Shown in pieces: positions 1-64,000 of a DNA stretch of 64,000 nt. The number at the start of each line of letters is the position of its first letter. The stretch's first letter is position 1. Source of the stretch: Eledone cirrhosa (taxonomy: Eukaryota). The notes beneath the pieces were generated by a model. It ran no database searches, was not told the DNA's origin, and saw only the letters and a program-made list of their open reading frames with translations. Location of the stretch: the NCBI GenBank assembly GCA_964016885.1, contig OZ024754.1:38006001-38070000 (forward strand), read 5' to 3'. The translations under genes were made by a program, and so were the position numbers.

Positions 1-272
1 TCCATCGTATGTGTAATATATCAGTCTAAGATCGCTAATATTTGACTATTTCAATCAAATTAAATTGAATCCAACTACTTAAAAAAATCATATGTAGATA
101 CAACAAATTTTCACTTTGTAACATACGATGAAACACGTGTCAGTGTTATGCAATAAATTTCTAATATAATATAACATATATATTTAAAGTGAGAGTTGAC
201 AATGAGTACAGATATATATATATATATGCCAACGTCATTTTAACATCCACTTTCCTTGCTAGCATATATATA

Positions 273-432
273 TACATGGACACACTAGAAGAGGAAGACC
301 AAGGTTAACGTATGTTGATGCCCTAAGGACAGACACTGGTCTGTTGGAGAGGAGACGCAGGACATGGCAGCGATAATGAGGGACAGAGACCGCTGGAGAG
401 AACTCGTCCATGGATCTCGGGAATTTTACCCG
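273..432 (+). mobile_element. RTE-type LINE 3' fragment
   Basis: Translates (with a frameshift) as HGHTRRGRPRLTYVDALRTDTG...MRDRDRWRELV, typical of the RTE ORF C-terminus. Confidence 0.65.
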
Positions 433-525
433 CCTTAGATATATATATATATATATATATATCCCTTCCATATACTGTACCCATTGTGTTGTTATTTGTT
501 TACTTTTTACATACATACATATATA

Positions 526-1440
526 CGAGGTGTGTCAGAAAAGTTCCAGGACTGATGTCACAAAAGATTTATTTCAAACCCAAACTTCACACTAACAGTT
601 TTCTCCTTCAAAGTAATCCTCCTGAAGTCTAATGCACTTTTCCATCCTTTTCTGCCACGCTTGCATGCACTCCTGGAAGGATTCTTCCGGATCCTCCGCA
701 GTTCCGTCGTCACGGCCTTTTTGATGTCGTCCACGTCTTCAAAACGGGTCCCCTCCGGGTCGTACTCGAAGATCCATGACTCATCACCGGTGATGACTGT
801 CCCTAGCAAATCTGGTTCGGTTTCAAGACGCTCGAGAATGTCCTGGCACACTTGCATGCGTCGACCCTTCTGGTCATCGTTCAGCAGTTTTGGCACCATC
901 TTCGCGCAGATTTTCCGCATGTCCAAATCTTCAGTGAGAATCTTCCAGACGCTGTCCCGATTCATTCCCAGCTCATTTGCCATCAATCGAACAGTCAGCC
1001 GACGATCGTTACGCACCATCTGCCTGACGCGCTCAACGTTGACCTCAGTCCTGGTTGTTGAGGGCCTTCCGCTCCTGGGGTCATCTTCCACGTCCTCGCG
1101 TCCTTCTTTAAACCTCTTACACCACTCAAAAACACGTGAGCGTGACATCGTCTCATCTCCATACACTTGCTGCAGCAATCCCAGTGATTCTGACGGAGTT
1201 TTCCCCCAACCGTACCAAAAACTTCAAGTTTGTTTGTTGCTCTGTGCTCATTGCTTGACGACCTGAAACAGAGGACATGTATATAAAATTATGAAGAAAA
1301 ACGTTTGATCGCTGCAGAGAGCTAAGATTACAGCTACATACTCCAGGGGGATTACTTTGAAGGAGAAAACTCTTAGTGTAAAGTTTGGGTTTGAAATAAA
1401 TCTTTTGACATCAGTCCTGGAACTTTTCTGACACACCTCG
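526..1440 (-). mobile_element. Mariner (Tc1/mariner) element, internally deleted, ~100-bp imperfect TIRs, TA target duplication
   Basis: TA|CGAGGTGTGTCAGAAAAGTTCCAGGACTGATGTCA is mirrored at both ends; a transposase remnant lies inside. Confidence 0.95.
592..1251 (-). pseudogene. Mariner transposase remnant (HTH region, MVPK, ITGDESW, DYFEG); catalytic core deleted, two frameshifts
   Basis: FEYDPE is joined directly to GTRFEDV; the HDNA and YSPDLAP motifs are absent; frameshifts near 1205 and 690. Confidence 0.9.
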
Positions 1441-1756
1441 TATATATATAGTTATGTATTAACAAAAGATAATTAATTCATTTACCAAAGGTTTCATGAA
1501 GACAGACAAGCTTGAAATTTACATAGCCTACATAGAGCATTCTCTTTTCCTTTACTTCAGAAATACTTTATTTATTTATATATATACAATCCTTAAAACA
1601 TAAAATAGTGTTCCCATTATCATTCTTTGTTATCAGTCACTGTATCCATGTAGGGTTATCGTGTTGTATATACCCTCCTTCAATACTACTTGCTTTGTAT
1701 GTATGTATGGCCCCATAATTCCTTATGGAGTCATAGAGGCACTGTAATGACATACG

Positions 1757-2135
1757 TATTTTGGACATTTTAAACTAAACAGAAGCCAACCCCTCTCCAG
1801 GTCCAAATAGCGAGTTTTAGACATTTTAAACCAAGCAGAACCAACCCTTCTCCTGGTCCGAATAATGTGTTTTGGACATTTTAAACAAAACAGAACCAAC
1901 CCTTCTCCTGGTCCGAATAATGTGTTTTGGACATTTTAAACAAAACAGAACCAACCCTTCTCCAGGTCCGAATAATGTGTTTTGGACATTTTAAACAAAA
2001 CAGAACCAACCCTTCTCCTGGTCCGAATAATGTGTTTTGGACATTTTAAACAAAACAGAACCAACCCTTCTCCTGGTCCGAATAATGTGTTTTGGACATT
2101 TTAAACTAAGCAGAACCTTTCTCCAGGTCTGAATA
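1757..2135. repeat. 55-bp minisatellite, ~7 copies
   Basis: Unit ttttggacattttaaacaaaacagaaccaacccttctcctggtccgaataatgtg. Confidence 0.95.
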
Positions 2136-2694
2136 CAGCAGATTTCTTCCAGAGGAGAGAGTGTGTGTGTGTGTGCGTGTGTGATAGAGAGGAAATAAGA
2201 AAGAGATAGTGAGGAAGAATCAACCCCCAATGCTTGACTGGTACATTTTTTTTTATTGACCTCGTCAAAGTTGATTTTAGCGGTATTTGAACTCAGAGCA
2301 CAGAAAGCCAGAATAAATGCTGCTAAGCATCCTATCCGAAGTTCTGTCTGCCAATTTGCCGCCTGTGGCATAGCTTCAGTATCACCGCACCCTAGTCCTA
2401 GAGCCCCCACCCCCTTCCCCATTCCTCCGTGACTCTAGAGCCCATCACCCACCTCCATCCCCATTCTTCTGAGACCCTAGAGCTCTTGCCTTTCTCTTTT
2501 TCATAACCACAAAAGATACTTAAATTTGTTTTTCTAAACAATGCTGTAAAACGAAGAGTTAATTAACTCATAACGACCTGTGCCACATAAAACCACATTA
2601 GCAAAGCATTCTTTATAAAGTACAAAACAGCACTATGACTGCATCACATTAACCCTTTAGCATTTACATTACTCTATATATACTATTATATTTT

Positions 2695-3299
2695 CTGTTC
2701 AAACCGACCATAACTGGCTGTTCATACTGACGTTAAGGTATTGTTCTCAAACTAAATATTATTAAAATCTCATAGGGCGGTGAATTGGCAGTATCGGTAG
2801 AGGGTTGGACGCCATGCTTTCTAGCATAGTTACGTCCCTTTACAGTCTGAGTTCAAATCCCGCCGAGGTTAACTTTGGCTTTCATCCTTACGGGGTCGAT
2901 AAAATAAAGTACCAGTAATGTACTGAGTAATTGCTGGCCTTGTGCCTAAAGTAGAAACAATTATATTTTCATGGTAAAGGATTTACCTCAGATAATTATC
3001 TCACATAATATCGAATCTATGAGATTTTAATAATTGTTTCTACTTTAGGCACAAGGCCAGCAATTACCCAGTACATTACTGGTACTTTATTTTATCGACC
3101 ACGTAAGGATGAAAGGCAAAGTCAACCTCGGCGGGATTTGAACTCAGACCATAAAGGGATATAACTATGCTAGAAAGCATGGCGTCCAACCCTCTACCGA
3201 TACTGCCAATTCACCGCCCTATGAGATTTTAATAATATTTAGTTTGAGAACAATACCTTAACGTCAGTATGAACAGCCAGTTATGGTCGGTTTGAACAG
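2695..3299. repeat. Inverted repeat with 270-bp arms (2695-2964 and 3030-3299), each SINE plus MITE flank, 65-bp loop
   Basis: The arms are reverse complements; outer parts are identical and the inner SINE part has a few mismatches. Confidence 0.92.
3030..3219 (-). mobile_element. tRNA-derived SINE (family A, central GCCTTTCATCCTTACGGGGTCGATAAA domain) inserted in a TTAA MITE
   Basis: A- and B-box-like motifs; ~18-bp direct repeat ctatgagattttaataat on both sides; central motif resembles the Deu/Nin SINE domain (from memory). Confidence 0.85.
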
Positions 3300-3684
3300 G
3301 AAAAGGTGAGAGAATTCTGGCCGGATACGGCCGATTTAAATACCAAATTAAAGTCCTTCCTTACTCTAATACTACTACAGGTTTTCATTGCCTTCGACTG
3401 CTCACTTTATTAAGAGTTACTTTATCAAACTCAGAATGATGAAAGGCTAAGTCAATTTGTGATGAATTTGAATCTGGAGCAGAATTAAGAAAAAAGAAAA
3501 ACTTATAGGGGGTAAAAATACTGATTTTATTTCCTATTTTCTGTCATCTTATATTAAAATTTTTTATTTTTTGTTTTCATTTCACTTTTGATAATCATTA
3601 ACTTATGTTGTGGTGGCAGTTGATGGTTGACATTTTCATTGCTACAGCTGGGCATGTTGTTGTTCTTTTGTTGATTATACTGCC

Positions 3685-4932
3685 AATGTTGTTGTTGTTG
3701 TTGTTGTTGTCATTAATGCTGCTGCTGTTGTTGTTGTTGTCATCATTAATGCTGCTGTTATTGTTGTCATTAATGCTGCTGTTGTTGTTGTCATTAATGC
3801 TGCTGTTGTTGTTGTCATTAATGCTGCTGTTGTTGTTGTCGTCATTAATGCTGTTGTTGTTGTCGTCGTCATTAATGCTGCTGCTGTTGTTGTTGTTGTC
3901 ATTAATGCTGCTGCTGTTGTTGTTGTTGTCATCATTAATGCTGCTGTTGTCATCATTAATGCTGCTGTTGTTGTTATCATTAATGCTGCTGCCATTGTTG
4001 TTGTCATCATTAATACTGCTGTTGTTGTTGTTGTTGTCATCATTAATGCTGCTGCTGTTGTTGTTGTCATCATTAATGCTGCTGCTGCTGTTGTTGTTGT
4101 CATCATTAATGCTGCTGTTGTTGTTGTTGTCATCATTAATGCTGCTGTTGTTGTTGTTGTCATCATTAATGCTGCTGTTGTTGTTGTTGTTGTCATCATT
4201 AATGCTGCTGTTGTTGTTGTTGTTGTCATCATTAATGCTGCTGCTGTTGTTGTTGTTGTCATCATTAATGCTGCTGCTGTTGTTGTTGTCATCATTAATG
4301 CTGCTGTTGTTGTTGTTGTTGTTGTCATCATTAATGCTGCTGTTGTTGTTGTTGTTGTCATCATTAATGCTGCTGCTGTTGTTGTCACAACTGTTGTTGT
4401 CACAACTGTTGTTGTTGTAGTCACAACTGTTGTTGTAGTCACAACTGTTGTTGTTGCTGTCACAACTGTTGTAGTCACAACTGTTGTTGTTGTAGTCACA
4501 ACTGTTGTTGTTGTAGTCACAACTGTTGTTGTAGTCACAACTGTTGTTGTTGTAGTCACAACTGTTGTTGTTGTCACAACTGTTGTTGTTGTCACAACTG
4601 TTGTTGTAGTCACAACTGTTGTTGTTGTCACAACTATTGTTGTTGTTGTAGTCACAACTGTTGTTGTAGTCACAACTGTTGTTGTAGTCACAACTGTTAT
4701 TGTAGTCACAACTGTTGTTGTAGTCACAACTGTTATTGTAGTCACAACTGTTATTGTAGTCACAACTGTTATTGTAGTCACAACTGTTGTTGTTGTAGTC
4801 ACAACTGTTGTTGTTGTAGTCACAACTGTTGTTGTTGTAGTCACAACTGTTGTTGTTGTTGTAGTCACAACTGTTGTTGTTGTAGTCACAACTGTTGTTG
4901 TTGCAGTCACAACTGTTGTTGTTGTTGCAGTT
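3685..4932. repeat. Compound (GTT)n-based minisatellite with two unit types
   Basis: tcattaatgctgct(gtt)n units switch to gtagtcacaact(gtt)n units near 4385. Confidence 0.95.
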
Positions 4933-5398
4933 GTTCCGGTTGATTCCCTTAATCTGCAAGTACCGACTGATTGATAGAATGTCCCAACAAAAGGAAACTA
5001 CCATCTCTCAGAGAGTCAAACAGCAGGGAAAAAAAAAAGGAGATCAGAGGCAGAAGTGGGGGGTGGGGGTAGGAGGGTGAAAGGTGAGGTGGATGTACAA
5101 GGGGTGGAAGGAGGTGTATCGGAGAGGGGAGAAGAGGAGTGGATATAGAAAACGAGGGGGGGGGGGGGTATAGAAAATGAGAAGTGTGGGGGGGTTATAG
5201 AAAATGAGAAGGAAGGAGATGGTATAGGAAATGAGAAGGAAGGGGGTGGTATAGGAAATGAGAAGAGGAGTGGATGCAGAAAGAGAAAAGAAGGTAAGTT
5301 GAGATAGAGGAGGAGGTCAGAAATTAACAAAAAAAAATAAAAATAAAAATAAAATAAGAATGGTGAAAGACATAGGAAGATGTAAAGGGAAGCATAGG

Positions 5399-5548
5399 TT
5401 ACAATAGAAAATACTTGGTAACGTTCATGACAAACCCAGTACAAAATAGAGATATTGTCACAAGAAATCCATCTGGTTGTCCAACTAACTCTCGCATCGC
5501 TGTCACAGATTTCACCAACCAATTTGGATTACTCTGAGTTTCAATTTC
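5399..5548 (-). CDS. LMF2: LMF2 terminal coding exon 16 (150 nt including TAA; [10 protein letters not shown]...KYFLL*)
   Basis: ttttgcag acceptor, phase 0, hydrophobic C-terminal helix then TAA; a different frame from ORF 5016..5522 in the track. Confidence 0.8.
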   Translation of the reverse strand, partial: EIETQSNPNWLVKSVTAMRELVGQPDGFLVTISLFCTGFVMNVTKYFLL

Positions 5549-8500
5549 CTGCAAAATACAGAAAATAAAAAAAAATAAAATTTTTTTGTTTAAAGAAAAT
5601 AAAACATTCTGACTGAAATATGAAAATAATTAATTCATTCATTCATTCATCATCATTTAACCCTTTAGCATTTAAACCAGCCATATCCGGCCAGAATTCT
5701 CTCCCTCCTTTCTGTTCAAACTGGTTGCAACCAGTTGCTCATACCGACATTAAGGTATTGTTCTCAAAATAAATAATACCAAGATCTCATGGATTCGATA
5801 TTATGTGAGATAAAGCTTTTTCTGTGAAAATACAATGGTAAATATAGAAAAAGGTGAATACTAAAGGGTTAATGTCTGCTATCCCTACTAGCAAAGGCTT
5901 GGAATGGAGTGTTCAGCAGCAGACCAGGCAGGTATTCCAGTGGAGGTACTAACCCGATGGTGGACTGAGAACCTGTATCTTGCTTACATATACACCTGCA
6001 TTCTGCTGAGCGCTCAAATGGGTTGGCAGCCTGCAACTTGCTTACATATGACCTTGTGCACTACCAAGTGGATTTTATTGTTTCACCATTAATGGGGAGG
6101 TTGTCATGTCTTATTTTATTATGACACCAGCACAAAGGAGGGTGTCATGTCATATTTTATTATGACACCCTCCCTAGTGATGGTGTCATGTCTTATTTTA
6201 TTATGACACCAGCACTAGGGAGGGTGTCATGTCTTATTTTATTATGACACCAGCACTAGGGAGGGTGTCATGTCTTATTTTATTATGACACCAGCACTAG
6301 GGAGGGTGTCATGTCTTATTTTATTATGGCACCATCACTAGGGAGGTTGTGTCCTATATATGACACCACCAATAGAGAGGTTGTTGTCATATTTTATCAT
6401 GATACCAGCACTAGGGAGGGTATCATGTCATTTTATCATGACACCAGAACTAGGGAAGGTGTCATCACATTTTATCATGACACCATCAATAGGGAGGTAG
6501 TTGTAATAGTGATAGTAGTAGTAATTGTAGAAGTAGTAGAAGTAGTAGCAGCAACAGTAGAAAATATATTAAACATAAATGCACCAACCTCAAAAATACG
6601 GTTTTGCTGTAGCCACTGCAATAATCCCTGATCATTCTTATCAATTATTGGTAGGTAGCTGCTGACTTTCTCCCTCACCCACCAGCTGTCTTTAGAGAAT
6701 CTGCAAGTGAACATTTATTATTATTAGTTAGAACGGTGGATTGGCAGTATCGGTAGAGAATCAGACACCAAGCTTTGCAGCATATAGTTACGGTCCTTTC
6801 TGGTCTGAGTTCAAATCCAACCGAGGTGAACTTTGCTTTTCATCCTTACAGGGTCAATAAAATAAGGTATAAGTAATGCACTGGGATAATTGCTGGCCTT
6901 GGGCCAAAAGTAGAAACAATTATTATTAATATAAGGGAGGTAGATTGGCAGTATCAGTAGAGCGTCAGACACCTTGCTTTGCAACAGAGTTATGGCCCAT
7001 TGTATTCTGAGTTCAAAGTTAACTTTTCCTTTCATCCTTACAGGATCGGTAAAATAAATGCACCAGTAATGCACTGGGGTTGATTTAATCGATTTTCCTC
7101 CCTCCAAAAATTGCTGACCTTGCGACTAAATCTGAAACCATTATTATTTATTGGTTTTATTATTTATTGGCGGTGGATTGGCAGTATCGGTAAAGGGTCG
7201 GACGCCATGCTTTCCAGCATAGTTACGTCCTTTTATGATCTGAGTTCAAATCCCACCGAGGTTGACTTTGCTTTTCATCCTTACGGGGTCGATAAAATAA
7301 AGTACCAGTAATACACTGGGTAATTGCTGGCCTTGTGCCTAAAGTAGAAACAATTATTTATAAAGTACCAGTAATGCACTGGGTATTTGCTGGCCTTGTG
7401 CCTAAAGTAGAAACAATTATTATTTATTGGTTATTTTAACAAGATGGAGTAAACAGAATACGACCAGAAAGAAGAGAAAACACAAAGATGAATAGCAGGG
7501 AAAAGCGGACGTAAAATGATGATGATGATATGTTTATGTACAAGACTTCCATTATGTTAACAAGGCAGTTATTGAGGGCGCCAATGTCAGAGATGCATAA
7601 CTGAATCTTAAAGGATCAGTTTGTATAATCAAACTAAATATATCATCACCATCACCGTTTTACGTCCATTCTTCCATGCTAGCATGGGTTAGACGGGTTG
7701 TCCTGTTGTGGGCAATGTCAGGTCAGCTGACACCAACCTCATTTACAGTGAGTGCTGGGTGCTTTTTTACCGTGGCGCCTACACGACCACTTTACAGTGT
7801 GGACTGGGTGCTTTTTTGTTGTGACACATCCACGACCACTTTACAGAGGGAGGGTGTGGGGACATATTGTCTATATGCTTCAGCTTCGGCTAATCAATAA
7901 ATAAACAGCTTTACCGTGTAGCAGCATAGGAGAAATAATGTGCTAGAGCAGTCCATAGATATGTGTACTCTTAACATAATTCTCAGGGAGATTCTGCATG
8001 ACAATGCTTGAAAAGGCTTACCTTTTCAATTATAGAAACAACTCATTTTTTTTCCAGTTGAGTAGACTGGAGTAATGTGAAATACAGGGTGAGTGTAAAG
8101 TCTTTGAAACCACAAAACACAGTGAGCTTTGTTTCATTGATGTCCAACCCATGCTAGCGTGGAAGATGGACATTAAACGATGATGATGATGATGCTATTT
8201 TGTTATTGAAAATTACAACTACTTCCTGAAGAAGAGGAAATATAAAATATGTTCAAAAAAACTTTAAACTTGAAATTTATAAATTAAAACAATGAAAAAG
8301 TAAAATCTGAAATAGTATCAGAGATATGGTATTTTATAATGAGGGTAAGACTTTTATAATCAGGCTCAGCCTGTATATTGGATGGCATCAGAGAGGATAT
8401 CTAGCCATGGGGAAAAAACTACCTCAAAAAGTCTTGTCCAACTCATGAAACAAAATGAATGTAAAAACGATTTACAATAATAATCAATCCTTTTTATTTA

Positions 8501-11500
8501 AGCCCTTTCAATAGGATAGGATAAAAATATTTCAGGGAACTTTGGCTGCTATTTCTTGCAGGTCAAGCAACCATATAGTAGTTTCCCTCACTACATGCCA
8601 TAGTGTGCAGTATAGCTTTCAGCTAGGTAGTGATATGGTGTTACTAAGAAGATGGATTAATGAGACATGCACCATCATTTGGTGAACTACTTGTATAATA
8701 TAGGACAGCTTTATCAGATCCGACCTTGGGCAATACAATTACAGCCTCCTTGCTAATCAGAAAGCTTCTAAGTGGTCTCTCCAACTGCTAGAAATAATAG
8801 TCAAAATTACAGAGTTATAGTTAAGGTTAGCAACACTTACTTTTTGCTCATAATGTGGGGACTTGTGTAGTGGTAGTGGTAAAGTGTGGCACGCAAGTAG
8901 ACTGGTGGTTTATCAGGGAAAGGATTCTCATCCATTAGCTGCAATACTTCGTTTTGTCCAGTTAGCAACCGGTAACACAGTGTTAAGAGCCAGGGATTGT
9001 TCTGGAAATCACTTAATGCAGCAAACCACATTTGCCAATCCAAACGAGGCTGGTGAGGAGCTGCAGAAAAAAAAGTATGGATACATTAATATAAATTGAG
9101 ATATACTAAAGTGCGACCCAAGTAATTTTGGGGAGTATACTTTTGCAACTCCGGGTACCATCATCTAAGGCAGGGCTTTCAAACTCAAGTATTCAAAAGG
9201 GCCATTTCATCCTGGAGGAGAGACACAGCAGACAAAAGTGAGATGGGGTGGAGGTTGCATGATTTCCACCAGTTATAATGCTGTAATATAGTTGATAGGC
9301 TGCTATTCATTCTCCCCAACCCATCAAAATACAGACACATGTTACATGTGAATGAGTACAAAATGTAGGGGGATAAATTTTCTATTTCAAATTTTCATTA
9401 ATTTCGTTTTTACTTTTGGTAAATTCCATTGAACAGAGGACAGTGTGGTTAGTACAGAGGATTGAGAGAGAGGCCAACTCCACCTCAATAATAGTGAGTA
9501 GGAAGGTAGTAGAGGGACCAAGAATGCCAGAAATCTCCAGCACTAGATGTTCAACAAAACCAACATATCAGAAAGCACCCAATACTTCCAGCAGCTTGTG
9601 AACTTCATTAAAGCCGTACTTACTGACAAATGATGGACTTTGAGAAACATTTCCTGGTTTGTAAAGAAAATGGTATTCTTTCCATGCTTTCATGTCATTA
9701 CTGCCTTCAACAATGACCTCAGGACGACCACCAACACCTGTCATCCTAAAAGAGAAACAAAAAATAAAAACATCCAAACAAACATTCAACAGAACTATAA
9801 CAGGTTTGATCTATTTCATGATATCAAAAATTTTCATTAAGTTAAGATTTTAACCCAATACAGTAATAAAATATGTTTTGTTTTATTTGTCATCCTTAGC
9901 CCTTTATATATTTCTGCATTGTATTGGCTTTCTGAAGTCCTCCTCAATCAATTATTACCGTATTTCCCGGCATTGAAGATGCTACTTTTTCCTAAAATAT
10001 GTCTAAAAAATCTACCATGCGTCCTGGAGGCCGAAGGTTGTTTATTATTTTTTTTCAAATTTTTGGTTGTCAAAATTAGGGTGTGTCCTCGAAGATGAAG
10101 CATCTTCAGCGCCAGGAAATGCGGTACTTACAATACGTTTCACATTAACTAGACAACGCTATTCATATATTTCTATTCCTATTTATTATATTTTACTTCC
10201 TGTAGTGTGTATCCCAGTTTTTAGAATACGTTGTATCTCAATATGTTATAAGAGGGGTTTAAAAGAGTTAGCTTCAGAAAGGGCATCAAGCTATAAAACA
10301 TTGTTCCAAAACATCCTATCCAACCCATGCTAACATAGAAAAGTGGATAATAGTAAGTCTGGCATTACAATAACAATGATGAAACCATGACTTAATAAAT
10401 CATTTTATTTATTTTGTATAAGTACCATGAAATTTGAAAAAAATAAAGTTATAATAATTTTACCTCTTTAACATTATGTAATGTTACCCACAATGATAAA
10501 AATATACTCACAAAATAACCTGTCATATGACAGGTAACATTCTAGTTTATATGACAGGTAGCATACTAGTATATATAAATTTCACCATGAGATATATTTA
10601 TTTGTTGGTTATTGTACTCTTATTTAACTGCCTTCCCTCCTCAAAGGCACATGAGTTAGTGGTTAGTGTGCTGGGCTCACAATTGTAAGGTCTTAAATTC
10701 AATTCCTGTGCCAGACAGTGTATTGTGTCCTTGAGCAAGACACTTTCATATTGCTGCAGTTCACACAACTGAGAAAAAAATTAGTTACAATGACATTGGT
10801 GCCAAACTGTTATCAAACTGTCTTTTCCCTAGATGTCAGGTTTGTGGAGGTAGAAAACAGCATTATGACTACATCACATTAAATATTACCATTTTTACTC
10901 TAATATTTACACAACAATGTTATAAACGTTTATAAACAAATACTATAAATAGTTGAGTTAACAAACCAAATTACAAGATATTAAGAGTTAAACAGCAACA
11001 TTATACTTCACTATATCATGGCCCCCCAGCTAAAACCAACCTCACAATCCTTCATTACTACATCAAGTTCTCTCACTTTATATCCCAGATCTTTGATAAT
11101 GACAGCTTACAACTTCTTTCACCAACAGGCAGAGGTCTTCAAAGGACAAATGATATTGGGGCTCATCTTCTGCTATAAGGAAATAGCTGGGGCTACACAT
11201 GAACAACGTCAGCAAATCTTAAACTGCTTCCTATTCTGACAAACCAAGTGTATATCACAAGCTAGAGGGTAGTCTGATATATACTGTATGGTATATCTAA
11301 GGTATATCTCCAATGTCTACATTTAAAGTGCACTGCTTTTAGTTAAGGAAAAAGCCTAGTCTATGAAAAATGGTGAATAAACATCACAATCGTGTGAAGG
11401 ATGAAGTGTGAAGTGAAATGATAAGTACAACAAATCTATCTGTGAGTTGCTCTCAATGTGACCTGAAATTAGTTATTTTGTTTCAATATATCTATTTAAG

Positions 11501-12179
11501 AAATAGACTGAAGTGTGAAGTGAAATAAGTACAACAAATCTATCTGTGAGTTGCTCTTAATGTGACCTGAAATTAGTTATTTTGTTTCAATATATCTGTT
11601 TAAGAAATAGACTGAAGTAGTGTGAATAATCAGTGCAACAAATCTGTGAGTTGCTCTCAATGTGACCTGAAATTAGTTATCTCTCTTCTATATATTTGCT
11701 GATGCAGAGAAGTAATAGTAACAGCAATGATTAAATACAATTGCCTAACTTCTAGAAGACACCAACTGAATGCCAACAATTAAAGCAACAACAGTAATGG
11801 CAGGAGGGAAGGGATTGATACGATGACATCGTGAAGGAAGCAACACTATCTTACCTGCCTCTAGTACCCCTCCCAAAGAAGGGATTGATGTCCCTAGCCA
11901 GATGAAAATAAAACAAAAACAGTTAAACATGTATATATACATATACATATATATACACATACATATATATACATAGATACATATACATACATACATACAC
12001 ATATATACATACATATATATATACATACATATACATACATATATATATACATACATATATACATACATATATATATACATACATATATATATACATACAT
12101 ATATATATACATACATATATATATACATACATATATATATACATACATATATATATACATACATATATATATACATACA

Positions 12180-12211
<32 letters not shown>

Positions 12212-12599
12212 CATATACATACATATATATATACATACATATATATATATACATACATATATATATACATATATATATACATACATATATATATACATAT
12301 ATATATACATACATATATACATATATACATACATATATATATACATACATACATACATATATATACATATATACATATATACATACACATATATATACAT
12401 ACATATATATATATACATACATATATATATACATACATATATATATACATACATATATATATACATACATATATATATACATACATACATATATACATAC
12501 ATACATATATATATATACATATATATATACATACATACATATATATATACATACACATATATACATACATATATATATACATACACATATATACATACA

Positions 12600-12645
<46 letters not shown>

Positions 12646-12664
12646 CATATACATACATACATAC

Positions 12665-12699
<35 letters not shown>

Positions 12700-15600
12700 A
12701 ACATATATACATCCAGCCATAGAAAACTTGGTAAACAAAGGTTTAGTTGTATCAAAGAGATGACAACCTCCTTGGGTGCTGGTACCACAATAAAATTGCT
12801 CGGGTGCATTCAAAAGGCTGCAGGAATGTTTATAAGTGAAATGAGGATCCCTAACTTGTCTGAGACCAGAGGCTCCTATTAAGTAATAACTTAGAACAGA
12901 CATTAAATGATGATGATGACGATACATACCAATCAGTTGTTCTTGACACAAATTCATTCCCACAGATCCTTACGCACTTACAATTTAACCTTTGGTATTG
13001 AAAATGTATCCTTCATCCTCCACATCTGACATAAAGGTTCTCTTATTTACTTAGAAATAGATGTGGAATTTGCCATGGAGATATCAGTGTTTTGGTCATG
13101 AGTACATCCCAGTAATGTTGACAATATAGTTATCTAACTATATCCCAGTAATGTTGACAATGTAGTTATTATCTAACTATATCACAGCAGAGTTGACAAT
13201 GTAGTTATTATCTAACTATATCCCAGTAATGTTGACAATATAGTTATTATCTAACTATATCACAGCAGAGTTGACAATGTAGTTATTATCTAACTATATC
13301 CCAGTAATGTTGACAATATAGTTATTATCTAACTATATCACAGCAGAGTTGACAATGTAGTTATTATCTAACTATATCCCAGTAATGTTGACAATATAGT
13401 TATTATCTAACTATATCACAGCAGAGTTGACAATGTAGTTATTATCTAACTATATCCCAGTAATGTTGACAATATAGTTATTATCTAACTATATCACAGC
13501 AGAGTTGGCAATGTAGTTATTATCTAACTATATCCCAGTAATGTTGACAATATAGTTATTATCTAACTATATCACAGCAGAGTTGACAATGTAGTTATTA
13601 TCTAACTATATCCCAGTAATGTTGACAATATAGTTATTATCTAACTATATCACAGCAGAGTTGACAATGTAGTTATTATCTAACTATATCCCAGTAATGT
13701 TGACAATGTAGTTATTATCTAACTATATCACAGTAATGTTGACAATATAGTTATTATCTAACTATATCCCAGTAATGTTGACAATGTAGTTATTATCTAA
13801 CTATATCCCAGTAATGTTGACAATGTAGTTATTATCTAACTATATCCCAGTAATGTTGACAATATAGTTATTATCTAACTATATCACAGCAGAGTTGACA
13901 ATATAGTTATTATCTAACTATATCCCAGTAATGTTGACAATATAGTTATTATCTAACTATATCCCAGTAATGTTGACAATATAGCTATTATCTAACTATA
14001 TCCCAGTAATGTTGACAATGTAGTTATCTAACTATATCCCAGTAATGTTGACAATGTAGTTATTATCTAACTATATCCCAGTAATGTTGACAATATAGTT
14101 ATTATCTAACTATATCCCAGTAATGTTGACAATATAGCTATTATCTAACTATATCCCAGTAATGTTGACAATGTAGTTATCTAACTATATCCCAGTAATG
14201 TTGACAATGTAGTTATTATCTAACTATATCCCAGTAATGTTGACAATGTAGTTATTATCTAACTATATCCCAGTAATGTTGACAATGTAGTTATTATCTA
14301 ACTATATCCCAGTAATGTTGACAATATAGTTATTATCTAACTATATCCCAGTAATGTTGACAATGTAGTTATTATCTAACTATATCCCAGTAATGTTGAC
14401 AATGTAGTTATTATTTAACTATATCCCAGTAATGTTGACAATATAGTTATTATCTAACTATATCACAGCAGAGTTGACAATATAGTTATTATCTAACTAT
14501 ATCCCAGTAATGTTGACAATATAGTTATTATCTAACTATATCCCAGTAATGTTGACAATATAGTTATTATCTAACTATATCCCAGTAATGTTGACAATAT
14601 AGCTATTATCTAACTATATCCCAGTAATGTTGACAATGTAGTTATCTAACTATATCCCAGTAATGTTGACAATGTAGTTATTATCTAACTATATCCCAGT
14701 AATGTTGACAATATAGTTATTATCTAACTATATCCCAGTAATGTTGACAATATAGCTATTATCTAACTATATCCCAGTAATGTTGACAATGTAGTTATCT
14801 AACTATATCCCAGTAATGTTGACAATGTAGTTATTATCTAACTATATCCCAGTAATGTTGACAATGTAGTTATTATCTAACTATATCCCAGTAATGTTGA
14901 CAATGTAGTTATTATCTAACTATATCCCAGTAATGTTGACAATGTAGTTATTATCTAACTATATCCCAGTAATGTTGACAATATAGTTATTATCTAACTA
15001 TATCCCAGTAATGTTGACAATGTAGTTATTATCTAACTATATCACAGCAGAGTTGACAATATAGTTATTATCTAACTATATCCCAGTAATGTTGACAATA
15101 TAGTTATTATCTAACTATATCCCAGTAATGTTGACAATGTAGTTATCTAACTATATCCCAGTAATGTTGACAATGTAGTTATTATCTAACTATATCCCAG
15201 TAATGTTGACAATGTAGTTATTATCTAACTATATCCCAGTAATGTTGACAATATAGCTATTATCTAACTATATCCCAGTAATGTTGACAATGTAGTTATT
15301 ATCTAACTATATCCCAGTAATGTTGACAATGTAGTTATTATCTAACTATATCCCAGTAATGTTGACAATGTAGTTATTATCTAACTATATCCCAGTAATG
15401 TTGACAATATAGCTATTATCTAACTATATCCCAGTAATGTCGACAATGTAGTTATTATCTAACTATATCCCAGTAATGTTGACAATGTAGTTATTATCTA
15501 ACTATATCCCAGTAATGTTGACAATGTAGTTATTATCTAACTATATCCCAGTAATGTTGACAATATAGCTATTATCTAACTATATCCCAGTAATGTTGAC

Positions 15601-17990
15601 AATGTAGTTATTATCTAACTATATCCCAGTAATGTTGACAATGTAGTTATTATCTAACTATATCCCAGTAATGTTGACAATGTAGTTATTATCTAACTAT
15701 ATCCCAGTAATGTTGACAATGTAGTTATTATCTAACTATATCCCAGTAATGTTGACAATATAGCTATTATCTAACTATATCCCAGTAATGTTGACAATGT
15801 AGTTATTATCTAACTATATCCCAGTAATGTTGACAATGTAGTTATTATCTAACTATATCCCAGTAATGTTGACAATGTAGTTATTATCTAACTATATCCC
15901 AGTAATGTTGACAATATAGCTATTATCTAACTATATCCCAGTAATGTCGACAATGTAGTTATTATCTAACTATATCCCAGTAATGTTGACAATGTAGTTA
16001 TTATCTAACTATATCCCAGTAATGTTGACAATATAGTTATTATCTAACTATATCCCAGTAATGTTGACAATATAGCTATTATCTAACTATATCCCAGTAA
16101 TGTTGACAATGTAGTTATTATCTAACTATATCCCAGTAATGTTGACAATGTAGTTATTATCTAACTATATCCCAGTAATGTTGACAATATAGTTATTATC
16201 TAACTATATCCCAGTAATGTTGACAATGTAGTTATTATCTAACTATACCCCAGTAATGTTGACAATATAGTTATTATCTAACTATATCCCAGTAATGTTG
16301 ACAATGTAGTTATTATCTAACTATATCCCAGTAATGTTGACAATGTAGTTATCTAACTATATCCCAGTAATGTTGACAATGTAGTTATTATCTAACTATA
16401 TCCCAGTAATGTTGACAATGTAGTTATTATCTAACTATACCCCAGTAATGTTGACAATGTAGTTATTATCTAACTATATCCCAGTAATGTTGACAATATA
16501 GTTATTATCTAACTATATCCCAGTAATGTTGACAATGTAGTTATTATCTAACTATATCCCAGTAATGTTGACAATGTAGTTATCTAACTATATCCCAGTA
16601 ATGTTGACAATGTAGTTATTATCTAACTATATCCCAGTAATGTTGACAATATAGTTATTATCTAACTATATCCCAGTAATGTTGACAATGTAGTTATTAT
16701 CTAACTATACCCCAGTAATGTTGACAATATAGTTATTATCTAACTATATCCCAGTAATGTTGACAATGTAGTTATTATCTAACTATATCCCAGTAATGTT
16801 GACAATGTAGTTATCTAACTATATCCCAGTAATGTTGACAATGTAGTTATTATCTAACTATATCCCAGTAATGTTGACAATATAGTTATTATCTAACTAT
16901 ATCCCAGTAATGTTGACAATGTAGTTATCTAACTATATCCCAGTAATGTTGACAATGTAGTTATTATCTAACTATATCCCAGTAATGTTGACAATGTAGT
17001 TATTATCTAACTATATCCCAGTAATGTTGACAATGTAGTTATTATCTAACTATATCCCAGTAATGTTGACAATATAGCTATTATCTAACTATATCCCAGT
17101 AATGTTGACAATGTAGTTATCTAACTATATCCCAGTAATGTTGACAATGTAGTTAGTATCTAACTATATCCCAGTAATGTTGACAATATAGTTATTATCT
17201 AACTATATCCCAGTAATGTTGACAATATAGCTATTATCTAACTATATCCCAGTAATGTTGACAATGTAGTTATTATCTAACTATATCCCAGTAATGTTGA
17301 CAATATAGTTATTATCTAACTATATCCCAGTAATGTTGACAATGTAGTTATTATCTAACTATATCCCAGTAATGTTGACAATGTAGTTATTATCTAACTA
17401 TATCCCAGTAATGTTGACAATATAGCTATTATCTAACTATATCCCAGTAATGTTGACAATATAGTTATCTAACTATATCCCAGTAATGTTGACAATGTAG
17501 TTATTATCTAACTATATCCCAGTAATGTTGACAATGTAGTTATTATCTAACTATATCACAGCAGAGTTGATGAGTTAGCCATTATCTAACACAAAGTAGA
17601 TATAAAATGCTGGAGGGAGTCAAGTACTCTCAGTCACTTAACACAAATAAAACCAGGATATTCACCGGCCTCTTGAGCCTCCAGGTTTGAGGTAGACTTT
17701 AGACTTTAGATATTATTAACCACATGCTGTCATATGGAATGTCTTGGCACTGCTGTCCTTTTTCAGGTTTAACCACGGCTGATTTTTTTTCAGAGGGAGG
17801 TGGAGAAAAAGGAAGAGAGAGTACTGGACTAGACAGATACTTCATTTATCAACCCTGATAGGATAGAAAGCTAAGTTGACTTAGGTAGATTTTGAACTCA
17901 GAACAGCAACGAATATAGCAAAGCATTCTATTTGCTTCCCAAATAACGTCACACTCACACAGATAACATGCTTGCTTGCATGCATATATG

Positions 17991-18057
<67 letters not shown>

Positions 18058-21000
18058 GTTATTGGCAGCCACCCTGTGATCGAGTATGGCTATCAAACAA
18101 CATCAGCTTGAGCCCTGTGGAAGAAGGGGAGATGAGGAAGAGAGAGGAGGAGGAGGAAGAGGAAAGAGGGAGTGGGTGGAAGTGGAGGAGGTTTAGAGGT
18201 GGAGGAGGTTTAGAGGTTAGTGAAAAAAGAAGGGAAGGGTTGGCAGGGAGAGAAATGTTAGATGGAAGTCTTACACTCTGAAAAGACCATAGTGGCTTGT
18301 AATTTCAAGTCTGTCTAACTTGCTTTGTAAGATCTTTAACTGTGTTGGCAATTTAGAATTACTGCCGACATCAATGACAGTATATGGTACCTGAAAACAA
18401 ACAATACAAGTTAGTAAGGAAATAAGGCAAACAGCACAGCGAAAGAAACACAATATTTTAATCCTTTAGCATTTACATTACTCTATATTTATCAATATAT
18501 TTTCACAGTAAAGGCTTTATCTCACATAATATCGAATCTATGAGATTTTGATATTATTTATTTTAAGAACAATAGCTTAACATCAGTATGAGCAGCCTGT
18601 TATAGCCGTTTTGAACAGAAAGAGGTGAGAGAATTCTGGCTGGATATGGCTAGTTTAAATGCTAAAGGGTTAAGACTTTTATTACCATATTTCTAATGAA
18701 AAACTCAATCTATCATTTACAAATCATCATCATCATCATCTTCTTTCTGAGAGTCCTCAAACACTCCTTCCAGCAGGTCCTGTCAGAAGCAACCATTTCC
18801 AACTGATCTCGCTGGATCCCCAAGTGAGACCAGCCAAGCTCATGGATCATATTCAACCATCTTGCTCAGTTTACCCGTGGGTCTCCTGCTGGTTGGTTTT
18901 GCCTGTAAATTCTGTCCAGCAATTCTTTCCTCAGACATTCTAACCACATGCCCATAGTATCGGAACTGTGATATCTCGATTCAGAGAAGTAGCGGTTTGA
19001 ATGCTAAAAGGTTAAAGTTATATCATTTAAAGGTTTTATCACCCATAAGCCCCAACCAGTCTCCACCCCTTTTAGTTTAGAGATGAAAGATTCTTTTGCT
19101 TATATTTCATTTTTTATTTTGGGAAAGGGGTTGGACTATCTATTAGACCATAGTCCAATGGCTAACACCATCTATTATACCACAGTCCAATAGTTAACAC
19201 TATCTATTATACCACAGTCCAATAGCTAACACTATCTATTAGACCAAAGACCAGTGTTTTCTAGTGAATAAGACACTTGGCAATGATTAGACAACAGAGA
19301 GACAGCAAATACTGAAACATGGAACCAATCTTTCATCTCTAAATATTATGTTAACCCTTTAGCATTTAAACTGGTCATATCTGGCCAAAATTCTCTTACC
19401 TCATTCTGTTCAAACTGGCCGTAACCGGTTGCTCATACTTATGTTAAGGTATTCTTCTCAAACTAAATAATATCAAAATCTTGTAGATTCGATATTATGT
19501 GATATAATTATGTGATGTAAAGTCTTAACCGTGAAAATATAATAATGTTTATGCTAAATGGTTAATAGTCTGAAAAATTAGTATTGTATTAACAACTCAA
19601 CTACTCAGGCATTTATGCATTTAACCAAAAAATATTACCTTTTCAATTACCATATTTCCAATGAAATACCCTCACTATATGTTTCAATTAGTTTTGAAAA
19701 TCATCAACATTTTGGAAGAATTTAATATAATTAACTTTTTCCTTATTAAGCCAATGTTTGGAACATTACTTGATGAAAATTTGCTAAAAACACTTTGATA
19801 TAGGCTTTAATATATGTATATTTATTTTTGTATCATAAAACCAGGGCAGTTTCAGGTGGTTTGGTATCAAAAGAGTTAATTAAAATACATCAACCCCCAA
19901 CCCCCCAAAAAAATTATAAAAGCAGGTTGACAAAATAAATAAAACATTTAACATATAAATATAACATTTAAAAGGAAATAAAATATATTATATTGGAAAA
20001 GACCATAAATTTCATTGAGTCAATTATATTATCCCCTAATAGTACTGCCTCCCTTATATTATGAATCCCTGAAGGATAAAAAGCTAAAAGAGCAAACTTG
20101 TCTGAATTTGAGTGTAAAGAGACAGAGGCATAGCCGTGGGATTAAGGAGTTCACATTGCAATTATATGGATCTGAGTTCAGTCACACAGTGTGACCACCT
20201 TGGGCAAGTCTTCTGCTATAGACTTAGGTTGATCAATGACTTGTGAGAAAAATTTGGTATATGGAAACTGCTGTAGCCCATTATATATATATATATGGAG
20301 GCACATGGCTTAGTGGTTAGAGCATTGGCCTTGCAATCGAAAGGTTGTGAGTTCAATTCTCAGACCGGGTGATGTGTTGTTTCCTTGAGCAAGACACTTT
20401 ATTTCACATTGCTCCAGTTTACTCAGCTGTAGAAATGAGATAATAGGGACTGGGGTCCATATCATTCCACTGCAAAGTGGTCGTGGAGGTGCCACGGCAA
20501 AAAAGCACCCAGCACTCACTGTAAATGAGGTTGGTGTTAGGAAGGGCATCCAGCCGTAGAAATCAAGCCAGCATCAGTTCCCGTCCCACCCTTGCAAGCA
20601 GGGAAAAAGCGGACGTAAAATGAAATGATGATGATGATGATATGTTTTCATTGGTGGGAATTCTACTTGTTTAAATTCTACCAACCAATCAGTGTACTCT
20701 TTCCGCAATCGTCCTCCTAATTTTAGAGGTCCCGTACTAGCACAATGGTGAACTGATAAAACCAGGAAGCTAGCAGACGTGCTAATCATGCACACCCTAT
20801 AGACTGATATCTTATTGTATGAACAACTCTGCTGATGAGTTGTAATTAGCCTAGATTGCGTAACATTTGCTGACACTACACAATCCTTTGCATGTAACAT
20901 ATTTAACAATTGTTATAAGTGGAAGATTACAATGAAATGGAATTCCATCCAGGAGATCGATTAGTGTTACCAATACCTGAACACTGCCATAAAACTCACT

Positions 21001-24000
21001 AATCAATTAATTGTGTCCACTCTGTTACACAACGTGCAGCCAATCAACTGCATACTTATCTCAAGTGTGTGAGCTATGTATATGTCTGTGTATATATATG
21101 TATATATAAACACACATACATGTGTGTATGTTTATGTCCTCTAACTTTACAATTAAACAAAATAAGGATCGATAAAGTAAATACCAGACTTGAAAAAATA
21201 AGAAATGGGGTACTGGGATCAATATGGTGAACTAAATCACGGTAGTGCCTGGATTATAAATATAGCTTGACCAGTTGATAATACGGTATGCGACAGAAAA
21301 GGAAAAAAAAAGAGTGATATGCATGACAGGTTAACCTGGGAGGTTAAGCAGTTGTAGTCACTGAAAAAGGTAGTAGTAATACCAATAATAGTTGGAGCCT
21401 AGTAAAGGTCTTGACAAATACATCGTACAAATAGGGGTTGCAATATAGGTGGAGCACTTATAGAAAACAGCACTGCTTGGAACAGCTGGAATACTCCAGA
21501 GAGTGATTGAAAAATAAGGGGTGTTACCTCAGTTCACTGACAGTGAACAGCTGACACTGTAATACATCAGTGTTAGAATGATAATAATAAAATAAAGTAC
21601 AAGTCAAGTACTTGAGGCAATTTAATCGACTTTCCCTTCTTCCAAAAAATTGCTGGCCTTATGCCTGAATTAGAAATAATTATAATTATTATTTGTGTTT
21701 TTCCTCTCCCTGCAGTTTTGTTTCTATTTCTTGCCGAGTGTCTTCCCATTATTATAATGTAGATTTCCGTATCGGTAGAGTGTCAGACAATATGCTTTGT
21801 GGCACATAGTTATGGCTCTTTACGTTCTGAGTTCAACACTTAGCCATACGCTATATCACATCGCTTATATAAATGTTCGTATATTTGCATCATAATGTTT
21901 ATATTTCTGTCGCTAATTTTCTCCGTTTTCATTTTCATAACATTTCACCGTAATGCAGTTTATATATAATATCGTCTTTTTTAAATATATCCTGGATTAC
22001 TTTACTGATTACAGAAGAGAGTGTAGCATAGTCTCTCTTCAATTTCTGTGCATATTCTCAATTTAATTTTTATTTGATGTATCATATTTACATGCATGTA
22101 TATTTGCGTATAATATGTACACTACACATGCTAGCAGGAAACCACCTGAAGAGTGGTTTCCTGCAAGTGAAAATAATAAACGAGAGTCTGGATAAACTAA
22201 AACAATATTCAGTGGCTTTTGATTATGAATCAATTATTTCACCTAATTAACTTCTTTTTCCCCTTCTTTTATGCAAATTAGTCAAATTACTGTCAAACTA
22301 AGTGAAAGCAAAGAACTAAACTATAAAAAACAACACACAACAAAAACAAATCAAAGGGTTAGAAAACAAGAAAACTGCTACAGTATGGCCAGAATCGTGA
22401 TGATTTGTGACCAATTAAAACTAAAATATGCACAATATAATTCATGCAACTACTCTTGGGTCCCAAATAATAGGGGGGAGCAGGGTTGGGCATTTGCTTA
22501 ACCCTTTAGCATTTAAACCGGCCACATCCAGTCAGGATTCTCTCACCTCTTTCTGTACAAACTGGTCGCTCATACTTATGTTAAGGTATTGTTCTCAAAA
22601 TAAATAATACCAAAATCTCGTAGATTCAATATGACGTGAAATAATTATGTAAGGTAAAGCCTTTACCATGAAAATACAATAGTAAATATAGAGTAATGTA
22701 AATACTAAAGGGTTAAATTCACCTCCACCCAAATATTTCCCCATACTTCACACACACATTCCAGTTATAAAGACCTAAATAAAAAAAATATCACTCCTTT
22801 TGTAGGTGGTGCTGGGGGTGGATTAGTTCATGCTTATGTACAGTGGTGTATGTGTGCGTGTGGATGAAGGTGTGAATGTGTAATTACATGTGTATGTAAC
22901 AATATGTATGAGTGCATTTATGCTATGTAAATAGCTTGAATATGTGTATCGGTGTATGTGTAAGTACTCGTGTGCTTACACATACCTCTCTACACCCCGC
23001 CCCTAAAGATCCTGACATGTGACTACACCTCTTACATTATCAGAGGTCACGCTTCCCACCTAATCCTCCTACACTTACCATATATCCATAACATCATACC
23101 TATCTCCCTTCTCTTACACTCCACCCCCACAGATCATTGAGGGCTCGTCAGTTGAGACAAAAACTGAACATCTGTAGTGCTGGTGCCACAAAAATGCACT
23201 CCGTATACAATGTAAGGTGGTTGGCAATAGGAAGGGCACCCCACTGTAGATATAGCATACTAAAAAAGGTCACAAGGACTCTTCAGTTGTGTCTCCCTAT
23301 TGTTGGTGATCTACACGATAAATGCACCCAGTACACTCTGTAAAGTGGTTGATGAAAAGAATGGGATCCAGCTTGTAGAAATATTGTTGATCAATAGGTT
23401 AGGAAGACTTTTCAGCTATGTCAAAGACATGACAACTTCACTAGTGTTGGTTTCACAATAAAATCCACTTGACAGAGCGCAGGACCATATATAAACAAGA
23501 TGGAGGCACTCAGTCCATCTGAAAGATCAGTAGCCCCACTGGAGTATTGAATTCGTCTGAAGACCGAGCCAAATGTTGCTAACAGGGAAAACAGACATGA
23601 AATGATGATAATGATATATATCCCAGCTGTAAAAACTAATAATTAGCCACATCGATTTCCATAGATCAATATTAGTTTTGTATTTGTGTCACATAGCCTA
23701 CAGTTGTCCAAACTAAATAACATCTGTTGCAGAATTACACCAGACTGAATGGAAAACCTGTTAAGATTTTGAGGGCCCAATTCACTCCCTGTAACCAAGC
23801 ACAGTTATGTCTGTGGTCATTTTCTAGTTGCTTGGTTTCCTTTGCAGTGAAAGCTCATGGCTGACTAGTTAGAGGGTTGGGGAGTTCAATTCCCTGACCA
23901 AGCAGCATGTCCTTGCGCAAGACACTATTTCACATTGCTCCAGTTCACTCAGTAATAAAAATGAGTTGTGACGTCAATGGTGCCAAGCTGTATTGGTTTT

Positions 24001-27000
24001 TACCATTCCTTTGGCCAATATTGGTGGTGTAGAGGGAAAACTAGTATTCAAGGGTGACTGCTAGTCTTCTACAAAGAACCTCGCCTAGGCTTATGTCTCA
24101 GAGGGGAGCTTTCTAGGTGCCAAACCGATGGTCATTGAAGACTGAAGAGGGGTCTTTACCCTTTAGTTTCCTGTTGACTAAGTCGAAAGGGAGATGCAAT
24201 AAAAGAAAGGGAGAAATAAAGAAAGAGTTGGTATTTAAATTTAAAAACACTTGATGACAAATCAGTATATGTCTGAGAGGTTTACATTTTAATAGGAATT
24301 TTAAAGAGATACACAAGGGACATAATATATATTTCAATGAGAACTAATTCAAACAAATACACACACACTCATAAATGTACCAACACATACACACACATTC
24401 ACACAAATGCATGCACACATACACACACACTCATAAATGTGCCTACACATACACACGGCAGTGGTATTGAAACAGGATGTGCTGAATCATTATAATGTCA
24501 TCTTGACATCTATAACACTGCTTTATAAAATAACTCGACATGCCAGAAATAACAGCCAAATATCCCTCAAATTACACCCTAATGACTTAAAAAAAAAAAA
24601 AAGAACATGCTGGATGAAAAAGACATGATGATCATGACTGGAATGCCTTTGTTCATGTCTGCTTGATTGGGGCTGACTTAGAGCTAAACAACAACAGCTG
24701 AAGTATCAAGCCAATGAAGAAACCTTAGTGTGGTTGCTGGACTTGCTAGAAATTGAAGCCAAATCACATTGAGCTAAAGTGTTTTATACATACATATATA
24801 TATATACACACACAAATATATATATATATATATATTTACATACATACATATACATTCACATGAGGAAGGCATAGCATATTGTTAATATGATATCCCTGAA
24901 ATATATATAATGAAATAAATATGGTTTTATAAATATAGTTTCCATTTATTTAATATCGTATATATATATATATATACATACATACACATACATATATGAA
25001 GGGCAGCCAGCTGTAGAAACCAAGCCAAAATCAGTTCTGTGTGAGCAAAACACGGTACTCCAACCTAGATGTCTCACAACAGGACAGCATGTCTAACCTA
25101 TGCTAGTGTAGAAAATGGACATTAAATGATGATGATGATACATACATATGTGTTAGCACGTTAATGACCTGACAATCTCTCTGGTTCCATGATAAAATGC
25201 ACCCAGTGCACTCTGTAAAGTGCTTAGCATTCAGAAGGGCATCCATCTGTAGAAACTTTGCCAAAATCGTAATATATGTAAGCAGAATGTGATCCCCGAC
25301 CTGTCTAAGATGACAATAGCTATCATGAAGTACTGACTTGGCCTGTGACTACCAGTCTAACCCATGGCAGCATAGAAAAACATTAAATAATAGGTTACAC
25401 ACCCACAAGATTATTAACCATATTTCCAACAACAGCCCTGGGCACATTTTTGAATTCCATGTGTCTAACACCTGTTGACATGCTTACAAAATTAGAAAAC
25501 AGTACAACTCCCATGACTTTCGGAAACATTTTTTCACGCTCAGAGTTGCTGAAGCATGGAACTGGGACACTGCATCCTTCAAAACTGCCATGCTTCCCAA
25601 AATTCGTCAACACTCCACCTGATATTCCCCTTCAATAAACATACATGCGCGCGTGTGTGTGTCATGCACTGTTCACTTTCCTGACTTTTGTACATTATTC
25701 TCTGTACTATACATGCACTTTTGATAAGTTGTAGTGCACCCGAGCACTGTACACAATAATTTTCATTATTATTATTTCCAAAACACAATCCAAAGAGATT
25801 TTAGTTATGGAGTGTGCATATATGTGTGCGTGTGTTTATGTATGTGTGTGAATGTTTATGTGTGCATGTAATGTATGAATGAGTTTGTATGAATTTGTGT
25901 CCATAATAGTTAATTAAAGGGACGGGTTTAAATCTTTGGCGTAAACAGCAAAAACAAACAAAAACAACAGCCATGATTAGTATGAAATGTTAACGATTAT
26001 TAATTATTATTATTATTGTTGTTATTGTCTTCATTCTCTCACTACCACTCTCTAGTCAGATGTACCTTTCCAGGGAGCCATAAGGGGCAGCAATTCGAAA
26101 TGGCGCAACTGTGTCATGGAGTTCTTTGATTTCAGGGCACACTGTTGATAAAGCCTGCTTATGGAGATGGGAGAGAGGCACCTTGAAAGAAAACAATATT
26201 TACACATTCATAGAGGCTCCATTCACAGAGATAAAACAAGAGCTTAAACTATGAGAAAATGATCAAGGAATGAAATCTGGAAAAAGCAGAATTTTGATGA
26301 AGTTGAACTCAACCATACAACTGTCATTTGATGGCTAAGATCTTTGATACTTACATCCTACCAGTTGTGTTATATGGTCTTGACTGTGGTAATTGGACGA
26401 CAAGGTCACTTCAGAAGCTCTCTACATTCCAGAACCACATCATGAGACTTATGACTGGCAAGCAGCTCAGCGACCGTATCTGTATCAGTGAGCTGCTCAA
26501 TATTACCAGACTTAGACCAATTACATCAATTGTCAAGTCAATAATACTCAAACTATACGGCCATATATAAAGATCAACTCATGGTGTGATAGGTTATGCC
26601 TGGAAGGAAGATTAGCTGGTAAAAAAAGCAGAGGCCGACAGCCAAAACGATGGCTCGATAATGTCAACTTTATGGACTGGACTTGATCTTTGCTCTTTGA
26701 ATTCTGCTGCTGGTGATCGAACTTTGTGGAGAGCGAGATCTCGTGTTGATGAGCAGTCTGCAACTGGCGGAGTTTAGCGTCACAAGAAGAATACAACTGA
26801 CAGTTGTATGGTTAGTTTGAGGGTCAAAAAATAATATACAGTGGAACCTCGGATCACAAATTCATTCATTCTTGAAAGCCATTAGTCACCTGAAAGGTTC
26901 GTAAACTGAAACTATTTTCCCTCATATGAAGTGTTGAGAGAGAAATCCAGTGAGAGAGAGAGTGTGTGTGAAAGGCAGATAGATATCGCCATAGTACCTA

Positions 27001-27467
27001 ACTAAACAGAAAGTGACACTGTCCCACCGATACTCCCAGCTTGTCGCCAACCGTTGTTGCCGGTTTGAGCATTCGTTACTTGAGACACTGTTCATCAACC
27101 AAGATGTGTAATGTTCGGAAAAATTGTTCGTGAACCAATTTGTTCATGATGAGAAGCATTCGTGAACCAAGAATCCGTTGTATATATGTATATATATGTG
27201 TGTATATATATATAATTGGTGTTGGATGCTTAACGCGTCCGTATGCGGTAGGCCGTATGAGCACTCGATGCCCTCATAGAGCAGAGTATGATATCACAGA
27301 AAAAAGAGAATCTGCTTCGTAGAATCGAGATGTATCCGAGGAGGACCGCGCGATTTCAGAGTCAGGTTTGATCCCCTTATCAATCGTGCCTAGAGCTGGT
27401 CGCCCGAGAAATAATTGTAATATGTCCAATAAATTCCTTTCGTCGCTACACTGATTCTCTTTTTTCT

Positions 27468-27504
<37 letters not shown>

Positions 27505-28588
27505 TAAAGTGAAAATAATTATCATATTATTAACAGGCTGTGTGGTTAAGATGTTCACTCTGTAACCACATGATTTCAGGTGCAGTCCCACTTGCAGTGC
27601 AACTTCGTCTTCTGCAGATTGACAAATGCATTGAAACTGAAATTTGGTAGACAGAAACTGTGCTGAAGCACTTTGTGTGAGTGTGTGTGAATGTGTATGT
27701 GTGAGTACCTGTGTGTGTGAGTGTATAAGTGTGTCTATGTGTATGTATGTGAGTGTGTATGTTTTGTCTATGTCCTGTAACTTAACTGTCAAACAAATGG
27801 AGATCAATGTTGGGATGTGCAAAGGCTAGAAGGAAATGAGGTTAGTACAGTCTGTTGAAAGTGTAACATGTGTGTGCATGAAGGACAGAAGACTAATGAG
27901 CTGAGAGAAAAAACAGAGTATAATAGGAAACAGCTGGTATCGACATGTGATGTGTCAAGAGGATGAAAAACTGAGTAAAGAAGTTACAAGCAATCCAAGT
28001 GGAAGGAGGTTGTGGGAAAGGAAGACTGAGGAAGACAGAAAAAGTCATGAAAGATGATCTGAGGAGACTGAATCTTAACAAGAAGATGATAAATGAATGT
28101 GACATGTGATGAGACATTGTGCTGGAAAAACCACATCCAAACCATATAAGAATGAAAAAATAGATATAAAAAGACAACGATAATATATATTTATGTGTAT
28201 AACATCATCATCATCATCATTTAATGTCCGTCTTGTCTGTAAACACGGGTGGGACAGTTCTTCATAAACCAAATCAGTATTTAACCCATTAGCATTTAAA
28301 CAGGCTGTATCCAGCCAGAATTCTCTCACCTTTTTCAAACCGGTCTTAACTGGCCACTGATACCGACATTAAGGTATTGTTTTTAAAATAAATAATATCA
28401 GAATCTCATAGATTCGATATTATGTGAGATAATTATGTAAGATAAAGCCTTTACTGTGAAAATACAATAGTAAATATAGAGTAATGTAAATGGTAAAGGG
28501 ATAAACGGAACCACTGACTTCTCAAATGGGTTGAGAGCCTATATCTTGCTTACATATGTTTCTGTGCTCTACCAAGTTCATTTTATCT

Positions 28589-28621
<33 letters not shown>

Positions 28622-28625
28622 TTAC

Positions 28626-28657
<32 letters not shown>

Positions 28658-28885
28658 TTACATATATACATATATATATATATATTTACATATATACATA
28701 TATATATATATATTTACATATATACATATATATATACATATATATATACATATATATATACATGTATATATACATGTATATATACATATATATATACATA
28801 TATATATACATATATATATACATATATATTTACATATATATATATACATATATATATACATATATATATACATATATATATATAC

Positions 28886-28932
<47 letters not shown>

Positions 28933-29063
28933 CATATATATATATACATATATATATACATATATATATACATATATATATATATATACATATATATATA
29001 CATATATATACATATATATACATATATATATACATATATATATACATATATATGAATACACAC

Positions 29064-29106
<43 letters not shown>

Positions 29107-29800
29107 TACATACATACATATATTCGCCATTTTAGATTTACAAATTAGTCCTCATTTAAAATCATTCAGACTAAGGCATACACTCTGATGTATAGTTGTC
29201 TCTGAGTATTCCTCTGAAGGAATAATTATTCCATTAATGGTAAATTTTGTTCGCTGTTGTATGGAGGTACATGACTTAGTGGTTAGAGCATTGGCCTTGC
29301 AATCGAAAGGTTGTGAGTTCAATTCTCAGACCAGGTGATGTGTTGTTTCCTTGAGCAAGACACTTTATTTCACATTGCTCCAGTTTACTCAGCTGTAGAA
29401 ATGAGATTATAGGGACTGGGGTCCCTATCATTCCACTGCAAAGTGGTCGTGGAGGTGCCATGGCAAAAAAAAAAAAGCACCCAGCCCACACTGTAAAGTG
29501 GTCGTGGAGGTGCCACGGCAAAAAAGCACCCAGCACTCACTGTAAATGAGGTTGGTGTTAGGAAGGGCATCCAGCTGTAGAAATCAAGCCAGAATCAGTT
29601 CCCGTCCCACCCTTGCAAGCAGGGAAAAGCTGACGTAAAATGATGATGATGATGATGATGATATGTATATCAGCACACAAGACGTGTGTGCTGATACTCA
29701 TTTTTTTTTTCAGTTCAGTTGGTTTACATGCCTCATTATTAGACTAGATTATTTAAATATACACATATACACATAAATATATATATACATACACACATAT

Positions 29801-29837
<37 letters not shown>

Positions 29838-30296
29838 CATACACACACACATATATATATATATACATACACACACATATATACAGACACATACACATAT
29901 ATATATATATACACACATATATGTGTACATACACACACATATACACATATATATATATATACATATACACATATATACACACACACTACACATATATATA
30001 TATATATACATACACACACATATATATACATACACACATATACATATATATACATACACATGCACACACACACACATATATATATATACATACACACACA
30101 TGTACATACATACACACACTTGTATATATATATATATATATATATATCAAATGAAAAAACAGAGTTAAAAAATCTCGTTAAACCCCAGTAATTTAATGAG
30201 CTCAAGGAATAGGTACCAGGCTCTTCATAATACAATATATATAGAAGAAAACACAAAAGGGTATGTTTTCTAAAACATACCCTTTTGTGTTTTCTT

Positions 30297-30329
<33 letters not shown>

Positions 30330-33300
30330 TATATATATTATTGGTGATTGGGTAGTGTATTGCTTATAAAAGTGGCAATAACATTTTGGTCAGGGTGAAA
30401 ATCTGAAATTACATTGATGCAATTTGATTTCTCACAAATTGTATTAACCCTTTAGCATTCACATTACTCTATATATAGTTATATTTTCATGATAAAGGCT
30501 TTATCTCACATAATTATTTCACATAACATTCACATTACTCTATATATACTATTATATTTTCATGATAAAGGCTTTATCTCACATAACATTCACATTACTC
30601 TATATATACTATTATATTTTCATGATAAAGGCTTTATCTCACATAACAATCACATTACTCTATATATACTATTATATTTTCATGATAAAGGCTTTATCTC
30701 ACATAACAATCACATTACTCTATATATACTGTTATATTTTCATGATAAAGGCTTTATCTCACATAATATCTCACATAACATTTACATTACTCTATATATA
30801 CTGTTATATTTTCATGATAAAGGCTTTATCTCACATAATATCTCACATAACAATCACATTACTCTATATATACTGTTATATTTTCATGATAAAGGCTTTA
30901 TCTCACATAATTATCTCACATAACATTCACATTACTCTATATATACTGTTATATTTTCATGATAAAGGCTTTATCTCACATAACATTCACATTACTCTAT
31001 ATATACTATTATATTTTCATGGTAAAGGCTTTATCTCACATAATTATCTCACATAACATTCACATTACTCTATATATAGTTATATTTTCATGATAAAGGC
31101 TTTATCTCACATAATTATCTCACATAACATTCACATTACTCTATATATAGTTATATTTTCATGATAAAGGCTTTATCTCACATAACATTCACATTACTCT
31201 ATATATACTATTATATTTTCATGGTAAAGGCTTTATCTCACATAACATTCACATTACTCTATATATAGTTATATTTTCATGGTAAAGGCTTTATCTCACA
31301 TAATTATCTCACATAATTATCTCACATAATATCGAATCTATGAGATTTTGAAAGTATTTATTTTGAGAACAATACCTTAACATCAGTATGAGTGGCTAGT
31401 TACAGCCAGTTTCAACAGAAAGCGGTAGAGAATTCTGGCCGGTTTATGTCAGTGTAAGTTGATATCAATTACACAGCACATTTCTGCACACATACACCAT
31501 AGGGAAAGGGAAGGGGGCAGAATATCTGCTAGTAATAACAATGGTTTCTGATATAGGCACAAGGCCAGCAATTTTGGGAGAAGGGAAAGTCGATTAAATT
31601 GACCCCAGTGCATGACTGGTACTTTAAGGATGAAAGGCAAAGCTGACTTCAGTAGGATTTGAACTCATAACATAATGGACCATAACTCTATGCTACGAAG
31701 CATGGTGTCCAACGCTCTACTGATTCTGCCAACGATGTTATACAACATAAAATTAAATAGTTGAATGAAACTGATCAAAGCATGGATTAAAATGATATCA
31801 GTAATTAACTAATTAGAAATTAACTGATTAGAAAAAGAAAATACCTTCAAGTAGAAAAAATACTAATGAGCCAAGAAAGGTACTTCTATAAGCATTTGAC
31901 TTGCTCAATATCACAGCTAAATGCCACCTGCTTCTCGCACTATTTTTGAAATAGGAAACTTATCACCATTATTCCACTTTTCCATGCCAGCATAGGTTAA
32001 ACAAGACTTTTCTTTTGGGGGATAAATGGACGGGTGGTTATGGTTGGGTGCCTTTCCTGATGCCAAATCTTTTTGTTACCTCCCTTGACATGCAAGAATT
32101 CAATATACTAATACTGAAAACTGGGAAATACACAGTATTGTTTGTATACTTAAAATCTTAAATCTGTGGATAAGTTCTGCTTCCCACAACCACAAAAAAA
32201 TACAAATATCTTGCTCAACGTTAGCTGCTACTTAACAATAACAACCATCAAATAATTTAGAGAGACTAATTTCAGCTGACAAAGAATTGTTTGAGATTGC
32301 TAAAAATGGTAACTAAATCACCTCCAGATCACACCTTATTGTCTCAGAAAAAAGTAGATAATTTAGTCCTAGATACATGTCTGAAAGAAAACACCATGGG
32401 ATGACAATAGCTTCAGCTCATTTGACAAAGATTGCTGAAGTTATTTTTTCATTTAATTAAATTGTTTTTAAATTAAAAATTGAAATAAAATTAAATAATG
32501 AAGCATCCACAAGGGATGAAAAGAGAAACATTTTTTTTCTCTCTCTCTAAAATATAGCAATAATTAAACAGGTGAGAATAAGGTAAAATATTACTTGCAG
32601 CCTTTCAGGTAACAAAATAGGCGTACCTGCGAAAAAGACCATAGGAGCTGGTTATCTTATAAGGTGCTGCCAGCCTGTACATATCATAGATATCTTTGGA
32701 AAGGGATCTGTGTACTGAGCCGACAACACGGGAATAGGGAACCTAGAAAAACAGAAATTAGAACATCTATGTGGACAATGTCATTTGTTTGTTACTTCTT
32801 ATTGGGGGATGAGGGTTAAATCCCCACCAACATCAACACCACTTTCTAGTTCCCTCTTAAACAATAAATAATTAAAGAGTTTAGGAACCAATGCTGTGTA
32901 TAGTTTTTTTCTAGGTTCTGAGGAATCACTGGTTCACTACATTTCCAGCGACAAAGTTGTGTTTGTAAAACTTGGTGGAGAACAGAGATCAACAAGAGAC
33001 TTAGTATTGTTTCTTTGCTAATTAATATAGGTCATATCTTTATTAGAGTCCCCCCCCCCCTTAGTTTTTAGAATAGGTGCACTGATTTCATATATGTTGT
33101 AAGGGACAACTGAAAAGGTTTATGTTAGAAAGAGTATCTAGCTGGAAAACATTGCCTCAAACCATCTCATCTAAACACCCATGCCAGCATAAAAATGTGG
33201 AGAGAAAAAATAATTGTTTCTACTTTAGGCACAAGGCCAGCAATTACCCAGTGCATTACTGGTACTTTATTTTATCGACCCCGTAAGTGAACCTCGGCGG

Positions 33301-33420
33301 GATTTGAACTCAGATCGTAAAGGGACGTAACTATGCTGGAAAGCATGGCGTCCGACCCTCTACCGATACTGCCAATCCAAAAAAATAATGAAGATGGTGA
33401 TGATATTGTGTATATGTATG

Positions 33421-33468
<48 letters not shown>

Positions 33469-34908
33469 CTAAAGATAGTTACTTTAGATCATCTCTATTT
33501 ATTTTATTATACATACTAGCAGAAAAACCACCGTTCAGGTGGTTTTTCTGCCAGCATGTGTAGTGTGTATATTGATATTATACGCAAGTATATATACATG
33601 TAGATATGATACATCAAATAAAATCGTAATTGACAATATACACAGAAATTGAACGAAGACTGCGTTACACTGTCTTATGTAATCAGTAACGTAATCCATG
33701 ATACATTTAAAAAAGATGATATTATATATAAACTGCATCAGGAGAACATTAGTGACGGAAATATATGAATGTTTATTTAAGCGATCGTTAACCGGAAGTG
33801 TTGACATTTGAAAATTTTAAAGAAGTGAATCTTTAAATAACCAATAAAATATATCTAATCAAGAGTTACGAAATTTATTACATAAATTATGTAATATTTA
33901 TTCATTATTTATTCAAAGTAATCCATCTTATTTTACAGTTGGGGTAAAAAAAATATATTCTGGACACAGTCCCACACTCCTTTCTTTATTATAGTTAAGA
34001 TTTCGAAGAGGCAAGGCTTATGTATAACATAATCTAAAACATGTTCTCGTCAGACAAAATGCATAGAAGATGCAGGATTCTTTTCATATAATGGTGGTCA
34101 AATGAACTGGACAGATCGGTGACAACCAAGCATATGATTAGAAAAAAACCCCAACACAGAAGATGTTACGTAAGTGGGGAAAAAATCCAATTGGACTTAA
34201 CGTTTTTATAAATCAACTAACTCTTTTTCATTGAACAATATATATATATAAATATATTAACTATGGAGGCACATGGCTTAGTGGTTAGAGCATTGGCCTT
34301 GCAATCGAAAGGTTGTGAGTTCAATTCTTAGACCGGGTGATGTGTTGTTTCCTTGAGCAAGACACTTTATTTCACATTGCTCCAGTTTACTCAGCTGTAG
34401 AAATGAGATGATAGGGACTGGGGTCCCTATCATTCCACTGCAAAGTGGACGTGGAGGTGCCACGGAAAAAAAAGCACCCAGCACTCACTGTAAATGAGGT
34501 TGGTGTTAGGAAGGGCATCCAGCTGTAGAAATCAGGCCAGAGTCAGTTCCCGTCCCACCCTTGCAAGCAGGGAAAAAGCGGACGTAATATGAAATGATGA
34601 TGATGATGATGATGATTAATATGAGTCGGGAGCTAATGGCTATGAAACTAGCTGTTGAAATGACAAGGGCTCAGCCACCAGATCCTACCTCTTTGTAATA
34701 TGATTATACTCTACTACCCTAAATATCGAGAACTCTGTTGGAAAAAGGAATTATTAAAGATCTTGTTTGAAAGCTTGTCTGTTTCTTTTTTTTAAACATG
34801 ACATAGATAAAGAGGAAGGGTCACACCCACGACTTTTTCTTAGGGTCTCCATGACTGGTGGAAGAAGAGAGAAAGTGGAAGAGAGACAAGTTCAGCACAG
34901 CTAGGTTT

Positions 34909-34953
<45 letters not shown>

Positions 34954-37766
34954 ACTATAACAACAACAACAATAATAATAATAATGAATATGACTCCTAA
35001 TCTAGACACAAAGCCAACAAAGTGTGGGGAGAGGAAAGTTGATAATATCAACCCTTGGTACATTACTGGTACTTTATTTTATCGACCCTGGGTGGATAAA
35101 AGAACAATAATAAATATGTTTCTACTTTTGGCACAAGGCCAGCAAATACCCAGTGCATTACTGGTACTTTATTTTATCAACCCCGTCAGGATAAAAAGCA
35201 AAGTTAACCTCGGCGGGATTTGAACTCAGACCCTAAAGGGACGTAGCTCTATGCTGGCAAGCATGGCGTCCGACCTTCTACCGACAATAATAATAATAAT
35301 AATGGTTTCTTATATAGGCACAAGGCCAGACATTTTGGGAGAGGGTAAGGTCGATTAAATCGACCCCAGTGCGTGACTGGTACTTTATTTTATCGACCCT
35401 GTGAGGATGAAAGGCAAAGTTAACCTCGGCGGGATTTGAACTCAGTCCGTAAAGGGACGTAACTCTATGCTGGAAAGCATGGAGTCCGACCATCTACCGA
35501 TACTGCCAAAATAATAATAGCTTCTAATTTAGGCACAAGGCCAGCAATTTATGGGGGAGCGGACACCAACCACAGTCTTAAAGTAATAGTTTATGTATGA
35601 ACTGTTGTCGACTGTTCTATATGTAGTAAATAATACTAGTCACATGAGCTGACAATGCTCCCACCACTACCACAACCACTAGTAGTAGTAGTAGTAGTGG
35701 AAATATAGAGATATGGAAACCACTACCACAACCACCAGTAGTAGTAGTAGTAGTAGTGGAAATATAGAGATATGGAAACCACTACCACAACCACTAGTAG
35801 TAGTAGTAGTAGTGGAAATATAGAGATATGGAAACCACTACCACAACCACCAGTAGTAGTAGTAGTAGTGGAAATATAGAGATATGGAAACCACTACCAC
35901 AACCACTAGTAGTAGTAGTAGTAGTGGAAATATAGAGATATGGAAACTACTACCACAACCACCAGTAGTAGTAGTAGTAGTAGTGGAAATATAGAGATAT
36001 GGAAACTACTACCACAACCACCAGTAGTAGTAGTAGTGGAAATATAGAGATATGGAAACTACTACCACAACCACCAGTAGTAGTAGTAGTAGTGGAAATA
36101 TAGAGATATGGAAACCACTACCACAACCACCAGTAGTAGTAGTAGTGGAAATATAGAGATATGGAAACTACTACCACAACCACCAGTAGTAGTAGTAGTA
36201 GTGGAAATATAGAGATATGGAAACCACTACCACAACCACCAGTAGTAGTAGTAGTGGAAATATAGAGATATGGAAACTACTACCACAACCACCAGTAGTA
36301 GTAGTAGTAGTGGAAATATAGAGATATGGAAACCACTACCACAACCACCAGTAGTAGTAGTAGTGGAAATATAGAGATATGGAAACTACTACCACAACCA
36401 CCAGTAGTAGTAGTAGTGGAAATATAGAGATATGGAAACCACTACCACAACCACCAGTAGTAGTAGTAGTGGAAATATAGAGATATGGAAACTACTACCA
36501 CAACCACCAGTAGTAGTAGTAGTGGAAATATAGAGATATGGAAACCACTACCACAACCACCAGTAGTAGTAGTAGTGGAAATATAGAGATATGGAAACTA
36601 CTACCACAACCACCAGTAGTAGTAGTAGTAGTAGTGGAAATATAGAGATATGGAAACTACTACCACAACCACCAGTAGTAGTAGTAGTAGTAGTGGAAAT
36701 ATAGAGATATGGAAACCACTACCACAACCACCAGTAGTAGTAGTAGTGGAAATATAGAGATATGGAAACCACTACCACAACCACCAGTAGTAGTAGTAGT
36801 GGAAATATAGAGATATGGAATGAATGAATGTAAGAAAGAAGGATTTTAGAAAGGAATGAATACAGAAAGATAGCAGTGAAGGTGGAAATATGGAATGGAT
36901 GCTTGAAGAATGGAAAGAAAGAAATAAAGAAGAAATTAGGAGAAATAAGAATAAACACGTACCAGACTGATGGCAAACATACTAGCTGCAAGAATAGCGA
37001 TTATTGTTACTCCAGCCGAAGATAAGACTTTACGTAACAGTCCTTTCTCATTCTTCCAACACCTGAAACAGTAACAAAATATAGTAGGCACCTCTTAACC
37101 AAATATACACCCCAACCAACTTCCCCTACTCCATCCTCCCACTCCCACCACCCTTTCTCTTTAAAGTTAAGTTGGTACCACAACATCCAGTCCAAACTAA
37201 TAAGATATCGAGATTGAGATCGTGTAGGTGTCACGACAAAAAAACACACAGTCCACGCTGTAATGTGGCCGTGTAGGTAACACGGTAAAAAGTTCCCAGT
37301 TCCACACTGTAAACGTGGTTGGTGTTAGGAAGGGCATCCAGCTGTAGAAAACCTGTCAGATAGTCCTATACGAGCAAGACAACCAATCTTGCCTCAAGTG
37401 GGACAACTCCCGTCTAACTCATGCTAGCGGGGAAGATGGACGTTAATTGATGATGATGATATGCCTCCTCTACTTCAGTAAGTTGTAGTAATTTAGAGTA
37501 TGCTGATGATGGATTAATAACTGTTGTAATATATCATCATTATCATCATCCTCGTTTAATGTCTATCTTCCACGCTAGCATGAGTTAGACGGGAGTTGTC
37601 CCACTTGAGGCAAGATTGATCGGGTGACCGTGTCTTGCTCGTATAGGACTGTATCTGGCAGGTTTTTTACAGCTGGATGCCCTTCCTCACACCAACCACA
37701 TTGACAGTGTGGACTGGAGCCTTTTTACCGTGGAAGATAGACATTAAACAATGATGATGATGATGA

Positions 37767-37812
<46 letters not shown>

Positions 37813-39761
37813 CATTATCGTTTAACAATCATTTTTCCACACTAGACGATTTAGGCATTGGGTCAGGTGACCATGTCTTGCTCACACAGAACCGTTTCTG
37901 GCTTGGATTCTATGGCTGGATGCCCTACCTAACATCAACCACATTTAGATATAATATATATATACACACACATACTTATTTCAAAATACATACCCTCATC
38001 ATTTTTACGTAAATTTTTCATACGCTGGTGTGGATTGGACAGGGCTTTCTGAGACGATGTTCTACAGCATGACACCCTTTCTGACACTAACCCTTTGTAG
38101 TTGCTTCATAGGTCATGCAGGGTTATGGTGTACCTATTCTTCTAAGCCAGACAGACACACACATCATCATGGAATCTGATGAATTCACCACTTACTTCCT
38201 CCAATAAAAAGCACCCCCAACACCTACCACTCCAACTTCACTCTCCACAAAAAAAAAAAAAAAATATGGGTTAAAAAATAAAAACTTAATTACCTGACAA
38301 AAGAAATGAGCACTTCAATAGCTAAGGCCACTGCCCCAATATACATCGAGATAGGGACAACTGTAGACAGAATGTCAGTAAGATCTTTCTTCGTAAAAGC
38401 TGAAAATTGGAAATTTACAAAAAATAGAACAATTACAAGATACAAGAAAAAAGGCATTGTTGTAAATACAACCATGGCCATCACCATTTTTGTATAAACA
38501 GGTTTATCTATCTATCTTTACGTCATCTATCTAGAAGAAGGAGGCAAAGAAGGAGAAGAAGAACAAGAAGGCAAAGAAGGAAGCGAAGAAGAAGAACTAG
38601 AACAAGAAGAAAAAGAAGAAAGCAAAGGAGAAGAAGGAGGCAAAGAAGAAGAAGAAGAAGAAGGCAAAGAAGAAGAAGAAGAAGAGGAAGAAGAAGGAGG
38701 AGGCAAAGAAGAGGAAGAAGAAGGAGGAGGCAAAGAAGTAGAAGAAGAAGGCAAAGAAACAGCAGCAATCTATTTACCTATTTGTGTTTTAAGTGAGGTG
38801 TAGCCTGGTCCAAATCGCAGGGTGAATCCAAACACCAATACGTAGATAATAAAGACATAGACAGCAATTGTAATAATCCAGTCTGCCATTCGATTCAACA
38901 AGGACTTAGCTTCAGCTGGGTGACCTGCAATAAAAGACCAATCTTAACTATAATAAAGTAAGGAGTGTGGGACTGTGTCCAGAATATATTTTTTTATCCC
39001 ATTTGTAAAATAAGTTGGATTACCTTCAATAAATAATGAATGAATATTACATAATTTATCTGCTAAATTTCGTAGCTTTTGATTAAATATATTTTATTGC
39101 TTATTTAAAGATTCACTTCTTTAAAATTTTCAAATGTCAACACTTCCGGTTAGCGATCGCTTAAATAAGCATTCATATATTTCTGTCACTAATTTTCTCC
39201 TGATGCAGTTTATATATAATATCATCTTTTTTAAATGTATCATGGATTACATTACTGATTACATAAGACAGTGTAACGCAGTCTTCGTTCAATTTCTGTG
39301 TATATTGTCAATTACGATTTTATTTGATGTATCATATCTACATGTATATATACCTGCGTATAATATCAATATGCACACTACACAAAGGGTGGTTTTTCTG
39401 CTAGTTATGCTTAATGTCAGAGAGAAATATCCACACTGGGTATCTAAAAATCTAAAGTCTGTCTCGAGCCCAAAGGCTCATCAGGCCAGAGTTTATCCAG
39501 GTTTCAACGGGTGTTACGCCCAGAGCAATTTTGCTCCGGACATAACACCCGTGTCTGAAAGAACCTGCAGAAGTAGAATCTGCCAGATCCATACAAGGAC
39601 CATGACTCGAGCTACCAGCTGGCGAAACATTTGTAACACGAAATAAACTAAGTCCAGATGCAGCACTGATTTTTCGTTTTCTTTATAATATCTTTATAAT
39701 ATATATATATATATATATACATAAATATAAATACATACACACACATATATAATATATATAT

Positions 39762-39798
<37 letters not shown>

Positions 39799-39941
39799 CA
39801 CATATATATATACATACACACATATATATACACATACACACATATATATATACACATACATATATATACATATACACATACATATATATACATATACACA
39901 CACATATATATATACATAAACACACACATATATACATACAC

Positions 39942-39973
<32 letters not shown>

Positions 39974-40187
39974 CATCATCATCATCATCGGGTTTAGCGT
40001 CCATGTTCCACGCTTGCATGGGTTTGGACGGAGGTTTTCCCACTTGAGGCAATATATATATATACATACATACATACACACACACACATATATACATACA
40101 TATACACACACACACATATATACATACACATATATATATACATATACACACACATACATATATACATACACATATATATATACATAT

Positions 40188-40218
<31 letters not shown>

Positions 40219-43200
40219 CACATGCACTAGAAGGCTTCGCTGTAACTTTTTGACTGAATAATATAGTCTAATCACAGGGTATATAAACCCACTGACCAGA
40301 AAAAGATTGGTATCAGCAGACATGGGAATCGAACCCACAGCTCTTGTTTGTCGGACAAGTATGCTACCATAACACCAATGAACCCACACAGCTGTTTCCT
40401 TATTTTTAGGAGCTATAACTTAATAGCAATATGTAAACAAAGGAGATATGTTCAGAAAGCAGCAAGCGGAGTTTGAAAATTGAAATAGAAGGCTTCACCA
40501 TAGCTATTTGACTAAATAAGTCTAATAAACCTACTGTGGGTTTATATACCCTGTTATTAGACTTTTGTTTTTAGTAAAAATCTTATGCCAAAGCCTTTTG
40601 TTTCAATTTCAAAATATGTAATGGGCTTCCTACATTTTCCATTTACCAAATTCTGTGACAAGGCACTAGTCTGCTGAGGGCTATAGTGGAAGACACTAGA
40701 CTATTGTGCCATGTAGTGAGACTAAATCTAAAGCAAACTTCTTAACCACACAGCCCTGACTGCAGCATTTACATATACACACAGTCATGTCTGCACAATA
40801 TACACCATATACACACAGCCATGTCTACACCATATACACACAGCTATGTCTGCACCATATACACCATATACACACAGCTATGTCTGCACCATATACACAC
40901 AGCCATGTCTGCACCAGATACACCATATACACACACAGCCATGTCTACACCATATACACACAGCTATGTCTGCACCATATACACCATATACACACAGCTA
41001 TGTCTACACCATATACACACAGCCATGTCTACACTATATACACCATATACACAGCCATGTCTACACAATATACACCATATATACACAGCCATGTCTACAC
41101 CATATACACAGCCATGTCTACACCATATACACCATATACACACAGCAATGTCTACACCATATACACAGCCATGTCTACACAATATACACCATATACACAC
41201 AGCCATGTCTACACAATATACACACATATTTTAAGCAGCTGCCATAAAACATTATAATACTTACCCGCTCGTTTTTTGAAAAAGTTGTCATCCACAAGTG
41301 AAAGACAGAGTACAACCGTAAGTAAATTGAAGAAGTTATAGTTTCCAGTTAATATTATCAACAGTTGAAGAAGAACCTGACAAGAGAGAAATTATTGAGA
41401 GGAAAACTGAACAGAAATCAGTGAATGTGAATCAGATGTAAGTGTGCTAGAGAGAAGACTGCATTGGTATGGACATGTGATGTGTACAAATGATGAGTGT
41501 TGGGCGAAAGAAGTGCCAAGGTATACCAGTAGAATGAAGATGCAGTAGAAGAAAGGAAGAGCTGGCCAGAGGTGTAGTGAGAACTGATCTTAAGATACTG
41601 AATATCACAAAGAAGTACCAAGGTATACCAGTAGAATGAAGCTGCAGTAGAAGAAAGGAAGAGCTGGCCAGAGGTGTAGTGAGAACTGATCTTAAGATAC
41701 TGAATATCACAAAGAAGTACCAAGGTATACCAGTAGAATGAAGATGCAGTAGAAGAAAGGAAGACCTGGCCAGAGGTGTAGTGAGAACTGATCTTAAGAT
41801 ACTGAATATCACAAAGAAGTACCAAGGTATACCAGTAGAATGAAGATGCAGTAGAAGAAAGGAAGACCTGGCCAGAGGTGTAGTGAGAACTGATCTTAAG
41901 ATACTGAACATCACAGAGAAGTACCAAGGTATACCAGTAGAATGAAGATGCAGTAGAAGAAAGGAAGACCTGGCCAGAGGTATAGTGAGAACTGATCTTA
42001 AGATACTGAACATCACAGAGAAGTACCAAGGTATACCAGTAGAATGAAGATGCAGTAGAAGAAAGGAAGACCTGGCCAGAGGTGTAGTGAGAACTGATCT
42101 TAAGATACTGAACATCACAGAGAATATGATGAAGAAACCAACCAAATGGAGGGAAACATTGCTGTAAAGAACCCATCCAAACCATGTAAGCATCGAAAAA
42201 CAAATGTAAAAGGCAATGACTATACATGCATGTATGGTCCTGTAACACCTGATGGACTTGTAGGGGTGCCTAATTGAATACAGCATTTCTAGGGCATTTT
42301 TACAACCTGTAAATATGCCCTAGAAATATTTAAATATTGTGAAATGTATGTATGAAATGTACATATTATGAAATGTAGATATTATAAAATGCCCATATTA
42401 TTATGAAATATACAGATGAAATGTGTATATTGTAAAATGTACATATTGTAAAATGTAGATATTGTGAAATGTACATATTATGAAATGTAGATATTGTGAA
42501 ATGTAGATATTGTGAAATGTACATATTATGAAATGTAGATATTGTGAAATGTACATATTATGAAATGTAGATATTGTGAAATGTAGATATTGTGAAATGT
42601 ACATATTATGAAATGTAGATATTGTGAAATGTACATATTATGAAATGTAGATATTGTGAAATGTAGATATTGTGAAATGTACATATTGTGAAATGTACAT
42701 ATTATGAAATGTAGATATTGTGAAATGTAGATATTGTGAAATGTAGATATTGTGAAATGTACATATTATGAAATGTAGATATTGTGAAATGTAGATATTG
42801 TGAAATGTAGACATTGTGAAATGTACATATTATGAAATGTAGACATTGTGAAATGTAGATATTGTGAAATGTAGATATTGTGAAATGTAGATATTGTGAA
42901 ATGTAGATATTGTGAAATGTACATATTATGAAATGTACATATTATGAAATGTAGATATTGTGAAATGTACATATTATGAAATGTAGATATTGTGAAATGT
43001 ACATATTATGAAATGTAGATATTGTGAAATGTAGATATTGTGAAATGTACATATTATGAAATGTAGACATTGTGAAATGTAGATATTGTGAAATGTACAT
43101 ATTATGGCAACTTAAGAGCAACATATGATATCCTGCTCTGAATTAGTTTCCTAAATTATTGTTTTGATGAAGGGATTTTATCCTGAAATATTAAAGACAA

Positions 43201-46200
43201 TGAACAACTGTACTGTAACACTCCAACACTTTGTTATTATTATATTTTTAAATCCCACCGAGGTTAACTTTACCTTTCATCCTTACGGGATCGATAAAAT
43301 AAAGTACCAGTAATACACTGATATAATTGCTGGCCTTGTGCCAAAAGTAGAAACAATTATATTTTTAACAATTAATGTCCCATTTTCATTGTTGTGGCCT
43401 TCTAATATAACATTAATTTGTACATATTATATTTATTATACAAGAACGGTGGATTGGCAACATAGAGTTATGGCCCTTTACGTTATGAGTTCAAATCCTG
43501 CCGAGGTTAGCTTTGCCTTTCATCCTTACAGGGTAGATAAGATAAAGTACCAGTAATACACTGAGGTTGATATAATCGATGTTGCCTTTCCAACAAATTA
43601 CTGACCTTGTGCCAAATGTAGAAACTATTATTATTATGGGGATTGGCAGTATCGGTAGAGAGTCGGATGCCATGCTTTGCTGCATAGAGTTACGTCCCTT
43701 TATGATCTGAGTTCAAATCCTGCTGAGGTTAACTTTGCCTTTCATCCTTACGGGGTCAATAAAATAAAGTACCAGTAATGCACTGAGTAATTGCTGGCCT
43801 TGTGCCAAAAATAGAAACAATTATTATTATTATTATTCAGTAATACACTGGGTAATTGCTGGCCTTGTGCCAAAAATAGAAACAATTATTATTATTATTA
43901 TTCAGTAATACACTGGGTAATTGCTGGCCTTGTGCCAAAAATAGAAACAATTATTATTACTTTGTGTTAGGTCGTATTTCTGTATGGGACTTACCTGGGC
44001 ATAGAATGAAAGCATTCGGAGATGACGTATTGATGAAAAGAAGAGGAATGGCAGAATAATTTCAATCACATATGTAACAACAACGCCTAATCGGAGCAAC
44101 CAGTTTGGCAAATGGTGCATAAACCAGGCCAGTTGAGTTGGTATACACTGGAGAGAGAATAAAAAGAGAATTTTGTGAAAAAAAGAAATTATAAATATAA
44201 TAAAATAAAGATCTCTTTGGCACAAGGCTACACAGATCTATCATCATCATCATTTAACTCTTAATGTCCGGACTACATGAAATCATATTAAGAAGACATT
44301 CTTGACAAGCACAAAACAGCACTATGACTGCATCACATTAAAAATGAAAGCTTTTAATATTGCAAATTTTCACAATGATCTGTTTACTATTAACAATACT
44401 AAAAATATTTGTATTAAACATTTTTTCAGATATTTTCTACTAAATCATTACAGAATGTTAAGAATTAACCTCAGTTTTCCCTGCTAGCAAGGGTTGGATG
44501 GGTCATCACAAGCCAAATCGGTGCTACTGACCTCTCACTATTGGTAGAGCGTCAAACAACATGCTCTATGGCATAGAGTTACGTTAATTGTATTTGTCAT
44601 ATCTGTTTATATTTGTGTTTATCAACAATATTATATTTGGAATGTTATTCTGAAAGAACTGTGAGCAATCTGTAATGTTATTTATATATATAAATCATCA
44701 TCATCATCATCATCTTCGTTTAACGTCCATCTTCCACGCTAGCATGGGTTAGATGGGAGTTGTCCCACTTGAGGCAAGGTTGGTCGGGTGACCGTGTCTC
44801 GCTCATATAGGACTATCTGGCAGGTTTTCTACGGCTGGATGCCCTTCCTAACACCAACCACATTTACAGTGTGGAACTGAAAATATATATTACTTAATAA
44901 AAACATCCTAAGTTCTGAGTTCAAATCCCGCTGAGGTTAACTTTGCCTTTCATCCTTACGGGGTCGATAAAATAAAGTACCAGTCATACACTGGCGGCGA
45001 TTTAATTGATAACCCCTCCTCCCCCACCAAAACCAATTGCTGGCCTTGTGCCTAAATCAGAAACCAATGTGGTACAGGAGATTAAGGGTTAAATATGCAG
45101 TTTTCTTTTTACAGAATTTCATTCACAACTGTTAAGTTAACAGATAATGCTAGATGATAATGTAGTGAGATTGAACCTCATACGTCAAGCAGTGGATAAC
45201 AACAACAACAACAACAACACATTATCAATAGTTTAAAGTAAGCTATTATTTAGACTTACCTGTGACTCAAAATGATAATTGAGAGCTGTAGAAAAAGAAA
45301 AGAAAATTATTTAAAATACATGGAAACAAATAATTATGGAAAATTTACATAATCATATAATCTCTCCCTCTAGCTCTTTCCCTCCTTGTCTCTTTCTCTC
45401 TCACTCTGCCTCATTCCTTCCCTCTCTCTTTGTCTCATTCTTTCTCCCTCTACTTCTGTCTTATTCTCATTCTCTCTCTCTTTCTTTCTTTCTCTCTCTC
45501 TCCTTGTCTCTCTCTCTCTCTGTTTCATTCTTTCTTCTTTCTCTCTCTCTCTGTTTCATTCTCTCTCTCTCTCTCTACAACCACCTAACTAAATACCACA
45601 GGCTTCAAAACGTTGACTCGGGGATAAACAACAATGACAACAACAACTACAACAAAAAGTAACCATATGAAAAAAAATGAGAGAATAAATACCTGTTAAT
45701 CCCCACCAGGTTGGGCACATACTGGTCAGCTTGACTATGCCGGAAGCAAACATCAAACGAAAGAGCAGCCATTTGATAAGAAACAGTGTGATGTTGTCAT
45801 GATGGTGGTATGGAGCAGTTTTCCAGAAAAATATGTACATATTTAGTGGTGCTACCAAAATGGTAAGAAAACCTGCCTCTAAAAGAAGAATGTCCCTGGA
45901 ATAGACAATATATATATATATATATACGATATTAACAAATGGAAACTATATTTAAAAAACCATATCTATTTTATTATACATATTTCAAGGACACCATGTT
46001 AAATTATGGTATGCTTTCATCAGACAAAATACAATATATATCGGTTTTATAAATAAATATTGACATACCCTTACAAAATGCAACCATTACTGTTGGAAGA
46101 CTCCGGGATAGTGGAGTTGTTTACTTATATTAGTATTGGATATTTTTATTTAAAAAAAAAAAATAAGTCGTTGTTACAGAGAAGGAAAAAGACGGAGAGA

Positions 46201-46663
46201 GAGAAAAAAGATGGATATATATATATATATATATAATATATAAGAACAAAAGATGGTTAAAAGAGTTCCATGTATTTTATTATGCGCATTTCAAAAACAA
46301 ATATCATCATGCAATAATATTTGTGTTTTCATCAGATAAAACAGGAAGACAGGATATGAAGATTAAAAAACACTTGTGGATAGTGCAGTTTTAAATCAAC
46401 ATATGATATGTTGATTTAAAACTGCACTATCCACAAGTGTTTTTTAACCTTCATATCATGTCTTCCTGTTTTATCTGATGAAAACACATATTATTGCATG
46501 ATGATATTTGTTTTTGAAATGCGCATAATAAAATACATGGAACTCCTTTAACCATCTTTTGTTCTTATATATTATGTATACTCCAGTCCTACAAACTGTA
46601 GAGTGCTTCTTATCCGATATCTGCATTGCTTTATTGTACTACAATAAAACTCACCTCCTACAT

Positions 46664-46695
<32 letters not shown>

Positions 46696-48052
46696 CATAT
46701 ATATTCGTGGTAAAGGCTTTATCCTACATAATTATCTCACACAATATCGAATCTATGAGATTTTGATGTTATTTATTTTGAGAACAATACCTTAACATAA
46801 GTATGAGTGGCCAGTGACTACTGGTTTGGTTGGACAGAAAGAGGTTAGAAACTTCTGGCCGGATATGGTCGGTTTAAATGCTAAAGGGTTAAAGTTGAAA
46901 ATAATAAGAAGCCATGATACTTACCACTGAAAGTGAAAAAACGTTTGGCCAACCTGGAAAATAAAAAGAATGAAAACCAAATTAGCAATTAATTGTTTCT
47001 ACTTTAGGCACAAGGCCAGCAATTACCCAGTTCATTACTGGTACTTTATGTTATCGACCCCGTAAGGATGAAAGGCAAAGTCAACCTCAGCGGGATTTGA
47101 ACTCAGATCGTAAAGGGACGTAACTGTGCTGGAAAGCATGGCGTCCGACCTTCTACCGATACTGCCAATCCACCGCCTATTAGCAATTAATGAAACCCAG
47201 TGCTAGGTGAAAACAGGCACTAAATGACTTTGATATAAGAATTAGCCAAGATACATATAAAAATGCCACTGCTACATAATTGGAGTCATCCCTTAATTAA
47301 TTAAAGTTTTGTAGCTGTTTTTACAACCTAACATTAACATCTACATACAAACACACATATATATATACATATATACATATATGCTTGAAGAAAAAGAAAC
47401 CTAAAACTGATACTATGTGTATGTGTGTGTGTGTGTGTGTATGTATATATATATATAAATACATATATACAACAGGAGGAAATATAATAGTATCACTGAT
47501 GATGTCACAGGTGTGTGATGAAAGAGCTTTGATAGACTCATCATCATCATCATTTTACGTCCACTTTTCCATGCTTGCAAGGGTGGGACGGGAACTTATT
47601 CTGGCTTGATTTCTACAGCTGGATGCCCTTCCTAACCCCAACCTCATTTACAGTGAGTGCTGGGTGCTTTTTTTTCTGTGGCGCCTACACTTCCACTTTA
47701 CAGTGTGGGCTGGGTGCTTTTTTGCCGTGGCACCTCCACGACCACTTTGCAGTAGAATGATAGGGACCCCAGTCCTATCATCTCATTTCTACAGCTGAGT
47801 AAACTGGAGCAATGTGAAATAAAGTGTCTTGTTCAAGGAAACAACACATCACTCGGTCTGAGAATTGAACTCACAACCTTTCGATTGCAAGCCCAATGCT
47901 CTAACCACCAAGCCATGTGCCTCCATTATAAACATTGATTGCCAGCTAAATTAGCTATATGGATATAAAATATACAGAAACGAAAACCAATCCAAACCAA
48001 ACAGAGAGTGTGTTTTATTATTATTTCTGGCAATACGACCCTCCCCAAATAT

Positions 48053-48117
<65 letters not shown>

Positions 48118-51100
48118 TGTGAACTTTTCATCCTTTTGAATATATATATCCTCATCATCATGTCAGCATCGACCAGGTCAGTACTGAAGCAGGGCTACTC
48201 ATCTCCTAAATAGTCCAGGGATCTGTGTCCTGCTTATGTATGGTCTTACATTCTACCAAGTGCACAGGAAAGGTTGTCATGTCTTTGACACAATTAAGGG
48301 TCGGTCCTCGCAACCTTTTGTTTGGCAAGTTTTCTACGACTAGATGCCCTTCCTATGACCAACCACTTTACAGTGTGTACTGGGTTCATTTATTATGTAG
48401 ATCACTACTAACACTATAGAAGCTGTCTTGTCCTTGAGATGTCTGAGGGATTCATAGAGGTATATACATATAAATACAGTATTAGCAGAAAATACATAAA
48501 GAAAGACAGTTACATAAGATCATCATCATTAACGTTTAACGTCCCTGTTCCACGCTTGCATGGGTTTGGACGGGGGTTTTCCCACTTGAGGCAAGAGTGA
48601 TTGTCTTGCTCGCATAGGACTATCTGGCGGGTTTTCTACAGCTGGATGCCCTTCCTAACACCAACCACATTTACAGTGTAGGGCTGGGAGGTTTTTACCG
48701 TGTTGCCTACACGGCCACATTACAGCGTGGACTGTCTGGCGGGTTTTCTACAGCTGGATGCCCTTCCTAACACCAACCACATTTACAGTGTGGGGCTGGG
48801 AGGTTTTTACCGCGTTACCTACACGGCCACATTACAGCGTGGACTGTGTGTTTTTTTGTCGTGACACCTACACAACCTCATTTGTTTCGGCCTGGATGTT
48901 GTGGCACCAACATAACTTTACATTGAAAGGGGCGGTGTGGATGGGGTGTATTTTGTTAGAGATGCCTACTGACTGTAGTAGGTTTTACTTTGAACAAATA
49001 ATTTTACTTCCACCTCCTCAGCCACATTGCTACCATGCAATTTCGTGCATCAAGGTGGTAATGCACTTGTTATACCTTTTTACACAGCGGATTGGAGAAT
49101 CACTCTGTTGGTAAGATGGATGTGTAGCTAAACATTACCAAATTAACAAAGAATACTACTCACCGAGTATAGAGATATGTAGAGCAACCAAAGGAAGCTA
49201 TATTCTACACTGTTCCGGAAAGACTGAAACACCATACACAGGAACGACAAGAGAATACCCAGGAGACACAGCAGATCCATTCCTTGCTCCCGTGTGAACC
49301 CAATAAAGGGCATCAATCGTAGCAGAGTGAACTCCCCTTGGAAGAAATCTGCAACCGAATTCACCTCTACAAAAAAGTAAATGAATGAATGGATGGGTGG
49401 AGAGATAAATAGATATATGGATGGGTGAGTGGATAGGTAGAGAGGTAGACAGACTGATAGATATATGGATGGGTGAGTGGATAAATAGAGAGGTAGACAG
49501 ACTGATAGATATATGGATGGGTGAGTGGATAGATATATTTCTTTATTAGCCACAAGGGCGCACAAGAAAAGGGGACAATACAAAGACACATGCCGGGGAT
49601 TTTACATACAGTCGTGTAAAAAATATAAAAACAAACAATTACAACAATCGAAATCCCAATAGGGGGGAGGCACCATAAATAGGTTGTTTAATACCCCGTA
49701 GATAGAACAACCCACAACTCCAGGAGCGTGTTGTGCAAGTGCTCCTTTCTTCCTTTTGCTCTCTTCCTCAACCTACAGGTTTATATACAGAGAAGGCCCA
49801 AGATAGATAGATTTCTATTTATTGCCACTAGGGCGCAAAAGAAGGGGACAAATACAAGGGGGGAGTTTACACAAAAAGGCGAGTAAAGAAAACAAATAAC
49901 AAATATAAAATTAACAATAAAGTCCTCAATAGGGAGGGGGCGTTTGGGAGGTCGCACACACACCCGAAAAAAGTGTGCAACCCCTTCTCCTCAGGAGCAC
50001 AGAGAGAGGGTGCTCCCTCGTTCCTTCCTCTTTTCCACCTACAGGCTGATGTAAAGAGAAGGCCCATTCACACGGGCCATTCTCGCCACTTTCACCCACC
50101 TTTCATAAAAACGACTAGGAAGATAGAGACAGACTGATAGATAAATGGATGGATAAGACAGACTGGTAAACAGATACACAGACCAACAGATAGATACACA
50201 TATGGCTAAAAAGACAAACATACACATTTATATATAATTGTTTATATCTATACATATATATAAAAGATTGGAACTCCCAACATCCTTTTGAGAAATATGG
50301 ACGTGCCACATCTATGCAATGACACATGCTTAATGCAATCCTGAAAGAGAAAATGCATTTATTCCCAAGATTCTTCTCATCCTTTCCTCAACCAAGCGGC
50401 CATTCAAATTCTCAAGACTTCAGTTCCTTGTTAGAGCCAGTTTTGCTATGACCATAAATAAACCTCAGGGTCAGAGTCTTGAAGTTGTAGCATTGAATAT
50501 GAAAGAATTGGCCTTTACCCATGAGTGGGAACACCTAGGAATCTTCATATACTAAGCACGAATGCTGAAACGAAGAATCTGGTGTTTCTGGGTACCTCAG
50601 CTAGTATTTATCTTAAAGTTTCTATCATAATTTTATGTGAGAAACTGTGAAGTTACATTCCAAACACTAGCTTAACAATGAGAAATTCAGTTACATTACT
50701 AAATCTCTCTAGATTCTAAATTTTCAAATCACATGCAGTATCTTTCAATAGAAATATAGTAAGGAAAGGGTCAACATATTTAATAGAATTAACATAAAAA
50801 CAGAAATCTTAGGGAAAACTCTTAATTGCCATTACTCCCCACTCAAACTGTGATACATACCTCCATCATGCCCCCCCCCCCCCCCCCCCACTCGCATCAC
50901 TGCATCTCTCTGCTTAGCTGAGGACACAACATCACTGTGGAACTGGTGCCATTATAAAATGCACCCAGTCCACTCTGTAACGTGATAGTGCTAATGCTAT
51001 GATAAAATGCACCCAGTCCACTCTGTAAAGTGGTAGTGCTGGAGCCATGATAAAATGCACCCAGTACAGACTGTAAAGTGGTAGTGCTGGTGCCATGATA

Positions 51101-54100
51101 AAATGCACCCAGTACAGACTGTAAAGTGGTAGTGCTGGTGCCATGATAAAATGCACCCAGTACAGACTGTAAAGTGGTAGTGCTGGAGCCATGATAAAAT
51201 GCACCCAGTACAGACTGTAAAGTGGTAGTGCTGGTGCCATGATAAAATGCACCCAGTACAGACTGTAAAGTGGTAGTGCTGGTGCCATGATAAAATGCAC
51301 CCAGTACAGACTGTAAAGTGGTAGTGCTGGTGCCATGATAAAATGCACCCAGTACAGACTGTAAAGTGGTAGTGCTGGTGCCATGATAAAATGCACCCAG
51401 TACAGACTGTAAAGTGGTAGTGCTGGTGCCATGATAAAATGCACCCAGTACAGACTGTAAAGTGGTAGTGCTGGAGCCATGATAAAATGCATCCAATGCA
51501 ACAAAGCTTCTGTATTAGTTAAAATTATCAAAAGATTCTGGTAAGTTACCTTTGAACTTAACAACTCTGGCCGGTAAAATTCCATTGTCTCCCAAGAGGC
51601 CTAGAAGAAAAGAGAAGAAAAAATATTAAGTAATTAGGAAAATTTTAAATATCAAATAAATATATTACACATGAGCTTGGCTGGCCTTGCTTGGGGGTCA
51701 AGCCAGATTTTATGGGTAAAACCAACTGGCAGGAGACTGAGCAAGATGATTGGATAACATTCACGAGCTTGAGGATCCATAAAAACACACTCAGTACACA
51801 CTGTAAGGAGGTTGTTATTAGGAAGGGCATTCAGCCATAGAGAGCATACCAAACATGAAACATATGAGCGAAGCAGGTCACTCTGACCTGCTTTGATATA
51901 CAAGGGTCAGCTGAAAAGTTCATAAGCTGATTATGAAGGATTGATGCTAGAACTATGAAATCTTGCATGCATTAATTTCAACTCCTTGTTTCTTTCCAGG
52001 GACTATGTTGAAAAATAAACCTCATTTGTTCATTCCATGAAAGTATCTTGGTCAGCCTATGAAGGAGTGATGCTAGAGCTGTGAAATATTGCATGCATTA
52101 ATTTCAACTCTTCTTATTAATAACTGCCTTGTTTCTTTCCAAGGATTATGTTGAGAAATAAACCTCATTTGGTCATTCCATGAGAGTATCTTGGTCAGCC
52201 AAATGAACTTTTCAGCCAATCTTCGTAAATAAAAAAAGTGAATAGAATTGTATTTTGTTGTTGACCTGCCTGGTCAACAACATAAATACCATGTGTTGGG
52301 ACCATCAAATCACATGTCATGGTGGTCCCTAAGGAAACTAGATGTAGAGGAATGGTTTCTGAGAGTTCAAGGCCAGCTGTATGATGCATGTGTGCGATTC
52401 ATGATGTTGCGTGGTAGTGAGACATGGGCTGAGAATGCAGAGAAAATGTGTAATATTAACGTGTGAATGACAACACATTGTATCTAAGTTTTTGACCAGG
52501 CAGGCCATCAACAAAATACAACTGAGAGAAGAAAAATACAATTTTGTTCACTTTTTTTTTTTATTTACTAGGGTCAGCTGAAAAGTTCATAGGTTGGCCA
52601 AGATACTCTCATGGAATGACCTAATGAGGGTGATGTTAAAATAGGCAACCGATTATGGGTACTACCCAAGCAGGCCAGCCTCAATGGGTTTCAACTAATA
52701 ACACAAAGAGCTGAAACAAATATTGCAACATAATTTGTCTAACGCTCTACAATGAATCAGACACGTTTGACTGCTACTTTATTTTATCAACTTGGTTGGC
52801 ATTAGGAAGGGTACCCAGTTGTAGAAACCAAACAAAAAACAGAGCCCTTATGAGCAAGACCTAGACACCTGACTTGCCTCATAACGTGACAGCCTATCAT
52901 CGAATTCATGCAAGCATGGAAGACAGACATTTAAACTAGGCATGGGCAAACATTTTCAAGCAGTTGGCCACATAGGATGTGGTTCATTATAAGGTGGGCC
53001 ACATAGGATGTGGCTCATTATAAGGTGGGCCACATAGGATGTAGCTCATTATAAGGTGGGCCACATAGGATGTGGTTCATTATAAGGTGGGCCACATAGG
53101 ATGTAGCTCATTATAAGGTGGGCCACATAGGATGTGGCTCATTATAAGGTGGGCCACATAGGATGTAGCTCATTATAAGGTGGGCCACATAGGATGTGGC
53201 TCATTATAAGGTGGGCCACATAGGATGTAGCTCATTATAAGGTGGGCCACATAGGATGTGGAACATCATAATGTTAGCTACACTAGTAAAAAATTCAAAG
53301 CAATTTTGAAATTAGGCGTACCATTCAAAAAGCCAAAAAGATCACATGCGGCTCGTGGGCCAGATTGCCCATGACTGCATTAACCCTTTAGCAGTTAAAC
53401 CAGCCGTATCTGGCCAGAATTCTCTCACCTCTTTCTATTCAAACTAGCTGTAACCGGCTACTCATATTTATGTTACAGTATTATTCTCAAAATAAATAAT
53501 ACCAAAATCTTGTAGATTCAATATTATGTGAGATAATTATGTGAAATAAAGTGTTTATCGTGAAAATACAATAGTAAATATAGAGTAATGGACATGCTAA
53601 AGGGTTAAACAATGACGACGATGATGATGATGATGAACACCCAAAAACTTTTTGAAGCTGAATGCTGTATGGTATTTTGTGTAATGTTCTGTTTAGGCCA
53701 GCCAGGACTGACTACTACTTTATTTTATCAACAACCCCAAATATATTTCAGGTTGAATACCATAAATCATTTCGTCCGGCAATCTACTGACTTGGTCGCG
53801 CTACTTTATTTTATTGACTCTCCCACCCCAACCCTAAAGTATTAGAAGTCAAAAGTTGTGCCAGCATTTTGTATAATGCTCCAATAACTCTGTTAATTAG
53901 TCAACTATTTAACCTGCCTCAGTAAAGAGTTATACACAGACAGACAGACAGACAAGCAAGCAGACAGGCAAGCAGGTAGGCAGGCAGTCAGACAGACAGA
54001 TAGAGACATCTACTGCAATGCATGTAGAGAGAGTTAAATTGTATGGTTCCACTACATTTTGTGCTGTAAGCCTTGCTGCACCATCTCTTAGTCTATTAAT

Positions 54101-56113
54101 AACTAATTCCTCCACCAAACCTTATCATGCAGCTGTATTTTTATATCAAATAAAGCAAGCAATGTATTTAACTCAATGCAGCTGCTTCAAACCTGAATCT
54201 CTCTCTCTCCCTCCCTCCCTCCCTCACACATATAAATATACACATATGCAGTCTAATGGCTGAAATAAGTAAAACAATAAAATAATATGTTTGTATCGTG
54301 TGTATGTATGTGCATGCATATATCGACAGTTGATTGACTTTCGTCAAATCGGACCGAGGAATCAATGTTTCCATGCATATATATATATATATATATATAT
54401 ATAGATAGATAGATATCATCATCATCATCATCATTTCATTTTACGACCAAGGGTGGGACGGGAACTGATTCTGGCTTGATTTCTACAGCTGGATGCCCTT
54501 CCTAACACTAACCTCATTTACAGTGAGTGCAGGGTGCTTTTTTGCCGTGGCACCTCCACGACCACTTTGCAGTGGAATGATTGGGACCCCAGTCCCTATC
54601 ATCTCATTTCTACAGCTGAGTAAACTGGAGCAATGTGAAATAAAGTGTCTTGCTCAAGGAAACAACACGTCACCCGGTCTGAGAATTGAACTCACAACCT
54701 TTCAATTGCAAGGCCAATGCTCTAACCACTGAGTCATGTGCCTCCATATATATATATAGATATATAGAGATATATATATAGATATATATATAGATATAGA
54801 TAGATAGATATCTATATATATATAGATATATATATATAGATATATATTTATTAAAATACAGATTAAAGTTTAAGCAAAGAATCACTGCTTTCACCCTTAA
54901 CGGGATCTTCTGAAACTAACAAAGTCAATCTATGAACGCACAAGTGAATATTTCAAAAAACGTTGCAACCGGAGAAAGACAGGAAGACGATACTTTGGTT
55001 CGTGGAAACGTTCCCTGGCAAAGAACGGATATATAGATATATATATAGATATATAGATATATATATATATATATATATATAGATAGATTTCTATTTATTG
55101 CCACTAGGGTGCAAAAGAAGGGGACAAATACAAGGGGGGAGTTTACACAAAAAGGCGAGTAAAGAAAACAAATAACAAATATAAAATTAACAATAAAGTC
55201 CTCAATAGGGAGAGGGCGTTTGGGGGGGGTCGCACACACCCCCAAAAAAAGTGTGCCACCCCTTCTCCTTAGGAACACAGAGAGAGGGTGCTCCCTCGTT
55301 CCTTCCTCATATATATAGATAGATAGATATATATAGATATATAGATATATATAGATATATATAGATAGATAGATAGATATATAGATATATATAGATATAT
55401 ATAAATAGATATGTTTCTTTATTAGCCACAGGGGCACAAAAGAAGGGGACAAATACAAAGGGGGAAGTTTACATACAATAAAAACGCGTAAAATAGTGAG
55501 AATCGCATTTCGGCGGGTAGAAATTGGCGACACGCAACTTCTGTATTGTGCAGACAAGCGCTCCATGGATATGAAGATAGCAGAGCTATAAACATATAAG
55601 TTAAAATGGTCATACACGCTGAGATGATAGTTAAGAAGCCATAGCCAACATAGCCAAAAAAGCAAACAAGCTAAACAGGTAAAAAAAAATAAGATATGAT
55701 TGAAATAGTTACCCGAACCCTCGGGGAAGATGGAATACTCCGAAATTTGGGTTTCTGCAACACCTAAATCAATAATACTGTCTGCTTATAAAAAATAAGC
55801 TTTTGGTATAATGATCGAACAAGGAATCACTTTCTCAACAGGCATTTTGCTCTTTGTGCACCAGAAACTCACAGGTTATGAAAGCACATGTGAGGTTCTA
55901 AGGGAAGGAAACCCCTATTTTGGCCAGTGAATTCAGCATGTGTAGTTATTGCAAAAATTTGCAAAAACAGCACAAAACGAATTTAGCTCTCGACCGAGTT
56001 GTTTTTCAAATAAACTTAAGCGATTAATCAGTCAATGGAGTTAACTCAAAAGCCAAAGAAAATTAACTGGTTAATCGCTTGACTTGGGAGATTAATACAA
56101 ATATTATATATAT

Positions 56114-56148
<35 letters not shown>

Positions 56149-56692
56149 GACAAGGTTGTAGGGAATGTTCACCTGTTTGCTCACAATGGCTCACTCAATG
56201 AGATACGGTTTGAACGTGTATCGAGCAAAACTTGTCTCAGAGTGCTAACCAAGTGTATATTCATAATGTGACATTTGCACTTTTACATCTCAACCTATAT
56301 ATGGAGGCACATGGCTTAGTGGTTAGAGCATTGGCCTTGCAATCGAAAGGTTGGGAGTTCAATTCTCAGACCGGGTGATGTGTTGTTTCCTTGAGCAAGA
56401 CACTTTATTTCAAGTTGCTCCAGTTTACTCAGCTGTAGAAATGAGATGATAGGGACCCTAGTCCCTATCATTCCACTGCAAAGTGGTCGTGGAGGTGCCA
56501 CGGCAAAATAGCACCCAGCCCACACTGTAAAGTGGACGTGGAGGTGCCACGGAAAAAAAGCACCCAGCACTCACTGTAACTGAGGTTAGTGTTAGGAAGG
56601 GCATCCAGCTGTAGAAATCAAGCTAGAATCAGTTCCCATCCCACCCTTGCAAGCAGGGAAAAAGTGAACGTAAAATGATGATGATGATAATG

Positions 56693-56731
<39 letters not shown>

Positions 56732-59700
56732 TTATCGTTTTTCGTCCATTTTTCTATGCTTGCCTAAATTGAACAAATCCTTTCCAGCATATCATCTCTC
56801 CACCTATAGCATTCCTTTGACATCTCCTTTCTGAGGTTCATCCTCCTGAGATCACCTCTCACCACCTTTGCCCAAGTTGGTGAGGGGTGATCCTTCGCTC
56901 TTCCTCTAATGCAGCTACCTTCCAGATAAATCTTGATACTTCTCCACCCAGTGTTCATCAACCATACACAACACATGTCCCCCACCAATACAATCTTCTG
57001 TCTTACACACTACATTTCATTCCTCCTATACTGAGTTTTCCTCTCAGTTCATCCATGCCCCCCTCCCTCCATTGTCCATTCACATCTAACAGAGCATGCT
57101 ATCTTCATTTCTCCCCAACCTCTACATATCCTCTGCATTTACTGCTTGTGTCTCACTGCCATGCAACATCACGCTTCTCATACAACCATTATACTATCTA
57201 CCCATCCTCATCATATTACGTCTGTTTTTCCATGCTGGCATGGGTTGGTTGGGTCCTTTCCAGTACAGCACCTCTCCATTCATCTCAGTCCTTCATCAAC
57301 CCAGCTAAGAGATTACCTCTCTGTACCTCAAAGGGAATATGGGGATACAATTGCTTGATGACAGCCAAGAGATTCTCGCACATGACTAGGTTAACCATCC
57401 GAATGGCATGACTAGTGTTAGTTCTGTATACACAATTAATGGGAATCTTATATTCTGTGCTGGTCATAGTCTTTTGGTTGGATGCCCTTCCTATCACCAA
57501 CCATTTTACATGTACTGGGTGTTTTTCATTATACAACTAGAGAGGATAGCAAAAGCCCCTGTTGTCAACAGAAAATGTAGCTCCCTAAACGTTTTCCAGC
57601 CTATTCTTATTCTAGCTTCTATGCTTTCAGAGTGGCCTCCTCCACTGTTAATTACATCACATAAGAAACCTCCAATCCCACTACACCTCTTGTGTACCCA
57701 TATCTTACATTGTGTACATCATATAGAGTTCCTACCAACTCTTTTTCTACATAAACACTGAAGGAATTTGTTCTCAAGCTCTTTCAGATTCAGCTATAAG
57801 AACCCAGTCATATGGAAGTTCCCATGTACAAACAGGCTAAAACTCCTGTGTGAAGGTCTATTGAACTATGATAAACAGGGGGTGGTGGGCTAAGGACTAA
57901 GCTTTGATAAACACCTACCTGTATAGTGAATTCCTTCCGAAACTCATTACCAACTCTAACTTTACTGACATCACTTCTGTATATGGCTTGTATTCCTCTC
58001 ATGAGAAACTCAAACACTCAGTTTCCTTAAGGACCATCAATTGAGAGACCATGGCACTCTCTCAAAGGCCTTCTTTAGATTTTAAAAGTTAGGTATAGTG
58101 ACTTATACCTAGCTAGGAACTTCTTTTGTAGGTGTTTCATTAAAAAGAGGGCATATGTGTCGCTCCTCTTGGCACAAAAGCAAAATGCTTTTCATCTAAT
58201 TTGACTCTTTCCCTAATTAGTTATGCTAACACTCTTTCTGTCATTTTCATAGCTTGATCCATGTATTTTATGTCTCTGTAGTTACTCCTTTCTAGAACAA
58301 CTTTTCCCTTGTAACAATGAGTATACTGCTATGCCAGTCATTCAGTATAACCTCCATCATGTAATACCTGATTATGCAGGTGACTAACCCAACTCTGATC
58401 ATCATCCATGCACATCACATGTCCATATGAAAGCAGTCTTCTCTCTTCTGCACACCACCTTGGATTCCTCTTAAACCCAGCTTCTCCCTCAGCTCGTCCA
58501 AGCTCTGCCTTTTTCTCACATCCAACAAAGCATGGTTGCTTCATTTCTCACTAGTCTATGCATGTCCTCTGCAGTCACAGCCCATGTTTCACTACCATGC
58601 AGCATCACACTTCGCACACAGGTGTGAGGCATCATACAGTCATCCGTTTGTACATAGGGAGAACCCTTATGTAGCCAACAGTAGTAGCTCTCTAAAATGT
58701 TTCCATCCTCTTCGTATTTTAGCTATTATGCTCTCAGTGCACCCTTCCCTGCTGCTTATTAAATCACCTAGATAGCAGAAGCTATAAATATATATACATA
58801 CACACACACACATGCATGCATGCATATAAATATACCATGTGTATATGGTTTAGAATAGGTCCACTGTATTTCTGCATGTTGTAAAAGGTGACTATAAGAG
58901 TTGATGCCTGAAGGTTCATTCAGTCATAAAACAATGTTCAGTCTATTTACAATAGCCAAATATATGGAGAAGTTGTTGAATGTAGAGAATGAATGAATGG
59001 CAACATAGAGAGCAATCTAATTCTCAGACTGACAGAGGTAGAGGTCAAGGAAATATTGAGATAGATATAGAGAGAAAAAGCAGAAAGGATGACAGGAGTT
59101 ATGAGAGATATGTTAAAGGCAGTGAGAAGTTGGGATGTGAAGATGACAGATCTGTATGTAAGTCAGTGTTGAAGGAATACCATATTCCAGTGGACTGGGA
59201 GCTGAGTACTCCCATTACTCTGTACAAGCTGGGCCGGATTTAATGGGGGGGGGGAGGGCTATTGCCCAGGGCCTTCTGCAGAGAACCATTGTTTCACCTT
59301 AGCAGATCCTCAGCTCATAATGGACATGGTTATACTTTTATATATATATATATATATATAAAAGTACACAGCACACACTGTCTATGTGTTTGGCGTTAGG
59401 AAGGGCATCCAGCCGTAAAAAACCAGCCAGAAACACCCCTATATGAGCGAGACATGGTCACCTGACCCAACTTGCCTCTAAATGGGACCTGTCTAACCCA
59501 TGCTAGCGTGGAAGATAGACATGAATCAATGATATATATATTGGATAGGTAATCAAGTCAGATTTTATCAGATTTACTGTCCTCCCAGATGGGCAGTGGA
59601 GTGGAGTGGAGTAACACATTTCGCTTACATAAATTTTGGTCTTGTCATGTTTTCTACAGGTGGATGCCTTTCTTAATCCCAACTACTTTACAGGATGTAC

Positions 59701-60797
59701 TGGGTGCATTTTTCGTAACAGCAGCACTAGAGAGGTTTCTAGTGTCTATTACATGGCTAAAAAGTTCTCTCAATTCTTTTTGGCATGGTTTCTACAGCTG
59801 TAATATCCTTCCTAACACTAACCTCTTTACAGAGTATACTGGGTGCATTTTATCATGGCACATGCACTGAGGAGGCTGTCAATCATTTGACTTAACTAAC
59901 AACCAATGTATGTAAGGGTTGAAAATGGAATAGGAGTAAAAAGGATAGTAACATGAAGTCATGGGTGTATACATATATATCTTTATTTTACAGGTCACAT
60001 CTCTGCAGATTTAGTTGGCCTCCAATAAGGTTGCATCCCAAAGGTGTTTTAATGAAAAACAATGTGAAATAAAGCATCTTGCTCAAGAACACAACAGACC
60101 ACCTGGTTCAATATTTGAAACCACAACCCTATGATCTTGAATGCAACGCTCGAACCACTAGGCTACACACCTTCAAAAATATATATTTATATACATCATC
60201 ATCGTTTAGCGTCAATTTCCCCGCTAGCATGGGTTAGGCGGGATTGTCCCACTTGAGGCAAGATTGGTCAGGTGACCGTATCTCGCTCATCTAGGACTCG
60301 TATATAATTATACATATATACATTATATATATATATATAAATATATATATACACAAATATACATATATATATATACACACATATATATATACACACTTAT
60401 TCATACACACAAAATATATAGACACATACATATAACTATATACACACACATACATATATGTGTGTGCGTGTGTAGCACGGAATTGGCAGATTCATTAGAA
60501 CATCACTATTTCTTCTGTTTCTCTGTAATTCGAGTTTATTTTCAAACGAAATCAACTTTGTGTTTCAGGGTCGATAAATAAAGAACCGGTCCATGGCGAG
60601 AAGGGGGGGGGGGATAGATTGGAGGAATTGTTAAAAGTTCGGACAGGATGCTTTGCGATAAGTGATCTGGTTGTGTGTGTGTGTTTTGAGTTCAAATCTC
60701 GCCTTTCTCAACATGTGGTTGGGACCGGATGACCGCTGGAAACGATATTTCCTTGGTCCGGTCTTACGATCGCTTCCGTTCCTTTCCACACATATTC

Positions 60798-60839
<42 letters not shown>

Positions 60840-61183
60840 TGGTGGCAGGGAGAAATGGTTAGGAGAAAAATAATTGATTTGATCTAAAACCAAATTTAAT
60901 TTATCTTCTCATATATATATATGACACATAAACACACACACACACGAAATAAATACATATACATATATACACGCGTGTATATATATATATGCACACATGC
61001 GAACTTCAAGATAAATATAATTTGCTTATATGCACACGTATATATGTGTTTGTGTGAGCATGCATGCATATATATATATATATATATATGATATATATAT
61101 ATATATATATATACGTGTGTTGTGGGACTAACTCTCTCTCTATATATATATATTACGGTTACATTATATAAATTGCGTCTTCG

Positions 61184-61228
<45 letters not shown>

Positions 61229-61509
61229 GGAGACAAAAGTTTAACGAAAATATTTCTTAGCCCACATTAAACTAACAATGAAGCACCTGCCTTAATCAAC
61301 CTTGAATAAAGCGCGTTCATCGCTGACAATTGAAATGTTTACTGGAAACTTTCAAAATAGCACAACAAATGTCCCGTGTGCCTTGAGAAATCAAAGAATT
61401 AAACTAGAAGCTCACCTGGAATTTGTACGTAGTATGAAGCAAATGCAAACAGATAAATAATTGACATACACCAGAGAAAGACATCTCTCGTCTTACGAAC
61501 TAGCGCCAT
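5399..61509 (-). CDS. LMF2: Lipase maturation factor 2 gene, 16 coding exons with two alternative versions of exon 12; 1944-nt CDS, 647 aa
   Basis: Hand-spliced exons join in frame with GT-AG boundaries. The translation carries LMF2-family motifs: [114 protein letters not shown]. Confidence 0.96.
5661..5868. mobile_element. piggyBac-like MITE (TTAA flanks, CCCTTTAGCATT TIRs)
   Basis: TTAA|CCCTTTAGCATT...ATACTAAAGGG|TTAA; related copies near 2653, 18462, 19355, 22502, 28284, 30448, 46700 and 53384. Confidence 0.85.
6095..6500. repeat. ~41-bp hairpin-forming minisatellite
   Basis: Unit atgacaccagcactagggagggtgtcatgtcttattttatt, degenerating to the right. Confidence 0.9.
6589..6700 (-). CDS. 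LMF2: LMF2 exon 15 (112 nt; [11 protein letters not shown]...NRIFE)
   Basis: ttgcag acceptor, weaker gttggt donor, phase 2-0; WW.R motif. Confidence 0.85.
6733..7425 (+). mobile_element. Three head-to-tail family A SINE copies
   Basis: Repeated ttggcagtatcggtag...ctgagttcaaatcc...tttcatccttac...gtagaaacaattatt. Confidence 0.85.
8841..9060 (-). CDS. LMF2: LMF2 exon 14 (220 nt; [15 protein letters not shown]...HIMSK)
   Basis: ctgcag acceptor, gtaagt donor, phase 1-2; signature LMF C-terminal motif. Confidence 0.96.
9624..9745 (-). CDS. LMF2: LMF2 exon 13 (122 nt; [10 protein letters not shown]...[13 protein letters not shown])
   Basis: ttttag acceptor, gtaagt donor, phase 2-1. Confidence 0.95.
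9958..10124. mobile_element. pogo/Tigger-like MITE
   Basis: TA|CCGTATTTCCCGGCATTGAAGATGC ... GCATCTTCAGCGCCAGGAAATGCGG|TA. Confidence 0.8.
11402..11682. repeat. ~105-110-bp tandem repeat, ~2.7 copies
   Basis: tgaagtgtgaagtgaaat...ctgtgagttgctctcaatgtgacctgaaattagttat recurs three times. Confidence 0.85.
11926..12712. repeat. (TA)n/(TACA)n compound microsatellite
   Basis: Read directly; similar tracts at ~28595-29120, 29757-30147, 39700-40222, 54746-54845 and 61000-61225. Confidence 0.97.
13105..17590. repeat. 39-bp satellite array, ~4.5 kb, ~115 units
   Basis: Unit tatcccagtaatgttgacaatgtagttattatctaacta, with 36-bp and cacagcaga variants. Confidence 0.98.
18275..18390 (-). CDS. LMF2: LMF2 exon 12B, alternative copy (116 nt; [39 protein letters not shown])
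   Basis: ttttcag acceptor, GT|gtaaga donor, phase 0-2, no stops; same length and terminal motifs as 12A. Confidence 0.9.
18462..18669. mobile_element. piggyBac-like TTAA MITE ~70 nt upstream of the exon 12B acceptor
   Basis: TTAA|TCCTTTAGCATT...AATGCTAAAGGG|TTAA. Confidence 0.85.
20297..20641 (+). mobile_element. tRNA-derived SINE family B, full length, (ATG)n tail
   Basis: GGAGGCACATGGCTTAGTGGTTAGAGC...GAGTTCAATTCTC head, CCTTGAGCAAGACACTT core, AAGGGCATCCAGC motif; near-identical to other copies. Confidence 0.9.
21840..22165 (+). mobile_element. Diverged partial copy of the Helitron-like element
   Basis: Similar to the 3' two-thirds of 38942-39404; ends in the hairpin gcaggaaaccac...gtggtttcctgc. 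Confidence 0.7.
22502..22712. mobile_element. piggyBac-like TTAA MITE
   Basis: TTAA|CCCTTTAGCATT...ATACTAAAGGG|TTAA. Confidence 0.85.
25400..25778 (+). mobile_element. CR1/L2-like LINE 3' remnant with (ATT)n tail
   Basis: A reverse-complement copy of the same tail lies at ~63615-63870; family assignment is inferred. Confidence 0.55.
26290..26760 (+). mobile_element. RTE-type LINE 3' fragment
   Basis: [19 protein letters not shown]...LKLYGHI...[22 protein letters not shown]. Confidence 0.8.
26839..27180. mobile_element. Tigger-like MITE
   Basis: TA|CAGTGGAACCTCGGATCACAAAT ... ATTCGTGAACCAAGAATCCGTTG|TA imperfect TIRs. Confidence 0.7.
29263..29661 (+). mobile_element. SINE family B, full length
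   Basis: Near-identical to 20297-20641 with one extra internal ~50-bp unit. Confidence 0.9.
30448..31445. mobile_element. TTAA MITE whose first ~60-71 bp are tandemly amplified ~13 times
   Basis: Unit cacattactctatatatactattatattttcatgataaaggctttatctcacataacatt, then the normal MITE body resumes. Confidence 0.88.
32627..32742 (-). CDS. LMF2: LMF2 exon 12A, alternative copy (116 nt; [39 protein letters not shown])
   Basis: tttttctag acceptor, AG|gtacgc donor, phase 0-2, no stops; VPY...SYGLFR motif. Confidence 0.9.
33516..34000 (-). mobile_element. Non-autonomous Helitron-like element, 485 bp
   Basis: 5' TC, 3' CTAG, inserted between A and T with no TSD; terminal hairpin gcagaaaaaccacc-tgaac-ggtggtttttctgc. 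Confidence 0.85.
34265..34616 (+). mobile_element. SINE family B, full length
   Basis: Same head, core and tail as 20297-20641. Confidence 0.9.
35662..36820. repeat. ~53-59-bp minisatellite with variable (AGT)n, ~21 copies
   Basis: accactaccacaaccacc(agt)nggaaatatagagatatggaa. Confidence 0.96.
36963..37062 (-). CDS. LMF2: LMF2 exon 11 (100 nt; [15 protein letters not shown]...MFAISL)
   Basis: tttcag acceptor, gtacgt donor, phase 2-0; ends in FAISL, which precedes VPY in LMF2. Confidence 0.92.
38294..38399 (-). CDS. LMF2: LMF2 exon 10 (106 nt; AFTKKDL...LISFVR)
   Basis: tttcag acceptor, gtaatt donor, phase 1-2. Confidence 0.9.
38533..38760. repeat. (GAA/GGA)-rich purine tract in short intron 9
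   Basis: Read directly. Confidence 0.9.
38778..38924 (-). CDS. LMF2: LMF2 exon 9 (147 nt; GHPAEAKS...SLKTQI)
   Basis: ttgcag acceptor, gtaaat donor, phase 1-1, open frame with a hydrophobic segment. Confidence 0.88.
38942..39404 (+). mobile_element. Second Helitron-like copy, opposite orientation to 33516-34000
   Basis: A|TCTTAACTATAATAAAG...GGTTTTTCTGCTAG|T; closely similar to the 33516-34000 copy. Confidence 0.85.
40314..40385 (-). pseudogene. tRNA-like sequence (D, anticodon and T arms pair; acceptor stem does not), GAC in the anticodon loop
   Basis: GGGTTCATTGGTGTTATGGTAGCATA-CTTGT-CCGACAA-ACAAG-AGCT-GTGGG-TTCGATT-CCCAT. Confidence 0.6.
40780..41226. repeat. ~22-34-bp minisatellite (acacagccatgtctacaccatat...)
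   Basis: Read directly. Confidence 0.93.
41265..41376 (-). CDS. LMF2: LMF2 exon 8 (112 nt; [20 protein letters not shown]...KKRA)
   Basis: tcag acceptor, gtaagt donor, phase 0-1; TGNYNFFN motif. Confidence 0.95.
41395..42210 (+). mobile_element. RTE LINE 3' remnant containing six tandem 102-bp units
   Basis: [11 protein letters not shown] motif upstream; unit period 102 (41611 to 41713). Confidence 0.8.
42335..43106. repeat. 16-bp minisatellite (attgtgaaatgtagat / attatgaaatgtacat variants)
   Basis: Read directly. Confidence 0.96.
43248..43960 (+). mobile_element. Cluster of family A SINE copies with a duplicated 3' tail
   Basis: Repeated ctttcatccttac...aagtaccagtaa...gaaacaattattatt. 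Confidence 0.82.
43995..44147 (-). CDS. LMF2: LMF2 exon 7 (153 nt; CIPTQLAWF...SFYAQ)
   Basis: ctccag acceptor, gtaagt donor, phase 0-0. Confidence 0.95.
45260..45285 (-). CDS. LMF2: LMF2 exon 6 (26 nt; ALNYHFESQ)
   Basis: ctacag acceptor, gtaagt donor, phase 1-0; fills the gap between WWGLT and CIPT. Confidence 0.92.
45693..45895 (-). CDS. LMF2: LMF2 exon 5 (203 nt; [10 protein letters not shown]...CPTWWGLT)
   Basis: tccag acceptor, gtatt donor, phase 2-1; core LMF-family motif. Confidence 0.95.
45967..46031 (-). ncRNA. Minimal type-I hammerhead ribozyme motif, sense to LMF2
   Basis: TATTTTGT-CTGATGA-AAGCATACCAT..ATGGTGTCCTT-GAAA-TATGTA-TA-ATAAAATA: stems I and II pair, core intact. Confidence 0.72.
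46275..46341 (-). ncRNA. Minimal type-I hammerhead ribozyme motif, sense to LMF2
   Basis: TTTTAT-CTGATGA-(long stem II)-GAAA-TGCGCA-TA-ATAAAA with a palindromic stem III. Confidence 0.75.
46469..46533 (+). ncRNA. Hammerhead motif, inverted copy of 46275-46341
   Basis: TTTTAT-CTGATGA-AAACACATATTATT..GATGATATTTGTTTTT-GAAA-TGCGCA-TA-ATAAAA. Confidence 0.72.
46925..46953 (-). CDS. LMF2: LMF2 exon 4 (29 nt; [10 protein letters not shown])
   Basis: ttccag acceptor, gtaag donor, conserved VGQ.F..FQW motif, phase 0-2. Confidence 0.93.
47491..47534 (+). ncRNA. Minimal hammerhead motif with an extra U after the core, antisense to LMF2
   Basis: TATCA-CTGATGA-T-GTCACA-ggtg-TGTGAT-GAAA-GAGC-TT-TGATA. 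Confidence 0.55.
47538..47924 (-). mobile_element. SINE family B, full length
   Basis: Reverse complement of the 20297 family. Confidence 0.9.
49164..49366 (-). CDS. LMF2: LMF2 exon 3 (203 nt; EVNSVADFF...[10 protein letters not shown])
   Basis: tttgtag acceptor, gtgag donor, phase 1-0; lies within ORF 49143..49589. Confidence 0.93.
49540..50115 (-). mobile_element. Two stacked L1/Tx1-like LINE 3' ends within (GATA)n
   Basis: [13 protein letters not shown]-terminus-like frame; 3' ends ...gtggcaataaatagaaa next to tagatagata; related copies at 55088-55308 and 55413-55740. Confidence 0.55.
50940..51495. repeat. 48-bp minisatellite derived from a SINE internal unit, ~11.5 copies
   Basis: gataaaatgcacccagtacagactgtaaagtggtagtgctggtgccat; the same motif occurs once or twice inside family B SINEs. 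Confidence 0.93.
51550..51600 (-). CDS. LMF2: LMF2 exon 2 (51 nt; [17 protein letters not shown])
   Basis: ttctag acceptor, gtaact donor, phase 1-1, GILPAR motif. Confidence 0.92.
51901..52225. mobile_element. Mariner-like MITE with internal duplication
   Basis: TA|CAAGGGTCAGCTGAAAAGTTCAT ... ATGAACTTTTCAGCCAATCTTCG|TA; partial copy at ~52570-52630. Confidence 0.75.
52937..53377. mobile_element. hAT-like MITE containing a 31-bp minisatellite (~9.5 copies)
   Basis: TAGGCATGGGCAA...TTGCCCATGACTG ends; unit ggccacataggatgtggctcattataaggtg. Confidence 0.7.
53384..53604. mobile_element. piggyBac-like TTAA MITE
   Basis: TTAA|CCCTTTAGCA...ATGCTAAAGGG|TTAA. Confidence 0.85.
54416..54745 (-). mobile_element. 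SINE family B
   Basis: Reverse complement of the 20297 family. Confidence 0.88.
56303..56693 (+). mobile_element. SINE family B, full length
   Basis: Same head, core and tail as 20297-20641. Confidence 0.9.
56760..58790 (-). mobile_element. Decayed RTE LINE fragments (RT domain and C-terminus), interrupted and out of order
   Basis: [58 protein letters not shown] motifs. Confidence 0.75.
61416..61509 (-). CDS. LMF2: LMF2 exon 1 (94 nt; [31 protein letters not shown])
   Basis: ATG in good context (aagATGG), donor G|gtgag, resembles the LMF2 N-terminus; absent from the ORF track because it is short. Confidence 0.93.
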
Positions 61510-61878
61510 CTTCCCTCTCTCACTCTCACTCGCTTTCTCACACTCTCTTACTCATCTGTTAGCATTCCTTTCTCTCTCACACTTGTTGGGAATTCTTTGC
61601 TCACTTTTTTTTTTTCATACACATTCGAGAGAAAAGTACTCAATACTAAGATATAGTTTAATTATTTATTTATTTGCAGTGAGCAATAAAAAAATTAAAA
61701 AATAAAGTATTAACATATATAATCGTTATATATTCATTTTTTGTTTTGTTTTAGTTCGAATGTGTGTGTGTGTTTTCATTTATATATAATTTATACGATG
61801 ATAGATTCGTTTTTATTTTAAATTCGAATGAGTGTGTTAACATGTATGTGTATATGTATGAACTTTTCAGCCGACCTT

Positions 61879-61961
<83 letters not shown>

Positions 61962-63209
61962 AATCACTTGCAGCTCTCTTTCTGTTTCTTTCACTCTAGA
62001 TATGTGCGTATATCACTTTCTCAATATCATTTTCGTGTTTGAGTGCTGGTTATGAGAAGAGAAGTTTAACCGACAAGATATTGTCTGAGAGTATATGTGA
62101 AGGCGGGCTTTATAGACAGCTGACTGTAATGATGCAGACTATATGTGTACGTGTTGCTGCTTGCTTGTGTAGATATAGAGAGAGAGAGAACGGGGAGGAA
62201 GGAATGGAGGTTATAACGAAGAGGAGGTTGGTATGTGAGAAATAATGCGAGGGGCAAATTACTATAAATAGAGTTACAGTTGTTTAGCCCCTGAACGCTT
62301 GGACCTATGACCAAGCTTTAACCAACTATTTTTTTGTGGGGAATAGTTTTACCCTGGACTACATTATCCAGTGTGTCTCTTGTAAGAAGGTTGGGTGTGG
62401 TTTGAGGAAAGTTTGGCTTCTATTTCTACCAAGTCAAGCAAATACATAGAGGTTTTATCAATGCCTCGTAAATATTATAAGAGTTGTTGCTTAAATTAGC
62501 AGAATTGTCAGAGCGTCGGATGAAATTCTGGTTTCAAATCTTGCCGAGGTCAACTTTGCATTTCATCTTTCTGGGGTCGATAAAATAAAGTACCAGTCAA
62601 GAACTGAGGGAGGTATAATCGATTGTTCCCTTTCCCCATGAAATTGTTTGTTGGCCTTGTGCCAGAATTAGAAACCATTGAAGTTTAGTCCCATGTCGGC
62701 CCCGATCGAAGTCAACTGTGATGAAAAGGCGTCCCAACTGCGACATTAGCGTCTTTTTTGCAGGCACAGGACGCTTATGACGACGTTATCTATCCTTCTT
62801 TTCTGAGAGAGTAGGGTGGCTTGAACAATATATGGCTGCTATTTCTAACAGGTAGATCAACCGTCTCCATCATTAACTCATAATATTTATATATTTAAAT
62901 GAAGTGTAAAAGATATAAGGTTATAAGATGATGTGGAGGGAGAGATTATCTATTTGATAGATGGAGAAATAGAAAGAAAATTACTGCCCGTATCAATTCA
63001 CAAAGCTTAAATTGGAGGCAGGGAGGGGTAACAATTGTTAGATTAGTTACTCATTATCTAAGAAAGTAATGTGATATTTAGGTTAATATACACAACAGTA
63101 AAGAACAAAACAGACAACAGAAATGATGGTACTAAAGCATAAACAAAATTAATTAGTAGATCGAAAAAAATTCTGAACACTAAAATATTCCATGGCCTTG
63201 ATTATGCAT

Positions 63210-63611
63210 AATAATAATTGTTTCTACAATAGGCACAAGGCCAGCAATTATCCCAGTGTATTACTGGTACTTTATTTTATCGACCCCCGTTAGGATGAAA
63301 GGCAAAGTTAACCTCGACGGAATTTGAACTCAGAATGGCAAGGGCCGTAACTCTATGCGTCAAAGCATGGCGTCCGACCCTCTACCGATACTGAATGATT
63401 TCTGGTATAGGCACAAGGCCAGTAATTTGGGGCGGGGGGGGGGTCGATTTAATCGACTCCAGTACGTTACTGGTGCTTTATTTTATCGATCCCGTAAGGA
63501 TGAAAGGCAAAGTCAACCTCGGCGGGATTTGAACTCAGATCGTAAAGGGACGTAACTATGCTGGAAAGCATGGCGTCCGATCCTCTACTGATACTGCCAA
63601 TCGACCGCCCT
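63210..63611 (-). mobile_element. Two tandem family A SINE copies
   Basis: Reverse complement of the family A consensus, twice. Confidence 0.85.
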
Positions 63612-64000
63612 TAATAATAATAATAATAATAATAATAATGAAATTATTGTGTACAGTGCTCAGGTGCACTACAACTCATCAAAGGCGCATGTATAGTACA
63701 TAGAATAATGTACAAATATCAGGAAAGTGAAGGGTGTGTCATGACTTACATGTGTGCATATGTGTGGAGGGGGGATATCAGGTGTAGTGTTGGCAAATTT
63801 CAGGAAGCATGGAGGTTTTAAAGGATGCAGTGTCTCGGCAGCCAACAACTGGTGCAGGTAGTTTGTTGATCAATGGTAACACGCAGGAATCAGAAATCAC
63901 CTACATTCAAGCCCCTTATATAAAAATCCCCATGTAGATCGATTTTTTGGAGGAGGTATGATAGCAGGTTCTCTGGAGATTGAGGAACCTCTGAAAAAGA

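Follow-up and report, generated by a model that had tools for sequence, protein, structure and literature searches.

Tandem duplicated exon substitutions have been curated in human genes, where 236 events are known from 214 genes, and the events with peptide data are mostly tissue-specific (PMC9741552). LMF1 is an ER chaperone with a part in ER redox as well, and lipases need its lumenal C-terminal tail to mature (PMC11526315). Human LMF2 was tied to the stability of HMGCS1 in 2026, in a report where the word isoform is absent from the main text (PMC13683977). LMF2 is conserved from bacteria to vertebrates and its molecular job is nearly unknown.

The window, i.e. the whole 64,000-nucleotide stretch of Eledone cirrhosa DNA that was analysed, contains an LMF2 gene (Table 1), as a preliminary description of this DNA had recognised; the Pfam families PF06762 and PF25179 both scored above cut-off on its exons, its nearest named homologues are LMF2 and 562-571 of its 647 amino acids (about 88%) are identical to those of Octopus LMF2 models. 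Within this gene three tandem copies of exon 12 very probably make up an old cluster of mutually exclusive exons yielding three LMF2 proteins of equal length.

Table 1. Coordinates of LMF2 features within the window.
Feature	Position	Strand	Remarks
LMF2 coding span	5399..61509	-	16 positions of coding exons; 647 aa when a single exon 12 is included
Other exons, part 1	61509-61416, 51600-51550, 49366-49164, 46953-46925, 45895-45693	-	
Other exons, part 2	45285-45260, 44147-43995, 41376-41265, 38924-38778, 38399-38294	-	
Exon 11, constitutive	36963..37062	-	phase 0 at 3' end
Exon 12A, first copy	32627..32742	-	116 nt; junction residue Arg
Exon 12C, middle copy	26066..26181	-	116 nt; AAG acceptor; Ser-Leu replaces family Leu-Phe
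Exon 12B, last copy	18275..18390	-	116 nt; junction residue Val
Optional 39-nt micro-exon	11855..11893	-	phase 2-2; adds 13 aa within conserved motif
Exon 13, constitutive	9624..9745	-	phase 2 start; PF25179 LMF1_C match
Other exons, part 3	9060-8841, 6700-6589, 5548-5399	-	

The three copies, which lie in the order A, C, B, share their length, phase (0-2), AG/GT sites and an open frame. For 12A and 12B the preliminary description had given coordinates, strand, sites, phase, translations and freedom from stops that were all reproduced, together with an identity of 12/39 residues (12 of the 38 whole codons, the junction residue differing); both versions are thus real, but the number was too low, 12C and the micro-exon having been overlooked. 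The minus strand has 333 open candidates of phase 0-2 and 98-134 nt bounded by AG and GT; of these only the three copies cross-score, at 23-45, and those ranked after them score about 0 or lower, so that the similarity of 12A, 12B and 12C is beyond chance. A family profile from which 12C sequences had been left out recovered 12C (E 0.0023), and all three copies match identical profile positions, which together with equal length and phase upholds the proposed tandem exon duplication. A Pfam search with the exon 12 peptides alone gave nothing meaningful, and 12C alone as a query returned no matches although 12C proteins are known, making that search uninformative on the range of 12C.

Only the three single-copy choices among the eight combinations of A, C and B give 647 amino acids, the remaining five (no copy, two or three) running into a stop that precedes the final junction by 427-550 nt. 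As had been stated beforehand, inclusion of both A and B leads to a stop in 12B and skipping of both to a stop in exon 13. Since the reading frame survives only when a single copy is included, mutually exclusive splicing is very likely. In this organism the junction of 12C with exon 13 was found in a 2105-nt contig of run X4 at depth 353, a single contig from a single run of unrecorded type, such contigs showing presence only. Intron 13 (563 nt) is spliced out of this contig, whose free end next to exon 13 corresponds to window positions 26068-26097, the 3' end of 12C; the contig was the sole spliced one examined and carries no A or B junction and no micro-exon, that exon being skipped. The frame logic of the two isoforms first put forward stands, but the only isoform in a transcript contig here is that of the overlooked copy. 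Runs X1-X3 cover 30/30 bins of positions 8700-11925. Among relatives, Logan proteins on contigs of 2.3-2.6 kb represent A (P0137), B (P0006), C (P0139) and B plus micro-exon (P0135), and the same four forms occur in the NCBI models of Octopus sinensis, O. vulgaris and O. bimaculoides (isoforms X1-X5). It must be borne in mind that the models with XP_ and CAI accessions were predicted automatically. Between Octopus models of equal length all differences fall within residues 411-447, and between the A, B and C isoforms of the window within residues 409-447. The micro-exon peptide is identical at 9/13 residues to Octopus model P0125 and in relatives the micro-exon follows 12B only (4 proteins). 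There are consequently at least four annotated forms at the exon 12 position, from three copies and the micro-exon.

Several ways of enforcing exclusivity are known. Dscam-type selection depends on pairing of one conserved intronic docking site with selectors that lie next to the individual copies, steric exclusion on an intron between copies that is too short for splicing, and U2/U12 incompatibility on minor-class sites to one side of them. Eight duplex-energy tests of regions and flanks gave no docking-site signal (control trios, best fraction 0.08); of eight fractions from a cruder helix score two were low, one of these inside a tandem array. The introns between the copies measure 6,445 and 7,675 nt, which does not fit steric exclusion by a very short intron, and all LMF2 splice sites are GT-AG with major-class-like donors, as judged by eye against the minor-class consensus, which does not fit U2/U12 incompatibility. 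The AAG acceptor of 12C is the only one among the 18 acceptors of LMF2 and the 12B donor is its poorest consensus match (5/9). Exclusivity may come from regulated choice among weak splice sites, and nonsense-mediated decay of zero-, two- and three-copy messages could act as a backup.

Comparisons across molluscs had been proposed in the preliminary description for dating the duplication. Two or three exon 12 versions were present in 15/17 multi-member mollusc or brachiopod clusters and several versions in 0/10 named clusters of other animals, with turtle, insect, echinoderm and cnidarian clusters having a single version, as had a Haliotis cluster (3 members) and a venerid cluster. Among the homologues compared, 12C was seen in coleoid cephalopods alone. 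That the copies are used but were duplicated independently in the molluscan classes and brachiopods is unlikely. Orthologous genes have often gained tandem duplications convergently (PMC9741552) and the tree has only 38 columns, its key branch not being starred, with the chiton Arg-type row falling outside; in Lingula like-with-like pairing outscores crossed pairing in just 5/16 comparisons, and for Lingula alone an independent origin has about an even chance. Yet a single clade of all cephalopod copies was rejected on that tree (AU test, p 0.031). With the junction residue excluded, cephalopod A falls together with the Arg-type copies of gastropods and bivalves (15 rows, support 90/81), and the Arg/non-Arg label requires two changes. 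Like-with-like pairing also won in 34/35 bivalve-gastropod, 12/12 chiton-bivalve/gastropod, 19/21 cephalopod-bivalve and 11/15 cephalopod-gastropod comparisons, which are not independent of one another. Snails and clams have a matching two-way choice of exon 12; A and B would be older than the split of cephalopods, gastropods and bivalves, and C probably arose later in the coleoid line.

It is highly improbable that one copy works and the others are decaying leftovers or seldom-used noise. Such decay would accord with 12C being the sole copy in a transcript contig of this organism, with the unusual 12C acceptor and poor 12B donor and with the single version of Haliotis. Against it, all three copies keep length, phase and open frame and are conserved, as had been claimed for the first two, 12A sharing 34/38 residues with Octopus vulgaris/sinensis model P0124, 12B 33/38 with P0126 and 12C 26/38 with P0004, against 25-29 of 34-37 for exons 8, 10 and 11. 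Each is also conserved to the cuttlefish cluster (C 27, B 24 and A 17 of 38) and present on transcript-length contigs of relatives. There is next to no probability that haplotypes or paralogues were merged at one locus by the assembly, a chimerism that had been named as a potential refutation: the copies are alike at only 44-50/116 nt, no second copy of any other LMF2 exon was found within the window by family profile search, a single match was obtained in the organism's own genome for exon 14 and likewise for 12A, and an automatic Sepia pharaonis model (P0134), in which C is joined to B with four extra residues and which counts against strict exclusivity, keeps the C-before-B order. Whether 12C is an off-switch or dominant-negative form, in which the frame is kept, the conserved motif broken and LMF2 activity lowered, is doubtful. 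Leu444-Phe445 is retained in 292/295 fetched homologues, bacteria included, and the three exceptions are all 12C forms, as such a role would have it. However, of the three copies 12C has changed least between the window and Sepia pharaonis (27/38), and it is the copy used in the one spliced contig examined; with such conservation and use an altered positive function fits at least as well.

Under the favoured reading of three alternative copies, the swap likely tunes the most conserved region of LMF2. Exon 12 lies just ahead of the conserved C-terminal domain, as had been noted. The AlphaFold2 model of the O. vulgaris A form (mean pLDDT 87) has helices at 383-412, 416-421 and 424-436, with a pLDDT of only 63 over residues 441-450, and residues 422-436 are amphipathic in all three O. 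vulgaris forms. The segment is predicted to begin where a membrane helix ends, to continue as a short amphipathic helix and to reach into the motif that is most conserved in the family. Swapping it might alter client binding or activity where the membrane faces the ER lumen, and might do so according to tissue or stage.

No solved structure matching LMF2 by sequence was found, and the one lead from the ESM Atlas was a cluster named HTTM at 0.79, which is under the Atlas's own bar. With the full-length model, vitamin K-dependent gamma-glutamyl carboxylase (GGCX) took Foldseek ranks 1-15 (best E 4e-4); it also led a VIA search of 48,161 chains (Z 11.4, rmsd 7.6, 304 residues aligned; next 7.5) and a further comparison (Z 12.5-14.5, 338-373 aligned; next 6.4). 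The predicted fold of LMF2 is therefore best matched by this carboxylase, the overall GGCX/HTTM fold being common to both, although the two differ in sharing about 10% identity at a TM-score of 0.30-0.36. The active-site residues of the carboxylase are Asn159, His160 and Tyr395 (PMC12647623). Profile alignment of LMF2 with the carboxylase (E 0.004, probability 8%) aligned one lysine motif, whereas no like residues aligned with the Asn-His pair. The exon 12 motif could not be mapped to the Tyr395 loop by single exon, bacterial VKGC-like profile or sliding motif, and a model of the C-terminal 253 residues (Bulinus P0011) matched nothing below E 0.001 in Foldseek, and GGCX did not come up. It is a speculative idea, to be given a modest chance, that LMF2 is an enzyme-like relative of the carboxylase with exon 12 in its working site, splice-switched in molluscs since the Cambrian, to which coleoids added the motif-breaking 12C and the micro-exon. 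If true, the exon 12 isoforms would be natural specificity variants that could reveal the role of LMF2.

One 39-residue segment is varied, near-invariant residues included, and its variants are kept across molluscan classes, which points to this segment as a functional determinant; the variants form a ready natural set for assay, and 12C, a coleoid-specific exon, joins the short list of cephalopod splicing novelties. A literature search on titles and starts of abstracts, covering a small part of large result sets, yielded neither an LMF2 exon cluster nor a link between LMF and HTTM or GGCX; supplementary splicing tables could list LMF2. The opinion that the pair was undescribed thus holds for the papers searched, but not for annotation, where its forms occur in the gene models of Octopus and many other molluscs. 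The LMF2 cluster is of a known kind, present in automatic annotation and not found in the literature searched. The Octopus NCBI models contain the same A, B, C and B plus micro-exon forms, albeit as unlabelled automatic isoforms. The closest parallel is with tandem duplicated exon substitutions, in which, as in LMF2, neighbouring exons that are homologous and equal in length and phase are used one at a time, are old and belong to a membrane protein. LMF2 exon 12 differs from the set of PMC9741552, where the term LMF is absent from the main text, in having three copies and a linked micro-exon.

The exons of the window matched PF06762 and PF25179, and the closest named proteins were LMF2 of Octopus and Argonauta, from which a model with 16 coding exon positions and GT-AG at every intron was mapped. 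With a single exon 12 the protein is 647 aa long, 562-571 of which are identical to the Octopus models. The preliminary description claimed two versions of exon 12, and both 12A and 12B were recovered as claimed, with 12/38 whole-codon residues and 50/116 bases identical. The count of two was nevertheless incomplete, as a third copy, 12C, had been overlooked between them. This copy, which came from a survey of open frames by peptide likeness, shares 9/38 residues with 12A and 8/38 with 12B, and when 333 open AG..GT candidates of matching phase, 98-134 nt long, were compared, mutual likeness was limited to the three. A profile of 73 LMF2-like proteins, none with 12C, placed all three at identical positions and revealed no second copy of any other LMF2 exon in the window. 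The net charge of exon 12 in the window is +4 for A, -1 for C and +2 for B. In the 3.0-Gb Eledone genome a single match was found for exon 12A and likewise for exon 14.

Features in and around LMF2 (window positions)
Feature	Position	Strand	Length	Remarks
Exon 12A	32627-32742	minus	116 nt	AG ahead, GT behind, frame open
Exon 12C	26181-26066	minus	116 nt	phase 0-2, stop-free
Exon 12B	18275-18390	minus	116 nt	AG ahead, GT behind, frame open
Micro-exon	11893-11855	minus	39 nt	found in homologue mapping
Tandem array	13106-17561		4.5 kb	39-nt unit, 115 copies, 94% matches; between 12B and micro-exon
Tandem array	35663-36820
Tandem array	30456-31316
Open frame	561-1223	minus	221 aa	resembles a mariner-type transposase
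Short frames	56767-58849	minus		intron 1; resemble the end of a LINE element

The earlier argument that only one copy or another gives a protein was borne out, full length being obtained for the three single-copy forms among the eight combinations of A, C and B. In the remaining five a stop lies upstream of the last junction, by 427-550 nt, and a stop so far upstream marks a message for nonsense-mediated decay. With the micro-exon included, 13 aa are gained without loss of frame whichever copy precedes it. Simple steric exclusion, as an account of how one copy is chosen, is ruled out by the 6,445- and 7,675-nt introns separating the copies, and in duplex-energy tests no docking site was found above control exons. 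An AAG acceptor occurs in the gene at 12C alone, and the poorest donor match is that of 12B. Most likely, regulated choice among weak splice sites would pick one copy, with decay of frame-shifted products acting as a filter on wrong combinations.

Window DNA was found in four sequencing runs from one study, none of which has RNA recorded as its type. In one of these, X4, a 2105-nt contig (depth 353) holds exons 14 and 13 joined precisely, with the 563-nt intron absent, so that X4 behaves as RNA. One loose end of this contig is the start of exon 15 and the other the end of 12C (window 26068-26097), which indicates that 12C is spliced to exon 13 in Eledone cirrhosa; this junction is a single contig that attests presence only and says nothing against use of A or B. 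Logan proteins of relatives carried A, B, C, or B plus the micro-exon, each singly, on contigs of 2.3-2.6 kb, too short for introns if the relatives' genes are as long as that of the window.

Of the 30 protein clusters opened, the two largest through 15/82 and 15/33 members listed, two singletons and one cluster without a name were excluded from the counts. Among members listed, two or three versions of the segment were found in 15 of 17 multi-member mollusc and brachiopod clusters, the other two (Haliotis and a venerid) having a single version, as did each of 10 named clusters from echinoderms, arthropods, cnidarians and turtles. Isoform pairs differing only within the exon-12 interval were found in Octopus, Babylonia, Littorina, Mytilus, Gigantopelta, Aplysia and Pecten, all of equal length, and likewise in Argopecten, Ostrea, Physella, Saccostrea, Liolophura and Lingula. 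The junction residue was Arg in one version and Val, Thr, Met or Ser in the other in 17/17 tabulated pairs; the single Haliotis version is of the non-Arg type by score, yet ends in Arg. In bacterial homologues this position is mostly non-Arg. Among the clusters opened, those of Octopus and Sepia pharaonis and one related cluster were the only ones with 12C forms. In a Lamellibrachia gene model (P0199) a whole exon-12 copy is preceded by 17 residues of another, which hints that the duplication may also exist in annelids. Three Lingula proteins (P0025, P0156, P0157) show a second equal-length swap at residues 199-248, with 16 differences, at the exon 7 position, which suggests that LMF2 of brachiopods has a further duplicated exon; in the window exon 7 is present once.

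A tree of 39 rows and 38 columns, with the junction residue dropped and single-copy species excluded, placed 16/17 Arg-type rows on one side. Cephalopod A was nested among gastropod and bivalve Arg-type copies (support 90/81, not starred), the C rows formed one clade (100/100), and a single clade of all cephalopod copies, a group fixed before the tree was inspected, was rejected (AU test, p 0.031). The Lingula pair may be of separate origin, given its weak placement (65/80) and like-with-like pairing in 5/16 comparisons. From these sequences we infer that A and B predate the cephalopod-gastropod-bivalve split, which is Cambrian. The claim that the versions are ancient thus probably stands for A and B, whereas C would be a younger addition that predates the octopus-cuttlefish split.

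The O. vulgaris A form was modelled with AlphaFold2 (mean pLDDT 87, pTM 0.90). In this model the exon-12 segment takes in the end of helix 383-412, two further helices (416-421 and 424-436) and, at 437-448, a loop and short helix of lower certainty; the stretch 422-436 is amphipathic in each of the three forms. The last six residues of exon 12 belong to the most conserved motif of the family, in which Gly443, Leu444, Phe445, Met448 and Thr449 do not vary across 73 aligned proteins (bacteria included, no 12C form). Leu-Phe is kept in 292 of 295 motif-bearing proteins (319 fetched; rows not independent), the three exceptions being 12C forms. Of the three copies, 12C is the most alike in the window and the cuttlefish cluster (27/38, the other two 24 and 17). 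The micro-exon, found in relatives only after B (4 proteins), places its 13-aa insert within the same motif. The C-terminal tail of LMF1 is lumenal and required for lipase maturation (PMC11526315), and by analogy the exon-12 segment is likely exposed to the ER lumen where it meets the membrane surface.

The best solved match to the full LMF2 model, in both Foldseek and VIA structure searches, was vitamin K-dependent gamma-carboxylase, and a common fold is predicted from the model; the C-terminal part alone gave no match. Carboxylase Tyr395 binds the substrate glutamate (PMC12647623). A weak alignment with LMF2, over the membrane part (E 0.004, probability 8%), came from a profile built on 26 bacterial carboxylase-like proteins, and in it the exon-12 motif did not fall on the Tyr395 loop; the motif is a hypothetical counterpart of this active-site loop. 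Eledone has a vitamin K-dependent carboxylase gene at ~51.51-51.55 Mb (L001-L007, G000:C1), located via PF05090 and PF22777. Many bacterial LMF2-like proteins (e.g. P0088, P0089, P0104) carry PF04134 and some are named DCC-family thiol-disulfide oxidoreductases in their sources, in keeping with a role of the family in redox. A Clytia cluster (P0041) has LMF2 with an additional domain, PF01549.

Among the papers listed in a literature search there was no description of an LMF-carboxylase link or of the LMF2 exon cluster. The preliminary description knew of no such exon pair, which holds for the papers searched, but the forms are already present in NCBI gene models. The cluster is a member of the tandem duplicated exon substitutions, a class described as old and rare, with tissue-specific use in many cases, and as common in membrane proteins (PMC9741552). 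The exon pattern is classic and already annotated, and the added interest lies in the motif-breaking third exon and the unexplained function of LMF2.
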